A DNA stretch of 53,322 nucleotides from a virus (lineage: Duplodnaviria > Caudoviricetes), in the IMG/VR virus record IMGVR_UViG_3300047187_000003, positions 1 through 53,322 of that record, one strand, 5' to 3'. Position numbers and translations under genes: made by a program. Every line of letters starts with the position of its first letter. The stretch's first letter is position 1. The notes beneath the pieces are model-generated. The model made no database searches. It saw nothing but the letters and a program-made list of their open reading frames with translations, and had not been told where the DNA came from. Positions 1-53,322 of the stretch are shown here, one piece after another.

Positions 1-128
1 CAGGCAATTATCACTTATAAACGTGGGTGTGAGTGCAAATGACCACAGCGGGGATCCACTGAGAACAGCTTTTCAGAAGACTAACCTTGCGATAACTCAA
101 GTGAATACCAATACAACGAACATTGCTT
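1..128. repeat. Terminal overlap, left copy (circular assembly junction)
   Basis: 3-128 is identical to 53197-53322; position 1 aligns to 53195 with one mismatch at position 2. Confidence 0.97.
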
Positions 129-766
129 TAAAATTAAGCAAGACAGATACGACTGCGATGTTGGGTCATTATGTAAGAACATCGGCAGGTATTGTTCAGG
201 CTAAAATAAGTCATTTGTCTGACTCCCTGCTTGCCAGATATACAAAGACTCAGGCGAATACAAAACTTAACCTGAAAGTAAATATTGTTGATACTGCTGC
301 AATGTTATCAAAATATGTCAGAACTGCTGGGTCAGAGAATTTATCCGATATTGCACCGCTTCTCGTTGATACTATCCCTCTTGTTACTTTCGGAGCAGGG
401 GCGGGATTAATAGCAGATACGGCACTCTTTAATAATGGAGTTCTGATAGGTTGTTTTTATAATGATGGTTCTGACACACTGGTCATCACTAAATTAATGG
501 GAATACTCAAAGAAGGAACAGGGACGGAGACAATAGCGGTTCAGATAAGCTGGCATTCTACTATGTTAAGTGGGTCGGCTGTCTCATTAAATAGTTCACC
601 CCTTGCAATAACTTCAATTACAACCGGAACGGCAGATGTTAGTTTTGCAAATGCAAAAATACCACCGAAGAAATTTGTTTGGGGCATTCTTTCCGGTGCA
701 AGTAAGGATAATAAGCCTACGTTTCTGAATGTTACTTTAAGTGGTTATAAAATTCCTACGTACTGA
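23..766 (+). CDS. 3' part of origin-spanning tail/appendage protein (true start 53142, about 272 aa) with signal peptide
   Basis: Joined across the overlap it reads MNKKILVLFFLLLSATTFGQLSLINVGVSANDHSGDPLRTAFQKTN. The INVG..ND..GD.LR..F.K.N motif resembles the T4 gp9/gp10-type N-terminus. Two internal LK....DT.AML..YVRT repeats. Confidence 0.7.
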   Translation: MGVSANDHSGDPLRTAFQKTNLAITQVNTNTTNIALKLSKTDTTAMLGHYVRTSAGIVQAKISHLSDSLLARYTKTQANTKLNLKVNIVDTAAMLSKYVRTAGSENLSDIAPLLVDTIPLVTFGAGAGLIADTALFNNGVLIGCFYNDGSDTLVITKLMGILKEGTGTETIAVQISWHSTMLSGSAVSLNSSPLAITSITTGTADVSFANAKIPPKKFVWGILSGASKDNKPTFLNVTLSGYKIPTY

Positions 767-1239
767 TGAAGAAGTTAGTAATATTTCTTTGGCTCATAGT
801 TGGCTCACTGCTCTGCGAGGGGCAGATGATAATTAAGGCTAATGCTAATTATGTGGCTCCGGTTGCGAGTGATCCTTATGGGCCGGAAATGATAACGTGT
901 AATGATTTTAGTTGTGCTACTAATTGGGCTGGGATAAGTGGTTGGGTAATTGGCAGTGGTGTTGCAACAAGCAATCATGCAGAATATCCAACAATGTTAA
1001 ATACTAATGCTCCATGTGTTTCAGGGCATATTTATCATTTTACATATAATATAACATCTTATACAGGAGGAATATTTTATGTAATATGCGAAGGAGGGGC
1101 GCGTGGAGAATTTAGAACAAGTGCAGGAACATTTACAGATGATATTATTGCAACGGGTTCAGGATGGGTTTATTGGGCAGGAGGAACAGAAGACGATACA
1201 TTTGTTATTGATAATGTTTCAATGAAGGAAATATTATGA
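766..1239 (+). CDS. Secreted beta-rich protein, possible carbohydrate-binding module
   Basis: Signal peptide MKKLVIFLWLIVGSLLCEG-Q; ends in IDNVSMKE, typical of jelly-roll/CBM-like domains. Confidence 0.55.
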   Translation: MKKLVIFLWLIVGSLLCEGQMIIKANANYVAPVASDPYGPEMITCNDFSCATNWAGISGWVIGSGVATSNHAEYPTMLNTNAPCVSGHIYHFTYNITSYTGGIFYVICEGGARGEFRTSAGTFTDDIIATGSGWVYWAGGTEDDTFVIDNVSMKEIL

Positions 1240-3245
1240 GAAAATTATTTATAATATTATTTCTTTTCATCGGTGTTGTTCAGGCACAGACAACCTATTA
1301 TATTGATCCTGCGGGTACAGATGGCGGAGGTCATACAGGATTAATTGCTGATCCTTGGGTGACTCTTTCTTATGCTTGTACTCAGGTTACAACATCTGGT
1401 GATATTATTCATGTAAATGCAGGGACTTATACTGAAACAGCAAATTGCAATGTCTCTGTTGGTGTAAGTATCGAAGGAGTTGGAGTTACTTCACATATAG
1501 ATTTTACTCATGCAGCAACGGATTATACAGATGCTTCAATCAGGCTTGTTTCGGGTTCAGAAGGAACGGACGGAAATCAGAGTATAAGTTATTTATATCT
1601 TGATGGAAATAGTCAGGCTTCTTATCATGGAGTACTTGTAAAATGCAGAAGTAATGTTTTAATACATCATTGTACTTTTATAAACTTCCGATACAATGCG
1701 GTTCATTTCAACGGTAAGTTGGCGGGTTATGTTACTGGCGTCCCTCCTGCATCAACATGGGCAACTGGTAATCAACTTTATAACTGTACAATTACAAATT
1801 GCTCAAATATTCTTTATAATTACAATGAAACAGGGCATGGTAATATCAGATTTACCGGACAATCAGGATTACTTATTCACGACAATACAATAACGCAAAC
1901 AGGAGCAGCAGCAAATTATAATGCAAATATTGTAGATGCTGTAGAAGGATGCAATAAAGGGTGTAAATATTATAATAACATTTCTTATAAACCTGATGTC
2001 ACTACAACCGATTGGAATTTTCACCTTGAGGAATGGTATATATATGGTGGTTATGAGGTTTACGGGAATGAATTTCATGGTGGAGAACAGGGTTTTGATG
2101 TCGGTGGTTGTGTAAAAGGAAGTTATTTATTTTCTGCAAAAATATATGATAATTTATTCCAGTTTAGTGCAAAAAGGTCTTTTGTTTCTCGTACCATATT
2201 AGCCATTAATCTTGAAAATGTTGCAACAGTAGGAACTTCATTGGGAGACGTAAAAGATGTTTCAATATATAATAATCATGTTCAAAATCTTCCCTATGGA
2301 ATAAATATGACTTCTATTGTTGGCACAACTGATTTTGAGAACATTGATATTCATTGCAATATTTTTGAAAACATGGGTTTTAATCCATCAGATTGGTGTT
2401 TTGTATTCAAGATTGAACCGCAAGGTGATATGACTAATGTTTATGTTTATAATAATGTTATTCATTCTTCTACAACGGGACAGTCTATGTGTTCATTTTA
2501 TTTCAATCCATCGGGTATTATCACTGATTTTTATGTAAAAAATAATATTATACTAAATGATAATGCGAGTATTGGGCCTATTTATGCAGAAGACTTCGCA
2601 GGTACATTTACAAATCTTCACTGGAACTACAATGATTTTTATAATAATGGAGTTAATCTTATTTATTATGCTGGAGCAAAAAGAATTATTAATTTTCTAA
2701 ATACAAATAATATAAATGGTGATCCTTTATTTGTAGGCGGTTCTCCTTATGATTTTAATTTACAGGCAGGAAGTCCTGCTATCACAGCCGGAATAGGTGT
2801 AGGACTCACAACTGACTATGCAGGTAACGCATGGGCAACAACGCCCTCAATAGGTGCTTATGAATACGACAGTGACCCTCCTGATCCTCCCGGACTTCCT
2901 GAAGTCGAAACAGGTGCAGTAATTTACACCGCAGTAACAGCTAATGTAAGTTATGAAGTAACTTCCAACGGGGGAGGGACTCTTACAAATCGTGGAGTAT
3001 GCTATTCACTTTCTACTAATCCTACAACAAGTGATAGAAAAACTGTTTACACATCATCTTTAGGCTCGTTTACAGATGTTTTAAGAGGACTTCATGGCGG
3101 GGTGACGTATCATGCCAGAGCGTACACGATAAACGAAAGCGGTACTTCCTATGGGGCTGACATTTCGTTTACAACGCTTGCTCAGTCTATTATTAAAAAT
3201 AGTACAAAAACTTTAAGATTAACGAAGACTGTAATAATAAGATGA
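1236..3245 (+). CDS. Secreted right-handed beta-helix (pectin lyase-like) protein with C-terminal FN3-like domain; candidate depolymerase/adhesin
   Basis: Signal peptide MRKLFIILFLFIGVVQA-Q; TYYIDPAG..., GDIIHVNAGTY, Asn-rich repeats, DF.LQ.GSPAI..G...SIGAYE segment, Pro linker, RGVCYS...TYHARAY..N..GTSYG FN3-like motif. Confidence 0.7.
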   Translation: MRKLFIILFLFIGVVQAQTTYYIDPAGTDGGGHTGLIADPWVTLSYACTQVTTSGDIIHVNAGTYTETANCNVSVGVSIEGVGVTSHIDFTHAATDYTDASIRLVSGSEGTDGNQSISYLYLDGNSQASYHGVLVKCRSNVLIHHCTFINFRYNAVHFNGKLAGYVTGVPPASTWATGNQLYNCTITNCSNILYNYNETGHGNIRFTGQSGLLIHDNTITQTGAAANYNANIVDAVEGCNKGCKYYNNISYKPDVTTTDWNFHLEEWYIYGGYEVYGNEFHGGEQGFDVGGCVKGSYLFSAKIYDNLFQFSAKRSFVSRTILAINLENVATVGTSLGDVKDVSIYNNHVQNLPYGINMTSIVGTTDFENIDIHCNIFENMGFNPSDWCFVFKIEPQGDMTNVYVYNNVIHSSTTGQSMCSFYFNPSGIITDFYVKNNIILNDNASIGPIYAEDFAGTFTNLHWNYNDFYNNGVNLIYYAGAKRIINFLNTNNINGDPLFVGGSPYDFNLQAGSPAITAGIGVGLTTDYAGNAWATTPSIGAYEYDSDPPDPPGLPEVETGAVIYTAVTANVSYEVTSNGGGTLTNRGVCYSLSTNPTTSDRKTVYTSSLGSFTDVLRGLHGGVTYHARAYTINESGTSYGADISFTTLAQSIIKNSTKTLRLTKTVIIR

Positions 3246-3526
3246 TACTGGCCTTTAAAATAGCAATTATAATCACTGTCTTTGTTAATCTCTGTGAACC
3301 GGGGATGATATTCTCGTTTTATGGCAAGTTAATTGACAGATTACCCGGCTGGCTTTATAATCCATTGGGTGGATGTGTAAAATGCACTACCGGACAGGCG
3401 TGTTTCTGGGGTTATATCATTGCTTATTTTCATTCGTATAATTTATTTGAACATATATTATTTATCTCATCAGGAATTATTCTCTCATTAATTATAGATA
3501 AGTTATGGAATCTTTGCGAGACGTAG
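3242..3526 (+). CDS. Small membrane protein with CxxC motif
   Basis: Hydrophobic segments; PLGGCVKCTTGQ. Confidence 0.6.
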   Translation: MILAFKIAIIITVFVNLCEPGMIFSFYGKLIDRLPGWLYNPLGGCVKCTTGQACFWGYIIAYFHSYNLFEHILFISSGIILSLIIDKLWNLCET

Positions 3527-3993
3527 ATTTTTCTAAGAAGTTTTTTGAATGTCAAGGCAGAAAGTTTTTTGTCCGTGATACGCTTTCTTTTGTCCGTTAC
3601 CGGGAGTTACAGAAGATAAATTTAGAGTTTGGCTATTCAGCATCATTTCAAGATACTTTTAAACATATCAGGGAGGCGTGGGATTTCCTTAATCAGACAA
3701 AGTTAGGCGAGGCCGCCGTGGTGCTTCATAACGTGATGTTTGGTTTGGTTAATCTTGAGGAAAAAGATGATCCTGCACTTCGCATATGTGCATTGTTTAT
3801 TGATGAAGAAGGGGAAGACCCGACAGTTTATGATGAGGGGAAGATGAGAGAGAAGATTGAGTGTTGGGGGAAAGAATTGTCGGTGACCCCTTTTTTTCAA
3901 TTGGCCTCCGATCTGGTCACAGATTGGATAAGTGCCTTTCAGATCGTTACCCAAAATGGTTTAAAGAAGGAGGGCGAAAAACCTACTACATAA
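3505..3993 (+). CDS. Putative tail assembly chaperone
   Basis: Directly upstream of the tape measure gene, with an overlapping -1 frame ORF. Confidence 0.55.
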   Translation: MESLRDVDFSKKFFECQGRKFFVRDTLSFVRYRELQKINLEFGYSASFQDTFKHIREAWDFLNQTKLGEAAVVLHNVMFGLVNLEEKDDPALRICALFIDEEGEDPTVYDEGKMREKIECWGKELSVTPFFQLASDLVTDWISAFQIVTQNGLKKEGEKPTT

Positions 3994-4136
3994 AAAAAGA
4001 AATTGATGAGATAGATAAATACTGGAATGATTTATTATACAATGTTTGTAAAGGTAATGCACAAGAAATGATGCAATTAAAGAAATTTGACATACTTGAG
4101 TTTTTTGATTACGTTAATAAGAAAAGAGAAGAATAA
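3960..4136 (+). CDS. Tail assembly chaperone -1 frameshift extension
   Basis: In-phase slippery heptamer T TTA AAG at 3960-3966; the -1 frame is open to 4136 and abuts the tape measure ATG. Confidence 0.55.
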   Translation, partial: FKEGGRKTYYIKKEIDEIDKYWNDLLYNVCKGNAQEMMQLKKFDILEFFDYVNKKREE

Positions 4137-6010
4137 TGGGTGCAGAAGTTACACTTGTCCTTAAAGCAGACAATACAGATATTATTAGGAAACTTACTGA
4201 AACCCAAAAAGCCCAGGATAAACTTTTTGAAGGATATACTAAAGGCTATAAGGAAAAGAAAGGACTCATTCAGCAAGAACAGGAAGAACTTGAGAAGTTA
4301 TTAAGGTGGAGATTAAAAACAGAAGACCCGGACATGGTCACCAAATATAACAGGGCTATTGATGACCAGGTTAAAAAACTCAATGAACTTGAAAATGCAG
4401 GGCGCAATGTAGCTCAATCCGGGGAGTCAGCAACTAAATCTTTGGGTAAATGGGCTTTAGGATTTGCTTCTGTTGCTACTGCTGTAAATCTTTTAAAGAA
4501 TGCTTTTAAACAAACTGAAGCCGGTCTTAGAACGTTTAATGCTATTGGGGCTATTACAAAACAAATACTTTATGATCTTGTTACAGCCGGGAAGATAGAA
4601 ATTTCTCATATAGCACTTTCAATAAAAGCTAATAAAGAGGCCGAAAAAGTAAGAGTTGAACAAAGAAAAGGTATAGTTGAAATTGCTAAAATACAAACAA
4701 TATTCAATAAACTTTATTTTGAAGCATCAAATCAGACTTTAGATGCTGCAGAAAAAACTAATATTTTAAATAAAGCTCTGATTGCACATCAGGCTCTTAT
4801 GGATAAAAAGATAGATAATGCCAAAAAAGAACTTGAAATAATAAATTGGGGAATAACAGCTCGTCCCGAAGAAACAACATTATTAGATGCACAAGCTCAA
4901 AAACTCGCTGAAATAGAAACACTTGAGGGTGAAAGATATACAGAGACAAAGAGACTTGAGCAAATGAGAACGGGAATCATAAAAGATGAAACAGAAAAAC
5001 AAACTCAAATACGAGAAGCTGCAATAAAACAAGAAATAAAAGACCAGATAGATGGTATTAATAATTTCATGTCATTGCGCAAACAAAGAGAAAAAGCTGA
5101 CGAGATAACAAGAGATAAAGTAAGGGAAAAAGCAACAAAAAAATATTTGGGATTACTTGGACGAGTCCAGTTTATGACTGTTGTATCCGAAATGATTATT
5201 AAAGAAGAGGCTGAGGAGTCCGATAATAAAATAACTGAAATTCATAAGAAAGCTATTGAAGATCAGAAGGAGGCCGATGAAGACTTATATAATCACAAGC
5301 GGGATTTAATGCAGAACGCTATTGGTTTGGGTGCTCAATTGTTTAATCATCAATTCGCAAATCTCGAATTAAACTATAAGAAAGAAATTGCAGCCGCCGG
5401 AGAAAATGCAAAATTAAAAACTGAGATAGACGAGAGATATACTAAAAAACGCAATGACCTTGCACGTAAAGCTTCAATAGCTGAAAAGATTGCTGGTTTA
5501 TTTAGTGTTGGTATAGATACTGCAAAAGGTGTAGCCAATGCCGCTTCTAAAGTGCTTACAATACCTTTGATTCCCTGGATTATTGCTAATGGGATTGTTC
5601 AGGCTGCTATAATTGCCGCAACACCAGTCCCTCAATATGCCAAAGGCGGTTGGACAGGCAGAGGGAGAAATAGAGACAGTTCAGGCGAGCGGGTTGCTGG
5701 TATTGTACATGAAGAAGAGTTTGTTGTTCGTAGGGGACCGGCATTAAAATTCCGGGAAGTGCTTGACGCTATAAATAAAAATGATCGCAGTCTTATAATA
5801 AACCGATTTAATAAACTATCCCCTGAATTATTTGGTGGGACAACAATCAATAAAGTAATTGTCGAGAACGAGGGACCAAATAAAAGACTTGATAAAGTAA
5901 ACAGACAACTTGAATTATTAAATAAACGCAGTACATCAGAGGAAGTTATTGAGATGGACGGAGCAACGATAATCCGCAAGGGCAGTTCAACACGTGTGGT
6001 AAGAAAATGA
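4136..6010 (+). CDS. Tape measure protein
   Basis: Long helical Ala/Glu/Lys-rich protein; C-terminal YAKGGWTG...AGIVHEEEFVV motif; position in tail module. Confidence 0.75.
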   Translation: MGAEVTLVLKADNTDIIRKLTETQKAQDKLFEGYTKGYKEKKGLIQQEQEELEKLLRWRLKTEDPDMVTKYNRAIDDQVKKLNELENAGRNVAQSGESATKSLGKWALGFASVATAVNLLKNAFKQTEAGLRTFNAIGAITKQILYDLVTAGKIEISHIALSIKANKEAEKVRVEQRKGIVEIAKIQTIFNKLYFEASNQTLDAAEKTNILNKALIAHQALMDKKIDNAKKELEIINWGITARPEETTLLDAQAQKLAEIETLEGERYTETKRLEQMRTGIIKDETEKQTQIREAAIKQEIKDQIDGINNFMSLRKQREKADEITRDKVREKATKKYLGLLGRVQFMTVVSEMIIKEEAEESDNKITEIHKKAIEDQKEADEDLYNHKRDLMQNAIGLGAQLFNHQFANLELNYKKEIAAAGENAKLKTEIDERYTKKRNDLARKASIAEKIAGLFSVGIDTAKGVANAASKVLTIPLIPWIIANGIVQAAIIAATPVPQYAKGGWTGRGRNRDSSGERVAGIVHEEEFVVRRGPALKFREVLDAINKNDRSLIINRFNKLSPELFGGTTINKVIVENEGPNKRLDKVNRQLELLNKRSTSEEVIEMDGATIIRKGSSTRVVRK

Positions 6011-7812
6011 GTATTATCCCATATAGCACAGGAAATATACCTACTTATAGGTTTTATCTTACTTATTCAACAATAACGTATGAAGTATTCCCTTTGAAGT
6101 TTCTTGAGACAACACTTACAGATGAAGTCGAAACAGGACAGATATTTTACAGGCGCAAATTTTCCGGTGAGTTACTTTTTGGCACTAACTCTAAAGTATT
6201 GGATGTGTCGGGTGTAGAACAGAACCGGCAGGATGACTTTACTTTACTCTGGCTCATCGAAGGCATAGACCCGTGTACAAGATTAGATTTAACGATTACA
6301 AAGACTGTTTCGGGAGTAATAGATACTTACTGGGAAGGATATTTCTCAACCTCGGACGGTAAATTCGATATTGATAAATGTACTTTTATTGTCACCCCCT
6401 TTCTGGATGATGTTTATAAAACCATTTTAGATAAAGCTGACCAGGAGTTTAACCTTCTTAATATACCGGGACATATTTCGACTACAGCTTATATTATGGG
6501 GCTTTACAATACTGTTATAACTAATAACTGGCTCCTGATGGTTGTTGCACAGTATATTCTTAATGTGATCCTTCCCACAGCGACAATATCAAGTCATTTC
6601 TTTGAAGATGCTACTAATTATGTACAGGACCCTTTAGGTACTGGAGTTAATTATCTTAGATATACTACAATAGCTTCAAAAGCCGAAGTAGTGGCTACTA
6701 CCTACGACCCTACTATTTCATGTATGATAAGTTGGAATAGTTTTATGGATATTCTCCGTGATATGTTTCAGGTTTACTGGAATTACGATCCTGTGACTAA
6801 CGTGGTTAATATAGAACATATAAGTTGGTTTACTAAAGCTGCCGGGCTGGATCTTCGTACTCAGACCTCTTGTGTAGCGATGAATAAATACGACTACAAT
6901 AAGCCGGATATGCCTAAATATGAGAAATTCTTTTTCGTTGAGGCTGATGATCCTAATTTCGTTGGGACTCCGATCTATTATGACTCTCCATGTGTCAACC
7001 AGGATAGCAGCAGTAATGTCGTAGAAACGAAAGTAAACGTAACAACCGATATAGAATATGTCATAAATAATCCTGATGCTATTGCTGATGATGGGTTTAT
7101 CATTCTGGCTAATTACTTCGATGGTGCTGATTATTATGTCCGTAGTGGTATGGGAGATTTCTATAATTCTTTTAAGCTCAATATGCATCTCTCGTGGGCT
7201 AATCTTGAGAACTGCTATTTTCGCCATAACAGGGTTCTTTTAGAGGGTTATATGAACCAAGACCCTAATGATGTTACACCTACATTAACTACTTTCTGGA
7301 ATGCCCGTGAGACTAAAATTCAAAATCTCAATGCTATTCTTTGCACTGATTATGACCCTGATGATAGTATCACTACCGAGTTAGGTGAGACATATTTTGC
7401 AAGGGAGAAAGCTACTGTTAAGCGAGGGTCATTAAAACCTTCCGGGGAAATTAATTTTGATCTTCTTTATGGTGTCCCTGATAATACCAATACCGGAGTT
7501 ATAGAGTATAAGGCTATTTATGTTCATCAGGAAGCCTCATGTTTGGGGTTTAGTTTTACTCTTAGTGAAATTTCGGCAGTAGATATAGATATAACATTTC
7601 ATGTTAAAGTTTATGATAGTATCGGGGGTTTAGATTGTGAAGCTGATGAGACGTTGACTATAACCGCAGGATTGATGTCTGTTGCTTTAAATACTGTGAA
7701 TTGTCCGCCGCCTATTCCTGCGGGTGGATGCGTGACTGTTACCATGCCTACAAAAGATGATTCCGGTATATGGTATATTTTTTATGATGATGATTCAACT
7801 TGTGAATGCTGA
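6007..7812 (+). CDS. Minor tail/baseplate protein
   Basis: Follows tape measure; beta-rich and acidic; Cys-rich C-terminus. Confidence 0.5.
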   Translation: MSIIPYSTGNIPTYRFYLTYSTITYEVFPLKFLETTLTDEVETGQIFYRRKFSGELLFGTNSKVLDVSGVEQNRQDDFTLLWLIEGIDPCTRLDLTITKTVSGVIDTYWEGYFSTSDGKFDIDKCTFIVTPFLDDVYKTILDKADQEFNLLNIPGHISTTAYIMGLYNTVITNNWLLMVVAQYILNVILPTATISSHFFEDATNYVQDPLGTGVNYLRYTTIASKAEVVATTYDPTISCMISWNSFMDILRDMFQVYWNYDPVTNVVNIEHISWFTKAAGLDLRTQTSCVAMNKYDYNKPDMPKYEKFFFVEADDPNFVGTPIYYDSPCVNQDSSSNVVETKVNVTTDIEYVINNPDAIADDGFIILANYFDGADYYVRSGMGDFYNSFKLNMHLSWANLENCYFRHNRVLLEGYMNQDPNDVTPTLTTFWNARETKIQNLNAILCTDYDPDDSITTELGETYFAREKATVKRGSLKPSGEINFDLLYGVPDNTNTGVIEYKAIYVHQEASCLGFSFTLSEISAVDIDITFHVKVYDSIGGLDCEADETLTITAGLMSVALNTVNCPPPIPAGGCVTVTMPTKDDSGIWYIFYDDDSTCEC

Positions 7813-9347
7813 TGAAAACAATAAACACTTCTTTGCCTATCTATGATCTGCTTTCAAAACAATGTTTTGAACGTGGTAAGGATGGCGGATTCGATAAGCC
7901 TGTTCCTATTTTGACACCCAGACACCGGTTACCTTCGTTTCAGTGGAACGCAGAGGCAGATAACATGGGGACTGTTACAAAAGTAGAATTAAGGAATAAT
8001 ACTTATACCGGAGCAGATAAAGGAACTACCGTAGTAAATAGTATTGGAAGTGGTTATTCTACATTTACCGTATCAGGTAATGCAATAACATCTGCAATTC
8101 AGATAGCTGCAGTATCATCTGTGGCTATGATTCGTCCAATAATGCCAGGGATAAAAGGAATGCCTGTAACTATTGAATTTACATTAACTTTAACTTCAGG
8201 GCAAGCACCTACATTTTCAATTATGGGTGGTCCTACCGGAGAATTATTAACTTCTGCCGGGCAATTAGCTACTGCCGGAGCAAATAAATTATATTTTATT
8301 CCGAACAGAGATTGTACATTTACTTATGTAATAATTGAAAATACAAATGTTTGCAACTGGTCATGTACATCTATTATTATTAAACAAGGAGATATAACGA
8401 GTCATTTTCCTACACTCCCTTTTGCAACTGTCCTTGCAGTAGATACTTATTATTCTTATAACGGTGATACGCTTAATTATCTTTTACCTGAAGGTATTTA
8501 TTATTTAAAAATAACTACTTCTAACGGGTATGTACTTTATTCCGATTGGTTTAAAATAAATTGTGTTTACCCAAATCTTATAACAACATGGACAAATCCT
8601 TCTTATGAAACATTTCAAATATTCGGTACGAGTATATTTCTTGCAATAAATAGTGCCGGAGATGGTTTGTCAACTGCCGGACCGTTCTCTGTTATTAAAG
8701 GCGAAACAATAACTGTTATTTTTAATTATACAGAAAATTCAGGCACTACACCTGATATGTATATTATAAATGATGGTTGGACTCTTAGTGATGGTGCTGC
8801 AATTACCGCCGGGTTAAATGTATTGACATTAAACCCGACATGGACAGGGAATGCTTATATAGCGTTTTCTAATTCTGCTTCTAATGTTAATTTCTCCACA
8901 ACTGAAGTTTTAGTTATCCGTTCTTATTCAGATAAATATCTTACAATAAATTTCCATAATGATTGTGATTTAGGGGATATTCTTTACCACGAAGGATTTA
9001 CCCAGACTGTTTGGTTTGAATCCGAGACAATGGAGCCTTCATTTCCCTTAGAAGAAGAAGGTGTCAAAGACGGTAATGCACAGTTTGTTCGTTCATTCGG
9101 GAGACAGGTTAAGAAATATATAGCCCGGACAAAAGAGATGCCTGATTTTATAGTTGAACTCTTTAATAGGATGAAACTGCATGACACTGTCGAACTTATT
9201 GATTTAGTAGGTAATGAAAATGATGTTTATAATCTTGAGGTCGAACATGAGTGGCTTGAGAATGACAAGTATTATGCACAGATAAATTTGACTTTTGATT
9301 ATAATGAAGCCTTCGTGATTGGCGGATGTTGTAACAATTTAACATAA
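7812..9347 (+). CDS. Minor tail protein with inserted beta-sandwich domains
   Basis: Tail module context; ATG at 7812 coupled to upstream stop; ends GGCCNNLT. Confidence 0.5.
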   Translation: MKTINTSLPIYDLLSKQCFERGKDGGFDKPVPILTPRHRLPSFQWNAEADNMGTVTKVELRNNTYTGADKGTTVVNSIGSGYSTFTVSGNAITSAIQIAAVSSVAMIRPIMPGIKGMPVTIEFTLTLTSGQAPTFSIMGGPTGELLTSAGQLATAGANKLYFIPNRDCTFTYVIIENTNVCNWSCTSIIIKQGDITSHFPTLPFATVLAVDTYYSYNGDTLNYLLPEGIYYLKITTSNGYVLYSDWFKINCVYPNLITTWTNPSYETFQIFGTSIFLAINSAGDGLSTAGPFSVIKGETITVIFNYTENSGTTPDMYIINDGWTLSDGAAITAGLNVLTLNPTWTGNAYIAFSNSASNVNFSTTEVLVIRSYSDKYLTINFHNDCDLGDILYHEGFTQTVWFESETMEPSFPLEEEGVKDGNAQFVRSFGRQVKKYIARTKEMPDFIVELFNRMKLHDTVELIDLVGNENDVYNLEVEHEWLENDKYYAQINLTFDYNEAFVIGGCCNNLT

Positions 9348-9406
9348 CCTTTAACAGATTCGATATTTAAGTATTTATTTTTATTCATTAATTTAATTTT
9401 AAAAAT

Positions 9407-9997
9407 ATGAGCATCATCAAATTGCCCGACTGTCCAGTGGATTGCACGGGGGTATTAGAATCAGTGAGTTTCTCGGAGTGCGCCCCGGAGGTGCATTTTG
9501 GAGAGATAGCGAAGTTGTATTTGTGGGTTGATTCGGCTACTCCGCCTTTCGTCGTAGTCGGGAATGTTGCTGCATCGCAAGCACAATATGATTCAGCAGC
9601 TTATTGGGCTACACATCTGAACGATTCAGGTGTGGCCGTTGATGATATACGTGAGTTTACTGTCATCGGCGAGATGCCGGAACCGGAACAGACTGAAACG
9701 CCTATTTCCGGGGATCGTACCGTGGTAGGGTATAAGAAATTTATTCTTAATCTTGAGATTGACGAGACAAACGAGACTAACTATAATTTCCTGTTAGCTT
9801 CGGAGTGTAATGGCAAGTATAAGGCTAATTTTGAGACTGCTGACGGGATCCTTTATGGTGGGTATCTTGGCCTGGATGTCTCGGTTAAGATGAATCAGGT
9901 CATCCCGAAAGAACGTACCGGTGTTGTTAAGATCATGGTCAAAGTAACCTGGTCGTCAAAGAATCATCCTTTTAGACAAATTTCACCCGTAGCATAA
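9407..9997 (+). CDS. Putative major tail tube protein
   Basis: 196 aa, beta-rich, IGEMPEPEQTE loop, AT-rich leader; assignment by size and context. Confidence 0.45.
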   Translation: MSIIKLPDCPVDCTGVLESVSFSECAPEVHFGEIAKLYLWVDSATPPFVVVGNVAASQAQYDSAAYWATHLNDSGVAVDDIREFTVIGEMPEPEQTETPISGDRTVVGYKKFILNLEIDETNETNYNFLLASECNGKYKANFETADGILYGGYLGLDVSVKMNQVIPKERTGVVKIMVKVTWSSKNHPFRQISPVA

Positions 9998-10791
9998 TGG
10001 CAACAGATTATACAACAGCATGCGGAGATGTAGCTTTGAGCTTTATCCAGATGTTAGCTTCGTCTATCGTAGGTTATCACGATATTGCGGGTGTTTTACA
10101 TTACAGGATTAACGGCTTGGAGGTTTCTGCTAACTGTACGGGTTTAAGTGATTTTCTCGAATGTGACGTATCACATATAGACCCAGAGAGACAGTTGGTT
10201 GAGAATACTTTTGCCCTTGATGATTGCGGTCGTCTGGCGTGGAAGGTATTTAGTAATACTGATAACGATTGGACTGATTATTCAGAGTGCGGTGAAATAC
10301 CACAGTCATTTATAAGAATGCTTTATCGTTGTATTGTTGAGTATTCCAATGCTTATAAGATAAATGCTGTCATAGATACAGGGGCTTGTACATCAATTAA
10401 GCCAGTATTTAGCTGCTCGCCTTATTCACTTACGGATGAAGTAGCAGAAACGGCTTTAATGAATGCTTTTGCAGTAGATGATTGCGATAGACTTTTAATC
10501 AAGTTTTTCGCCAATTCGAGTACAATGACCGATTATCATACCGAATGTAATGATTTGCCTCAGTCTCTTTATCAGTTACTTGCAAGATGTCTTGTAACAT
10601 ATAGCGGTCATGTTTATATAAATACTGCTACTGTTACAGGATATTGTGATGATTTGCATGATTTCTGGACTTGTGCCAATAATCATATCGACCCTGAAAG
10701 GGCTTTGGTAGAGAATGTTTTTGCCACTGATTCATGTGGTAATCTGGCTCTGAAGATTTTTAATAACGCAGGTGATTCAAGAGAACAATGA
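9997..10791 (+). CDS. Cys-rich protein of three roughly 85-aa repeats, probably virion-associated
   Basis: TDY..C...SF..ML...C...C...FA.D.C..L..K.F.N occurs three times. Confidence 0.7.
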   Translation: MATDYTTACGDVALSFIQMLASSIVGYHDIAGVLHYRINGLEVSANCTGLSDFLECDVSHIDPERQLVENTFALDDCGRLAWKVFSNTDNDWTDYSECGEIPQSFIRMLYRCIVEYSNAYKINAVIDTGACTSIKPVFSCSPYSLTDEVAETALMNAFAVDDCDRLLIKFFANSSTMTDYHTECNDLPQSLYQLLARCLVTYSGHVYINTATVTGYCDDLHDFWTCANNHIDPERALVENVFATDSCGNLALKIFNNAGDSREQ

Positions 10792-11165
10792 GCGCAATAC
10801 TAAATACTCCATTTAATAAACCGGAATGTGGCGATTTGTTCAATTTAGGACAGATCACTATGTTAAAAGATGTTCTCGGTGGTTTGATTAATTTTCAAGC
10901 CGTAGGCACTGATCCCGATCATTCTGGGCCGATCACGCTGGCAGGTAATGATTATGTTCCTGCTGCGGGTCATGTAAATCCTGATGGTACGTTTTTTATC
11001 ATCCCTGAGACCGATGCTGCTACTTATATTGTTGAGATGGCTGATGGCACTCAGTTTACTATCACGGGTGCGCAGTCAACGGCTTATCTTGGTCAACCGA
11101 TACCGTATCGTCTTTTAAGGGTTATTGCGGCTGGTACGACTGGATCGTTTTCAGTAGTTTATTAA
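10788..11165 (+). CDS. Hypothetical virion protein
   Basis: Coupled ORF in structural block; ends RVIAAGTTGS. Confidence 0.55.
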   Translation: MSAILNTPFNKPECGDLFNLGQITMLKDVLGGLINFQAVGTDPDHSGPITLAGNDYVPAAGHVNPDGTFFIIPETDAATYIVEMADGTQFTITGAQSTAYLGQPIPYRLLRVIAAGTTGSFSVVY

Positions 11166-11175
11166 GTTATGAAAC

Positions 11176-11227
11176 AGGTCAAATTTCAACGGATATTCCT
11201 GTCACGTTGGTTTGACCTTTTATTTTG
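11176..11227 (+). terminator. Putative intrinsic terminator
   Basis: AGGTCAAA/TTTGACCT and CAACG/CGTTG stems followed by TTTATTTT. Confidence 0.5.
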
Positions 11228-11343
11228 ATGATATGCAAATAGCAATCGGAAATAGAATAGGAAACATACCGATATAACTAAAAAGATTATCGGAGAGAAA
11301 GCAAGCAGATACATATTAATAAACGATTAAAAACAGCGTAATC

Positions 11344-12564
11344 ATGCCGGGCATATTTATAGGTAATAGTGTAATTAAAGCAAAATCAAATAACTGGGCT
11401 TCGTACTGGGCGACACATTATTTAACAGGACTTGCAGTTACAACAACTTCTGATACTACACAAACCATAACTGCAACTATTAATGGTATAGGTGCAGACG
11501 GTGTTTCATGGGAATATTCAACTGATTTAATTAATTGGACTGTTAAGGGGACTTCTATTTTGGGTTCATTCCCTGCAACTGGATTAACAGGGAGTACATT
11601 ATATTTTTGGCGAGCAAGACTATATAAAGGGAGTAATTTTGGTGATTATTCAAACATTGATTTAAACGTAACCGAAGCAACTCAAATCAGACATCAGACA
11701 GGGGGAGTTAATGATGTTGTGGCATGGTATGATTCACAAGATTTAACTACAATAACAAAGGATGTAAATGATTTTATATCACGTCGAAATGATAAACTTG
11801 GTAGCGGACATGACCTAATTCAGGCAGATGGGGCAAAGCAATTCCATTGGAGTGCCGATGGTACTTTGGCTGATGGGATTAATGATTTTATGAAAACTGC
11901 TGGTTTTACGTTTGGACAACCAGAATTTATATTCATGGTTATCAAACAAAAAACATTTCATAATAATTGTTATTTATTTGACGGAAATGCAGCAGATTCA
12001 GGAATAATATATCAACATTCCATATCTCCAATAATTACTCCTTATGTAGGCGTGGATTTAGGTAATTCATATGATTTAATAATTGATAAAATAGGAATTA
12101 TAAGATTGCTGTTTAATGGTGCTTCAAGTAAATTAATTATAAATGACAATACACCCGTAACAGGCAGTGTAGGTGCTGGAGACATGGGAGGGTTTACGCT
12201 TGGTTCAAATGGATCGGGAACTAATTATTTTGCAAATATTGAAGATTCTGAGATAATATTAAATAGGATATCTCTTAACTCTGGTGATGAAACGGCAATT
12301 TATAATTATCTAAAATCAAAATACTCATTACAAAAGAAAATAATAACATTCAATAATACAGGCAATGAGGCACTGACCGATTATATGGCTGAAATAAATT
12401 TAACAGTTGCTCCTTTTGCAACCTTATTTTATTTTTTAGCCGGGAGTACATTACTTGATTATTATATTGATTCTTTCGATTTAAGGACAGGGGCAGTTAA
12501 GATATTTGTTAAGATTAGTATTCCTGCTGATAGTATTAAAATAGTTAATCTTTATATCAGTTAA
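11344..12564 (+). CDS. Tail fibre/receptor-binding protein (FN3-like, LamG-like, DUF2341-like C-terminus)
   Basis: TGLTGSTLYFWRAR FN3 motif; AWYDSQD...IYNYLKSKY LamG-like domain; N.G..LTDY...LDYYI...KIFVKI segment. Confidence 0.55.
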   Translation: MPGIFIGNSVIKAKSNNWASYWATHYLTGLAVTTTSDTTQTITATINGIGADGVSWEYSTDLINWTVKGTSILGSFPATGLTGSTLYFWRARLYKGSNFGDYSNIDLNVTEATQIRHQTGGVNDVVAWYDSQDLTTITKDVNDFISRRNDKLGSGHDLIQADGAKQFHWSADGTLADGINDFMKTAGFTFGQPEFIFMVIKQKTFHNNCYLFDGNAADSGIIYQHSISPIITPYVGVDLGNSYDLIIDKIGIIRLLFNGASSKLIINDNTPVTGSVGAGDMGGFTLGSNGSGTNYFANIEDSEIILNRISLNSGDETAIYNYLKSKYSLQKKIITFNNTGNEALTDYMAEINLTVAPFATLFYFLAGSTLLDYYIDSFDLRTGAVKIFVKISIPADSIKIVNLYIS

Positions 12565-12565
12565 T

Positions 12566-14110
12566 ATGGCAAGCAAGACATTTTCTGAAATAATGACAAG
12601 AAGGATTCCTCTTTCAATTACGAAGAGTCTTTATAAAATGGATTCGATACATGATAATCAGGGCGTGGGGGCAGATTTGACTTTGGTTAATGCAACGGTG
12701 GGTAGTTCTATATTTGGCACTGCCTTAAATTGTAATGGAACAAATGCCTATGCAACACTTATAGGAGATTTTCCTTGTCTTTCGACTTATGATATGTGCA
12801 CTTTGAGTTTTAATTTTGCACTTAAATACAATCAACGCAAATCTGCTGGAATACATTGTATCTTCTCAAAATATATAGATGCGACACATTTTATAAAGAT
12901 AGGATTCGCTAATGATGGGACTCTTATAATTTCAGGGGATGATCCTGCATCATTCTTTGTTGTGATCACTAAAGATTATTTGATGAATGAAATTCATTCA
13001 GTAACAATTAGAATGAATAAATGTGTTACAATAATTAAGATTGATAATGTAGAGGCATTTTCCGGGTTGGCAATGACAGGTAATGGGGGGCAGCCGTTTA
13101 CTTTTGGTGCATATAACGATGGCACTCCTGTTGAATTTATCAATGCTTATTTCTGGGATATTGAATTTATAGAGGGTTATTATACTTTAGGAAGTGAATT
13201 TGCCCGTAATAAATGTATAACTCAAAAACATGATACACAGATTGCTAAGTGGGATTACTTATGTGATGTTCCTTCTGGTGCATTTGATGCAAAAGAGAGT
13301 GGAGAGCCGGGGATTCTTCCAGTGGGTAATAATTTGTATTTGTATATAAGTGCAGACGGAAGAGTAGCGTCTCCAAATGTAGGAAGAAGGATAAGTACTG
13401 ATAGTGGCGTTACTTGGTCAGTACCAGAAACTTGCGTTATACCAGGAGCAAACGCAAACACTTATAGAGGATTTGAATTTCAGGATGCAGGAAAGATTTA
13501 TATTATTTGGCAGAAAAACGGTTCTCCTGAAAGACTTTATATTTCAGAAAGCACAGATGGTCTTAATTTTACAAATAGTCAAATATGGCAAGATATTCCT
13601 ACGGGATTTTCTTCGATTGAAAACTCATGTGTTTATTGGGATTCCGCAACAAGCAAGTGGTATGGAATAATTGACGGAATGAATACAGGAGCATCTGATT
13701 GGAGAATGGTTGCTCTATCAGGCAATACCCTATTTACTATGACAAAGATGTATGATATTACAAGCACAAATGCAGGGTATATTGATGGTGGTTCTTTTCT
13801 TCAAAAGATAAATGAAGTTTGGTATATGTGGGTTCAGACTAACCAATTCATATTTTGTTATAAAAATACAGACATAACAAGTGATACGTGGGTGTTGGCA
13901 AATTCAAATCCGATATTTGTATTAAACAGCAAATGGGGACAGGAACAGGCTGCTGATTTTGTCATGTGTGAAAAAGGTGGAAAGTGTTATGGGGTGCATA
14001 ATAGTTGTTCTGATACTTACAGGGCGACAAACGGAAGTGCTGAATCAGTTTTGAAATATGATGGGACGAAAGAACAACTTGTAAGTGATTTGGTAATTAG
14101 TGTTGCGTAA
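12566..14110 (+). CDS. Tail-associated LamG-like plus beta-propeller glycoside hydrolase-like protein
   Basis: GTALNCNGTNAY LamG start; Asp-box-like STDSGVTWS and STDGLNFT. Confidence 0.55.
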   Translation: MASKTFSEIMTRRIPLSITKSLYKMDSIHDNQGVGADLTLVNATVGSSIFGTALNCNGTNAYATLIGDFPCLSTYDMCTLSFNFALKYNQRKSAGIHCIFSKYIDATHFIKIGFANDGTLIISGDDPASFFVVITKDYLMNEIHSVTIRMNKCVTIIKIDNVEAFSGLAMTGNGGQPFTFGAYNDGTPVEFINAYFWDIEFIEGYYTLGSEFARNKCITQKHDTQIAKWDYLCDVPSGAFDAKESGEPGILPVGNNLYLYISADGRVASPNVGRRISTDSGVTWSVPETCVIPGANANTYRGFEFQDAGKIYIIWQKNGSPERLYISESTDGLNFTNSQIWQDIPTGFSSIENSCVYWDSATSKWYGIIDGMNTGASDWRMVALSGNTLFTMTKMYDITSTNAGYIDGGSFLQKINEVWYMWVQTNQFIFCYKNTDITSDTWVLANSNPIFVLNSKWGQEQAADFVMCEKGGKCYGVHNSCSDTYRATNGSAESVLKYDGTKEQLVSDLVISVA

Positions 14111-14321
14111 AAATACTCGGTGGTGTTATGTACACAAAATGATATGATAAGTAATTAAGAATGAGTTTATTCAAAAAACATAGAACTTTCGCAGAATTGA
14201 AAACCCCTGAGTTGGTGTCAATATAAACATTTTGAATGAATATTTTTAGAAAATATAGAACAGTTGAAGATTTGATTCCGGGATATGATAACGATAAAAG
14301 TAAATAAAAAGAAGTTCAAAC

Positions 14322-14597
14322 ATGGAAGAGCATATCTGCGAACATGAAACCGATTTCGGTATTCTATTTACCAAAATTGATTATATGACAAAAGCATTAG
14401 ATAGTCAGGTTATTGCTATGGATGCTTTAAAGATAGCGGTTGATGCAGCGGTCAAGTATCAGATTTCAATGAAGTCTATTCGAGAAAGTGCAGAGAGGGA
14501 AAGAATGCCGCACCTTTATAAAGCATCAATTATAATCTCTGTGATTATCGGATTCTCTGCAATACTAACAGCATTAATAATTGAATTTCATAAATAA
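14322..14597 (+). CDS. Membrane protein of lysis module (holin-like)
   Basis: Coiled N-terminus plus one C-terminal TM helix, directly before the endolysin. Confidence 0.45.
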   Translation: MEEHICEHETDFGILFTKIDYMTKALDSQVIAMDALKIAVDAAVKYQISMKSIRESAERERMPHLYKASIIISVIIGFSAILTALIIEFHK

Positions 14598-15019
14598 TGT
14601 CCCAATTCAGCAATATATCCAAAGAAAGGTTAAAAACGTGCCACAGCGATTTACAGGTGCTTTTTAACAGGGTTATTGAGGAGATAGACATAACTATCGT
14701 TTGTGGTCACAGGAACGAGGAGGAGCAAAATAAAGCCTATCAGCAGGGCAATTCAAAACTTCGATGGTCTGACTCGAAACATAATACCGTTCCGTCCCTG
14801 GCTGTTGATGTTGTTTCCTACGAATCCGGTCATCTGGACTGGGGTGTAACACAATCGGCTTATCTGGCAGGTAGGATTATAGGTATAGCTTCAGAGTTAT
14901 TCAGGGAAGGTAAGATGAAACACAGGATCCGACCCGGAGTAGATTGGGATAACGATAATGATGTTGATGACACTAAGTTTTTTGACGCACCTCATTTTGA
15001 GATAATACCTAATTTATGA
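14597..15019 (+). CDS. Endolysin, M15-family (L-Ala-D-Glu type) peptidase
   Basis: GHR..EEQ, SKHN...SLAVD, DAPHFE zinc-peptidase motifs. Confidence 0.88.
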   Translation: MSQFSNISKERLKTCHSDLQVLFNRVIEEIDITIVCGHRNEEEQNKAYQQGNSKLRWSDSKHNTVPSLAVDVVSYESGHLDWGVTQSAYLAGRIIGIASELFREGKMKHRIRPGVDWDNDNDVDDTKFFDAPHFEIIPNL

Positions 15020-15114
15020 AAAAGTTTCTGCAATTCATAAATGACTGGTGGCACATGATTGCGCTTATTATTTTTCTTGCAGGTTTAATTTATTACTTAT
15101 ATTTTGTATTATGA
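15016..15114 (+). CDS. Small membrane peptide (32 aa), not in ORF track
   Basis: MKKFLQFINDWWHMIALIIFLAGLIYYLYFVL; ATGA overlaps at both ends. Confidence 0.55.
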   Translation: MKKFLQFINDWWHMIALIIFLAGLIYYLYFVL

Positions 15115-15404
15115 AATTCTATTTTGCAGTACTGGCAGGGTGTTTTATCTATATCATGTTACAACTTAACAGCGTATATAATAAGCCCGAATTTAAGTGG
15201 AGTCTCTTTTTTAAGGGTAACTGGATCCCGACAGTCCTTAATCTTGTAATAGGCTTTGTACTTGTTTATATTCGGGAAGATATGATTAAGATTTATCCTA
15301 TCACACTTGTTTCTTCTCTGATGCTTGGTATCTCTGGACAGGCTTTAATTAAGAAACTGAGTAATATTTTTGATTCAACGGTTAATACTATTGTATCGTT
15401 ATGA
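15111..15404 (+). CDS. Putative holin (3 TM)
   Basis: Three hydrophobic segments; start reassigned to ATG 15111 by coupling. Confidence 0.55.
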   Translation: MKFYFAVLAGCFIYIMLQLNSVYNKPEFKWSLFFKGNWIPTVLNLVIGFVLVYIREDMIKIYPITLVSSLMLGISGQALIKKLSNIFDSTVNTIVSL

Positions 15405-15982
15405 CATTTAATAAGGTCAAGACATATCTGATAGGGATATTGTTTTTATTTCTGTTAATCACTATTTTTCAGTTAAACCAGAAACAAAAGCGTTTGCAAT
15501 TTGCGAATAGCGAAAAGCAACGGTACTTCAATAACTGGATAGCCTCACAGAAAGAGGTTGCAAATAACTCTGTACAGGTTTACAGACAGAAAGAAATAAC
15601 AGGGAATTTAAGGCTACAGATTGATAGTTTGGGCAAGATTTTAAAGGTAAAGCCTAAAGAAATAGAGAAAATTGTCGAGAAGACTATCACAATTCGTGAT
15701 ACCATAAGAGTTCCAGTTCCGGTACAACCTAACGGTCAGGATTCATGGCTTATTACCGATGTCGGGAAATGTTTTAAATGGGAGGGCGACGTCTATTTGA
15801 GAGATGACAGCCTGAAAGTCTGGCGATCTTCATTCGATTACCATAATAAAACTACTGATGTTTTCTACCGTAAACGGCCAAAACACTTTCTTTTTATTAA
15901 ATTTGGCCGGTGGCAGAACCTCCACGAGACAAGTTCGGAGTGCGGGGAAGTTATCACAAAAGAATTTAATTTCTTAAAATAA
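15401..15982 (+). CDS. Putative inner-membrane spanin (Rz-like)
   Basis: N-terminal TM anchor plus coiled periplasmic region, last gene of lysis block. Confidence 0.5.
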   Translation: MTFNKVKTYLIGILFLFLLITIFQLNQKQKRLQFANSEKQRYFNNWIASQKEVANNSVQVYRQKEITGNLRLQIDSLGKILKVKPKEIEKIVEKTITIRDTIRVPVPVQPNGQDSWLITDVGKCFKWEGDVYLRDDSLKVWRSSFDYHNKTTDVFYRKRPKHFLFIKFGRWQNLHETSSECGEVITKEFNFLK

Positions 15983-16007
15983 TTTTTTTTATTCCAAATA
16001 TTGTTTT

Positions 16008-16015
16008 TACTTTTG
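16008..16015 (+). promoter_or_regulatory. Bacteroidota -7 promoter element
   Basis: TACTTTTG matches TAnnTTTG in the gap before 16035; no clear -33 element. Confidence 0.45.
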
Positions 16016-16034
16016 CTTCACTAATCCTTTAAAT

Positions 16035-16898
16035 TTGGAAGCAACATTCACTACCAAACAAAGAGACATAAATCTGAAGTCAACGACTGAAAAGATTAAT
16101 CTCTGGTGTTTCGGGGACATCCATCGTTTTACAAAATCCTGCGATGAGGAGAGGTGGAAATGGTTCCTGGAACGAGCAAAGAAAACACATACAGAAAATT
16201 CCTATTATTTTGGGACTGGCGACTACGCTGATTTCGCAAGTTACAGTGAACGTAAACTAATCCAGCAACTTCACGAACAGACAGTAGAAGACCTGGGCGA
16301 AGAAGTTATAAGGAAAAATAGGATATTTGCCCAGGAAATGGCATTTATGAAACCTAATATTCTTGGCCTTATTGAAGGTAATCATAACTGGAAATTCACA
16401 AACGGCAAGACATCAACCGAGGACCTGGCAGAGAGACTAATGACCGAATCGCTCGGTTTTCTTTGTCATTATACCCTGAAGGTAAGATTTATAAACAGGG
16501 GTGTCAAGGCTATGGTTATGATTTACATAATTATTTGTCATGGTAGGGCCGGGGGTAAAACTGCCGGAGCTTCTATAAATCAGGTTGATGATCTAAGAAA
16601 TATATTCCCGCTTGCAGATATTTATGTTTTCGGACACGATCACCAACGATGGGCCAGACCGGTCAGTGTACTCGTACCTTCATCGGATAATGACGGTAGG
16701 ATATTTATCAAGCAAAAGAGGCAGTTTCTTAGTCGTGCAGGATCATTCAAGAAAGCATATACCGAGGGGTTGGATGGTTATGAGGTACGCCGGTTGCTTC
16801 GTCCTGCCGATCTTGGTGCTTTACAGTTTGAGATAGGGTTCCACAGGGAAGTAAAAACTGGCGACAGGATTGTTGTCGATATAAAAGCTATCGTATGA
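16035..16898 (+). CDS. Calcineurin-like metallophosphoesterase
   Basis: GDIH, GD, GNH, H, GHDH motifs in order. Confidence 0.85.
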   Translation: MEATFTTKQRDINLKSTTEKINLWCFGDIHRFTKSCDEERWKWFLERAKKTHTENSYYFGTGDYADFASYSERKLIQQLHEQTVEDLGEEVIRKNRIFAQEMAFMKPNILGLIEGNHNWKFTNGKTSTEDLAERLMTESLGFLCHYTLKVRFINRGVKAMVMIYIIICHGRAGGKTAGASINQVDDLRNIFPLADIYVFGHDHQRWARPVSVLVPSSDNDGRIFIKQKRQFLSRAGSFKKAYTEGLDGYEVRRLLRPADLGALQFEIGFHREVKTGDRIVVDIKAIV

Positions 16899-17092
16899 TT
16901 AAGATAGAAAAACAATACTCATGTGAGTCTATTTTTAGCGAGTCTCAGGATAATACATGGGACAAAAAAAGAGAGAAGATTTACAAAGTTTCCTTATTCG
17001 GGTTGACTATCTTTAAGCGGATTGAGCATCTGGACATTGATTACGAGAATATAATCACCAAAAAACCCGGATTCAGGGCTACCAAAGAGTAA
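16895..17092 (+). CDS. Hypothetical protein
   Basis: ATGA-coupled ORF. Confidence 0.6.
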   Translation: MIKIEKQYSCESIFSESQDNTWDKKREKIYKVSLFGLTIFKRIEHLDIDYENIITKKPGFRATKE

Positions 17093-17438
17093 AAGGGGGT
17101 ATATTATACACAAAAACTGTATTTATGGGGGAAGTAAACCCCAAAGGTCACAAATTGTTACCTTATTTACTCCTATAACGGTAAATATTTCATAAAAGTA
17201 TTGATTTATGATACTAAAGTATCACTTTTACTCTTTAAGCAGTAAATATTCGATTATACCTTACGGTATTATACTTGATCTGATAAAATATTCTTTTATT
17301 TATGATCTATCCACTCGCTTTTTTCGTTGTACGCTTACAGAAACGGCACTGTTTAGCATTCAAATATCAAAGTGGAAGGATATACTAACAACTTACAAGA
17401 GCTTAAAATAACCGCATAAGAATCGAAAATAAGGCCGT

Positions 17439-17472
17439 TGATATATGTCATTTTAAAAATTGATACTTGTCA
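17439..17472. promoter_or_regulatory. Tandem pseudo-palindromic operators TGAT-N4-GTCA
   Basis: TGATATATGTCA (17439-17450) and TGATACTTGTCA (17461-17472), 22 bp apart. Confidence 0.5.
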
Positions 17473-17498
17473 ATTCTGTGAAAATAATATAAAATTGT

Positions 17499-17531
17499 GT
17501 TGTATATATATAAAATATAGTTTTATATTTG
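17499..17531 (+). promoter_or_regulatory. Bacteroidota sigmaA promoter of early operon
   Basis: GTTG (17499-17502), 21-nt spacer, TATATTTG (17524-17531). Confidence 0.7.
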
Positions 17532-17547
17532 CAGAAACAATTTTGAT

Positions 17548-17772
17548 ATGAGAATAAATTTTCAGGAGATAATTACTAATTCTGGGCAACCACTAACGAA
17601 AGCACAACTTGCCCGTGATATGGTTGCAAAGGGAATCTTTAAGAATCAGGTATCAGCGTATAACATGATTCAATTTCACGAGCGGGGTGAAGCTAAGTCA
17701 ATCGACTATGAACTTCTTCAATATCTTATGAAAAGATTTAATTTAACAGCAAGCCAAATAATAAAGCAATGA
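17548..17772 (+). CDS. HTH transcriptional regulator (Cro/XRE-like)
   Basis: 74 aa; LTKAQLAR...ERGEAKSIDYELL; first gene of early operon. Confidence 0.65.
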   Translation: MRINFQEIITNSGQPLTKAQLARDMVAKGIFKNQVSAYNMIQFHERGEAKSIDYELLQYLMKRFNLTASQIIKQ

Positions 17773-17960
17773 CAAATCTATTCGGAATACTTGCAGAGTC
17801 AATGGCAGGGGTTGACTTCCCTGTTTGTCCTATTTGCACTCCTATCGGTGAGAGTCATAACCTCAAAATATGTGTCCGGTGTCAGGAGGATTTGCTCAAT
17901 AAACTCGATGAGGCTATTGACCCGGAAGTAAAACTTGTTAAATGTTACTGTAATAATTAG
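17769..17960 (+). CDS. Small Cys-rich (zinc-binding) protein
   Basis: CPIC...CVRC. Confidence 0.55.
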   Translation: MTNLFGILAESMAGVDFPVCPICTPIGESHNLKICVRCQEDLLNKLDEAIDPEVKLVKCYCNN

Positions 17961-17963
17961 GCT

Positions 17964-18551
17964 ATGAAAACTAACAAACTTGAAAATTTATCAGCTTGTA
18001 GCGATGCTGTCGAATGGATCAAAACACAAAAGAATCCTACTGAAGCATGGCAAAATTGTGAAAGAGGAGATTGGATGTTATGGCTTGCTAAAAAGCTGAA
18101 TGTTGATGACAAAAAGTTGACAATGGCAAAAGCTATGTGTGCAAAACAGGTTGAGCATCTAATGAAAGACCAAAGATCAAAAGATGCTTTACAGGCTTGT
18201 TTTGATTATGTCAATGGTAAGATTACCAGAGAACAATTGAATGCTGCTGATGCTGCTTATGCTGCTGCTTATGCTGCTTATGCTGCTGCTGATGCTGCTG
18301 CTTATGCTGCTGCTTATGCTGCTGCTGATGCTGCTTATGCTGCTGCTGCTGCTGCTGCTGATGCTGCTGCTTATGCTGCTGATGCTGCTGCTGCTGATGC
18401 TGCTTATGCTGCTGCTTATGCTGCTGATGCTGCTGCTGATGCTGCTGCTTATGCTGCTGCTGCCAGAGAGAATTCCCTTCGTAAATCAGCATATATATGT
18501 AGAGAATACCTAACTGATGAAGTTTTGTCTAAATATAAAAAACTGAGATAA
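17964..18551 (+). CDS. Phage protein with Ala/Asp/Tyr low-complexity tract (Imm5-like family)
   Basis: ACS.AVEW...W.NC.RGDWMLW N-terminus followed by (A/D/Y)n. Confidence 0.7.
   Translation: MKTNKLENLSACSDAVEWIKTQKNPTEAWQNCERGDWMLWLAKKLNVDDKKLTMAKAMCAKQVEHLMKDQRSKDALQACFDYVNGKITREQLNAADAAYAAAYAAYAAADAAAYAAAYAAADAAYAAAAAAADAAAYAADAAAADAAYAAAYAADAAADAAAYAAAARENSLRKSAYICREYLTDEVLSKYKKLR
18243..18464 (+). repeat. Degenerate trinucleotide microsatellite of GCT/GAT/TAT codons
   Basis: Directly visible; one final GCC. Confidence 0.95.
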
Positions 18552-18552
18552 T

Positions 18553-18711
18553 ATGGATGAAATTAAAGAAGGCCCGGACGAGTTTTCCCCGGAAGCAATG
18601 ATACCTGACAGTTGGTATCAGCGTGAGATAGACCACTGGACAAAAGTGCATGAGGCTTTTAAAGCAGCTATGCCTCCAGAAGTGATGGACGAAATAAAAC
18701 CAAATAAATAA
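18553..18711 (+). CDS. Small acidic protein (52 aa), not in ORF track
   Basis: MDEIKEGPDEFSPEAMIPDSW...KPNK fills the gap exactly. Confidence 0.6.
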   Translation: MDEIKEGPDEFSPEAMIPDSWYQREIDHWTKVHEAFKAAMPPEVMDEIKPNK

Positions 18712-18715
18712 AACT

Positions 18716-19450
18716 ATGAGTAAATCAAATCCAAAAATTGAAAACCCTTGCAAGAAATTCATCGACTACAAAGGTGACAAGGGGCAGTTCTTTTTTTATG
18801 ATAAAGAATTAGAAGAGCAAATTGAAATTGAAATCCCTATTTATTTTGTTGTACTCGATGAACTTTCAACAATATCCGGGTATAATAAAAAAAATGATTG
18901 TGGCATCTATTCAAATGAAGTACACCGTACCACAGATGAAATATTAAGGGTTAAAACCTTTAAAGGTGGTGAATCTATTACCGGATTTTATAATGACATC
19001 AAAGATGCAGTAAAGGGTATCGGCGGTAAATATACTAAATCTGTTTATGCAATGCTTATTGGTATAGATAAACAACCTGAATTGGTAAATTTTAAATTTA
19101 AAGGTGCTGCATTTTCTGCATGGCTTGAAAAAAAGATGAACCCGGATAATTGTATTATCGGCATTGTTGAATTTACAGAAGAAAGAAATGGTAATACAGT
19201 TTATCAAGTTCCAGTATTTAAATCCTTTAAATTGACTCCTGAATTTAATAACCAAGCTATTGAGATGGATAAGGAACTTCAGGAATATCTTAAAGAATAT
19301 AAAGCACAGCAACCAGAAAAAGAGATTGCCAAAGCTGAAGCTGCTGAAGAAACTATATCAAATGAAAAATGGCAGGGATCAGCAAATAAAGAAGCTATTG
19401 TCAATAAGTCAAAATCTATAACTCAGGAAGAAGATGATCTTCCGTTTTAA
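18716..19450 (+). CDS. Putative ssDNA-binding/annealing protein
   Basis: Acidic SSB-type C-terminal tail EEDDLPF; recombination module. Confidence 0.55.
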   Translation: MSKSNPKIENPCKKFIDYKGDKGQFFFYDKELEEQIEIEIPIYFVVLDELSTISGYNKKNDCGIYSNEVHRTTDEILRVKTFKGGESITGFYNDIKDAVKGIGGKYTKSVYAMLIGIDKQPELVNFKFKGAAFSAWLEKKMNPDNCIIGIVEFTEERNGNTVYQVPVFKSFKLTPEFNNQAIEMDKELQEYLKEYKAQQPEKEIAKAEAAEETISNEKWQGSANKEAIVNKSKSITQEEDDLPF

Positions 19451-19452
19451 TT

Positions 19453-19923
19453 ATGGAAAGTGCTTTATCAACAATCAGTATATTACCATCCACAAAGGAA
19501 CAGGTAAAAGTCTTTAGCAGACAGCTTAAAGATGAGATTCTGGCAAATGACAGGGATCCTCTTAAAATCCTTGTTCAACTCAAAATGATTGAAAAGATCA
19601 TCGAAGACATTTTGAAAGATGAAGAGATTGATTTACATTTTCTTAATGAGTTCCTTCTTTATGGGAAGGAGAAAGTATTGGAGGTTAACGGTGCTAAACT
19701 TCAGCAAACAGAAGTAGGAACGAGATACCAATATGAAGACTCTGGAGATCTTAAATGGAATGATCTCAATAAACAATTAATTGAGATAACTGAGAAGAAA
19801 AAAGAGCGTGAAAAATTCCTTCAAAACATCCCTTACGAGAGTCAATTCGTAGATCCTGACAATGGATTATTTATTACTCGTCCACCCAAAACATCAAAAA
19901 CTAAAATAAAGGTAACATTGTGA
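19453..19923 (+). CDS. Hypothetical phage protein (recombination module)
   Basis: Tiled ORF. Confidence 0.65.
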   Translation: MESALSTISILPSTKEQVKVFSRQLKDEILANDRDPLKILVQLKMIEKIIEDILKDEEIDLHFLNEFLLYGKEKVLEVNGAKLQQTEVGTRYQYEDSGDLKWNDLNKQLIEITEKKKEREKFLQNIPYESQFVDPDNGLFITRPPKTSKTKIKVTL

Positions 19924-20405
19924 AGGAAATTCAACTAACACAAGGAAAGATAGCAATAATTGACGATAATGATTATTCATTAATTAGTCAATATAAATGG
20001 CGTTACAGTAAAACCGGTTGCGGAATTACCAGTTTTAGAGTAAATAAAATAAAAAGAACGGTAAAGATGCATAGGTTAATTTTGAAATTAACAGATCCTA
20101 AAATTCAAGTAGATCACATCAATCATAATAAACTTGATAATCGTAGGACTAATCTAAGAATCTGTACTGCCAAAGAGAATAGCAGAAATAGAAGACCATA
20201 CGGCAAGTCTAAGTATTTGGGTGTTTGTTTTAGTCATGATGCAAGAAAGAAAAATCCTTATACTTATATAATTGCCAGAATCCTTGTCAATAATAAAAGA
20301 ATTTTTCTGGGTTCATTTAAAACCGAAGAGGCTGCCGCACTTGCTTATGATGAGGCTGCTAAAATTCATTTTGGAGAATTTGCTAATCTAAATTTTTGTC
20401 TATGA
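19920..20405 (+). CDS. HNH endonuclease with C-terminal AP2 domain
   Basis: MHRLI...VDHINHNKLDNRRTNLR; SKYLGV...LGSFKTEEAAALAYDEAA..HFGEFA. Confidence 0.92.
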   Translation: MKEIQLTQGKIAIIDDNDYSLISQYKWRYSKTGCGITSFRVNKIKRTVKMHRLILKLTDPKIQVDHINHNKLDNRRTNLRICTAKENSRNRRPYGKSKYLGVCFSHDARKKNPYTYIIARILVNNKRIFLGSFKTEEAAALAYDEAAKIHFGEFANLNFCL

Positions 20406-20764
20406 AAGACGAAGTAAAAAAGATTCAGGACTTTCTTGATGTAACAGTTTCAAGTGATCCGGCAGAATTGGTTGATCGGATTGCAACCCTGATGACTTAT
20501 ATGTCACGTTCCGGGGAGATGTTGGCACAGTCTAAAAAGATTCTCAGGTCGAAGAAAGCTTCTGAGATAAGTAAAACTATTCTGGCTATTGCCAAAGAAC
20601 AATTCTTATCAGCTACGGTACAGAATGCTTTACTTGATTCTATTTGTGAAGAAGAAGCCTTTATGGTTGACTGGATTGAAAGGATTAACCGGACTTGCAC
20701 GCATCAGATAGATGGTTTGCGGAGCTTATTGAGTTATGAAAAAGAACAGATGCGGATACATTAA
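20402..20764 (+). CDS. Hypothetical helical phage protein
   Basis: ATGA-coupled ORF. Confidence 0.65.
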   Translation: MKDEVKKIQDFLDVTVSSDPAELVDRIATLMTYMSRSGEMLAQSKKILRSKKASEISKTILAIAKEQFLSATVQNALLDSICEEEAFMVDWIERINRTCTHQIDGLRSLLSYEKEQMRIH

Positions 20765-20768
20765 ATTT

Positions 20769-21140
20769 ATGAGCGAAAAAACTTTACATCGGTCTATCTG
20801 TGAATACATCCGGTATCAATATCCGGGAGTAATTTTCAATTCTGATCTTTCTGGAGCTACAAGATTAACAATAGGTCAGGCAGTAGCATTGAAATCATTG
20901 AGGTCAGAGAGGGGATTCCCTGATCTTGTTATCTATGAAGCAAGAGGAGGGTTTCATGGATTATTCATTGAATTGAAAAAAGAAGGAGAAGTGATCTTTA
21001 ATAAGAAAGGATGCCCGACTACACCTCATATTACAGAGCAATTCTTACTGATAGGAAGATTGAAACTTAAAGGCTATAAGGCTGAATTTGCTGTCGGCTT
21101 CGATGAGGCAAAGAAGATCATTGATAATTATTTAATATAA
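20769..21140 (+). CDS. VRR-NUC family nuclease (putative Holliday junction resolvase)
   Basis: E..LH...GFPDL...GLFIELK...Q...L...GY motif. Confidence 0.85.
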   Translation: MSEKTLHRSICEYIRYQYPGVIFNSDLSGATRLTIGQAVALKSLRSERGFPDLVIYEARGGFHGLFIELKKEGEVIFNKKGCPTTPHITEQFLLIGRLKLKGYKAEFAVGFDEAKKIIDNYLI

Positions 21141-21148
21141 CATTCATT

Positions 21149-21289
21149 ATGAGCTATCTGACCGATCCTGATTTCGATAAGAAGATGACTGAATTGTTTA
21201 AATGTCTGACAGAGCAGCAGCAGAAACTTGAGGCCCTGGTTGACGAAGGCCCGGAGGAGCATAGCCCGGAGATGTATTTTGATTGTTAA
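21149..21289 (+). CDS. Small acidic protein (46 aa), not in ORF track
   Basis: MSYLTDPDFDKK...DEGPEEHSPEMYFDC. Confidence 0.5.
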   Translation: MSYLTDPDFDKKMTELFKCLTEQQQKLEALVDEGPEEHSPEMYFDC

Positions 21290-21308
21290 TAACTATCAAT
21301 GAGAAATA

Positions 21309-21337
21309 TTTGCGTATTAAAAAAATGTGTATATTTG
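21309..21337 (+). promoter_or_regulatory. Bacteroidota sigmaA promoter
   Basis: TTTG (21309-21312), 17-nt spacer, TATATTTG (21330-21337). Confidence 0.65.
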
Positions 21338-21352
21338 CAGTACCGAATCAAA

Positions 21353-21468
21353 AGACGCTACAATGAAAATTGATACTTTTTATTACAGGATACAGCCGGT
21401 CACGGCTTCAACATCCATGAGGTTTCAGAGTAGCGTCTGCCTTGTGGATTTGTTGTTTGTGACCGGCT
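21353..21468 (+). ncRNA. Structured leader RNA, c4-antisense-like architecture
   Basis: Stems 21394-21403/21459-21468 (10 bp perfect) and 21413-21422/21440-21449 (2 G-U); loop 21430-21438 complementary to 21353-21361. Confidence 0.55.
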
Positions 21469-21481
21469 TTAATTTATTGAT

Positions 21482-22453
21482 ATGGATGAACTTATAAAAT
21501 TAAATAAAGCCAGACAGGCTTTAATGGAAGCTAAAACACTTACTGAAATTCAAGAGATAAGAGATATTGCAAAAGCCGTAAAAGCTTATGCAATAGCAAA
21601 AGGAATGGGTATCGAGATGAAAAATGAAGCTTCTGAAATTGAGATCCGGGCTATTAGAGAAATGGGGAAACTCATTGAAAAGGGACAGGAACGGGGAGAG
21701 ATAGCAACACAGGATAAGGGCGGGGCAAATATACCGAACGGTGTACCTGAGCAGAACACCGTTAAAACTCTCCCTTCTATAGGAGTTACCCGGAAAGAAA
21801 GCAGTACATCTAAAAATTTTGCTTCAATAACAGATGAGGTATTTGAGGGAAAACTCAATGAATTTATATTAGATAAAAAACCACTTACAAAAACAGCCTT
21901 ATTACGTGATATAGCAAAAGATAAAACTGCACCGGAAAAAGAAATGCCAGAAGGAATTTACCGGATAATTTATGCTGATCCTCCTTGGAAATATTCAGAT
22001 ATTAAATCGCATCGTGTTGAAGGTTCAGCAGAAAATCATTATCCAGTAATGTCTATAAATGAATTATGTAATATGGAAATTCCTAATACTGAAAAAGATG
22101 CAATTCTCTTTTTATGGACTACTTCTCCGATGCTTGAAGATTCTTTTAAAGTAATAAATTCATGGGGATTTAAATATAAAACATCTTTTGTTTGGGATAA
22201 AATAAAACATAATATGGGACACTATAATTCTGTAAGACATGAATTTTTATTAATAGCAACAAAAGGAAGTTGTTTACCTGATAATAAAGAACTTTTTGAC
22301 AGCGTACAATCTATTGAAAGATCTAATAAACATTCAGAAAAACCAGAAGAATTTAGAAATATAATTGATAAACTTTATATAAATGGTAAACGAATTGAAT
22401 TATTTGCACGTAGAGAATATAAAGGATGGAATAAATGGGGAAATGAAATATGA
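21482..22453 (+). CDS. MT-A70 family N6-adenine methyltransferase
   Basis: IIYADPPW, LFLWTT, WGFKYKT.FVWDK, HEFLLI, HSEKP, IELFAR...GW..WGNE. Confidence 0.93.
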   Translation: MDELIKLNKARQALMEAKTLTEIQEIRDIAKAVKAYAIAKGMGIEMKNEASEIEIRAIREMGKLIEKGQERGEIATQDKGGANIPNGVPEQNTVKTLPSIGVTRKESSTSKNFASITDEVFEGKLNEFILDKKPLTKTALLRDIAKDKTAPEKEMPEGIYRIIYADPPWKYSDIKSHRVEGSAENHYPVMSINELCNMEIPNTEKDAILFLWTTSPMLEDSFKVINSWGFKYKTSFVWDKIKHNMGHYNSVRHEFLLIATKGSCLPDNKELFDSVQSIERSNKHSEKPEEFRNIIDKLYINGKRIELFARREYKGWNKWGNEI

Positions 22454-22884
22454 CAGAATATTATGATAATCAAAGAAAAGAAGGACAGGAATTTCAGGAT
22501 TTTTGCTCTATTCATTTCGCAAAAAGAGGCATACCAATAACAAATTTTTCGAGTAGAAAATATCAATTTGAAAAGGGAGAAAATTTACAGGGATATGAAT
22601 TTAAATTTGATAAACAATTTCGTAAAACAGGGAATTTATGGATTGAACTTGCTGAAAAAACAAAATCAGAAAATCTTAATTATATAAACTCAGGCATTTT
22701 AAGAAACGATAATACAATGTTTTATATAATGGGAGATTATGAAGGAGTTTATTTAATGCAAAAGAAAATATTAATTATTATTTCAAAAAGTTATAAGATC
22801 ATTGAGAATAATATGAAAACATCAAAAGGTTTTTTATTTCCTATTGAAAAGGCAAGAGAATATTTTGATTATATTAAGTTTTAA
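22450..22884 (+). CDS. PD-(D/E)XK-like nuclease candidate
   Basis: YEFKFD....TGNLWIE motif; coupled to the methyltransferase. Confidence 0.5.
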   Translation: MTEYYDNQRKEGQEFQDFCSIHFAKRGIPITNFSSRKYQFEKGENLQGYEFKFDKQFRKTGNLWIELAEKTKSENLNYINSGILRNDNTMFYIMGDYEGVYLMQKKILIIISKSYKIIENNMKTSKGFLFPIEKAREYFDYIKF

Positions 22885-22886
22885 TT

Positions 22887-23549
22887 ATGAAGGATCCAGC
22901 TGTGCTTTTTTACACTCAAGACTTTCTTACTGGAACGCTTTTAATGAATTATGAACAGAAAGGTAAATATATAACTTTACTTTGCATACAACAGCAAAAC
23001 GGAAAGTTATCGGAGAAGGATTTAATGAAAGTTTGCGGCGAAAAAGACGAAGATATTTGGGCAAAATTCCAGATTGGCGAAGATGGCTTTTATTACAATG
23101 GTAGGATGCTTATAGAGACTTCTAAAAGAAAGAAATTTACTGAAAGTAGGTTAAGGAATTTATCCCATATGGACTCCCATATGGAAATATGCAATAAGAA
23201 AGATGAAATAAGTAATAAGAAAGAAGAAGAATTTAAAGGTGAAGTTTTTGCATTTTCTGAAAAATATCCTTTAACGATGCTTCAGGCTTTTTTAAATTAC
23301 TGGATCGAAAAGAGTAAAGCAGGTAAAATGCGTTATGAGGGAGAGAAATATTTTGATATGTCTCGCAGACTTTCGACATGGGCAAAGAATGACAAGGAAT
23401 TTAACAAGATAGAGAAAACGCAAGAGCTAATAACTTACAGACAGTTATGTGACAAAGTAAGTAACGGAGAGACTGATGCTTTTGATTTATACGAGAGAAT
23501 GATGGTTAACGGAAAAGCAATGTATAAACGTAAAATAATAAAGCAATGA
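22887..23549 (+). CDS. Putative replication initiator (DUF1376/YdaU-like)
   Basis: DPAVLFY..DFL.GT..M..EQKG.YI.LLC N-terminus; F.NYW...RL.TW C-terminus. Confidence 0.65.
   Translation: MKDPAVLFYTQDFLTGTLLMNYEQKGKYITLLCIQQQNGKLSEKDLMKVCGEKDEDIWAKFQIGEDGFYYNGRMLIETSKRKKFTESRLRNLSHMDSHMEICNKKDEISNKKEEEFKGEVFAFSEKYPLTMLQAFLNYWIEKSKAGKMRYEGEKYFDMSRRLSTWAKNDKEFNKIEKTQELITYRQLCDKVSNGETDAFDLYERMMVNGKAMYKRKIIKQ
23163..23185. repeat. Two copies of TCCCATATGGA (palindromic core), candidate iterons
   Basis: 23163-23173 and 23175-23185 inside the initiator gene. Confidence 0.6.
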
Positions 23550-23782
23550 AACCAAAAGGTAAGATTTCAGTTGAAGAAGCAGTAAAGAGGATTTATCCCG
23601 GACTACCGCAGAGGTTCTCAATGATCTCACTTCATGCTATGGTGGCGAGGGAAATAAACCGGCCGTATGTCTTTATGGATACTGTTCGTCGTAAATTGAT
23701 GGTCCTCCGTGAAGAAGGGGTAATCAGTTTCAAGAATATTGACAAGGCCCGGAGTATTTACCATAAAACAGATGCATTATGA
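23546..23782 (+). CDS. Small winged-helix-like DNA-binding protein
   Basis: Basic 78 aa; DTVRRKLMVLREEG. Confidence 0.5.
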   Translation: MKPKGKISVEEAVKRIYPGLPQRFSMISLHAMVAREINRPYVFMDTVRRKLMVLREEGVISFKNIDKARSIYHKTDAL

Positions 23783-24126
23783 GAGCAAATCTGGAACCAT
23801 CAGTAATAAAGAATATTGTCGCCAGCAATATGAATGTCAGTGTTGAAGACATGGAGTCGCCTGTTCGAAGGAAAGAGTTTATAAAAGCTAAATATATAGC
23901 TATGTTTTGTTTACGGCGATATACAGACTTTTCGCTTGCCCGGATAGGTATGGAGTTTAATGGCAAAGATCATGCTACTGTTCTTTTTGCTGTGAATAAC
24001 GTATTGAATTATTCTAAAATTTATAAGTCTTACAGGACGGATCTTAATAGGATACTTTCTATTCTTGATAATAAAGCAGATTACGAATTTGAAATGTATA
24101 AGAATTACGATACTGAAAAATCATAA
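23779..24126 (+). CDS. Stand-alone DnaA C-terminal (domain IV) HTH protein
   Basis: R...AKYIAMF..R.YTDFSLARIGMEFNGKDHATVLFA. Confidence 0.85.
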   Translation: MRANLEPSVIKNIVASNMNVSVEDMESPVRRKEFIKAKYIAMFCLRRYTDFSLARIGMEFNGKDHATVLFAVNNVLNYSKIYKSYRTDLNRILSILDNKADYEFEMYKNYDTEKS

Positions 24127-24130
24127 TGAC

Positions 24131-24346
24131 ATGACAAAAAAAGACAAAAAAGTAGAAAAGATTCAGAAATATATAATCGAAGTTATTATATATGAAGATG
24201 GTAGTACGAGAATGAATAGAACTTGTGATGGGTTTAATGCACTTGAATTACTTGGTGTTCTTGAATTCACACAGATTGAAATTATGGAGCAAATTAAGGG
24301 TCGGATAAAACCTGATTTAGTTAAACGAACAGTATTAACAGATTAA
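24131..24346 (+). CDS. Hypothetical protein
   Basis: Start reassigned to ATG 24131; GFNALELLGVLE. Confidence 0.65.
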   Translation: MTKKDKKVEKIQKYIIEVIIYEDGSTRMNRTCDGFNALELLGVLEFTQIEIMEQIKGRIKPDLVKRTVLTD

Positions 24347-24356
24347 TTATAATGAC

Positions 24357-24491
24357 ATGACAAAACGTGAATTTAAACAGATGGTAAATGATGACTACGG
24401 AGATTCCAGAGGATTGGCAATAACTCTTATTATCTCATTTATCCTTGGTATTGCAGGAATTATTTGGATACTTAGACTTATACTGACATGA
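24357..24491 (+). CDS. Small membrane protein (44 aa), not in ORF track
   Basis: MTKREFKQ...AITLIISFILGIAGIIWILRLILT; ATGA overlap with 24488. Confidence 0.6.
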   Translation: MTKREFKQMVNDDYGDSRGLAITLIISFILGIAGIIWILRLILT

Positions 24492-25201
24492 AAAAAGAAA
24501 AAATTACCAAAGGCGTTAAAGGTTTTGATAAAAATCTTAAATGCAGAGACTTTCAGTTTAAGGAAGGTGAAACTTATGAAATAGAAGGCGAACCTATCAG
24601 ATGCAAGAAGGGTTTCCATTTCTGCGAGAATCCTTTGGATGTCTTTGATTATTATCCTCCCGCTGATAGCAAATATACTGAAGTAGAGGGAATAGGGATA
24701 ACAAGTAAAGATAATAGTGATTCTAAGGTTGCTGTCTCAAAAATAAAGATAGGGGTTGAAATAGGATTACATGAATTAATTGAGAGAGAGATAAAATTCA
24801 TTTTTGAAAGGACGAAATTAACTAAAGAATCTACTAATAACAAAGAAAAATTACAAGCCTCTAATTCAGGGATCAGGGGAGCAGCCTCTAATTCAGGGAT
24901 CAGTGGAGCAGCCTCTAATTCAGGGTACAGGGGAGCAGCCTCTAATTCAGGGTACAGGGGAGCAGCGTTTACAATAGGTTCTTATTCATCGGCTGAAACA
25001 AAAAAAGAAAATTCATTTGCAGTTGCGCTTGGTTATCAAAATAAAGCAAGTGGGTTTTTGGGTTCTTGGTTAGTCCTTGCTGAGTGGGACGAAGATGGCA
25101 AAGTGGTTAAAAATGTCGAGACAGTAAAGGTTGACGGTAAGAATATCAAAGCAGACACTTGGTATAAACTCGAAAACAAGAAATTTATTGAAGTGAAATG
25201 A
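24488..25201 (+). CDS. DUF7666-like phage protein with Gly/Ser/Ala repeats
   Basis: KGFDKNLKCRDFQF..G..Y...C.KGFHFCENPLDVFDYY; VDGKNIKADTWYKL. Confidence 0.8.
   Translation: MKKEKITKGVKGFDKNLKCRDFQFKEGETYEIEGEPIRCKKGFHFCENPLDVFDYYPPADSKYTEVEGIGITSKDNSDSKVAVSKIKIGVEIGLHELIEREIKFIFERTKLTKESTNNKEKLQASNSGIRGAASNSGISGAASNSGYRGAASNSGYRGAAFTIGSYSSAETKKENSFAVALGYQNKASGFLGSWLVLAEWDEDGKVVKNVETVKVDGKNIKADTWYKLENKKFIEVK
24857..24964 (+). repeat. Four tandem 27-bp coding repeats (ASNSG[IY][RS]GA)
   Basis: Unit GCCTCTAATTCAGGG(AT/TA)CAG(G/T)GGAGCA x4. Confidence 0.95.
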
Positions 25202-25596
25202 AAAAACTAATCTTCGTAATTCTTTTGATAATCCCTTTCCAGTTATCAGCACCACCTAATAGATGCTTGGTGATTGCGAAAGAGGAAGGTATTAATCCTT
25301 ACTTAAAAATATGGGAAGCTGTAAAAGTTATCGAATCAGGTAACAATAATTATGCTATCAATTTTAAAGAAGGAGCTTACGGAGCCGGACAAATCAGGAA
25401 AATTAAACTCGACTGGTATTTTCAGCGTACAGGTATCAAGCATGAGCTTAGAGACTGTTTCGATGCAGAGGTGAGTAAATCTATCTTTATGTACCATATG
25501 ATGCAATACGATGACGAAAACAAGGCAATTATGCGGTGGAACGGGAAGGGAATTAAGGCAGAAAAATATTTGAAACGAGTAAAAGCTCAATTATGA
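25198..25596 (+). CDS. Secreted lysozyme/lytic transglycosylase-like protein
   Basis: Signal peptide; AVKVIESG...GAYGAGQI; WNG. Confidence 0.7.
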   Translation: MKKLIFVILLIIPFQLSAPPNRCLVIAKEEGINPYLKIWEAVKVIESGNNNYAINFKEGAYGAGQIRKIKLDWYFQRTGIKHELRDCFDAEVSKSIFMYHMMQYDDENKAIMRWNGKGIKAEKYLKRVKAQL

Positions 25597-25694
25597 AAAC
25601 ATTAACTGGCTGGTTAATCTTTATTCTCTTACTGCCGTATCTGGTAGTTATGTTTGGTTATTCACTGTGGCTTGTTAATAGTAAACATTTTTAA
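25593..25694 (+). CDS. Small membrane peptide (33 aa), not in ORF track
   Basis: MKTLTGWLIFILLLPYLVVMFGYSLWLVNSKHF; ATGA-coupled. Confidence 0.45.
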   Translation: MKTLTGWLIFILLLPYLVVMFGYSLWLVNSKHF

Positions 25695-25722
25695 ATATTG
25701 AGTAATCACCAAAACAAACAGG

Positions 25723-26010
25723 ATGAAAACAATATTAAACAGATTAAAGCCTTATATAAACACAGACTATAATAAAGATGGTAATATTTATCAGTCTGTT
25801 CCACTTACAAGGGCAATAGAACAAGCAGAAATCTACGCATCCGAGCGAGAGGCTAAGTTTAAGGAGCTTTACGGAGAATATGAAAAACTTGCAAAAGAAT
25901 TAAGACATATTGCCTTTGCTAAGGATTATGACATTGACGTTAGCGGGTATGATGCACAAAAAACACAAGGCAGAATAAATGGACTTAAGTATGAGTTAAA
26001 CTTAAAATAA
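25723..26010 (+). CDS. Hypothetical protein
   Basis: Tiled ORF. Confidence 0.65.
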   Translation: MKTILNRLKPYINTDYNKDGNIYQSVPLTRAIEQAEIYASEREAKFKELYGEYEKLAKELRHIAFAKDYDIDVSGYDAQKTQGRINGLKYELNLK

Positions 26011-26015
26011 GAGAT

Positions 26016-26204
26016 ATGTATTTATTACTTTGTTTTTTAGGATTTGTTGTATTTCAGTTTCTTGCCATATATAATGGGGAAACAGGGAAATTAGGATTTG
26101 CAATAGGATATGCAATATTGTCTATCGGATTTTTAATATCATCATGGGGGCAGATGATTATGAAATTGATTGAAAAAAATAAGCCTCCAAAGAGCCTAAC
26201 TTAA
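26016..26204 (+). CDS. Small 2-TM membrane protein
   Basis: Two hydrophobic segments; flanked by 20-bp direct repeats. Confidence 0.6.
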   Translation: MYLLLCFLGFVVFQFLAIYNGETGKLGFAIGYAILSIGFLISSWGQMIMKLIEKNKPPKSLT

Positions 26205-26214
26205 AATAAGAGAT

Positions 26215-26454
26215 ATGGAAGCACGAATATTGGAAATAATAAACAAGTATGAGCAAATGGCATTTTCAAGACCTTCTGAATGTGCCACCGAGATAGCCTC
26301 AATGGTGCGGGAGTTTGTGGAGTGGAAAGATGGTGAAACTACCGGGCCTTATGTTATAGAAGGAAAATCTGGTTATTGTTATGAATACGAGGAAGAATAT
26401 TTCACCTTCGATGAACTATTCGATTATTGGGACTTAAACGTAAAAGGGAAATGA
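26215..26454 (+). CDS. Hypothetical protein
   Basis: Tiled ORF. Confidence 0.65.
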   Translation: MEARILEIINKYEQMAFSRPSECATEIASMVREFVEWKDGETTGPYVIEGKSGYCYEYEEEYFTFDELFDYWDLNVKGK

Positions 26455-26660
26455 GTATGAGTAAAGTATGTTATCCACATGAATTAAGTTATGCATTATA
26501 TGGCAGAGATGACCAAACCGTACAATTAAAATGCCTCAAATGTGGTAAAATTATATCAGTTGATAGTAGAGATTATGATGAAGAAATGCAGAGAGAGGCA
26601 GCGGATGAATTTAATTATGATATACATGGTTTTGATTTAGACGATGAAGATGATATATAA
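26451..26660 (+). CDS. Small zinc-ribbon protein with acidic tail
   Basis: C.H...CLKCG; ATGA-coupled start. Confidence 0.6.
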   Translation: MSMSKVCYPHELSYALYGRDDQTVQLKCLKCGKIISVDSRDYDEEMQREAADEFNYDIHGFDLDDEDDI

Positions 26661-26687
26661 TTTGATTTAACATTAAAAGCAAGTGAT

Positions 26688-27551
26688 ATGGAAAGATTTG
26701 AGAAGGTGTACATAAAGAGTAAAGCAGATTGGCCTGAAAAAGGAACTTATTTTTGTTGCAGAAGTGGTTTTATGACTATTCAGGAACTCGACAATAATCT
26801 TTCTGAAAAAAGTTATATGAGAGAAATTGACTGGTATCTTCGTCCTATTGCCGTATTAGAAGTCAAGGAAGTGACGGATGAGTTACAAATATTAATGGAT
26901 GATATATCTGAATGGAGTGATAAACAGTTTGGAGAATATCAGAGAAATCCTGCGATAGCATATCATCTCCTAAAAGAAACTCGTGAACTTATTGAAGCAT
27001 TCGAACGAGGAGTTGTAACTCAAGAAGAAACCGATAAACTTAAAATGGAATTTGCAGATTGTTTTATGCTTATTCTTGATAGTGCTACTCACGCTTTCTT
27101 AACTGCTGATGATTTATTAAATGCTGCAAGTGAAAAACTTGAAATTAATAAGAAACGAGAATGGGGCAAACCTGATATAAATGGAGTAGTTGAACATATC
27201 TCCGCCCAGAGCCTTACAGGCGAACAGATAGAGAAGCCAAAGATAATTTGTATTTGTGGATCGGGACGTTTTTTAAAGGAAATGCATGAAGTTGAGGAAC
27301 GACTAACATTGGAAAGGAAAATTGTTTTAATGATAGGAGTTAATACAAAAGACGTTGCCCGAACTGAGAACCTTGAGCAATATAAGCCAATGCTTGATGA
27401 ATTACATCTACGGAAAATTGATTTGGCGGATGAAATATTTATTATTAACAAAGATGGTTATATTGGTGAATCTACAAGGAATGAAATAGACTATGCTATT
27501 AAAACCGGAAAACCTGTCAATTATTTAGAGCCATGCAGTCAGGTCAGATAG
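26688..27551 (+). CDS. MazG-like dNTP pyrophosphohydrolase (DUF550-like) fused to nucleoside deoxyribosyltransferase-like domain
   Basis: EWSDKQFG...HLLKE..E...EFADC...KLEINKKREW; ICGS.RF...HLRKIDLADEIFIIN.DGYIGEST.NEI.YA. Confidence 0.75.
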   Translation: MERFEKVYIKSKADWPEKGTYFCCRSGFMTIQELDNNLSEKSYMREIDWYLRPIAVLEVKEVTDELQILMDDISEWSDKQFGEYQRNPAIAYHLLKETRELIEAFERGVVTQEETDKLKMEFADCFMLILDSATHAFLTADDLLNAASEKLEINKKREWGKPDINGVVEHISAQSLTGEQIEKPKIICICGSGRFLKEMHEVEERLTLERKIVLMIGVNTKDVARTENLEQYKPMLDELHLRKIDLADEIFIINKDGYIGESTRNEIDYAIKTGKPVNYLEPCSQVR

Positions 27552-27585
27552 CAGAGTGGGTAAAGCAAAACAAGAAGAGTAGTTA

Positions 27586-27789
27586 ATGATCGAGCAATAT
27601 AACATAGGCGACTTTGGCGAGTTTAAATTCATTGAGATTCGTAAGAAAAAAAAGAAGTGGTTTAAACTTTTCGCTGAAGTAACAAGCATTGAGAGTAGGA
27701 TAGTAGAGCTGACAGACAATGACGGCTTTCTTTATTTGCCCTACAAGAAAGATATTGAGTCTTTTCACAAAGCAAAGAAACCTTGTTAA
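27586..27789 (+). CDS. Hypothetical protein
   Basis: Last ORF of early block. Confidence 0.6.
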   Translation: MIEQYNIGDFGEFKFIEIRKKKKKWFKLFAEVTSIESRIVELTDNDGFLYLPYKKDIESFHKAKKPC

Positions 27790-27808
27790 AATCTTTTTTA
27801 TATTTTTA

Positions 27809-27839
27809 TTTGTTTATTTGAATTAAATTAATAATTTTG
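27809..27839 (+). promoter_or_regulatory. Bacteroidota sigmaA promoter of the sugar cluster
   Basis: TTTG (27809-27812), 19-nt spacer, TAATTTTG (27832-27839). Confidence 0.65.
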
Positions 27840-27854
27840 TTTGTTAGGTTAGCG

Positions 27855-27916
27855 AGGGCGGGGTTTCAGGTTTTAGTCAGTTCCAGTTTTCATAGCAGGT
27901 TTTCCCCGCCCTTTTT
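27855..27916 (+). ncRNA. Leader stem-loop / possible small RNA or attenuator
   Basis: AGGGCGGGG (27855-27863) pairs with CCCCGCCCT (27904-27912), 40-nt loop, then a T run. Confidence 0.5.
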
Positions 27917-27927
27917 AAAGTAAGTAA

Positions 27928-28827
27928 ATGGATAAATTTTTAGTCACAGGAGCAGCGGGTTTTATCGGTTCCCATCTCTCAGAGGAGTTATTGAAAAGAG
28001 GTAAAGTTGTTGGAATAGATAACCTCTCTTTAGGAACCAGGAATAATATAAAACATCTTAAAAAAGATTTCACGTTTTATGAGGTTGATATTCTCAATCA
28101 CAAAGAGTTTGAAAATGTATTCAGGGCACATTCTTTTAATGCAGTTTTTCATTTAGCAGCTTGTTCAGATATTTCTAAGGGGGATCCCGAAGGTGATTTC
28201 CGAAATACATTCTCTACAACTTGTGTATTACTTGAAAAATGTCGTGTTCGGCGGATTAAGCAATTTATCTTTACTTCTTCTTCTTCTGTTTATGGCGATA
28301 GGAACGAGGTTTTTAAGGAGGAGTCAGTTCTTGCGCCGGTGTCTCATTATGGAGCCGCTAAGATGTCATCAGAGGCTTTTATTCAATCTTATTGTTCGAT
28401 GTATGATATTCAATCCTGGATTCTGAGACTTCCTAATGTTATTGGTGAACGGATGACTCACGGGTGTATCTTTGATTTCAAAAAGAAACTAAAGGTGAAT
28501 AAAAGTTTACTTACTGTTCTTGGTGATGGCAACCAGACTAAATCTTACCTTTATGTCAAGGACTTAGTTGATGCATTGATATTTACCTGGCAGAACGCTA
28601 AAGAGAAGGTTAATATCTATAATGTCGCCGGTAATGGATTGACTTCTGTAAAGTTTATTGCAGAGTTAATGAGTGAGAACATTGCTTATGCCGGGGGGGA
28701 CAGGGGATGGAAGGGCGATGTTCCGAGGACTCAGTGTAATATGACTAAATTAAATAATTTGGGATGGTTTCCTTCGATGACTTCTGATGAGGCTGTAAAA
28801 CTGACAATAGAAAGATATGAAACTTGA
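27928..28827 (+). CDS. NAD-dependent nucleotide-sugar epimerase/dehydratase
   Basis: VTGAAGFIGSHL, FTSSSSVYG, YGAAK. Confidence 0.93.
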   Translation: MDKFLVTGAAGFIGSHLSEELLKRGKVVGIDNLSLGTRNNIKHLKKDFTFYEVDILNHKEFENVFRAHSFNAVFHLAACSDISKGDPEGDFRNTFSTTCVLLEKCRVRRIKQFIFTSSSSVYGDRNEVFKEESVLAPVSHYGAAKMSSEAFIQSYCSMYDIQSWILRLPNVIGERMTHGCIFDFKKKLKVNKSLLTVLGDGNQTKSYLYVKDLVDALIFTWQNAKEKVNIYNVAGNGLTSVKFIAELMSENIAYAGGDRGWKGDVPRTQCNMTKLNNLGWFPSMTSDEAVKLTIERYET

Positions 28828-29335
28828 ACTTGGTTCCGGCAATCGTCCTACTGAAAATTATTTACATCAGGATATTATTCAACTTGAGACACCGCTTGAT
28901 TTTTGCTGTGAGGCGTGGAATGTCTCCCTCGCAGAACAAAGCCTGGATGAAGTGCTTGCCGTTGCAGTTATGGAGCATCTACGTTTTGATGATTTTGCCA
29001 GGACGCTTCATCACATCCATCGGCTTCTTAAAACAGGCGGTGTCTTTTATTTTGATGTACCGGATATATATGTCTGGAGCAAATATTTATTCGATGTTCT
29101 GAGGGGTCATCCTTGCCCATATTCAAAGGAAGATGTTTATAAGACTATCTGGGGATGGCAACGATGGCCGGGTGACGAACATAAATCAGCATGGATAAAA
29201 ACAGATGTCTATAATGCCTGTCAGTCTTTTGGGTTTAAAGTAGAAGACGGTTTTGAAGATATTAAAGTGAGAGTTCACCGGGATAGGTTTTCACATCCTG
29301 AGAATGCACATATATTTGTAAAAGCAACAAAATGA
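28817..29335 (+). CDS. Class I SAM-dependent methyltransferase
   Basis: KLELGSG, MEHL, RLLKTGG...VPD. Confidence 0.8.
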   Translation: MKLELGSGNRPTENYLHQDIIQLETPLDFCCEAWNVSLAEQSLDEVLAVAVMEHLRFDDFARTLHHIHRLLKTGGVFYFDVPDIYVWSKYLFDVLRGHPCPYSKEDVYKTIWGWQRWPGDEHKSAWIKTDVYNACQSFGFKVEDGFEDIKVRVHRDRFSHPENAHIFVKATK

Positions 29336-29628
29336 CTTATTACATCGACATAGATAATACAATTTGTAAAACAGAAGGAAATGATTATCAGCATGCGATC
29401 CCTATTCCTAAGAATATCGCAAAAATCAACAAACTATATGATGAGGGGCATATTATTATTTACTGGTCCTCACGTGGCATGACATCAGGAACATCGTGGC
29501 TTCTGCTCACAATAAATCAACTGCGGGAGTGGGGTGTAAAACATCATTCTGTTCATCTTAATAAACCGTCCTTTGATTTTATCATTGATGATAAATGCTT
29601 AAAAATAGAAGACATTGATAATGATTAA
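29332..29628 (+). CDS. Short HAD-family phosphatase (capsule-biosynthesis type)
   Basis: IDIDNTIC, KP..D..IDDK. Confidence 0.8.
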   Translation: MTYYIDIDNTICKTEGNDYQHAIPIPKNIAKINKLYDEGHIIIYWSSRGMTSGTSWLLLTINQLREWGVKHHSVHLNKPSFDFIIDDKCLKIEDIDND

Positions 29629-30604
29629 AGCACCTTTCAGGATTTCGCTCGGCGGCGGGGGCACTGATCTCCCGTCTTATTATGAGAACTATGGCGGGTA
29701 TGTTATTTCGGCGGCTGTAAATAAATATCTCTATGTTAATATTAATGAACCTGTGACTTCGGATAAGATAAAACTCTATTATGCTAAAGTAGAAGCTGTC
29801 GAAGATGCTTCTAAAATAGAACATGATATAATAAGGGAATCTTTGAAGTTCTTCGGTATTAACAAACCCTTAGAGATTGCAAGCATGGCGGACATTGAGG
29901 CGGGAACAGGCATGGGATCCTCTTCTTCATTTTTGGTTGCTTTACTTGCAGGATTAAACCTGATGCAACGGAAAGTCATATCTCCGGCACTTCTGGCAGA
30001 GGAAGCATGCTATATTGAGATAAACAAAGTAGGCAAGAAAATAGGCAAACAAGATCAGTATATCTCAGCTTTCGGTGGAGTACAGGAAATGAAGATAGAT
30101 AAATCCGGCAAGGTTATTATTGAACCTGTTTTACTTGGCAGGGATTTCATTTCAGAACTTGAATATCGGATGGTTCTTTTTTATACAGGTATCAAGCGTC
30201 CGGCAGCTTTGATTCTGGATAAGCAATCAGATTCTTTAAAGAAGAAAAACAGGGGTGTCTTAAAGATCATGCACGAGATAAAGAATATCGGTTTTGAGAT
30301 TAAGAAAGCCCTTTTAAAAGAAGATATAGACCGGATAGGTGGGTTATTCTTGGAACATTGGCTTTTAAAGAGAGATATTTCGCCTGACATGGCTTCGGAA
30401 GAAATAGAATCATGGTTAGACAAAGCCTATTTCAACGGTGCTATCGGAGGTAAGTTAATAGGAGCCGGGGGAGGGGGGTTTATTCTTTTTGTCTGCGAGG
30501 AGGGGCGGAGGAAAGAACTTATCCGGGCAATGGAGTTATTAGGGTTGAGGTTTGTTGATTTCCGTTTTGATTTCGAAGGTGTAAAGATAATGACTAATTT
30601 ATGA
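29621..30604 (+). CDS. hddA: GHMP sugar kinase, heptose-7-phosphate kinase-like
   Basis: APFRISLGGGGTD, GTGMGSSS, GKQDQY, GGKLIGAGGGGF. Confidence 0.8.
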   Translation: MIKAPFRISLGGGGTDLPSYYENYGGYVISAAVNKYLYVNINEPVTSDKIKLYYAKVEAVEDASKIEHDIIRESLKFFGINKPLEIASMADIEAGTGMGSSSSFLVALLAGLNLMQRKVISPALLAEEACYIEINKVGKKIGKQDQYISAFGGVQEMKIDKSGKVIIEPVLLGRDFISELEYRMVLFYTGIKRPAALILDKQSDSLKKKNRGVLKIMHEIKNIGFEIKKALLKEDIDRIGGLFLEHWLLKRDISPDMASEEIESWLDKAYFNGAIGGKLIGAGGGGFILFVCEEGRRKELIRAMELLGLRFVDFRFDFEGVKIMTNL

Positions 30605-31146
30605 TTGATAGTTTTCTAAAAGAAGTTAAAGACACAATAGATCGACTTGACAGGGATTCTATTAAAAGAGTCATTGATTTAATTGCTAATTTAAAAGGTC
30701 GGTTGTTTATTGTTGGTTCTGGGGGTGGAGCTGGTAATGCTTCTCATGCTGTCTGTGACTTTAGAAAACTCTGCGATATAGATGCTTTGACTTTTGAAAA
30801 CATCTCGGAATTGACTGCTAGGGTGAACGATGATGGTTGGGGAACGACATTAACAGCATGGTTGGCGGTATCGGATTTCGATAAAGATGATTGTCTGTTT
30901 GTTCTTTCTGTTGGTGGTGGTACTGAGACCGTATCTGTTAATCTTCATTCTGCAATTTTGTATGCGAAGAATGTCGATGCGAAGATTATCGGAATAGTAG
31001 GACGGGAGGAAAGCACACTGGTTAAAAATGCTGATGCTTATATTTTGGTTAAATCAGCTTTGATGACCCCGGTTGTTGAGGGCTTACAGAGTGTTCTTCT
31101 ACATTTGATTTGTACTAAGTTGGCTAAAAACAAAACAGTATGGTAA
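30601..31146 (+). CDS. gmhA: SIS-domain phosphosugar isomerase (phosphoheptose isomerase-like)
   Basis: G.GGGAGNASHAVCDFRK, LTARVND.G, LSVGGG, E..Q...H. Confidence 0.75.
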   Translation: MIDSFLKEVKDTIDRLDRDSIKRVIDLIANLKGRLFIVGSGGGAGNASHAVCDFRKLCDIDALTFENISELTARVNDDGWGTTLTAWLAVSDFDKDDCLFVLSVGGGTETVSVNLHSAILYAKNVDAKIIGIVGREESTLVKNADAYILVKSALMTPVVEGLQSVLLHLICTKLAKNKTVW

Positions 31147-31838
31147 AGATATTTGCTGATACATCTGATCTTAAAGAGATCATTGAACTTGACAAGAATC
31201 CTTTGGTTAAAGGGTTTACTTGCAATCCTACTTTGATGCGTAAAGCTGGGGTTAAGAATTACAAAACCTTTGCCTTGGATGTCTTACAGGCTACCCGGAA
31301 ACCAGTTAGTTTTGAGGTTCTGGCTGATGATTATGATGGTATGGAGCGACAGGCAGAGGAGATTGCTTCATGGGACGACATTGCTAACGTTTATGTAAAA
31401 ATCCCCATTACTAATACCAAAGGATATTATAATCTTGGATTAATTGAAAATTTATCTATAAAGGGTATATTATTGAATATAACTGCTATAACAACCTTAA
31501 AGCAAGTAAAAGATTTACGATTTGTTACAAAATGGTTTGACGGCGATTTTATTTCAGTCTTTGCAGGTAGAATAGCCGATACTGGAGTTGATCCTACATT
31601 TGTAATTAAAGATATTCTTGATGAACTATCGAATATTTCCTGTGAAGTTATCTGGGCTTCACCGAGAGAGGTTTTTAATATCTATCAGGCTACTGAGATA
31701 GATTGTCATATAATAACGTGTACCCCTGATTTGATTCGTAAATATGAGGCTTTACGGGGCAAAGATTTAACTGAATATTCACTTGATACTGTCAAACAAT
31801 TCTATAATGACGGTAAGGAGGCCGGACTGACATTATGA
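31140..31838 (+). CDS. tal: Transaldolase family protein
   Basis: IFADT, GFTCNPTL, VSFEV, VYVKIP (Schiff-base Lys), SVFAGRI.D, WASPRE. Confidence 0.88.
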   Translation: MVKIFADTSDLKEIIELDKNPLVKGFTCNPTLMRKAGVKNYKTFALDVLQATRKPVSFEVLADDYDGMERQAEEIASWDDIANVYVKIPITNTKGYYNLGLIENLSIKGILLNITAITTLKQVKDLRFVTKWFDGDFISVFAGRIADTGVDPTFVIKDILDELSNISCEVIWASPREVFNIYQATEIDCHIITCTPDLIRKYEALRGKDLTEYSLDTVKQFYNDGKEAGLTL

Positions 31839-32245
31839 AAGTATTAGTTACCGGCTCCTTTGATATGCTTCATAGCGGGCATATAAAGTTCTTAAAAGAG
31901 GCTTCACGGTTTGGGGAATTATTTGTCGGGATAGGTTCTGATTTTTCGATTGAGAAGTACAAAGGTCATCCGCCCGTCTGTTGTGAACGGGAACGGCTTT
32001 TTATGCTTGAGGCTATTAAATATATTAAGGGATGCTGGGTTAACGTAGGTGAGGGATCATTAGATTTTAAGGATGAAATAGTAAAAGAAGGGATAAATAT
32101 TCTTGTGGTCAATGAAGATCAGGCTTCAGATGCAAAAGAGAATCTTTGCTGGGATTTAGGGATTAAATATATTGTTTTGAAGCGTGAAACAGAACCGGGA
32201 CTACCGAGAAGATCATCAAGTGAATATAGAAGATATTTTGAATAA
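31835..32245 (+). CDS. Cytidylyltransferase-family (HxGH) nucleotidyltransferase
   Basis: TGSFDMLHSGH, GIGSD, ER, RSSS. Confidence 0.88.
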   Translation: MKVLVTGSFDMLHSGHIKFLKEASRFGELFVGIGSDFSIEKYKGHPPVCCERERLFMLEAIKYIKGCWVNVGEGSLDFKDEIVKEGINILVVNEDQASDAKENLCWDLGIKYIVLKRETEPGLPRRSSSEYRRYFE

Positions 32246-32256
32246 AAAACTAAATT

Positions 32257-32451
32257 ATGAAAACACAATTTATTTATATGGACGATCAAAATAATCGGAT
32301 TGTAATTGCAGAACGGGGTGGGTATTACCCTTTGGAAGAAAAGACTTGTATATGGTTTGGTGGTTTTATATATAAGGTTTTTGGAGTTTCAGGGATTAAT
32401 CTTGATACTAATATTTTACAAGTTTTAGTTTGGGATAAAAGAAGTTTATGA
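32257..32451 (+). CDS. Hypothetical protein
   Basis: Tiled ORF. Confidence 0.55.
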   Translation: MKTQFIYMDDQNNRIVIAERGGYYPLEEKTCIWFGGFIYKVFGVSGINLDTNILQVLVWDKRSL

Positions 32452-33134
32452 CATTAACAATTATTTCCGGTGCATCCAGAGGGATAGGCAAGGCGATTGC
32501 AGAAGACTTGAATAATAAGATTGATAGTAAATTCCTTTTATTGAGTTCCAGTATTGTAAATTTTAAGAAATATAAAAAAGTATTTTATACTGTTTCAAAT
32601 TTATTGAAAATACATGAAGATATTAAACAGGTAAATATTATATTATGTGCTGCTCAAATAGGCAAGTATCATTCATTTGAATTAAAGGAAACGGAGAAAT
32701 TATTTAAGATAAATGTACTTGGCAATTTGTCTGTTATTGCTGCCGTATTATCTAAGGGATATTTTAAATTAAGAATAGTTTGGTTTGCCGGCGGTGGTGC
32801 AGCGTTTCCTTATCCTGAATTTTTTGGTTATTCTATTTCTAAAATTGCTGTTGTCAGGGCAGTTGAAAATTTATCAATAGTTGGTTTATTAGGTAAGGAT
32901 AGTTCTATTATTGCCCTTGCACCCGGAGCTGTTGAAACGGATATGTTAAAGACTGTTATAGATGCGGGGTGTGAAGTCAGGACAAGAACAGACATATCAG
33001 AGTCGGTTAACTTTGTGAGAAAGTTCATAACCGATGAATTTGATTCTCTTGCTTTAAATGGTATGTTCCTTCATGTCAGGGATGACATAACAAGACATAA
33101 AAAAGATATTTTTAAATTAAGACGTATAGAATGA
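32448..33134 (+). CDS. SDR family oxidoreductase
   Basis: SGASRGIG, YSISK, PGAVETDM. Confidence 0.88.
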   Translation: MTLTIISGASRGIGKAIAEDLNNKIDSKFLLLSSSIVNFKKYKKVFYTVSNLLKIHEDIKQVNIILCAAQIGKYHSFELKETEKLFKINVLGNLSVIAAVLSKGYFKLRIVWFAGGGAAFPYPEFFGYSISKIAVVRAVENLSIVGLLGKDSSIIALAPGAVETDMLKTVIDAGCEVRTRTDISESVNFVRKFITDEFDSLALNGMFLHVRDDITRHKKDIFKLRRIE

Positions 33135-34075
33135 ATATAGCAGTTGTCGGAGCCGGTATAATAGGCAGAGAACGAATTAAAGCACTTGAGAAACTCGGTG
33201 AAAATATAATCGTTGTCGATCCTGCTGTTAAGATTCCTAAATATCCGCAGTACTACGATTTTAAAAGTGCAGTTATTAATGAAGATATTGACTGGATATT
33301 TGTCTGTACTCCCCACAATATAACTAAGGAGATAGTCATTGAAGCGTTAAGTCATGGGTTTAATGTTTTAGCCGAGAAGCCGCTTGGCAGGGATTTGGAT
33401 GAATTTAGTGAGATAATCAGGAATCATGCAGACGAAAAACTAAATGTAGGTTTTAATTACCGGTTTTATAAAGGTGTTCGGCAACTTTTACAGGATTGTA
33501 AAGATCATCTGTTCGGGGACTTGATTTCTGTTAATATGATTTTAGGGTTAGGCGATGCACCGGGAAGTGAAAAGACTTGGCGACTTGACCCAAAAAGAGC
33601 AGGACGGGGGGCGATACTTGATCCTGGGATTCATCTTATTGATCTGGCAATGTTAATAAGCGATGATAGATTATATAATGCTCAGCTTAAAACATGGGAA
33701 GGATTTTGGAAAACAAAGATTGAAGAAGAATCTCATTTAGTTGCAAGGGATTCACATATAGGAACAATTTATAATATTCAATTTTCCGTTTGCCGGTGGC
33801 GCAATACTTTTAGGATAGAAGTAAATGGAACTGATGGTTATGGTATTGTCGAAGGACGTAATCGGAATTATGGTAATCAGATATACCGCAGGGGAAAAAG
33901 GTGGGGATGGGCTTGCGGATTGCCACAAAGAGAAACCGAGGAGTTAGTTATTGACTATGAAGGTGAGGATTCGTTTTATGAGGAGACAAAAGCAGTTTTA
34001 TATGGATGTCAGGGGATACAACCAGGGACGGCAGAAGATAATAGAAGATGTTTGGAATTTATTGAATCACTATGA
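33131..34075 (+). CDS. Gfo/Idh/MocA family oxidoreductase
   Basis: VVGAGIIG, VCTP, AEKP, GFNYRF, D.GIHLID. Confidence 0.9.
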   Translation: MNIAVVGAGIIGRERIKALEKLGENIIVVDPAVKIPKYPQYYDFKSAVINEDIDWIFVCTPHNITKEIVIEALSHGFNVLAEKPLGRDLDEFSEIIRNHADEKLNVGFNYRFYKGVRQLLQDCKDHLFGDLISVNMILGLGDAPGSEKTWRLDPKRAGRGAILDPGIHLIDLAMLISDDRLYNAQLKTWEGFWKTKIEEESHLVARDSHIGTIYNIQFSVCRWRNTFRIEVNGTDGYGIVEGRNRNYGNQIYRRGKRWGWACGLPQRETEELVIDYEGEDSFYEETKAVLYGCQGIQPGTAEDNRRCLEFIESL

Positions 34076-34704
34076 TCCCGAAGATAATATATTATTCGTG
34101 GGTTAATCCGAATCCTTTACCAGAGAGATTTCAGAAGTATATCAATGGCTGGCGAGAATTGATGCCTGATTATGAGATAAGACAAATATCTTTAGATAAT
34201 ATTTTTAGGAATAGATTTGCTGAAGAAGCAATCAAAAGAGATATTCTTGTATCAGTAGCTATTTATAATGCCTGTCAGAGAATGTTTACAACTGGGGGTT
34301 TGTATTTTGATATTGATATTGAAGCCATACAGAGATTTGATGATCTATTAAACGATAAACTATTTTTAGGAATAGAAAATCTCAATAGGATAAATTTTGC
34401 TGTTATGGGGTCTGTGCCATTTCATCCTTTTATGAAAGATTGTCTTGACTATCTTGATAATTTTGATTTCGATAATCCCGGAAAATTTGGAATAGAGATC
34501 GAATCTTCTGTTGAAGTAGCAACAAAAATATCTATCAAATATGGATGGGACAAAACAGATAAAACAAATTATCTTGAGAACATGACTATTTACAATTCTA
34601 AATATTTTTATCCTTATATGCCTGGAGAAGTTTTTACTCCAAGTTGTATAAGGAAAGAGACACACGCCATTCATCATTGGGCGGGAACATGGGTTAAATT
34701 ATGA
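34072..34704 (+). CDS. Glycosyltransferase family 32 (DXD)
   Basis: MIPKIIYYSW, GGLYFDIDIE, AIHHWAGTW. Confidence 0.88.
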   Translation: MIPKIIYYSWVNPNPLPERFQKYINGWRELMPDYEIRQISLDNIFRNRFAEEAIKRDILVSVAIYNACQRMFTTGGLYFDIDIEAIQRFDDLLNDKLFLGIENLNRINFAVMGSVPFHPFMKDCLDYLDNFDFDNPGKFGIEIESSVEVATKISIKYGWDKTDKTNYLENMTIYNSKYFYPYMPGEVFTPSCIRKETHAIHHWAGTWVKL

Positions 34705-35486
34705 TTTGCTACGTAGGGAAAAACGCTATTGATTTGTGTAAGATATATAAACCTGATTGCATAATCTGTAATCTGGACGATATTGGTGTCGATACATGGC
34801 GACCTTCTTTAAAGAAATATGCTATTGAGAATAATATTAAGATTGTGAGTCTTGAAGATGTTTATCCGGTTAAGAATTTGGTTTTTGTCTCAGTTGAATT
34901 TGATAAGTTAATCAATCCTAAATTATTTGCGAGTAAGAAATTAATAAATGTTCATTATTCTTTACTCCCTAAATACAGGGGGTGTCTTACAAGTATATGG
35001 CCTATCTTGAATGGAGAAACTAAATCAGGGGTTACTATTCATCTCATAGATGATGGTATTGATACGGGACCAATATTGGATCAAATAGAATTTGATATTG
35101 ATATAAATGATACTGCACGTGATTTGTATTTCAAATACATGAATACGAGTAAGGATATAACTATTGATCTGAATAGTTCGTCTGAATCTATTCTGCAACC
35201 GATTATAGGAACATCTTATTATAGCAGGAGATCACTTGACTTAAAGAATATTAAAATCGATCTTAATAAGACTTCCTTTGAAATACATAATCAAATCAGG
35301 GCTTTCATATTTCCTGAATATCAATTACCTACTTTATTCGGGAGAAAGATAACAAGTTCTATTCTTACGAATGAGTTTATTGGCAGGAATAAAAGGGAGA
35401 TTGAGGACAAAATGATAATAAGCGGGATGGATGGATATAAAATAGAATTAACATTTAAGAATAATGATGATAATCTCACTCGATAA
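34701..35486 (+). CDS. Sugar N-formyltransferase-like protein
   Basis: INVHYSLLPKYRG, GVTIH.ID.GIDTGPI. Confidence 0.88.
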   Translation: MICYVGKNAIDLCKIYKPDCIICNLDDIGVDTWRPSLKKYAIENNIKIVSLEDVYPVKNLVFVSVEFDKLINPKLFASKKLINVHYSLLPKYRGCLTSIWPILNGETKSGVTIHLIDDGIDTGPILDQIEFDIDINDTARDLYFKYMNTSKDITIDLNSSSESILQPIIGTSYYSRRSLDLKNIKIDLNKTSFEIHNQIRAFIFPEYQLPTLFGRKITSSILTNEFIGRNKREIEDKMIISGMDGYKIELTFKNNDDNLTR

Positions 35487-36078
35487 GGTTTTAAAAGATT
35501 ATAACCTTAAAATTAACGGTGTCCTTCACATAGGAGCGCACTGGGGACAGGAATACCAGGAATATCTTGATAATGGCATTAAGGATGTTATTTTCTTTGA
35601 GCCTATTGAATCGAACTATAAAAAACTCCGTGAATTAATGCCAATGGGTGTGAGATGTGAGAATATTGCTTTGGGTAACGAGACAGGGCAAAAGAATATG
35701 TATGTAGAGACAGCTAATGGGGGTATGAGCTGTTCTGTTCTGGAACCGGGGACTCATCTTACTTCTTACCCGAATATAACTTTTGATCTCAGGGAATCGG
35801 TCAGGATGGATAAACTTGACAATATAGATTTTGAGCGTACCCGCTTCGATATGATAAATATTGATGTTCAAGGTTACGAGTTGGAAGTCTTTAAAGGTGC
35901 TGTTAAGACTCTGCCGTTTATAAAATTGATTTATACTGAAGTTAATACCAATGAAGTTTATAAAGGTTGTTGTCTGATGGTTGATATTGATAATTTTCTA
36001 AGAGATTTCGGGTTTAGGAGAGTTCTGGAGTCGTTTCCGCTTTCTCCGACATGGGGTGATGCAATTTATATTCGATGA
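35467..36078 (+). CDS. FkbM family methyltransferase
   Basis: HIGAH.G, FEP, NIDVQGYELEVFKG, WGDAIY. Confidence 0.9.
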   Translation: MIISLDKVLKDYNLKINGVLHIGAHWGQEYQEYLDNGIKDVIFFEPIESNYKKLRELMPMGVRCENIALGNETGQKNMYVETANGGMSCSVLEPGTHLTSYPNITFDLRESVRMDKLDNIDFERTRFDMINIDVQGYELEVFKGAVKTLPFIKLIYTEVNTNEVYKGCCLMVDIDNFLRDFGFRRVLESFPLSPTWGDAIYIR

Positions 36079-36794
36079 TAACCTACAATAAATATCTTTT
36101 TACATCTTGGCACGCCGGACAAAGAGCAGACCAGAGAGGCGATACCGGGATTGGCAACCTGATGTATTTCATAGCAGGAACTATCGGCATAGCTCTTAAG
36201 AATGGTTATGAATATGGATTTCCAGAGTGGGTACTTACTCCTTATCTGAAAAATGATCTTCCGCTTTTCAATGATCCTGGTCTGCCTGAAGTTGTATTAG
36301 ACTGGGGATTTCATGGATTTGACTACCCTGATAATGTTTCACTTTGCGGACAGATGCAATCGCCTAAATTTTTTAATCATTGTATCGACCTTATCAGGTA
36401 TCATTTTGAACTCAAAGATATAACAGAACCTATTAAGGATGCAATAGTTATGCATTACCGGAATTATTCATATCCTTATTTTCATAACCTGACTAAAGAC
36501 TATTACTTAAGGGCTTTACAGAAACTACCTGATCGCAGGGTCGTTGTGATAACCGATGATATTGAAGCAGCCCGTAAGGTACTTGGAAATGAATTTGAAT
36601 ATCAAAGTAACACTCCTATTATGGATTTCTATTTAGGGGTGAAAGCAGATTATTTAGTTATTGCAAACAGTTCTTTTTCCTGTTGGTGGTCCTACCTCTC
36701 AGGTGTTAAGACTATTGCGCCTTACCGATGGTACACCCACGAATTGAAACAGGATCACTCAGGTATTTATCAAAACGGATGGATCAAGGCATGA
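36075..36794 (+). CDS. Glycosyltransferase family 11 (alpha-1,2-fucosyltransferase-like)
   Basis: GIGNLMY, Q.PKFF, H.R, YY, TDD, IANSSFS.W. Confidence 0.82.
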   Translation: MITYNKYLFTSWHAGQRADQRGDTGIGNLMYFIAGTIGIALKNGYEYGFPEWVLTPYLKNDLPLFNDPGLPEVVLDWGFHGFDYPDNVSLCGQMQSPKFFNHCIDLIRYHFELKDITEPIKDAIVMHYRNYSYPYFHNLTKDYYLRALQKLPDRRVVVITDDIEAARKVLGNEFEYQSNTPIMDFYLGVKADYLVIANSSFSCWWSYLSGVKTIAPYRWYTHELKQDHSGIYQNGWIKA

Positions 36795-37384
36795 AAATCA
36801 GGGTAGTTCATTTGGCTTCCCGACCTGACAGGGGTATATTTTTCCCGGAAGAAATGCAGAGAATGTTCTTTGATTACTCCGTATTCTTTGCGGTTAATCC
36901 TCCGGGGATGGATGATCCCTTAATGGCTTCTTCATGTACACACGTGGACGCACTAAGGGGTATATCTGGCGAGTTGCTTGTTTGTGAAGATGATGTTTGC
37001 TTTTTAAAGCAAGGACGGGAATTATTCAATAAAGCCTACGATCAACTACCCGAAGACTGGGATATGCTTTACCTGGGAGGAAATATTCACGAACCGGCAG
37101 AGCCATTTTCGGAGAATCTTTACAGGATACATAAGGGAGTACATTGTAACCACGCTATTTTATATTCAGAGAAAGCCAGAAGTACGATATTAAGTACTTA
37201 TGATTTATGGACAAATGATATTAAGGCTTACGATCACTGGCTTTACATGGTAGGTCAGGGAATAATGAACTGTTTTATTATGTCTCCTATTATAGCCTAC
37301 CAGCGTCCGGGATATTCCTGTAATGGTAAATGGCAGGATTATTATATTGATATGCGATCTAACGAAATTAAATATTTATGCTGA
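36791..37384 (+). CDS. Glycosyltransferase family 25-like
   Basis: HL..R.DR, VCEDD, LPEDWDMLYLG, HA, AYQRPGYS; start reassigned to 36791. Confidence 0.8.
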   Translation: MKIRVVHLASRPDRGIFFPEEMQRMFFDYSVFFAVNPPGMDDPLMASSCTHVDALRGISGELLVCEDDVCFLKQGRELFNKAYDQLPEDWDMLYLGGNIHEPAEPFSENLYRIHKGVHCNHAILYSEKARSTILSTYDLWTNDIKAYDHWLYMVGQGIMNCFIMSPIIAYQRPGYSCNGKWQDYYIDMRSNEIKYLC

Positions 37385-38082
37385 TCCATGCTTTCATACT
37401 CTGCAACAATGAAGAGAAGTTGATCCCTTATTTAGTCAGGCATTATAAGCAGTTTGTCAAAGTTATAATTCTGGAATCTAATTCTACAGATAATACTATT
37501 GATCTGGCACGAAACGCAGGGGCCGAGGTATGGAGTTATGATGTCAAAGATGAGATAGATGATACGTGGTTCACTCATTTAAAAAATAACTGCTGGAAAG
37601 AATCCCGTGCCGACTGGGTTATGATAGCTGATGCTGATGAGTTTATTTATCATCCTGATATTGTTAATATACTCAAAAGAAGTAGAGCGCAAATAATTCA
37701 ACCAAGGTTCTTTAATATGTATTCAGAGGTATTCCCGACAACTCAGGGGCAGATATACGAAGAGGTAACTAAAGGGATAGAACAGACATCACCGAAGGCA
37801 AAGATGAACATATTTCGTCCTACAATTAAAGAAATAAACTATTTCCCTGGCTGTCACGAGGCTTTTCCCGGCAATGTAAAAATAGATACTGAGACTCCTA
37901 TTAAGACTTTGCACATGAGGAACCTGTCAAAAGAGTTTATCATAGAGCGCAATCTTAGGGCAAGAGCAAGAAACTCGCAGGCAAACAGGCAAAATGGCTG
38001 GGGTGTTCATGTTGATTGGCCTCAGGAGAAATGGATTGCTGACTTTGAAGAAGGATTAAAACAGGCTGTAAAGATAATATAA
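37378..38082 (+). CDS. Glycosyltransferase family 2-like
   Basis: NEEKLIPY, SNSTD.T, DWVMIADADEFI. Confidence 0.82.
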   Translation: MLIHAFILCNNEEKLIPYLVRHYKQFVKVIILESNSTDNTIDLARNAGAEVWSYDVKDEIDDTWFTHLKNNCWKESRADWVMIADADEFIYHPDIVNILKRSRAQIIQPRFFNMYSEVFPTTQGQIYEEVTKGIEQTSPKAKMNIFRPTIKEINYFPGCHEAFPGNVKIDTETPIKTLHMRNLSKEFIIERNLRARARNSQANRQNGWGVHVDWPQEKWIADFEEGLKQAVKII

Positions 38083-38114
38083 TGAAAATTGTTTAAAAAT
38101 AATTGGCAAAATAC

Positions 38115-38143
38115 TTGACAAATGCATTTTAAAAAGCTATATT
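38115..38143 (+). promoter_or_regulatory. sigma70-consensus-like promoter upstream of packaging operon
   Basis: TTGACA (38115-38120), 17 nt, TATATT (38138-38143). Confidence 0.4.
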
Positions 38144-38170
38144 AAACTAAATGCTTAGTCAAATTGTGTA

Positions 38171-38299
38171 ATGATACGATGTAAGAAAGGCAAGTGTACT
38201 GTTTACAGTAAGAAGGGAAAGCGGTTATCAAAGCCGATGAGTAAGAAGAAGGCTGTCCGCAGACTAAAGCAAGTTGAATGGTTTAAAAAACACAAATAA
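38171..38299 (+). CDS. Small highly basic protein (42 aa), not in ORF track
   Basis: MIRCKKGKCTVYSKKGKRLSKPMSKKKAVRRLKQVEWFKKHK. Confidence 0.65.
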   Translation: MIRCKKGKCTVYSKKGKRLSKPMSKKKAVRRLKQVEWFKKHK

Positions 38300-38328
38300 T
38301 GATTTCTGATATAATTTCTTGGTAAGGG

Positions 38329-38586
38329 TTGAAGAAGGGTTTAATTTTGTTTTTTGTTCAGGTTGTTTTGACTTTCATCGCTGCATTTAACATGAGATCA
38401 ATAGCACAGGCGAACTATCTCTGGACAGGTATAACAGAAGTGTTAATAGCTGTTCTTGGATTTTTTGCTTTAACAGAGATAGCTTCAAAGACAAACAGAA
38501 CAGCAAAGTATATCGGATTTATCACTGGATCGCTTGTTGGGAGCTTATCAGGTATATTAGTATCAAAGTTAATACTTAAACAATAA
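38329..38586 (+). CDS. Small 3-TM membrane protein
   Basis: Three hydrophobic segments. Confidence 0.65.
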   Translation: MKKGLILFFVQVVLTFIAAFNMRSIAQANYLWTGITEVLIAVLGFFALTEIASKTNRTAKYIGFITGSLVGSLSGILVSKLILKQ

Positions 38587-38752
38587 ATGGAGAATCGTTG
38601 CAAATGTGGGGGAAGAAGACCGCCGAAAAAATAAGCGAAGAAGATAAGTTACTTGAGAGAACATGGCAATATATCCTCTTGGGGTTAACGCATCAGGCAA
38701 TACTGTCTGAATATAATATTTGTTTAAATTGAAATTAACAAATTAATTCAAA

Positions 38753-39046
38753 ATGCGAGGTCCGGGGAAAGGGAAGAGTAATAATCCAAAAGGAAAACCG
38801 AAAGGAGCTATAAACAGAACTACTAAAGAGGCTAAAGAGTTTCTTGAATATGTTATGTTCGGTCAATTAGATAATATTAATAAAGCTCTTAATAAATTAT
38901 ATTCAAAAGACCCCGCAAGATATATTGACGCTTATTCTAAGTTATTCGGATATGTATTACCAAAGAGAACCGATGTAACGAGCGATGACAAACCTATTAT
39001 TCCGCAATTACCAGTAGTTATATTAAAAAAACATAATGCAAGTTGA
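38753..39046 (+). CDS. Terminase small subunit (putative)
   Basis: GKSNNPKGKPKG..N motif; immediately before TerL. Confidence 0.7.
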   Translation: MRGPGKGKSNNPKGKPKGAINRTTKEAKEFLEYVMFGQLDNINKALNKLYSKDPARYIDAYSKLFGYVLPKRTDVTSDDKPIIPQLPVVILKKHNAS

Positions 39047-41492
39047 AATAGAACAGGAATTTTCCGAGCCTCAATTAGCGATATTCAACAGTATAGCTAC
39101 TATTAACTTATTCCTTGCGGGGGTAGGATCAGGGAAAACTCATCTTGACGGTCTTATATCAAAACAACTAATATCTTCATTTCCTGAAGCACGTGGGGGA
39201 ATATTTGCAAATACATACGATCAACTAAATACTTCGACTTTATTTCGTATTCGTGAATATTGGGCATCAACAGGAATGACCGAATGGAGTAAAGAGAATC
39301 CTAATGGTGTTTATGTCTCAGGTAAAGAACCTCCGGCTGCATGGACAAAATGCAAACGTAATTTTGACAGATTTACGAATATCATTTCATTCTGTAACGG
39401 TGCTTTGATATTTACAGGTTCATTAGATAATGCAGTCATGCACTCCGGAAAAGAAATGGCTTGGAGTATTCTTGATGAAACAAAAGACTCACGTGAAGAA
39501 GACGTTAAAGAGATCATTCTTTCTCGTTTGCGTCAACCGGGAATGTATTTAGTTGATGGAGTGATTAAAAATTCAGGAACTCAAGCGCAACAGTGGAATC
39601 CGCTTTATATATCTACTTCTCCGGCTAAAGTTCCCTGGATTGCAGAATGGTTTGAACTCGAATCTTATATAGACGAGATTTCAGCACAGATTTATTCAGA
39701 TAAAACATTTTTTCAGAAAGCATTTAAAGATAAGTTTGTAACAATATCCTCGACCTATCACAATGTTCATAATGTCGGTGAGAATTATATTAAGAAATTA
39801 CTATCAGAGAATACAGAGGAAAAGGGGAAGGCACTCGTTTATGCAAACCCTTTTGTTACAACTGGCGGCGAGTTCTACTCTTCATTCAATCGATTAAAAC
39901 ACGTCTCACCTGTTAAATATAATCCCGAGATACCTATTCACATATCCTTCGATCAGAACTCAGTGCCTTACAACTCAGCAGGAATCTCGCAGATAGTTCG
40001 TGACGGTAATAACTGGCAATGGCGATTCATTGATGAGATAGCACTCGTTAACCCTCACAATTCAACAGAAGAGGTCTGTGATGAGTTTATGAGACGTTAT
40101 CCGAAACATAAAGCAGGGCTTTACTATTACGGTGACGCTTCAGGACACAACCGTACAGTGATGAATAAAGATTTTAAACATCATTACCAGGTTATCGAGG
40201 CTAAACTAAGAAATTATCTGGTTAACGGTTCTGACAGGTCGCTCTTTAAGAATCCTTCATGTCCGATGCGCAGGGATTTCATTAACAGGATATTTGAAGA
40301 TAAACTACCGATAAGAGTTGTTATTGATGATTCATGTCATCATTTAATCGGTGATCTTATGTATTGCAAGCAGGGATTGGATGGAGGTAAGGATAAGCAT
40401 ATAGTCACTGATAAAGACACCGGGGAGAAGTATCAGAAATATGGTCATTTCGGGGATTGTTTTACAGGCAATACAAAAGTAATTACTACTAAAGGGGGAA
40501 AGGATTTTAGTAAATTAGTAATTGGAGAAAGAGTTTTAACAAGAAATGGGTATAAGAAAATTACAGCATTTTACGAAAAAGGATTAAGAACGGTTAATAA
40601 ATATAAGATAGGCAATAGGATTATAGAATGTACCGCAGAACATAAAATATTTGCAAATGGTGAATTTATTATGGTATCATCCTTGATTAATAAGAATATT
40701 AATACTATCTTTGCAAGAAAAAGGACATGGAAAGGCAGACTATTCTTATGGATGGGTATAAATTCCATAGATACCCGAATGCAAAGAAATCATCAGACAG
40801 AAACTATTACAAAGGATGGATTAAAGAGAATGGAGTTTGGAGAAAAACAAGCCTTCATATTTACATTTGGGAAAAGGTTAATGGAAAGATTCCGAAGGGA
40901 TTTGTGGTTCATCATGACAATGGCAAATTTGAAGATAACACGATTGGAAATTATAAGCTTATCAGTCGTCCGAAACATATACAAATCCATTACGAACGGT
41001 ATTCGCAGGAGTTTAAAGACAAAAACACAAAAAGACTTATCGAAAAGGCAATCCCCAAAGCAGTTGAATGGCATAAGTCTGAGGCCGGTCAGAAGTGGCA
41101 TAGAGAAAACACTGATAAACTTATATACACAGACGAATATACTCAAATCTGTATTGGATGCGGAACGGAATTCAAATCAAACTTACGAAAAAAACCAAAA
41201 TGGTGTTCAAGAAAATGCCAGCTTAAATATCAAGCAAGAAAAAACAGAACAGAAGGAAAATATCAAGAAGAAAGAATATGCCAAACCTGTGGGGGAGTTT
41301 TCAAGGCTTATAAATGGAATACAAATAAATTCTGTTCACGTTCCTGTGTCCAGAATAGGCAAAAGTAAAAAAACATACGTTTATGATATTACTGTTGAGC
41401 AGGATCACGAGTTCTTTGCTAATGGAGTTCTCGTGCATAATTGTTTTGAATATATGGCAGTAGAGTTATTTAAAAACTATTATAATGGGTAA
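39036..41492 (+). CDS. terL: Terminase large subunit precursor with intein (mature about 490 aa)
   Basis: Walker A AGVGSGKT, Walker B SILDE, nuclease ISFD, YGDASG, HFGD. Confidence 0.92.
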   Translation: MQVEIEQEFSEPQLAIFNSIATINLFLAGVGSGKTHLDGLISKQLISSFPEARGGIFANTYDQLNTSTLFRIREYWASTGMTEWSKENPNGVYVSGKEPPAAWTKCKRNFDRFTNIISFCNGALIFTGSLDNAVMHSGKEMAWSILDETKDSREEDVKEIILSRLRQPGMYLVDGVIKNSGTQAQQWNPLYISTSPAKVPWIAEWFELESYIDEISAQIYSDKTFFQKAFKDKFVTISSTYHNVHNVGENYIKKLLSENTEEKGKALVYANPFVTTGGEFYSSFNRLKHVSPVKYNPEIPIHISFDQNSVPYNSAGISQIVRDGNNWQWRFIDEIALVNPHNSTEEVCDEFMRRYPKHKAGLYYYGDASGHNRTVMNKDFKHHYQVIEAKLRNYLVNGSDRSLFKNPSCPMRRDFINRIFEDKLPIRVVIDDSCHHLIGDLMYCKQGLDGGKDKHIVTDKDTGEKYQKYGHFGDCFTGNTKVITTKGGKDFSKLVIGERVLTRNGYKKITAFYEKGLRTVNKYKIGNRIIECTAEHKIFANGEFIMVSSLINKNINTIFARKRTWKGRLFLWMGINSIDTRMQRNHQTETITKDGLKRMEFGEKQAFIFTFGKRLMERFRRDLWFIMTMANLKITRLEIISLSVVRNIYKSITNGIRRSLKTKTQKDLSKRQSPKQLNGISLRPVRSGIEKTLINLYTQTNILKSVLDAERNSNQTYEKNQNGVQENASLNIKQEKTEQKENIKKKEYAKPVGEFSRLINGIQINSVHVPVSRIGKSKKTYVYDITVEQDHEFFANGVLVHNCFEYMAVELFKNYYNG
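40682..40713 (+). promoter_or_regulatory. Internal Bacteroidota promoter for the nested HNH gene
   Basis: CTTG (40682-40685), 20-nt spacer, TATCTTTG (40706-40713), 13 nt before ATG 40727. Confidence 0.6.
40727..41368 (+). CDS. HNH homing endonuclease with zinc-finger repeats, nested out of frame inside the intein
   Basis: LHIYIWEKVNGKIPKGFVVHHDNG...N...N...H; CIGCG...WCSRKC and CQTCG...FCSRSC. Confidence 0.9.
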   Translation: MERQTILMDGYKFHRYPNAKKSSDRNYYKGWIKENGVWRKTSLHIYIWEKVNGKIPKGFVVHHDNGKFEDNTIGNYKLISRPKHIQIHYERYSQEFKDKNTKRLIEKAIPKAVEWHKSEAGQKWHRENTDKLIYTDEYTQICIGCGTEFKSNLRKKPKWCSRKCQLKYQARKNRTEGKYQEERICQTCGGVFKAYKWNTNKFCSRSCVQNRQK

Positions 41493-41649
41493 CAGGACAT
41501 TGTTTATTTTGCTGATATTCCCTTTTATCATTGCGAGTGTGTTGGTTATGGTTGCCTCGGCTTTTTACTGGTTATTCACAGGGAGAAATTTACTATATGT
41601 TATTGATTGGATGGTTTTAGAGATGAAAAATTTAGAGGATAAGATATGA
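41485..41649 (+). CDS. Small membrane protein (54 aa), not in ORF track
   Basis: MGNRTLFILLIFPFIIASVLVMVASAFYWLF...; overlaps TerL stop and portal ATG. Confidence 0.55.
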   Translation: MGNRTLFILLIFPFIIASVLVMVASAFYWLFTGRNLLYVIDWMVLEMKNLEDKI

Positions 41650-43403
41650 AAAGGGATGAGGGGTTGATTTTATTGCGTGAAGTTGTTGAAGAGAACAAAA
41701 CACATCAGGATTACGAGAGAGTAACCAAATTAGCAGATAAGTATTTTAAACTATTCACCGGGAATGGTATTGAGAAACTACTCCAACAGGTCGTTACCAG
41801 GGAGACAGACGAGGAGTTCTTACAAAGAACTAACATAACAAAGTCTGTTTGTCCGTCGATACTTAACTCGACTAAATTGCCATTTCAGAAAGCTACACGT
41901 AAGCCTCCGAGGGTGCGTAAGATAGACTTTGGCACTGAATCTGAGCAGAAGAAAACAGAACTGGAAGGGTTTATTGCGAAATACTGGGGTGACAAGTCAC
42001 TTGAAAAGTTTCTCGAATATGCTTTTGTTGATTATAACTACACAGACCCGAATGCTTTCCTTATTACCGAATTTGGGGAGTTCGATAACCTCAAAGAGAA
42101 AGCACAGCCATACCCGTTTATAGCTTCATCCGCAGAGGCAATAATGTTCGAATACCCCAATGAGATACTCGACTACCTGATTGTTAGGCTTCCAATAACA
42201 TATATAGACAAAGGATCACCTCAACCCGGGTTTAAATATACTATGTATTTAGGGCAGGACACAATAGAGCTGGTACAGGTATCTGAGGATGAAAAGATGA
42301 ATAACGATGTTATTGAGATAGCTAAGAAATACTATCTTTTGACTTATTATGAGCCTAAAAACGAGAAAGTACCTGCAATAAGATTTGGTTATAACAGGGA
42401 CACCGAAACTAAAGGTCGGACTTTTGTCTCAATCTTTCATCCTGTTATGGCTTATCTTGAGAAGACATTAAAAATTGATTCAGAACTGGACCTTTCGACA
42501 GCTATGACGGCTTTCCCGCAGAGATTTTCTTATGTAACGCCTTGTAATAACGCAGGATGTTACAAAGGACTGCTCGCTGATAATTCAATCTGTCCTGTTT
42601 GTTCGGGAACGGGTATTCAGCCTTTTCACCGGGGGACGATGGATATTATCACATTGGCACTACCGAAGAATCCTGAAGAGATGGTCGATCTTGATAATAT
42701 GCTCGTTTACAAAGCACCTCCGATTGAACTGTTGACTTTCCAGAAGGATTACATAGAGTATTTGAAGATCAGCGTTCAGAATATGCTCTTTAATGCTGAT
42801 CCACTAAGCCGGAGCGAGGTAACACAAACAGCAACAGAGGTCGTTAACAAGACTGATAATCTTAATGATACACTTTATCCTTTTGCCCAGCATTACTCAT
42901 CAGTTTGGGAGTTTGTCGTTAAAGATATAGCTACTTTTACTGATTTAGTTAATGGGTTGATTGTTCAGTTTAAGTTCCCGAATGACTTTAAGATGAAATC
43001 CTTGCAGGAATTAATGTTCGATCTGAAGTCTGCCAAAGATTCAACAGCTTCTTCGTCAACGATTGCAGCTATCGAAGATGACATTAATGAGTTACTTTAC
43101 TCAGATCGGCCTGATGACCTGAAGAGAATACGAATAAAGAATAATCTCAATCCTTACCGGGGTAATAGTGAGGCTGATGTTAAATTTATCATATCTCAAA
43201 ATAATGTGCCTCTTTATACGAGGACATTATGGGAGAACTTTGAGAGTATATTCCAGGATCTGGAACAGGAACACGAATCACCTTGGCTTTATGATATGAA
43301 CGAGAATGCTATCAGGGAACTGGTCAAGGCAAAGACCGAAGAGTATGTTAAAACGATCAAAGCAGAGACTCCTGAACCAGTAATAAATCAACCTTTTCAG
43401 TAA
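41646..43403 (+). CDS. Portal protein
   Basis: 585 aa after TerL; helical; C-terminal FP.DF motif; position-based. Confidence 0.75.
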   Translation: MKRDEGLILLREVVEENKTHQDYERVTKLADKYFKLFTGNGIEKLLQQVVTRETDEEFLQRTNITKSVCPSILNSTKLPFQKATRKPPRVRKIDFGTESEQKKTELEGFIAKYWGDKSLEKFLEYAFVDYNYTDPNAFLITEFGEFDNLKEKAQPYPFIASSAEAIMFEYPNEILDYLIVRLPITYIDKGSPQPGFKYTMYLGQDTIELVQVSEDEKMNNDVIEIAKKYYLLTYYEPKNEKVPAIRFGYNRDTETKGRTFVSIFHPVMAYLEKTLKIDSELDLSTAMTAFPQRFSYVTPCNNAGCYKGLLADNSICPVCSGTGIQPFHRGTMDIITLALPKNPEEMVDLDNMLVYKAPPIELLTFQKDYIEYLKISVQNMLFNADPLSRSEVTQTATEVVNKTDNLNDTLYPFAQHYSSVWEFVVKDIATFTDLVNGLIVQFKFPNDFKMKSLQELMFDLKSAKDSTASSSTIAAIEDDINELLYSDRPDDLKRIRIKNNLNPYRGNSEADVKFIISQNNVPLYTRTLWENFESIFQDLEQEHESPWLYDMNENAIRELVKAKTEEYVKTIKAETPEPVINQPFQ

Positions 43404-43738
43404 TGTTAATACCGAGAAAGAAACGGAGTTTATCCGATATAGCAGAGATAGATCAGGAGACTATTGAGCAGATTGCTGCACAGGTTCCCGGGGGATTGAC
43501 TATTGACCAGATCAAAGCTGATTCAGATATTGCTGATTCAATTTCAAAAAAACATGCATCCGGAAGTGATAACCAGGATTTATCTAATTTAGTTGAGAAG
43601 GTAACAGGGAAAGGGCTTTCGTCAAATGATTATACGACAACAGACAAAGATAAATTAACTGCGACTCCCATTATAATAATTAGCGAAACAGAACCACAGA
43701 ATCCACAGATTAATAATATTTGGATAGATATAAGTTAA
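43403..43738 (+). CDS. Fibre-like virion protein
   Basis: KVTGKGLSSNDYT..DKDKL fibre motif; IIISETEP....IWID. Confidence 0.55.
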   Translation: MLIPRKKRSLSDIAEIDQETIEQIAAQVPGGLTIDQIKADSDIADSISKKHASGSDNQDLSNLVEKVTGKGLSSNDYTTTDKDKLTATPIIIISETEPQNPQINNIWIDIS

Positions 43739-43749
43739 ATTAATAAGAT

Positions 43750-44109
43750 ATGGCACAGACAATCGCTTATGGTCGTTTAGTTACTACGGCAACAACGGCA
43801 AAACAAACAATACTCACTAACACACCAGCGAGTAATTTAAAATTAAAGACTATCGTAATAGCTGGTTATCCTACTGTATGGTCGGCAACAGAAGCTAATC
43901 TCGGTACTATTTATCTTACAGTTGCAGGCGTAGATAAGATGGAGTTCAGGCTTCAGAATACCGATAATGATACGCTTGCAGGAATAGTAGTTATTCCACT
44001 TGGCAATGGCTTGGTTTTTTCGGGGTCAGAGGCAGTTGTGGTGAGTGTTACCCCTGCGGCAACAACTTCTTATACATGGACAGTAACTTACTTTTTTGAT
44101 ACGGTCTAA
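43750..44109 (+). CDS. Beta-rich virion protein (head decoration/fibre candidate)
   Basis: Thr-rich; shares V.GVDKMEFR with the next gene. Confidence 0.5.
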   Translation: MAQTIAYGRLVTTATTAKQTILTNTPASNLKLKTIVIAGYPTVWSATEANLGTIYLTVAGVDKMEFRLQNTDNDTLAGIVVIPLGNGLVFSGSEAVVVSVTPAATTSYTWTVTYFFDTV

Positions 44110-45023
44110 TGTTTGACAAACAGACTATAACTATTGATTCTCAAGAGAAAGTCGGGACACTTCCTGATTTATCTTCAAATTGGTCAAGCAGAAATCCTAT
44201 GCGTGACGGTGCTATCAGTATTGGTAAATATACTGTGCCTGATAATACAGTGTCATCTGTTAAATTCCTTTGGCCTTTCGGGCAGTTTGCGAATATACCT
44301 TGGGTTCCGTCTTTAGCATCTATACCTGTTGGTATTGTTAAGTTGCAAGTCAATGGAGTTGATAAAATGGAATTTCGCATAGGAGGTATTAAGGCAACCT
44401 TTGGCGGTTCACTTGGTACTGCTGATTTTGATATAGGACGCAGACAAATAGAATTGTATGACGGTGTGCAGTTTGCAGTAGATGACGTGGTAAGACTTAT
44501 CGTTACACAAGATAAACTAACTACTACCGGCACTCCACAAGTCTGTTACAACTGCTCTTTTATCGGTGTCAATACCTCTACGGGGATTACAATAATAGAG
44601 AAACAGAGAAGTATTATAACTGTTGAAACAGTCAATCAGATAATTGCATCATATACAGTACTTCCTGGAGGTTTCACATTACAGGACATCACATTACAAA
44701 CACAAGTAGGTGATTTTATGATGGGTCACATGCAAATACTTGTTAACGGGATGGTAGTTATAGAGTTTCCTGTATCAGACTCTATGGGATGTACAAGGCC
44801 AAGCGGGGGTATGTTCGGTATGATACCTTTTTATGATGGGATTAATTTCGGAGCGGGGGATACTATCGAAGCAAGAATTGATCCTTCGGTATCAGTTAAT
44901 CAAAAGTTTCACATGTTTACTGCGGGAGAAGAAACAGCACAAAGCGCAACAGTTGCTAATAAAATAAAACGATGGACTGGCTCACAGTGGGAAGAAGTAA
45001 ATCAATTAGTAGTATTTAGATGA
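44109..45023 (+). CDS. Beta-rich virion protein related to upstream gene
   Basis: VNGVDKMEFR; C-terminal IKRWTGSQWEEV. Confidence 0.5.
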   Translation: MFDKQTITIDSQEKVGTLPDLSSNWSSRNPMRDGAISIGKYTVPDNTVSSVKFLWPFGQFANIPWVPSLASIPVGIVKLQVNGVDKMEFRIGGIKATFGGSLGTADFDIGRRQIELYDGVQFAVDDVVRLIVTQDKLTTTGTPQVCYNCSFIGVNTSTGITIIEKQRSIITVETVNQIIASYTVLPGGFTLQDITLQTQVGDFMMGHMQILVNGMVVIEFPVSDSMGCTRPSGGMFGMIPFYDGINFGAGDTIEARIDPSVSVNQKFHMFTAGEETAQSATVANKIKRWTGSQWEEVNQLVVFR

Positions 45024-45068
45024 AAGAGGGAAACCTCATCCACATAAAAGTACAAAAAAAGAAGATAA

Positions 45069-45680
45069 ATGCGTTTTAGTTGCATAATACCCAGCTATTT
45101 AGGCGATTACCCCAACGCTGCCAGGAATAGGGACCAGAAGATACTAAGGGCTATCGCTTCAGTTCAGTCGCAGTCATTACAGGACTTTGAGATCATTGTT
45201 GTTGCTGATGGATGCCAGAGAACTATGGATATAATTAAAGATGCTGATGTAAGGTCATTTCTTATCCCTAAAGCTAAACAATGGTCTGGGGAACCGAGAA
45301 ACAAAGGAATTTCAGAGGCTAAAGGCGAGTGGATCGTTTATCTGGATATAGATGATATTTACGGGGAGAATCATTTGAAAGGTATTTCTGAAGGGTTAGG
45401 CACTTACGACTGGGTATGGTTCGATGATATTCGTTATACCCCTAAACAAAACCAATGGTATGTCAATCCCTGTGAGATAAATCAGATCGGACGACATGGC
45501 ACTTCAAATATATGCCATAAAAGGGAACTGGACGTAAAATGGGATTACGTGGGTTATGCACATGACTATTATTTCATTTTGGGACTTAGAACTAAATACC
45601 CGAATTTCGCAAAGATACCGGGAGGCGAGTATTATGTCGCACACATTCCTAATCCATCAACCGGAGGGTATGACTTATGA
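45069..45680 (+). CDS. Glycosyltransferase family 2
   Basis: FSCIIPSY, EIIVVADG, RNKG...AKGEWIVYLDIDD. Confidence 0.9.
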   Translation: MRFSCIIPSYLGDYPNAARNRDQKILRAIASVQSQSLQDFEIIVVADGCQRTMDIIKDADVRSFLIPKAKQWSGEPRNKGISEAKGEWIVYLDIDDIYGENHLKGISEGLGTYDWVWFDDIRYTPKQNQWYVNPCEINQIGRHGTSNICHKRELDVKWDYVGYAHDYYFILGLRTKYPNFAKIPGGEYYVAHIPNPSTGGYDL

Positions 45681-46294
45681 AAGTTGCTGCTATAACAATA
45701 ACATATAACCGTTTGGCTTTAACTAAAAAGACAGTTGAATCCTTTTATGATAAGACTTCTGTTGATTATCACTTGTTCATTGATAATGGCAGTACTGACG
45801 GCACGCAGGAATATCTAAAAGCCTTTCATCATATCCTGTTAGACAAAAACTACGGCATTGCCTATGCTTTCCGGGAAGCAGTTAAGACATTGGAGGACTT
45901 TGATTTCGTTTTGAAACTCGATAACGACATTGAGACAGTTACACCGGATATAATTAACACGATGCTTGCTTTCTATGAATTAAACGGTCAGAATTATATC
46001 TTGTCACCCGTTGATTTAAATCTGGATAAAGCCTATTCCCCTGCCGTCTTTGGTGAGAATCAGATAGGTAATTATAAAGTACGTTTCACCACGCACACGG
46101 GCGGAGCTTTCCAGATGATACCGATGCATATTTGCCGGAGGCTCTGTACTGAGTTCAGGCATTTGAAATGTGGTGATTATATGATAGGTAAGTATTTCCG
46201 CAGACATTCATATAGACCGGCATATCTTCTCGACTTAGAAATGAAACATATTGGAATAGATCAATCAACACCCTTAAAAGAATATATATTATGA
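45677..46294 (+). CDS. Glycosyltransferase family 2
   Basis: ITYNR, IDNGSTDGT, N.GI, KLDND. Confidence 0.9.
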   Translation: MKVAAITITYNRLALTKKTVESFYDKTSVDYHLFIDNGSTDGTQEYLKAFHHILLDKNYGIAYAFREAVKTLEDFDFVLKLDNDIETVTPDIINTMLAFYELNGQNYILSPVDLNLDKAYSPAVFGENQIGNYKVRFTTHTGGAFQMIPMHICRRLCTEFRHLKCGDYMIGKYFRRHSYRPAYLLDLEMKHIGIDQSTPLKEYIL

Positions 46295-46512
46295 AAGCAG
46301 AAATTGATAAAGAAGGAACTTTAATAATAAGAGCAAAAAATGATTTAGAATCATTCGCACTTGAATCATGGGTTGAAAAAAATATCAATCCTTGTACTGG
46401 GAATTTCATAAAAGAACCTGTAAATAAATGTTTTTTTATTGATTCGCGGGTTCCTAAAATAAATTTATTTCATAGGATTAAATTTAAAATTCAATTATTT
46501 TTATATAGATGA
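46291..46512 (+). CDS. Hypothetical protein
   Basis: ATGA-coupled on both sides. Confidence 0.6.
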   Translation: MKAEIDKEGTLIIRAKNDLESFALESWVEKNINPCTGNFIKEPVNKCFFIDSRVPKINLFHRIKFKIQLFLYR

Positions 46513-47201
46513 GTTATGACCTTATTATAATTTCCCAAAGTTCCCCAGCACTCATCCCGACAACTCAGCAATGTATCGACACAGCTCGTGCTGACGGTGC
46601 TGATATGAATGTGATAGTTGTCGAGACAGGACAACCGTATATCTATAACGGATGTGATAAACATATAGAATATAACGGCGAATTTAATTACAACCGTGCT
46701 TTGAACATGGGATTGAAGTACGCAACTAAAGAAATCCATATTTTAGCTAATAATGATATTATATTCCGCCCGGGATGGTCAAAGATAGGCGATCTTATGA
46801 AAGCAAATGATTTCCATTCCGCTTCAGCTTTCTCAGGTCATCTGTCTCCTTATTTTAAACAAGGCGATTTTGTTTACGAAGGCTACCAGGTAGGTTATAT
46901 CTTAGCGGGATGGTGTATATTTTTAGATGATCATGTTCTGGGGAAAATAGGCAAATTAGATGAATCTGTATCTTTTTGGTTCTCGGATAATCTTTATGCC
47001 TGTCAGATAAAAGCTGCCGGGATCCGTCACGGGTTATTTACCGGGGTGAGTATAGATCACATGGCTTCACAGACACTAAACAAACAACCGTCACGCAAAC
47101 AACGTCAATATCAGATAGGAGAGTTAAGTAAATTTAATAATAGAGCAGCATATTATGCCACAAGAGAAAGAATTGCAAAAACTAATCCCGCAAATATATA
47201 A
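46509..47201 (+). CDS. Glycosyltransferase family 2
   Basis: VIVVE, FNYNRALNMG, ANNDI, LDE...FWFSD. Confidence 0.82.
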   Translation: MSYDLIIISQSSPALIPTTQQCIDTARADGADMNVIVVETGQPYIYNGCDKHIEYNGEFNYNRALNMGLKYATKEIHILANNDIIFRPGWSKIGDLMKANDFHSASAFSGHLSPYFKQGDFVYEGYQVGYILAGWCIFLDDHVLGKIGKLDESVSFWFSDNLYACQIKAAGIRHGLFTGVSIDHMASQTLNKQPSRKQRQYQIGELSKFNNRAAYYATRERIAKTNPANI

Positions 47202-47397
47202 AAAGAATACAGAGAATCTTTTGTTGTTCGGATGGGTCAACGCTCAGAAGCAGATCGTGCCGACAGTGACTATCGAACAGGCTATATGGAACTATTTCCG
47301 TTTTTTTGGGATAGACGACTGGGATATGGAGTCAGCAAGGACAACATATAGCCGTATGCAGAAAGAATATTATATGGATTGCCGTGAAACTACCTAA
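47155..47397 (+). CDS. Hypothetical protein
   Basis: Tiled ORF. Confidence 0.6.
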   Translation: MPQEKELQKLIPQIYKKNTENLLLFGWVNAQKQIVPTVTIEQAIWNYFRFFGIDDWDMESARTTYSRMQKEYYMDCRETT

Positions 47398-48337
47398 GCG
47401 CATATCAGAAATATTAAAACGTAAGCAGGAGTTTATAGATAGTCAGAGAACTAAACTTGAGACATCTGTGGTTAAATTTCAATCACAGTTATTCTCGGAT
47501 ATTGTCTCTGAATTAATCCCTCAGTTGACAATTAAGAACGGTATCATTGAAGATAATGTACATAATTACAAATTGATCTCATCACTCGACAAGGTTTATA
47601 AGGATTTTCAGAACATAACTAATACAATAGTTTTAAACCAGGTCGTAAAGACAACTGAGAAGATAGCATCGACAAGCCAGGACTATTTTAAAGTTATATT
47701 ATCGGATAACATGGTTAAAAGATTCGATAAGATAGTCGAGACAACCGATAAACTGATTAATCTTCGCCTGGGATTAGACGGGGGTAAGTTAGTTCGGGGA
47801 GGATATTTAGAGTCGTTTTTCAATTCCAATGTGATAGGTACCGATCTGAAACAGATGACATCCAAGGCTGTCACTTCAAATATGAACCTTAAAGATTATA
47901 CTAAGGCTCTAAAAGAGATGATCGTGGGTTCTGAAGAGTATAAAGGCGGTCTGGAGCGACAATTTGCCCGATATGCTTATGATCTTTACCAGCAATATGA
48001 CGCTGCTTATAATCTTACTCTGGGTAATGAGTTGGATTTTAATTATTTCATCTACCAGGGCGGGTTAATAGAAGATTCAAGAGATTTCTGTGCAGCTCAC
48101 AATAACAAAGTATGGAATCGTGAAGAAGCTTTGAAATGGCCTCAGTGGACACCGGCTGATGGTGAATATCCTGCGGGTTATGAGGTTAAACAAAAAGATA
48201 TTTATGCAGTACCTTCTTATCTTGCTTATCCGGGTTATGATCCAATCATTGACAGGGGCGGATATAATTGCCGTCATGCCCTGGGATGGATAAGCGAAGA
48301 CATAGCCTTTGATATGAGGCCGGACTTAAAAGTTTAA
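47384..48337 (+). CDS. Minor capsid/head morphogenesis protein (MuF-like)
   Basis: Y.GG...SRDFC...RGGYNCRH. Confidence 0.75.
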   Translation: MKLPKRISEILKRKQEFIDSQRTKLETSVVKFQSQLFSDIVSELIPQLTIKNGIIEDNVHNYKLISSLDKVYKDFQNITNTIVLNQVVKTTEKIASTSQDYFKVILSDNMVKRFDKIVETTDKLINLRLGLDGGKLVRGGYLESFFNSNVIGTDLKQMTSKAVTSNMNLKDYTKALKEMIVGSEEYKGGLERQFARYAYDLYQQYDAAYNLTLGNELDFNYFIYQGGLIEDSRDFCAAHNNKVWNREEALKWPQWTPADGEYPAGYEVKQKDIYAVPSYLAYPGYDPIIDRGGYNCRHALGWISEDIAFDMRPDLKV

Positions 48338-48386
48338 ACTTTATGTTATATAGTTTTTTTAATTTATAGTTTATTTTTAACAAATT

Positions 48387-48659
48387 ATGGCAGAGAAAAA
48401 AGTTGAAGTTGAAATTAACGGCAAGATTCTCCGGGTCCCTGAACATCTTGTCAATGACATGGCAAAATTTGGAGCCACGCTGACAAAGAGGACAATCAAA
48501 AACCCTCCTAAAGAGTTACTGAATATGCCCGAACCGAGAAAAGTTGTTCTTCCCCCGGTTGAACCTCCAAAACTGGATTTACCTGACCCTTATCCGGCAG
48601 AACCAGTTGCCGAAGTAATAGTTGTAAAGAACAAAGGCGGACGGCCAAAGAAGAAATGA
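48387..48659 (+). CDS. Hypothetical Pro-rich protein with basic tail
   Basis: Ends KGGRPKKK. Confidence 0.65.
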   Translation: MAEKKVEVEINGKILRVPEHLVNDMAKFGATLTKRTIKNPPKELLNMPEPRKVVLPPVEPPKLDLPDPYPAEPVAEVIVVKNKGGRPKKK

Positions 48660-48841
48660 AAGAATTAAAATCAAAGAAAACAGGGCGGACATTTATTTAT
48701 TCCGAAGAGGAGTATAAGCAGATAGTCGAGAAACCTGAACTGTTAAAGAAATTCACAGTCACAGATTTGCAGGCTAAAGTTGTACCTCCGAGGATAATCC
48801 CTCCATTAGAAATAAAAAAACGAAAGAAAAATGAAGGCTGA
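48656..48841 (+). CDS. Hypothetical basic protein
   Basis: Coupled ORF. Confidence 0.6.
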   Translation: MKELKSKKTGRTFIYSEEEYKQIVEKPELLKKFTVTDLQAKVVPPRIIPPLEIKKRKKNEG

Positions 48842-49700
48842 AGAGCAGACTAAATTAAATGAGACATTGTCGAAAGTCTTTAAACTCGACACGGAGCAGT
48901 TGGCAACACTCTATAACGATGCCGGAGATTTAACAGATTTAGCAGTAGTAATTGAGGCAGACACCAAACGTGTCGCTAAATTCTCTTCCGAGAAGACCGC
49001 TCAATATAACAGAGGCATAAAAGAAGGTGCTGGAAAGATTGAGAAGGAACTCAAGGAAAAATATGAAGTTGAATCTGATCTTATTGGAGTTGAACTGGTC
49101 GATTTGGTTGTTACTAAACAACTTGAAACTGCTTCGAAGGATAAGAAAGACATAACAAAACATCCTGACTATATTAAGTTAGAAACGAGTATTGATAAGA
49201 AACTTAAAGACAGGGATAAAGATTGGGAAGGCAAGATAGAAGTTTTAAAGTCAGATTTTAACAAGGCTAAGTTCTTTGAAAAGATAAGAGACAAAGCTCT
49301 TGCGAATCTCGAATCCCGCAAACCGATATTACCATCGGATCCCGCTAAAGCGCAAGTTTGGAAAGATACTTATTTGAACGAGTTACGTCAGGGTAACTAT
49401 CAGGAAAGCGAAGACGGTGAACCTATTGTACTTGACAAAGAAGGCAATGCCCTTAAAGACAAACATGGTAATCCCGTCACGTTTGCAGAATATGAGAAGA
49501 GTATTTCTGATAAATATTTCGAATATCCGGTAGCAGAAAAAAGAGATTCTCCTGGTAATAAAACTATTCCTGGACAACAGGGACCAATACCAGGTGACCC
49601 TAAGACAAAAGCAGATTGTTTATTAAAACTCAAAGACCCTAAAATTACTCCAGAAGATCGCAAGAAATTCACAGATTTAATGGATAATTTAAAAGAGTAA
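48831..49700 (+). CDS. Capsid scaffolding protein (putative)
   Basis: Charged coiled coil with Gly/Pro linker, directly before the capsid gene. Confidence 0.65.
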   Translation: MKAEEQTKLNETLSKVFKLDTEQLATLYNDAGDLTDLAVVIEADTKRVAKFSSEKTAQYNRGIKEGAGKIEKELKEKYEVESDLIGVELVDLVVTKQLETASKDKKDITKHPDYIKLETSIDKKLKDRDKDWEGKIEVLKSDFNKAKFFEKIRDKALANLESRKPILPSDPAKAQVWKDTYLNELRQGNYQESEDGEPIVLDKEGNALKDKHGNPVTFAEYEKSISDKYFEYPVAEKRDSPGNKTIPGQQGPIPGDPKTKADCLLKLKDPKITPEDRKKFTDLMDNLKE

Positions 49701-49704
49701 AAAA

Positions 49705-50715
49705 ATGAGTTTAGAGATTTCGTGCGGGTATCTGCACACCATACAAAGGATGGCCGATGATATTTGGTCCGATCCTATGAAAAATAATGACCTTATTGCC
49801 GAAGTGGTTACACCGAGGGCAGTATTGGAGAATCAGTCGGTTAATTTTACCGAGATCACCGGGCAGAAGAACAATGAACTTCGTGTCGAGTGGTTGACTA
49901 AATGTGATATTGATGTCAATGAATGTTCCGCAGACTGCGATATTGATGGGGAAGATGCTGATCCGCAGTGCAAGGATTATGAGATCGACTGCCTTTATGA
50001 GACTGAGTTTAAAGTCCCGCTGAGAGCTTACCGTGACCGTACTATTGAGATGCAACAGTCAATAGCATTTCAGAAGTTGGCTCACATGAAAGCACTCGAT
50101 GAGAGAATCGCTCAGTATGTCATTGCCGGGCTTACCTCTGCTGCTGGTACAAACCTTTTCACCGGGGGAGTAGGAACTGTAACGGGTACGACTACTTATA
50201 TTGCTCCACAGTATTGGGATGACGCTATTTGGGGTTATTTTGATCAGGTACGCAGGCTTAATAAGTTCCGCAACCCTTATCTACTTACAGGTAACAATCT
50301 TTACCAGTTGCTTTTCAACCGTCCTCTTGAGTCGGCTAATGCACAGGGCGGAGCAGCTAATGTCCGCAAGATTAATACCCTGAGAGTATATCAGGACCCT
50401 GAGAATATTGAAGATCATGCTTCAGGCGATTCATTTCTTGTTCACAAGACAGCCGTTGCACTTCTGAATAAAGCATGGAATAAGATCAATCCTATCAACG
50501 CCGAAGTAAAAGCCGGTCAGTATTGGGAGTGGTCAGAAGAATCGAAGAACCTTCCGGGTGTATTTTATGATTTCATTATGAAAGAAACCTGTTCGGGTGA
50601 CGAGTTTTACCAGGCATTCAAGATCAAATTCTCCGGTCTGTTTGCTGTTAATCCTTTCCCATGCGATGAAGATAACACAGGGGTTTTGCTTTTCGAATGC
50701 GGTACGGGGGCATAG
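49705..50715 (+). CDS. Major capsid protein (putative)
   Basis: 336 aa after scaffold and before a terminator; position and size based. Confidence 0.7.
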   Translation: MSLEISCGYLHTIQRMADDIWSDPMKNNDLIAEVVTPRAVLENQSVNFTEITGQKNNELRVEWLTKCDIDVNECSADCDIDGEDADPQCKDYEIDCLYETEFKVPLRAYRDRTIEMQQSIAFQKLAHMKALDERIAQYVIAGLTSAAGTNLFTGGVGTVTGTTTYIAPQYWDDAIWGYFDQVRRLNKFRNPYLLTGNNLYQLLFNRPLESANAQGGAANVRKINTLRVYQDPENIEDHASGDSFLVHKTAVALLNKAWNKINPINAEVKAGQYWEWSEESKNLPGVFYDFIMKETCSGDEFYQAFKIKFSGLFAVNPFPCDEDNTGVLLFECGTGA

Positions 50716-50750
50716 GGGTTTATTGAATTTAATTTAATGTTTATTTAAAG

Positions 50751-50787
50751 AGGGGTATGTACTACTACATTTGTATATACCCCTTTT
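50751..50787 (+). terminator. Intrinsic terminator after capsid gene
   Basis: AGGGGTATGTAC/GTATATACCCCT stem followed by T run. Confidence 0.7.
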
Positions 50788-50799
50788 AATTAAAAGAGA

Positions 50800-51879
50800 A
50801 TGTCAGTATTTTCATGTTTTGACAACGTTATAGGGATCACGAGAAAAGCGGATGCCTGTCCCGATCCTGATGTTGCGGCTTATACTTCTGAATCAGGATT
50901 ATATTTAGATGAACTTCCTGGTATCAGTTTAAGGATTCTCAATGCCACGGGCGGGAATAACACTCTGTTGGAGAAGATGGAGAATGCCCGTGAGAATGCT
51001 ATCAATGCTTTTAAAGTTGATGTCCTTAAAGAGATTCTAAAGACTAAAGAGCCGGCACGAAGTAAATTTGTCGGGGATATAGGAGGTAAGTCGTTCACCT
51101 CTAAACTATCAAGCGATACATATCACGGACTCAGGATGTATTCCGATATAACAGGCGGATCATTCAATCTGAGAGCTGTAACGCTTATCCTTGACACCAC
51201 AGGAGCCGTTAATCTTAATATCTATACCGGTCCTGATGACGAAGATGGTGCAACGCCTATTCATACTATCGCTTTGACATCACTGGCAGGAAGACCGAAG
51301 TACAACGCTATAACACCTGTTCAGCTAACCTTAGAGGGTGATCTGTATTTTCTTTATCAAAGTGCAGGACTTCCGTATAATAATAAACTGACTTGTAATT
51401 GCGGTGGATTTAAATGGTGTTTCGATCTTGAAGAACCTTGTTATAAATATTCACGTGACCGGTGGACCGAATGGGCTATGGTAGCGGGTGTCCACGGTTC
51501 GGACTTGACTATTCGGGATGATTGGAGCACGTCACGTGAGGCCAGGGGCCTTATATTACACGGTGATTTTGGATGTGATACGCTGGGTATCCTTTGCTCT
51601 GATCATTCCGATTGGTCGGGTGATTATGTTGACAGTGCTATTGCCTGGGCTATTGATTACAAAGCAGGAAGTTTTCTTTCAGCATATATTATGGATTCCG
51701 AAGAGGTTAATAGATATACTCTTTTAGGTGTTGACGGTATCAATGCGAATATATTGTTTTACGAGACTAAGTATAAAGAAATGATTGAGTTTATTGCGGA
51801 GAATATCGAAGAGGATAGAAATGAGTGCCTCAAATGTCGTTCCCCGCACGGGTATAAACGGATGACACAGATGTTATGA
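50800..51879 (+). CDS. Head completion/connector protein (putative), Cys-rich
   Basis: First gene after capsid. Confidence 0.45.
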   Translation: MSVFSCFDNVIGITRKADACPDPDVAAYTSESGLYLDELPGISLRILNATGGNNTLLEKMENARENAINAFKVDVLKEILKTKEPARSKFVGDIGGKSFTSKLSSDTYHGLRMYSDITGGSFNLRAVTLILDTTGAVNLNIYTGPDDEDGATPIHTIALTSLAGRPKYNAITPVQLTLEGDLYFLYQSAGLPYNNKLTCNCGGFKWCFDLEEPCYKYSRDRWTEWAMVAGVHGSDLTIRDDWSTSREARGLILHGDFGCDTLGILCSDHSDWSGDYVDSAIAWAIDYKAGSFLSAYIMDSEEVNRYTLLGVDGINANILFYETKYKEMIEFIAENIEEDRNECLKCRSPHGYKRMTQML

Positions 51880-52463
51880 ACTGGACTGAGTTGGACAAAC
51901 GAACCGGAGGGGTTATAAAAGACCTTCAGGGCGGGATAATGGGTAATATCATGCTTCGTCTGGCTACTAATGCACTTACGTTGCTTCGGGCAAGAGTTCA
52001 GGAGACAGGCAAGGATGCTAAAGGGACTAAATACAGACCTTATTCTACTAAAGCAATGTTAATAGGTTGCAGCTCATTTGTTCAAAAAAACGCTTGTAAT
52101 TCAGTATTTGGCAGTAAAGAAAAAAGAAAGAATTTGGAATGGCGGACTATCAAAGGTCACCGGCTGGCTATTCTCCCCGGAGGTTATAAACAACTTCGTA
52201 ACTTACAGGGGAGACAAACAGAACATGTTGATTTTATGATGACAGGCAGGATGTGGAATGATATTTCTATCGTGAGCAAAGGAACGGATCACGAGAAAGG
52301 GATAGCAGTAATAGGGGCAAAAACTGATGATGAAAAAAAGAAACTCGCCGGCAATACAAAGAGCCGGGGTGATATTCTGGACTTATCACAATCAGAAGTA
52401 GATACCCTTATGAAGAATTACAATTTAGATGTTTTACAGATATTCAGGAATAACGGATTATGA
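51876..52463 (+). CDS. Neck/tail completion (virion morphogenesis) protein
   Basis: G.D..G....PYS...VDF..TGRM motif; basic. Confidence 0.55.
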   Translation: MNWTELDKRTGGVIKDLQGGIMGNIMLRLATNALTLLRARVQETGKDAKGTKYRPYSTKAMLIGCSSFVQKNACNSVFGSKEKRKNLEWRTIKGHRLAILPGGYKQLRNLQGRQTEHVDFMMTGRMWNDISIVSKGTDHEKGIAVIGAKTDDEKKKLAGNTKSRGDILDLSQSEVDTLMKNYNLDVLQIFRNNGL

Positions 52464-53149
52464 ACCAAGCGATAGCTTCTATAATAAAAGGTCATATTGA
52501 GGACTTGGATTTTGTCGATAAGATCGCAGGGTTAGTTTCAGCGGTTACTTTTGAACAGAAAGACAAAGATAATGCTGTCAAAGACGTTACCTTCCCGATA
52601 GCATGTTGCGTGAGTCCCGCAGACTGCAAAGAAGGGGCTTACAATGATCTTATGCCTAACTCTGCATATAAGACAGTTATTTATTTTGAAGATGGTGGGA
52701 TTACTTTTGACAAATACGAATCAAATTGGAAATATTATAAAAGCACTCTTCGCCTGGTTTGCTGGATTAATATTGAAAAACTAACTGAGTCAGGAGATTG
52801 TAAGTCAGAAGACCCATGTACTTATGCTGCTCATATAGTTGCAGAGATAATAAGGGCATTACCGGCTTTCCCTGAGAATCATTATCCTTTCGATAAAATT
52901 TACTCAGAGGTAACTAACCAGATAGTTAGGAGTCCTTCAATTTTCGGTTCATATACTTATGATGAGAAACATTCTCAATATCTTATGGCTCCTTATGATT
53001 ATTTCGCTTTAACAATAGAGACTACTTTCGCAGTATGTCTCAAAAACAGGGTGGTTTATGATAGTTCCTGTGGAGGTACTACGGATGTGCAGGCAGATTC
53101 AGATTTAATAACAGCAGACTCAGACTTAATAACAGCAGATTATGAATAA
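52460..53149 (+). CDS. Tail terminator-like protein (putative)
   Basis: Position; Cys-rich; ends in an ADSDLIT tandem repeat. Confidence 0.45.
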   Translation: MNQAIASIIKGHIEDLDFVDKIAGLVSAVTFEQKDKDNAVKDVTFPIACCVSPADCKEGAYNDLMPNSAYKTVIYFEDGGITFDKYESNWKYYKSTLRLVCWINIEKLTESGDCKSEDPCTYAAHIVAEIIRALPAFPENHYPFDKIYSEVTNQIVRSPSIFGSYTYDEKHSQYLMAPYDYFALTIETTFAVCLKNRVVYDSSCGGTTDVQADSDLITADSDLITADYE

Positions 53150-53322
53150 AAAGATTTTAGTTTTGTTTTTTTTACTTTTAAGTGCCACGACTTTCGGGCA
53201 ATTATCACTTATAAACGTGGGTGTGAGTGCAAATGACCACAGCGGGGATCCACTGAGAACAGCTTTTCAGAAGACTAACCTTGCGATAACTCAAGTGAAT
53301 ACCAATACAACGAACATTGCTT
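53142..53322 (+). CDS. 5' part of origin-spanning signal-peptide tail protein (continues into 23-766)
   Basis: ATG 53142 overlaps the end of the upstream gene; frame is continuous with ORF 23-766. Confidence 0.88.
   Translation, partial: MNKKILVLFFLLLSATTFGQLSLINVGVSANDHSGDPLRTAFQKTNLAITQVNTNTTNIA
53195..53322. repeat. Terminal overlap, right copy
   Basis: Matches 1-128. Confidence 0.97.

Follow-up and report, generated by a model that had tools for sequence, protein, structure and literature searches.

Three consecutive tail-module genes of an uncultured Bacteroidota phage encode predicted Sec-exported fibre, lectin and glycanase-type proteins

Why should three neighbouring proteins of a phage tail module begin with host-type signal peptides, when tailed particles are built in the cytoplasm? 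The question is raised by the genome of an uncultured Bacteroidota phage, analysed as a single stretch of 53,322 nt (the window) to which all coordinates refer. The genes starting at 53142, 766 and 1236 are designated P1, P2 and P3. We tentatively favour, at a probability of roughly 0.45, the reading that they constitute a mobile 'fibre, lectin, glycanase' cassette carried by phages of Bacteroidota, which would be routed through Sec and join the tail at lysis. A literature search found no published description of a leader-bearing tail-module cassette of this kind.

The P1 gene runs across the ends of the window. Positions 3-128 are identical to 53197-53322, and this terminal overlap of 126 nt, which extends to 128 nt when one mismatch at position 2 is allowed, bears out the circle closure assumed in the initial annotation. 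The mismatch falls in the P1 codon preceding Gln, which reads Gly at the 3' end, where its context is complete, and Arg when read at the 5' end. Large ORFs are all on one strand. P1-P3 overlap their neighbours by 1-8 nt and thus lie inside a late operon, and their GC content (0.35-0.40) is within the range of the genome. The upstream 229-aa gene (52460..53149, +) extends 8 nt into P1 and belongs to PHROG 8145, of unknown function; it scored 0.84-0.85 in Atlas against Phage_tail_terminator and Mu_Gp37 clusters, below the tool's bar of 0.9. On the other side, a 94-aa hydrophobic membrane protein (3242..3526, +), whose start overlaps the P3 stop, had no family match in domain and PHROG profile searches and no relative in the fetched loci. 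A 162-aa gene and a 624-aa tape measure protein follow (3505..6010, +), the latter called from PHROG 18891 'tail length tape measure' (E 1.4e-5) and PHROG 33615 (E 1.5e-13). The earlier placement of P1-P3 between a tail terminator and chaperone and tape measure genes therefore stands for the tape measure; for the chaperone only its position speaks, and the terminator is a weak lead. Further downstream, the tail and baseplate genes in 6007-14110 form a full set, without leaders. The searches revealed no major tail protein in the window. The genome additionally has a large cluster of sugar-nucleotide and glycosyltransferase genes.

The N-termini are exactly as first described: MNKKILVLFFLLLSATTFG-Q, MKKLVIFLWLIVGSLLCEG-Q and MRKLFIILFLFIGVVQA-Q. 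The predicted signal peptides comprise 19 aa in P1 (53142..53198, +; SPase I cut predicted before Gln at 53199), 19 aa in P2 (766..822, +; Gln at 823) and 17 aa in P3 (1236..1286, +; Gln at 1287). Each has two basic residues in its n-region and a hydrophobic core of 9-13 residues, with T/G (P1), C/G (P2) and V/A (P3) at -3/-1 and Gln at +1 in all three. The leaders were called by sequence rules, from which the cleavage sites are predicted. Leader architecture and Gln at +1 are shared with Bacteroidota Sec/SPase I Q-rule substrates, as far as the accessible text of two reports goes (PMC5837995, in which Gln at +1 is established for SPase I substrates, and PMC10653852). Those substrates are cellular envelope proteins, whereas the P1 knob family described below occurs almost only in phage contigs. 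The proposed Sec/SPase I pattern fits all three leaders and is kept in relatives. Export of P1-P3 via Sec is, on this pattern, very probable, and the proteins probably mature outside the cytoplasm. A reading of the sequences found no lipobox in P1-P3, and domain profile scans found no T9SS sorting domain in them; lacking the latter, they are predicted to be periplasmic. Among 81 ORFs from a greedy caller, an MKK-plus-hydrophobic start occurs elsewhere only at 25198 and 38329, and simulation put the chance of three such genes in a row at 0.004 (4 marked) to 0.009 (5 marked).

A check suggested at the outset, whether homologues keep the leader, came out in its favour. A leader is present in 62 of 70 P1 relatives, in 98 of 119 P3 relatives and in the closest four of 19 small P2 relatives (P0194, P0203, P0217 and P0238, ending in Gln); the other 15 lack it. 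Among the 57 Sec-type leaders of P1 relatives, 56 show a small residue and Gln after the core, and three of the eight 'leaderless' P1 relatives have visibly 5'-truncated leaders. It is very unlikely that these hydrophobic N-termini go unused for export, as wrong starts or as uncleaved assembly tags on ordinary tail proteins assembled in the cytoplasm. P2 has a Met two residues past the predicted cut that could be a second start, but it is missing in two of the four closest relatives; near the cut sites of P1 and P3 there is no other start to use, and a cytoplasmic tag would have no reason to obey a Gln +1 rule, as 56 of 57 Sec-type P1 relatives do.

Phage relatives at a greater distance from P1, P2 and P3 lack a leader. 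Because leaderless relatives start exactly at the predicted cleavage site, the leaders behave as a discrete add-on, apparently to virion-type proteins. Leaderless P3 relatives begin M-A-T-Y-Y at the predicted cut site, and in the comparison of loci L020 and L019 (55% identity over 550 aa) the leaderless relative begins exactly there. P3-type helices elsewhere either lack a leader or follow a fused domain whose homologue in the window is the C-terminal part of a 513-aa tail protein (7806..9347, +); the last 138 aa of this protein are the leaderless module that stands directly N-terminal to the helix in other phages (residues 2-139 of P0124 align with its residues 376-512 at 37% identity, E 3e-31). 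Relocation of neighbouring proteins appears to be coordinated: across 20 viral loci the helix gene has a leader in 15 and none in 5, and the gene immediately upstream bears a leader in 12/15 of the former versus 0/5 of the latter (Fisher p = 0.004; p = 0.011 once near-duplicate loci were dropped). The window holds no leaderless paralogue of P1, P2 or P3.

Mature P1 has 253 aa plus stop (5..766, +), with 53199-53322 repeating 5-128 in the terminal overlap. It is predicted to trimerize in parallel, with an anchor motif at the N-terminus followed by a coiled-coil shaft and a jelly-roll knob. The AlphaFold model has a pLDDT of 79.4. The homotrimer scored 0.85 against 0.00 for the best control, with at least 82% of contacts agreeing between runs and a partner pLDDT of at least 82; the mark for this score, reached in the tool's calibration by 20 of 30 solved pairs and 1 of 23 single chains, holds only roughly here. 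The anchor motif (mature residues 1-37; 5..115, +) is present in a single copy in the window and matches positions 4-54 of the PHROG 8859 profile. Its residues 3-37 are 55-62% identical to residues about 4-38, at the extreme N-terminus, of a leaderless Rhizobium T4-like phage protein, a 115-aa 'putative baseplate structural protein' with 24 records. The T4 gp9/gp10-like motif claimed initially thus holds only in part, as a match to a Rhizobium T4-like baseplate N-terminus; a search of the T4 record returned 0 matches at E <= 10. No protein emerged as a docking partner of the anchor. The leaderless Rhizobium phage protein also has a Gln where the alignment places the +1 Gln of P1, which may thus have been partly inherited with the domain. 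The helical shaft (mature residues 18-116; 56..352, +) has two D-T-x-A-M-L-x-x-Y repeats and in-register trimer contacts, with modelled helices at residues 19-35, 46-56, 60-68, 73-85 and 94-104. The C-terminal knob (mature residues 120-253; 362..763, +), modelled at pLDDT >90, is the family's conserved domain, with 50 invariant columns in alignment A2. Foldseek matched it to Agrobacterium phage 7-7-1 tail fibres (E 3.6e-4) and, as top BFVD match, at E 4.6e-14; VIA Z values of 7.4-8.3 indicate a generic jelly roll. The knob family is essentially phage-only, with one locus, on a 5-kb MAG contig, among 185,579 species (one genome per species).

P2 appears to be a small viral CBM-like domain and is a putative sugar-binding protein. 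Its beta-sandwich (residues 30-157, plus stop; 853..1239, +) is supported by phmmer, which returned 1492 representatives at E <= 1e-3, single or in up to 8 repeats in large proteins, and by Atlas, whose look-alikes are viral clusters of 136-185 aa, one with CBM_4_9 on 13% of members. P3 (model pLDDT 89.9, pTM 0.81) is a glycanase-type protein and a putative sugar-cutting enzyme. Its right-handed beta-helix (residues 20-545; 1293..2870, +), of glycoside hydrolase or lyase type, resembled GH136 lacto-N-biosidases (E 9e-8), HK620 and Sf6 tailspikes and PL6 lyases in Foldseek. The FN3/Ig-like domain that follows (2901..3173, +), with strands at residues 556-646 in the model, has a weak titin FN3 match (E 0.0028), and tblastn matches of P3 to uncultured phages are confined to it; residues 653-669 are a low-confidence basic tail before the stop at 3243-3245. 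The P3 family appears mainly to be a bacterial secreted one: the T9SS sorting domain PF18962 occurs in 30 of the 120 relatives listed, on contigs up to 731 kb. Bacterial secreted beta-helix proteins that bear T9SS C-terminal or choice-of-anchor Q domains match the helix at 36-53% identity, and P3 shares the choice-of-anchor Q domain (NCBIfam choice_anch_Q, residues 501-545, 30 bits vs cutoff 25). Unlike these relatives, P3 has no T9SS sorting domain and sits in a phage tail operon.

Our preferred reading builds on data for the leaders (their features, their conservation and their behaviour as an add-on), for the folds and for the trimer prediction. We infer from them translocation, cleavage, periplasmic residence and any joining of the virion. 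P1-P3 would be synthesized late, within the tail operon, each with its signal peptide, cross the inner membrane and be cut by signal peptidase I before Gln, which a host cyclase would convert to pyroglutamate. They would then fold in the periplasm, P1 as a parallel trimer, P2 as a sugar-binding beta-sandwich and P3 as a beta-helix enzyme cutting polysaccharide. Because none has an outer-membrane sorting signal, they would be held there until the envelope gives way to holin, endolysin and spanin-like proteins. At lysis P1 would dock through its free N-terminal anchor onto the tail built in the cytoplasm, either by itself or together with P2 and P3, so that host-recognition gear would be added in a second compartment. 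For attachment of P1 to the virion after export we put the chances at about even. The literature search found no published description of post-lysis attachment as a natural route.

Two cultured Cellulophaga baltica phages offer an analogy. Like P1-P3, their cassettes consist of late genes in a row, three to five in number, whose products start with MKK-type leaders that end in Gln; they include gp091-gp094 of phi10:1 (KC821618) and gp085-gp087 of phi18:3 (KC821620). GenBank annotation, our sole source for their virion status, notes these 7 proteins as 'structural protein, experimental MS/MS proteomics', which lends indirect, analogical support to virion joining of P1-P3. The other MS/MS proteins inspected were leaderless, nine in phi18:3 (gp099 to gp123) and four in phi10:1 (gp083, 087, 088 and 090). 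MS/MS of purified particles can also detect co-purifying envelope proteins. The phi10:1 genome (53.7 kb) has a tape measure, and the last gene of its cassette encodes a sugar-cutting enzyme with a leader, the pectate lyase gp095, which has no MS/MS note and so counts against virion joining. The Cellulophaga cassettes lie after the baseplate, at the edge of the tail module directly before the lysis genes, whereas P1-P3 are upstream of chaperone and tape measure. By sequence they appear analogous and non-homologous to P1-P3: BLAST found no detectable similarity (E above 0.01), the best HMM match (E 0.0017) covered the shaft region only, and no Pfam domain was found in 8 Cellulophaga cassette proteins.

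The missing note on gp095 fits a different fate, possible but doubtful, in which P1-P3 are exported and never enter the particle, acting in the infected-cell envelope as receptor-destroying, receptor-masking or release factors. P3 would degrade capsule, EPS or O-glycan during periplasmic-side assembly or at lysis, and P1 and P2 would bind the same glycan, keeping progeny off debris and blocking superinfection, much as phage T5 lipoprotein Llp acts (a precedent taken from the accessible parts of PMC9586334 and bioRxiv 10.64898/2026.03.26.714494). Consistent with this, the fibre slot of other phages holds proteins with a canonical lipobox (L-A-G-C in L002, L-S-G-C in L005, L-S-S-C in L027) or an N-terminal membrane anchor (L031), which would stay membrane-tethered and argue against virion joining. 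The cassette abuts lysis genes in L002, phi10:1 and phi18:3; the particle may not need P1-P3, given the leaderless tail and baseplate set in the window; and the bacterial secreted proteins that dominate the P3 family, the choice-of-anchor Q match and WceF, an enzyme that bacteria export and whose fold is that of a tailspike (accessible text of PMC7949094), point the same way. Against it, the seven leader-bearing Cellulophaga proteins are annotated as structural, mature P1 retains the motif of leaderless baseplate proteins, and its knob family is confined to phages but for the one species-level locus. A soluble copy of a receptor-binding protein would also predict a virion-borne knob or helix paralogue, and the window has none.

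The fibre/lectin/enzyme triad recurs beside tail or lysis genes (L002, L003/L004, L005 and L007), and with tail genes across unrelated phage lineages. Such recurrence speaks against host-surface or lysogenic-conversion effectors (morons) that remodel the surface for the host or prophage, unrelated to adsorption or release. Morons in tail regions typically carry signal peptides, so the leaders fit, as does the sugar-nucleotide and glycosyltransferase cluster. P1-P3 have neither a promoter gap of their own nor a compositional break, and they overlap their neighbours; a Pfam scan of 64 ORFs revealed neither an integrase nor a repressor, and the large ORFs share one strand. With no T9SS C-terminal domain or lipobox for reaching the surface, the host-surface role first offered as an alternative becomes improbable.

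Sec routing to the tail would set P1-P3 apart from classical fibres and tailspikes (HK620, Sf6, Agrobacterium phage 7-7-1 and the Rhizobium T4-like baseplate proteins). These share the trimer, N-terminal anchor, distal jelly-roll knob, beta-helix enzyme and modular domain shuffling, but their assembly is cytoplasmic and they lack signal peptides, whereas P1-P3 all carry a conserved leader. T5 Llp, signal-peptide or SAR endolysins, T4 RI and PBSX XepA are, like P1-P3 as proposed, phage-encoded, Sec-exported and envelope-acting, and the Llp gene adjoins the receptor-binding gene. The XepA fold aligned with the P1 knob over 109 residues (Z 8.1, rmsd 3.2 A), not above unrelated rows. Llp-type exported proteins are small and single-purpose, whereas here a whole virion-type fibre, lectin and enzyme set bears export signals.

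The window, 53,322 bases long, represents an entire virus record of IMG/VR, and its ends are repeated: positions 3-128 equal 53197-53322. At position 2 there is a mismatch (1-2 against 53195-53196, A vs G), probably an artefact of the assembly end, which would turn the -1 residue of the P1 cut site from Gly into Arg. Closure of the circle fuses a 60-codon open frame (53142-53321) with the frame entering at position 2, giving P1, a predicted trimeric-fibre protein, which is followed by the small, carbohydrate-binding-module-like P2 (gene start 766) and the beta-helix, glycanase-type P3 (gene start 1236). The initial annotation had quoted these gene starts as MNKKILVLFFLLLSATTFG-Q, MKKLVIFLWLIVGSLLCEG-Q and MRKLFIILFLFIGVVQA-Q and had reported signal peptides followed by Gln on three consecutive tail-module genes, an observation that we confirm. 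In each leader, two basic residues precede a hydrophobic core of 9-13 residues; the residues at -3 and -1 are small, and Gln stands at +1. The n, h and c regions are NKK / ILVLFFLLL / T-F-G in P1, KK / LVIFLWLIVGSLL / C-E-G in P2 and RK / LFIILFLFIGVV / V-Q-A in P3. Leaders were called by our own rule rather than by SignalP; it asks for a basic n-region, an h-region 7-15 residues long, and residues that are small and uncharged at both -3 and -1. Under this rule all three proteins have the n-region, h-region and -3/-1 residues of Sec/SPase I substrates as well as the Gln of the Q-rule. No lipobox ([LVI][ASTVI][GAS]C) was found at the leader end of P1 or P3, nor does P2 have one, as its Cys17 follows Leu-Leu. 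The three genes share 1 to 8 bases with their neighbours. A moron recognizable by composition was considered and rejected, the GC content of the P1-P3 genes being no different from that of the rest of the genome. Among 81 ORFs from a greedy caller, only two others have an MKK-plus-hydrophobic start, and three such leader genes would fall consecutively in 0.4-0.9% of placements by chance. Those two others, at 25198-25596 (132 aa) and 38329-38586 (85 aa), encode small proteins outside the tail module. Judged from these sequences, P1-P3 are very likely exported. In Bacteroidota the Gln +1 rule is well documented, as is its cyclase (PMC5837995, available part), and the rule is described as raising the stability of extracytoplasmic proteins (PMC10653852, available part). 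The +1 Gln of P1 is aligned with a Gln in a leaderless Rhizobium-phage protein and may thus be partly inherited with the domain.

Retention of the leader by homologues, which the initial annotation had named as a check, was borne out for 62 of 70 relatives of P1, 98 of 119 relatives of P3 and 4 of 19 small relatives of P2, these four being the closest ones. The P1 count comprises 57 Sec-type leaders and five flagged as lipobox; in 56 of the 57, a small residue and Gln follow the core. Two of the eight leaderless P1 relatives have no Met start and three have visibly truncated leaders. Gln ends 26 of the 98 leaders of P3 relatives. For P2, where the best 150 of 1492 representatives were considered, only 2 of 131 large proteins have a leader, and all four leaders of the small ones end in Gln. 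Each of the three proteins thus has close relatives with a leader and distant relatives without one. The leader behaves as a discrete add-on: across 550 residues, the leader-bearing helix of one fetched locus (L020) has 55% identity to the leaderless helix of another (L019), and the latter begins at the predicted cut site of the former. In the P3 relative P0124 and three more listed relatives, a 139-residue module stands in place of the leader and has 37% identity (E 3e-31) to the C-terminus of the 513-aa tail protein of the window (7806..9347, + strand). In those phages, the P3-type enzyme has evidently been attached to the tail.

The presence of leaders also co-varies between neighbouring genes. 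In a profile scan, P3 relatives turned up at 51 viral loci, and the 24 with near full-length matches were examined; a single ORF covered the match in 20, 15 with a leader and 5 without. The gene directly upstream bears a leader for 12 of the 15 leader-bearing helices vs none of the five leaderless ones (Fisher p 0.004; 0.011 without two near-duplicate loci), and the module thus seems to change compartment as a whole. The P1 knob recurs in four further loci, always on a leader-bearing or lipobox protein. Among the loci fetched for relatives of P1-P3, L003/L004 have leaders on all of a 179-aa protein, a 1023-aa fibre, a 275-aa LamG-like protein and a 907-aa helix. In L005, the genes after a tape measure and a 1306-aa tail protein encode a lipobox fibre (637 aa), a P2-like protein (182 aa) and a helix that is at least 693 aa long; L007 has three consecutive leader-bearing proteins, and in L002 holin-like and amidase genes come after a leader-bearing helix and a lipobox fibre that has the P1 N-motif. 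When compared by tblastn with 50,697 phage records, the L003 fibre matched only a Vibrio/Xanthomonas beta-helix. A leaderless 406-aa protein of the window (11344-12564; PHROG 'virion structural protein') has a domain of about 200 residues in common with two leader-bearing proteins, namely the C-terminus of the L002 lipobox fibre (5557-7512; E 7e-8) and a 249-aa neighbour of the L007 fibre (1650-2399; E 1.6e-24), so that one module is found both with and without export signals. In L024 (2894-3160) and also in L023, the gene immediately upstream of a leader-bearing 546-aa fibre encodes a leaderless protein of 88 aa, most of which is the P1-type anchor motif, and the L024 cassette, as read from its genes, would be a mixture of leaderless and exported parts.

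The model of the mature part of P1 (window 5-766) has helices at residues 19-116 and a beta-sandwich knob at 124-250 with pLDDT above 90. P1 is predicted to form a parallel, in-register homotrimer (score 0.85 vs 0.00 for the best control; at least 82% of contacts are common to the runs, and partner pLDDT is 82 or higher). The mark used here is reached by 20 of 30 solved pairs and by 1 of 23 single chains and, with our own alignment, is rough for three copies. Foldseek matched the knob to the tail fibres of Agrobacterium phage 7-7-1 (9rkv; E 3.6e-4, TM 0.31) and, in BFVD, best to an uncharacterised Caudovirales protein (E 4.6e-14), and also to collagen-repeat and tail-fibre proteins. In the Foldseek-independent VIA search it scored Z 7.4-8.3, tying with many unrelated jelly rolls, and by that search the modelled knob is a generic jelly roll. 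By sequence, P1 had no meaningful match in the PDB. Mature residues 3-37 of P1 are 55-62% identical (E 8e-6 to 3e-4) to residues ~4-38 of a leaderless, 115-aa Rhizobium-phage protein that is a 'putative baseplate structural protein' by annotation only. This N-motif matched 24 records from phages of Rhizobium and allied genera, with T4-like Rhizobium phages at the top, and P1 accordingly has an N-terminal domain in common with annotated baseplate proteins. The initial annotation had called the motif T4 gp9/gp10-like: its occurrence in leaderless annotated baseplate proteins stands, but the first 112 mature residues gave no match at E <= 10 against the whole T4 record, a search for which a 35-residue motif is possibly too short; a resemblance to T4 itself is putative. 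A reading of the knob as a T9SS sorting domain was rejected, with no match in Pfam or NCBIfam. The knob was absent from the 50,697 deposited phage records (tblastn); its family is also nearly absent from bacterial genomes, where 185,579 species were covered and a single locus was seen, which lies on a MAG contig of 5 kb. Pfam gave no match for P1-P3 and nine neighbours, and P1 and P2 belong to PHROGs of unknown function only.

A word-indexed search found no relatives of P2, and an exhaustive phmmer search found 1492 representatives. The P2 domain (residues 30-157) is single in small proteins and repeated up to eight times in large ones. Its structural look-alikes in the Atlas are small viral proteins, one cluster of which has CBM_4_9 on 13% of its members (score 0.92, TM 0.63); P2 itself matched nothing in Pfam, the CBM_4_9 profile included, and by tblastn matched one Edwardsiella phage among the 50,697 phage records. 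P3 is modelled as a right-handed beta-helix with a C-terminal FN3-like domain (pLDDT 89.9). Its nearest solved folds by Foldseek (E 9e-8 to 2e-5) are GH136 lacto-N-biosidases, HK620/Sf6 tailspikes, PL6 lyases and PL9, with TM 0.2-0.4 and 10-13% identity; these matches gave no assignment to a family. P3 has a choice-of-anchor Q domain (30 bits vs a cutoff of 25), and its family has 539 matches at E <= 1e-3; PF13229, PF07602 and PF12708 occur among its relatives. By sequence, P3 had only a weak FN3 match in the PDB, P3 as a single query against viral contigs retrieved no match, and tblastn of P3 and its relative P0073 against the 50,697 phage records matched the FN3-like tail only. The helix family is large and mostly bacterial. 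Among 120 listed P3 relatives, 30 carry a T9SS sorting domain, on contigs of up to 731 kb.

No T9SS sorting domain (PF18962 / TIGR04183 type) was found in P1-P3 (Pfam E <= 0.01, NCBIfam E <= 1), and since they also have no lipobox, they would, from what is known of Bacteroidota secretion, stay periplasmic until lysis. The lysis genes of the window (14597-15982) encode an endolysin (PHROG 465, E 3.8e-27) and two membrane proteins. P1-P3 most likely form a module of fibre, lectin and glycanase that is exported and undergoes maturation in the periplasm, and we assign a probability of roughly one half to P1 docking on the tail at lysis. A less probable reading, still to be weighed seriously, is that P1-P3 work unattached in the envelope as factors for receptor destruction or release. 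The fibre-slot proteins of L002, L005 and L027 have a canonical lipobox and one in L031 has an N-terminal membrane anchor, with the P1-type anchor motif placed after the membrane signal in L027 and L031; such fibres would stay tethered to a membrane, which counts against attachment to the virion. So do the home of the P3 enzyme family among bacterial secreted proteins, the full run of leaderless tail and baseplate genes in the window, and the fact that no docking partner of P1 was found. Against free action in the envelope, the window has no leaderless paralogue of the knob, P2 or P3, the best hit being the P2 profile in the 513-aa tail protein at E 0.04; this is a poor fit to a model in which the cassette supplies a soluble copy of the virion's receptor-binding protein.

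Comparable cassettes occur in two cultured Cellulophaga baltica phages. In phi18:3 (KC821620), gp085, gp086 and gp087 are consecutive, have MKK-type leaders ending in Gln, and carry the GenBank note 'structural protein, annotation based on experimental MS/MS proteomics analysis'; the other nine MS/MS proteins in the stretch examined are leaderless, and lysis genes follow the cassette. In phi10:1 (KC821618; 53.7 kb, with a tape measure), gp091-gp094 have the same leader type and the same MS/MS note; the next gene is a leader-bearing pectate lyase without the note, followed by membrane proteins and an endolysin. These MS/MS annotations reportedly come from Holmfeldt et al. 2013. The cassette proteins of the two phages have no detectable sequence similarity to P1-P3, and Pfam matched none of the eight, so for a presence of P1-P3 on the particle they serve as an analogy and not as homologues. 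In phi46:3 (KC821622, 38-73 kb), from the family of phi18:3, none of nine annotated structural proteins has a leader (19 CDS checked), and the trait is therefore not shared by all members of that family.

In the textbook view, all parts of tailed-phage particles are made and assembled in the cytoplasm. A conserved and coordinated export signal on fibre-, lectin- and tailspike-type proteins conflicts with this view. We tentatively propose, at odds somewhat short of even, that tailed Bacteroidota phages build their particles in two compartments and that the P1-P3 cassette is one instance. Heads and tails would be assembled in the cytoplasm, and the receptor-binding fibres with their lectin and glycanase partners would pass through Sec into the periplasm. 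There the fibres and their partners would be capped with pyroglutamate, perhaps also acquiring disulfides or O-glycans of the host, and would dock onto the tail only once lysis merges the compartments. The conflict could be met in two ways: either assembly has a second compartment, in which the receptor-binding gear undergoes host-type maturation (pyroglutamate, perhaps glycans), or virion parts have been made into a family of exported accessory proteins that bind and destroy receptors. Either would affect host-range prediction and engineering for Bacteroidota phages, including those of gut and marine habitats, and how 'structural' proteins are called from genomes. Our literature search found no description of signal peptides on tailed-phage tail fibres or of exported or secreted fibres or tailspikes, and the available parts of PMC6199706, PMC5723332, PMC6116005 and PMC3556154 do not treat exported tail fibres or tailspikes. 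The target proteins of phage DGRs have no signal peptides according to the available part of PMC6199706. Leader-bearing structural proteins are visible in the GenBank records of cultured phages and, as far as we have seen, are uncommented in print. The proposed two-compartment route, which would be widespread, is described in no publication that we found.

The general O-glycosylation sequon of Bacteroidota is D-(S/T)-(A/I/L/V/M/T) (PMC8550257, available part). P1 has six vs 1.29 expected (p = 0.0015), the highest density in the window, and P2 and P3 have none. Sequons number 343 vs 86.7 expected in leader-bearing P1 relatives, which are not independent of one another, and 87 vs 236.6 expected in P3 relatives; 11 'leaderless' P1 relatives are equally sequon-rich. 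Three P1 sequons are invariant in the knob by descent, and five of the six have one of their D, S/T or third residues in the predicted trimer contact list, so that the P1 sequons may be structural. O-glycosylation as the reason for export was accordingly set aside and kept as a lead only, given the trimer-contact position of the P1 sequons and their absence from P2 and P3. The only other sequon-enriched protein of the window (3 vs 0.33 expected, p = 0.002) is a 193-aa protein at 15401-15982 that adjoins the endolysin, has an N-terminal membrane anchor and a weak DUF6549 match, and is possibly a spanin-like periplasmic protein.

The window also contains a large sugar-nucleotide/glycan cluster (27928-38082 and 45069-47201) with genes for an epimerase/dehydratase, methyltransferases, a GHMP kinase, a SIS isomerase, a transaldolase, a cytidylyltransferase, dehydrogenases, a formyltransferase, an FkbM methyltransferase, a GT11-type (fucosyltransferase-family) protein and GT2 proteins; three more glycosyltransferases lie between the portal and head-morphogenesis genes. 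Loci for protein O-glycosylation in Bacteroidota typically include a fucosyltransferase family (PMC8698959, available part), and a link between the cluster and the sequon-rich exported fibre is conceivable. The large terminase (39036-41492; 818 aa) contains an intein (Intein_splicing E 1.4e-9, residues 507-802), and a glycosyltransferase of L003 is apparently split by an intein-like insert. The portal (41646-43403) had no tblastn match in the 50,697 deposited phage records, and no major tail protein of the window could be named from Pfam/PHROG searches; the phage is far from all cultured phages. The early/replication region encodes an HNH endonuclease (19920-20405), an MT-A70 DNA methyltransferase (21482-22453) and a protein with a DnaA C-terminal HTH (23779-24126).

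What the first reader, a model, noticed from the sequence alone, without database searches (positions are those of the whole stretch)
40727..41368. Homing endonuclease encoded as a separate, out-of-frame gene nested inside the intein
Seen: the intein frame has only splicing motifs at its ends, and its middle 210 or so residues show no LAGLIDADG or HNH motif. The same DNA in another + frame (offset 2) encodes a complete 213-aa HNH nuclease with two CxxC...CSxxC zinc fingers and its own ATG and stop. Both frames stay open over 642 nt in AT-rich DNA, so a simple frameshift error is unlikely. Established: canonical inteins carry the endonuclease in frame. Inference: an endonuclease gene invaded a mini-intein, which tolerates the junk translation by splicing it out. 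I recall non-canonical phage inteins of this kind being described, so novelty needs a literature check.
Basis: partly seen in the sequence, partly recalled or inferred. Interest (0 to 1): 0.85.

Follow-up and report, generated by a model that had tools for sequence, protein, structure and literature searches.

The report
Terminase intein hiding an out-of-frame HNH gene
A phage DNA-packaging gene carries a self-splicing protein insert (an intein), and a complete HNH nuclease gene is written in a second reading frame inside it; the layout is real and under selection, but it is one more example of a kind of intein first described in recent preprints.

Summary
Observation confirmed. terL (39036-41492) carries a 328-aa intein (40458-41441). 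Its +2 frame holds a 213-aa HNH_3 ORF (40727-41368). The intein frame has no stop across that ORF, against 6.2 expected.

All 20 metagenomic viral loci holding an HNH relative (6, 13, one re-fetch not re-read), and four cultured phages, keep the same nesting and phase. The HNH frame is under purifying selection (dN/dS 0.13-0.37). The intein frame evolves neutrally (0.58-1.17) apart from stop avoidance.

AlphaFold folds the HNH frame well (pLDDT 86; best match I-HmuI). In the intein frame only the two splicing lobes fold. Contigs of four runs show no indels.

Best reading: a mini-intein in the conserved C-terminal GH-x-x-D motif of TerL, with a separately expressed homing-type HNH gene inside it. 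Splicing discards the meaningless linker. Expression, splicing and cleavage are inferred.

The kind is in print: Gorbalenya 1998, and the Gosselin 2025 and Phillips 2026 preprints. This HNH_3 lineage was not found in my searches.

This scan has noted the same layout before on other DNA: 93 notes in at least 87 genomes.

The parts
39036..41492 (+). terL gene including the intein (818 codons plus stop)
   Evidence: ORF. The N-extein matches PHROG phrog_2 'terminase large subunit' at E 8.5e-13, and the next large gene (41646-43403) matches a portal PHROG at 5.3e-14. 65 related TerL loci were found.
39036..40457 (+). N-extein of TerL, ending in the conserved KYQKYGHFGD motif
   Evidence: 57 related loci continue GH-x-x-D directly into 14-23 more codons with no insert.
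40458..41441 (+). Intein, 328 aa (Cys1 ... His-Asn, followed by Cys+1)
   Evidence: Pfam Intein_splicing E 1.5e-10. Boundaries come from comparison with intein-less homologues. The model matches mini-inteins, e.g. gp41-1 intein 6qaz at E 4.8e-5.
40458..40724 (+). N-terminal splicing lobe (intein residues 1-89; blocks A and B, TAEH)
   Evidence: AlphaFold pLDDT 90-94 for residues 1-80. C1, T59 and H62 are invariant in 11 inteins. The intein frame is more conserved than the +2 frame here.
40725..41300 (+). Intein-frame reading of the HNH gene: a stop-free but otherwise unconstrained linker (intein residues about 90-281)
   Evidence: pLDDT 30-74. No Pfam endonuclease match. NG86 dN/dS 0.58-1.17. 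0 stops against about 6 expected.
41301..41441 (+). C-terminal splicing lobe (intein residues about 282-328; blocks F and G, VYDITVEQDHEFFANGVLVHN). Its first ~22 codons overlap the end of the HNH ORF.
   Evidence: pLDDT 72-92 from residue 281. Invariant V308, V313, H317, A321, N322, V326, N328.
40727..41368 (+). Nested HNH endonuclease gene, +2 frame relative to terL, 213 aa, with its own ATG and TAA
   Evidence: Pfam HNH_3 and PHROG HNH endonuclease 1.4e-24. dN/dS 0.13-0.37. pLDDT 86.3. Top structural match is I-HmuI 1u3e.
40853..40969 (+). HNH_3 catalytic core (HNH residues 43-81; invariant H62, H63, N71, N75, then H84, H88 just beyond)
   Evidence: Pfam stretch 43-81. These residues are invariant in 16 of 16 aligned relatives.
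41150..41218 (+). First CxxC...CSxxC zinc-ribbon motif (HNH residues 142-164)
   Evidence: Sequence. C142 is invariant and C145, C160, C164 are 90% or more conserved. Weak matches to YacG and FCS zinc fingers, Z 3.5-3.9.
41279..41347 (+). Second CxxC...CSxxC zinc-ribbon motif (HNH residues 185-207); absent in relative L040
40683..40713 (+). Candidate internal promoter: TTG-N20-TATCTTTG, with the TAnnTTTG box at 40706-40713, 14 nt before the HNH ATG
   Evidence: TAnnTTTG starts at -21 from the ATG in 8 of 8 loci of this TerL family, including a third-codon T kept across four different codons. The full pattern is not enriched in the window: 10 seen against 6.4 +/- 2.6 expected. Function is inferred. 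The Bacteroidota-type consensus is recalled, not tested.
41442..41492 (+). C-extein of TerL (CFEYMAVELFKNYYNG) plus stop
   Evidence: intein-less relatives have L/x-F-E-Y... here, so Cys+1 replaces Leu.

Best explanation
This is a composite selfish element in the phage large-terminase gene. A class-1-type mini-intein (Cys1, TxxH, His-Asn, Cys+1) sits in the conserved C-terminal GH-x-x-D motif of TerL. The loop where canonical inteins carry their endonuclease domain instead holds a whole, separately expressed gene. That gene encodes an I-HmuI-like HNH_3 nuclease with two zinc ribbons and is written in the +2 frame.

Shown:
- Both frames are open.
- The HNH frame is under purifying selection.
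- The intein frame over the same DNA is free to change except that stops are purged.
- Only the two splicing lobes of the intein frame fold.
- The arrangement, its phase and its start codon position are conserved across many phages.
- The HNH gene is present only where the intein is.

Inferred:
- Ribosomes reading terL translate the HNH gene as a ~190-residue meaningless linker. Protein splicing removes it together with the lobes and restores TerL with Cys in place of Leu.
- The HNH protein is made independently by internal initiation at its conserved ATG. It may come from its own TAnnTTTG-type promoter 14 nt upstream, and so at a different time and amount from late TerL.
- The HNH protein nicks or cuts intein-less terL alleles of co-infecting phages near the GD|LFEY site. 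Repair then copies the intein and HNH together.
- The intein shields its own genome by interrupting the target.
For: Architecture.

Stop avoidance: 0 stops in all 6 distinct sequences against 6.0-7.4 expected. Stop-free resamples were at most 2 of 3000 per sequence. The third frame has 19-33 stops.

Selection: HNH-frame dN/dS is 0.13-0.37 in the 11 of 15 pairs where dS was not saturated. Intein-frame dN/dS is 0.58-1.17 in 15 of 15 pairs. Amino-acid identity between the window and L061 is 80% in the HNH frame and 59% in the intein frame. The better-conserved frame switches at about codon 90 and again at about codon 300.

Folds: the HNH model has pLDDT 86.3. Its top hit is I-HmuI 1u3e, Foldseek E 3.3e-3, VIA Z 6.8 over 112 residues (rmsd 8.5), with the next row at Z 4.2. 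In the intein model, residues 1-80 and 291-328 have pLDDT 89-94 and the middle has 30-74. It gives 14 PDB matches at E<=0.001, 12 of them to inteins and 2 to the hedgehog autoprocessing (HINT) domain.

Conservation of the layout:
- All 6 intein-bearing loci among the 65 of this TerL family.
- All 13 new loci among the 18 found with the HNH profile; the other 5 re-fetch contigs of that family, four of them already read.
- Cultured phages Highwayman, TJE1, phiCDHM19 and LS06-2018-MD07.
- The HNH is always +2 relative to the intein.

Linkage: tblastn finds the HNH in 6 of 65 TerL loci, exactly the 6 with the intein.

Sporadic distribution: the 6 intein-bearing rows need 6 changes on a 59-row TerL tree, with intein-less sisters at SH-aLRT 99-100 for L040/L039 and L052/L051.

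Free-standing relatives lie beside terL in 8 cultured phages.

No in-frame fusion was seen. The best 150 of 27,414 profile hits are 136-380 aa long. None of the 106 intein hits lists PF13392.

Start signals: ATG at +269 in 6 of 6. TAnnTTTG at -21 in 8 of 8.
Against: - Nothing here shows that the HNH protein is made, that the intein splices with a ~190-residue unstructured insert, or that the nuclease cuts the empty terL allele.
- The promoter motif alone is weak. The full -33/-7 pattern occurs 10 times in the window against 6.4 +/- 2.6 expected. The same bases also encode a conserved Ile-Phe of the intein.
- HNH divergence tracks extein divergence (e.g. 80% against 77% for the window and L061). 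The sample therefore shows no recent transfer, and sporadic presence could equally reflect repeated loss.
- The comparison of L040 with its intein-less sister L039 showed no clear co-conversion tract.
- The I-HmuI match is moderate (Z 6.8, rmsd 8.5).
- The TerL tree used the quick method, with SH-aLRT support only.
- That the GH-x-x-D motif is the nuclease metal-binding site is recalled knowledge. It could not be mapped onto a solved structure.
Confidence: 0.8

Rival explanations
1. The HNH protein is not a homing enzyme. It is a packaging helper, like the HNH proteins encoded next to terminase genes in HK97-like phages, and it has merely come to reside inside terL.
For: All 8 free-standing relatives examined lie directly beside terS, terL or the portal gene. 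The abstract of PMC3592412, seen in the listing, says many phages encode zinc-ribbon HNH endonucleases next to the cos site and terminase genes.
Against: 59 of the 65 TerL loci of this family show no HNH relative in the stretch fetched. 57 of them are intein-less at this site and 2 are cut before it, so the HNH is dispensable for packaging in this phage group. Its presence is tied one-to-one to the intein. It is Pfam HNH_3 and its nearest solved fold is the homing enzyme I-HmuI. Presence is sporadic on the TerL tree.
Confidence: 0.1
2. The endonuclease is really in frame with the intein. Either the apparent frame offset comes from two compensating sequencing errors at the A-runs that flank the ORF, or ribosomes or RNA polymerase slip at those runs to make a canonical intein-HNH fusion.
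For: The window has an A5 run just before the ATG and an A8 run just after the TAA.
Against: - The offset is kept in every distinct relative examined. That includes L061, which lacks the runs, and GC-rich phage TJE1.
- Contigs of 4 runs show no indels.
- An in-frame domain would not explain why the intein frame is purged of stops in all 6 sequences.
- In L024, L052 and L040 a +2-frame stop lies 4 codons before the ATG. No X XXY YYZ heptamer in the terL frame lies between it and the ATG (read).
- No long in-frame fusion was found.
Confidence: 0.03
3. The HNH ORF is a decaying relic that is no longer expressed. The intein persists only because it still splices.
For: One relative (L079) has a broken HNH frame while its intein frame stays open. 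phiCD119 has both frames broken. No recent transfer is visible in the sample.
Against: dN/dS of 0.13-0.37 holds over sequences down to 40% identity. The catalytic H/N/H residues and the zinc ligand C142 are invariant, and the other first-ribbon Cys are conserved in 90% or more. The start codon position and upstream motif are conserved. The fold is confident.
Confidence: 0.05
4. Both frames encode functional protein, so the intein-frame middle is a real domain (true dual coding).
For: The frame is open in all relatives. AlphaFold draws long helices there. The last ~22 codons of the overlap do belong to the folded C-lobe.
Against: dN/dS is about 1. Identity in the middle is 20-57%, against 40-80% in the HNH frame. 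pLDDT is 30-74. There is no Pfam match. L040 lacks 37 residues of it.
Confidence: 0.02

Closest known systems
[quoted passage not shown]
   Same: The nuclease ORF is on the same strand, lies between the splicing blocks and sits in the third frame. The in-frame middle has no recognisable structure. The hosts include terminase large subunits. The authors also propose that a free-standing endonuclease gene invaded an intein.
   Different: Their nuclease is endonuclease VII-like (IPR004211; matches 1E7D). This one is Pfam HNH_3 with two zinc ribbons and matches I-HmuI. No Endonuclease_7 hit appears at E<=0.1. tblastn with the window's HNH and with the TJE1 HNH returned no full-length match in a Mycobacterium phage. 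This lineage is in non-actinobacterial phages as well, and it sits at the C-terminal motif of TerL.
Cyanobacterial dnaX intein with an out-of-frame LAGLIDADG endonuclease (Phillips, DeSimone, Gogarten; bioRxiv 10.64898/2026.09.14.751524; I read the abstract and section 17). It follows Gorbalenya 1998, 'Non-canonical inteins', which is not held in the library and which I know only through these citations.
   Same: The endonuclease is encoded in the +2 ORF. The selection pattern is frame-specific, with low dN/dS in the endonuclease frame and raised dN/dS in the intein frame. Secondary invasion of a mini-intein is proposed.
   Different: The nuclease is LAGLIDADG rather than HNH. The host gene is cellular (dnaX) rather than a phage terL.
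ShiLan 'hidden' out-of-frame HNH insertion in phage DNA methylases (Arsenault et al. 2025, PMC11855218; I read the abstract and passages)
   Same: An HNH endonuclease with zinc fingers is written in the third frame of an insertion that adds no stop to the host gene. The same open question arises of how it is translated.
   Different: The ShiLan insertion has no detectable splicing domains. Here the flanks are a clear intein.
Fractured genes: split inteins with a free-standing endonuclease gene between the halves (Dassa et al. 2009, PMC2677866; I saw only the start of the abstract in a search listing)
   Same: An endonuclease gene sits between the N- and C-terminal intein halves. A relative in Vibrio phage 1.238.A has exactly this form: the intein frame stops and resumes around the HNH gene.
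   Different: In the window the intein frame is continuous, so one precursor is made and splicing is in cis.
I-HmuI, the intron-encoded HNH homing (nicking) endonuclease of phage SPO1 (PDB 1u3e)
   Same: It is the best and only clear structural match of the HNH model, and it shares the HNH_3-type motif.
   Different: Sequence identity is 12-14%. The C-terminal DNA-binding part here is two Cys4 ribbons. The gene sits in an intein rather than an intron. That I-HmuI nicks one strand is recalled, not tested here.

Membership tests
Intein (HINT-fold protein-splicing element, class 1 type) | Nucleophile (Cys/Ser) at position 1 and block B TxxH | tested here: met
   CFTGNT... at residue 1 and TAEH at residues 59-62. 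C1, T59 and H62 are invariant in 11 aligned inteins.
Intein (HINT-fold protein-splicing element, class 1 type) | C-terminal His-Asn followed by Cys/Ser/Thr at +1 | tested here: met
   ...VLVHN|CFEY. N328 is invariant and H327 is 90% or more conserved.
Intein (HINT-fold protein-splicing element, class 1 type) | In-frame insertion at a conserved site of a host protein that has insert-free homologues | tested here: met
   57 of 65 related TerL loci read GH-x-x-D straight into the last 14-23 codons. 6 carry the insert and 2 are cut.
Intein (HINT-fold protein-splicing element, class 1 type) | HINT fold of the splicing domain | tested here: met
   Pfam Intein_splicing E 1.5e-10. The AlphaFold lobes have pLDDT of about 90. 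There are 14 PDB matches at E<=0.001, 12 of them to inteins and 2 to the hedgehog autoprocessing (HINT) domain; the Mtu RecA splicing domain (TMt up to 0.75 at that cut-off) is among them.
Intein (HINT-fold protein-splicing element, class 1 type) | Actual protein splicing | not testable with these tools
   This needs a reporter assay.
HNH_3 / I-HmuI-like homing endonuclease | HNH_3 profile match above the curated cut-off, with conserved H...N...H residues | tested here: met
   36.1 bits against a cut-off of 24.8. H62, H63, N71, N75, H84 and H88 are invariant in 16 of 16 sequences.
HNH_3 / I-HmuI-like homing endonuclease | Fold like a solved HNH homing endonuclease | tested here: met
   1u3e (I-HmuI) ranks first in Foldseek (E 3.3e-3, prob 0.99) and in VIA (Z 6.8, rmsd 8.5, 112 aligned, next row Z 4.2). 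The strength of the match is moderate.
HNH_3 / I-HmuI-like homing endonuclease | Sporadic presence among close relatives of the host gene | tested here: met
   6 changes for 6 carriers on a 59-row TerL tree. Gain cannot be told from loss.
HNH_3 / I-HmuI-like homing endonuclease | Site-specific cutting of the insert-free allele and biased inheritance | not testable with these tools
   This needs enzyme assays and phage crosses.
Non-canonical inteins with the endonuclease in another frame (Gorbalenya 1998; Gosselin 2025; Phillips 2026) | A complete endonuclease ORF lies between the splicing blocks, not in the intein frame, while the intein frame stays open | tested here: met
Non-canonical inteins with the endonuclease in another frame (Gorbalenya 1998; Gosselin 2025; Phillips 2026) | Frame-specific selection: the endonuclease frame is constrained and the intein frame is relaxed | tested here: met
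   dN/dS of 0.13-0.37 against 0.58-1.17. Sliding identity profile.
Non-canonical inteins with the endonuclease in another frame (Gorbalenya 1998; Gosselin 2025; Phillips 2026) | Same nuclease family as the described same-strand cases (endonuclease VII-like or LAGLIDADG) | tested here: not met
   Only HNH_3 is found at E<=0.1. This is therefore a further nuclease family in the same kind of arrangement, not a member of the described lineages.
Fractured gene / split intein with a free-standing endonuclease (Dassa 2009) | The intein is split into two separately translated halves | tested here: not met
   The intein frame is continuous in the window. A distant relative in Vibrio phage 1.238.A is split.
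Terminase-associated packaging HNH (HK97 gp74-like) | Present in the related phages as part of the packaging machinery | tested here: not met
   The HNH is found in only 6 of 65 loci of the family, always together with the intein. Gene position next to terminase genes is met for the free-standing relatives.

The most novel reading that the evidence does not exclude
The out-of-frame layout is not a short-lived accident after an invasion. It is an old, stable, phase-locked design.

One intein-plus-HNH_3 module, always with the nuclease in the +2 frame, has spread to the same C-terminal TerL motif in unrelated terminase families. Its carriers are cultured phages of Acinetobacter, Tetrasphaera, Clostridium and Rhodobacteraceae hosts and the uncultured freshwater-sediment group of the window.

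Nesting would be kept for two reasons. First, it gives the nuclease its own promoter and start, so the nuclease is uncoupled in time and dose from late TerL. Second, an elongated I-HmuI-like enzyme could not sit in frame inside the HINT loop without blocking splicing.

A second, unrelated intein in the TerL P-loop (L071) hides a NUMOD4-HNH_3 gene in the other phase. This suggests that many phage inteins now scored as lacking an endonuclease carry a hidden one.
Probability: 0.35. Interest if true: 0.7.

Novelty: new member of a known kind. Interest (0 to 1): 0.5.

Why it matters
1. Annotation. Gene callers report one long terL and miss the nuclease, or they cut terL into pieces. This is seen in the records of phiCD119, vB_EauM-23 and Vibrio phage 1.238.A. 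Phage genomes therefore under-report homing endonucleases and mis-report terminases.

2. Intein evolution. This lineage supports the 'splicing first, endonuclease later' view. It shows four states: free-standing beside terL, nested out of frame, split (fractured) and decaying.

3. A natural splicing experiment. A HINT domain appears to tolerate about 190 residues of unselected sequence in its endonuclease loop. That is relevant to engineering inteins as insertion-tolerant switches.

4. A testable idea. If the internal promoter is real, overprinting would solve a timing problem, namely how a homing enzyme inside a late gene can act early.

Tried and rejected
Tools and searches that gave nothing usable:
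I therefore could not see the genomic context of P0006-P0010, which stay 'context unknown' in the tree.
- The wide HNH alignment A1 had no stretch conserved enough for the search for related loci. I made the narrower alignment A2 and used that.
- The genome-contig scan with A2 found no relative, so no prophage copy and no host were identified.
- Sequencing runs: no RNA holder listed. Only freshwater-sediment DNA runs hold the stretch, and all were kept as contigs, so expression and read-level heterogeneity could not be examined.
- The phmmer search of the TerL N-extein against PDB sequences gave only chance-level rows, best E 0.18. The insertion site could not be mapped to a solved terminase nuclease.
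- Rfam found no family at E<0.3 in 40200-41700, so there is no sign of an intron.
- The sigma-70-type promoter scan found 6 sites against 6.3 expected, and found no terminator. This is uninformative.
- The 'longer' protein search found no in-frame fusion. The tool itself calls this weak evidence.

Analyses that were inconclusive:
- Full -33/-7 pattern TTG-N17-21-TAnnTTTG: 10 in the window against 6.4 +/- 2.6 in Markov shuffles. The motif count alone does not support a promoter. Only the cross-locus conservation does.
- Search for a co-conversion tract between L040 (intein) and its intein-less sister L039. Identity drops just downstream of the site, but the pair is only about 80% identical overall.
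- Incongruence between splicing lobes and HNH. The HNH of L024 is closer to the window's than its lobes are (65% against 54%). This was noted but not tested with a topology test.

Literature:
- Gorbalenya 1998 is not held.
- Searches found no paper describing an HNH_3 gene out of frame in a TerL intein, and none linking TJE1 or phiCDHM19 with inteins.
- The TaPaz paper concerns a different P-loop intein and says nothing about frames.

A first run of the resampling script timed out. I repeated it with 3000 instead of 20000 draws.

Full report
**What is there.** The window's ORF 39036-41492 (818 aa) is the large terminase. Its first 474 residues match the PHROG family 'terminase large subunit' (E 8.5e-13), and the next large gene is a portal.

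Comparison with 65 related TerL loci from viral contigs fixes an insert:
- 57 loci run from the conserved KYQKYGH-x-x-D motif straight into the last 14-23 codons.
- 2 loci are cut before that point.
- 6 loci carry an extra 291-328 residues that begin with Cys and end with His-Asn followed by Cys.

In the window the insert is 40458-41441 (GHFGD|CFTGNT ... VLVHN|CFEY). Pfam calls it Intein_splicing (E 1.5e-10) and finds no endonuclease family in that frame.

In the +2 frame, 40727-41368 is an ATG-to-TAA ORF of 213 aa. It matches Pfam HNH_3 above the curated cut-off (36.1 against 24.8 bits) and a PHROG HNH endonuclease family (1.4e-24). It ends in two CxxC...CSxxC motifs.

**Is the double open frame more than chance?** Stops in the intein frame arise when an HNH codon ends in TA or TG and the next codon starts with A or G. 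In this AT-rich genome TTA, ATA and GTA are common codons.

I resampled the HNH codons synonymously with the window's own usage. This gave a mean of 6.0-7.4 intein-frame stops for each of six distinct sequences. At most 2 of 3000 resamples per sequence were stop-free. All six real sequences have none, while the third frame holds 19-33 stops. Two milder nulls, permuting synonymous codons within the gene and shuffling codon order, still gave P(0) of 0.003-0.054 and 0.0003-0.005.

An empirical control agrees. I examined 80 loci holding relatives of an unrelated NUMOD4-HNH_3 gene. In 73 of them both alternative same-strand frames are closed (median of the lower count 11 stops). The 7 with an open frame are themselves nested in terminase inteins.

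**Not an artefact.** The six intein-bearing loci of this TerL family give five distinct sequences, because L065 equals L024. All show the same layout, with the HNH ATG exactly 269 nt after the first base of the intein. L061 lacks the A-runs that flank the ORF in the window.

Contigs from four public freshwater-sediment runs laid on 40300-41600 show no inserted or deleted letters. One of those runs may be the source of this DNA. One independent run covers both ORF borders. These are contigs, not raw reads.

**Which frame is under selection?** I built a codon alignment of the six sequences.
- In the HNH frame, Nei-Gojobori dN/dS is 0.13-0.37. This covers 11 of 15 pairs; dS was saturated in the other four.
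- In the intein frame over the same columns, dN/dS is 0.58-1.17 for all 15 pairs.
- The third position of HNH codons changes most.
- Between the window and L061, identity is 80% in the HNH frame and 59% in the intein frame.

A sliding profile over five equal-length inteins shows the better-conserved frame switching from the intein frame to the HNH frame at about codon 90, and back at about codon 300.

H62, H63, N71, N75, H84, H88 and Cys142 are invariant in 16 aligned relatives, and Cys145, Cys160 and Cys164 are conserved in 90% or more.

**Folds.** With only 9 aligned sequences, AlphaFold gives the HNH frame a mean pLDDT of 86.3. Its best solved match is the HNH homing endonuclease I-HmuI (1u3e). 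Foldseek gives E 3.3e-3 and probability 0.99. VIA gives Z 6.8, rmsd 8.5 and 112 aligned residues, with the next row at Z 4.2. This is a moderate match, but the only one that stands out.

In the intein frame, residues 1-80 and 291-328 have pLDDT 89-94, and residues 90-280 have 30-74. The model gives 14 matches at E<=0.001, twelve to inteins (gp41-1, DnaX mini-intein, MchDnaB-1, Mtu RecA splicing domain) and two to the hedgehog autoprocessing (HINT) domain.

So the protein read in the terL frame is a mini-intein whose endonuclease loop is filled with about 190 residues that show neither constraint nor confident structure. The last ~22 codons of the overlap are different. They belong both to the second zinc ribbon and to the folded C-lobe.

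**How far does the arrangement reach?** A profile search of viral contigs with the HNH alignment returned 18 loci. Five re-fetch contigs of the window's TerL family (four read; L067, a re-fetch of the L061 contig, was not read again). All 13 new ones have the HNH inside a long TerL ORF with intein ends, and the intein frame is always +1 relative to the HNH, which means the HNH is +2. One of them is cut at the locus end.

These include TerL families with different flanks: KYGH|C...VHN|CTD, HVFD|C...VHN|CLRY and ENDH|C...VAN|CLDAL. In one locus (L079) the HNH frame is broken while the intein frame stays open.

tblastn against cultured phages found full-length relatives. I inspected 14 loci.
- Four are nested in the same phase: Acinetobacter phage Highwayman, Tetrasphaera phage TJE1, Clostridium phage phiCDHM19 and Rhodobacteraceae phage LS06-2018-MD07.
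- phiCD119 has both frames broken.
- In Vibrio phage 1.238.A the intein frame stops and resumes around the HNH gene. That makes it a split intein, or fractured terL.
- Eight are free-standing and lie directly beside terS, terL or the portal gene: vB_EauM-23, PAE1, FBPa53, SN1, CL2, Poludnitsa, BP10 and Shemara.

On an HNH tree, four free-standing genes form a supported clade, and BP10 groups with nested ones. Two nested/free changes suffice, and starred branches force only one (quick method, unrooted).

The family is large: 677 cluster representatives at E<=1e-30. The best 150 hits are all 136-380 aa long, so none is a long in-frame fusion. None of the 106 relatives of the intein lists HNH_3 in frame. 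The 'longer' search found nothing.

**Mobility.** Within the window's TerL family the HNH occurs in 6 of 65 loci, exactly those with the intein. On a TerL tree of 59 rows, the six carriers need six changes. Intein-less sisters are supported at SH-aLRT 99-100 for two of them. I left out L058-L063, L065 and L066 as partial or duplicate, and L071 because of its second intein.

This is the patchy pattern expected of a homing element, but gain cannot be told from loss. HNH divergence is about as deep as extein divergence, so no recent transfer is visible. The closest intein-plus and intein-minus pair showed no clear conversion tract.

**Expression signals.** Another note on this window (e1-6299657) proposed an internal promoter. 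I checked it.
- A TAnnTTTG box starts 21 nt before the HNH ATG in 8 of 8 loci of this family. The first T is kept at a third-codon position across ACT, GCT, TGT and AGT codons, and Phe is always TTT.
- An upstream TTG is present in 5 of 8 (my reading of the sequences printed).
- The full pattern is not enriched in the window (10 against 6.4 +/- 2.6). The bases also encode a conserved Ile-Phe.

The promoter is therefore a reasonable inference, not a finding. That TAnnTTTG is the Bacteroidota -7 consensus is recalled knowledge.

Frameshifting into the HNH frame is unlikely. A +2-frame stop lies 4-11 codons before the ATG, and no canonical slippery heptamer lies between them.

**Comparison with what is known.** The kind is in print.
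- Gosselin et al. (bioRxiv 2025; abstract, sections 8 and 15, and passages read) describe actinobacteriophage inteins, including TerL inteins, with an endonuclease VII-like gene 'in reading frame 3 relative to the intein'. They propose invasion by free-standing endonucleases.
- Phillips et al. (bioRxiv 2026; abstract and section 17 read) show the same frame-specific selection for an out-of-frame LAGLIDADG in the cyanobacterial dnaX intein. They credit Gorbalenya 1998, which I could not read.
- Arsenault et al. 2025 (abstract and passages read) describe a hidden third-frame HNH in a methylase insertion that has no splicing domains.
- Kelley et al. 2016 (passages read) found that the mycobacteriophage TerL inteins they surveyed all lie in the ATPase domain.

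The window's element differs in three ways: nuclease family (HNH_3 with zinc ribbons, I-HmuI-like), insertion site (the C-terminal GH-x-x-D motif) and host range. My four literature searches found no description of this lineage. Supplements were closed and may list members.

Earlier notes of this scan report the same layout on other DNA: 93 notes in at least 87 genomes, and the eight follow-ups shown agree. I treat these as leads, not evidence.

**Verdict.** This is a real, selected, two-frame arrangement: a mini-intein in terL with a nested, separately encoded HNH homing-type endonuclease. It is a new member of a recently described kind. Splicing, expression and cleavage are inferred and testable.

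Noticed in passing
L071:1015-1896 (intein) and L071:1199-1786 (nested ORF); also L099-L105: The TerL of a relative carries a second, unrelated intein in the Walker A P-loop (GGVG|CFHGETL...IIAHN|SGKTY). It also hides an out-of-frame gene, offset +1 this time, that encodes a NUMOD4 + HNH_3 endonuclease (Pfam 1.7e-6 and 1.3e-9). 7 of 80 loci with relatives of this nuclease are nested in the same way, down to 46% identity and in another TerL family. The other 73 are free-standing.
   Followed up: partly
window 40455-40460 and the matching sites in L023, L061 against L024, L040, L052, L071, L074: Homologous inteins sit at insertion points one codon apart within one TerL family. GD|C-FEY replaces Leu with Cys, and GDx|C-EY replaces Phe with Cys. 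In other TerL families the same intein lineage sits directly after the His (GH|C) or one residue after it (DHI|C). How a homing element shifts its site by three bases is unexplained.
   Followed up: partly
L095 (Vibrio phage 1.238.A, NC_055735.1) about 2399-3389: terL is fractured. The TerL N-part plus N-intein stops at 2534, an HNH gene follows (2399-3130), and the C-intein plus C-extein resumes at 3045-3386, annotated as 'hedgehog/hint domain protein'. It looks like a split-intein derivative of the nested layout.
   Followed up: partly
L079:3334-3639, and L093 (Clostridium phage phiCD119): These look like decaying copies. In L079 the HNH frame is cut to 102 aa while the intein frame stays open. 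In the phiCD119 record both frames are broken and terL is annotated in pieces. This may be real decay or old sequencing errors.
   Followed up: no
L024 against the window, L061, L023 (HNH) and L071, L074 (splicing lobes): The HNH of L024/L052 groups inside the site-a clade (window, L061, L023; SH-aLRT 95-99), but their splicing lobes resemble the site-b inteins. This hints at exchange of the HNH module between inteins.
   Followed up: no
window 41485-41649: A 54-codon ORF overlaps the terL stop and abuts the portal start. Its product is strongly hydrophobic (MGNRTLFILLIFPFIIASVLVMVASAFYWLF...) and has no PHROG match.
   Followed up: no
L087 (Exiguobacterium phage vB_EauM-23), L098 (Brevundimonas phage Poludnitsa): In the Poludnitsa record a 191-codon open frame holding a free-standing relative of the HNH lies unannotated in the gap between terL and the portal gene. 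The family's free-standing members consistently sit at the 3' end of terL, close to where the nested ones are inserted.
   Followed up: partly
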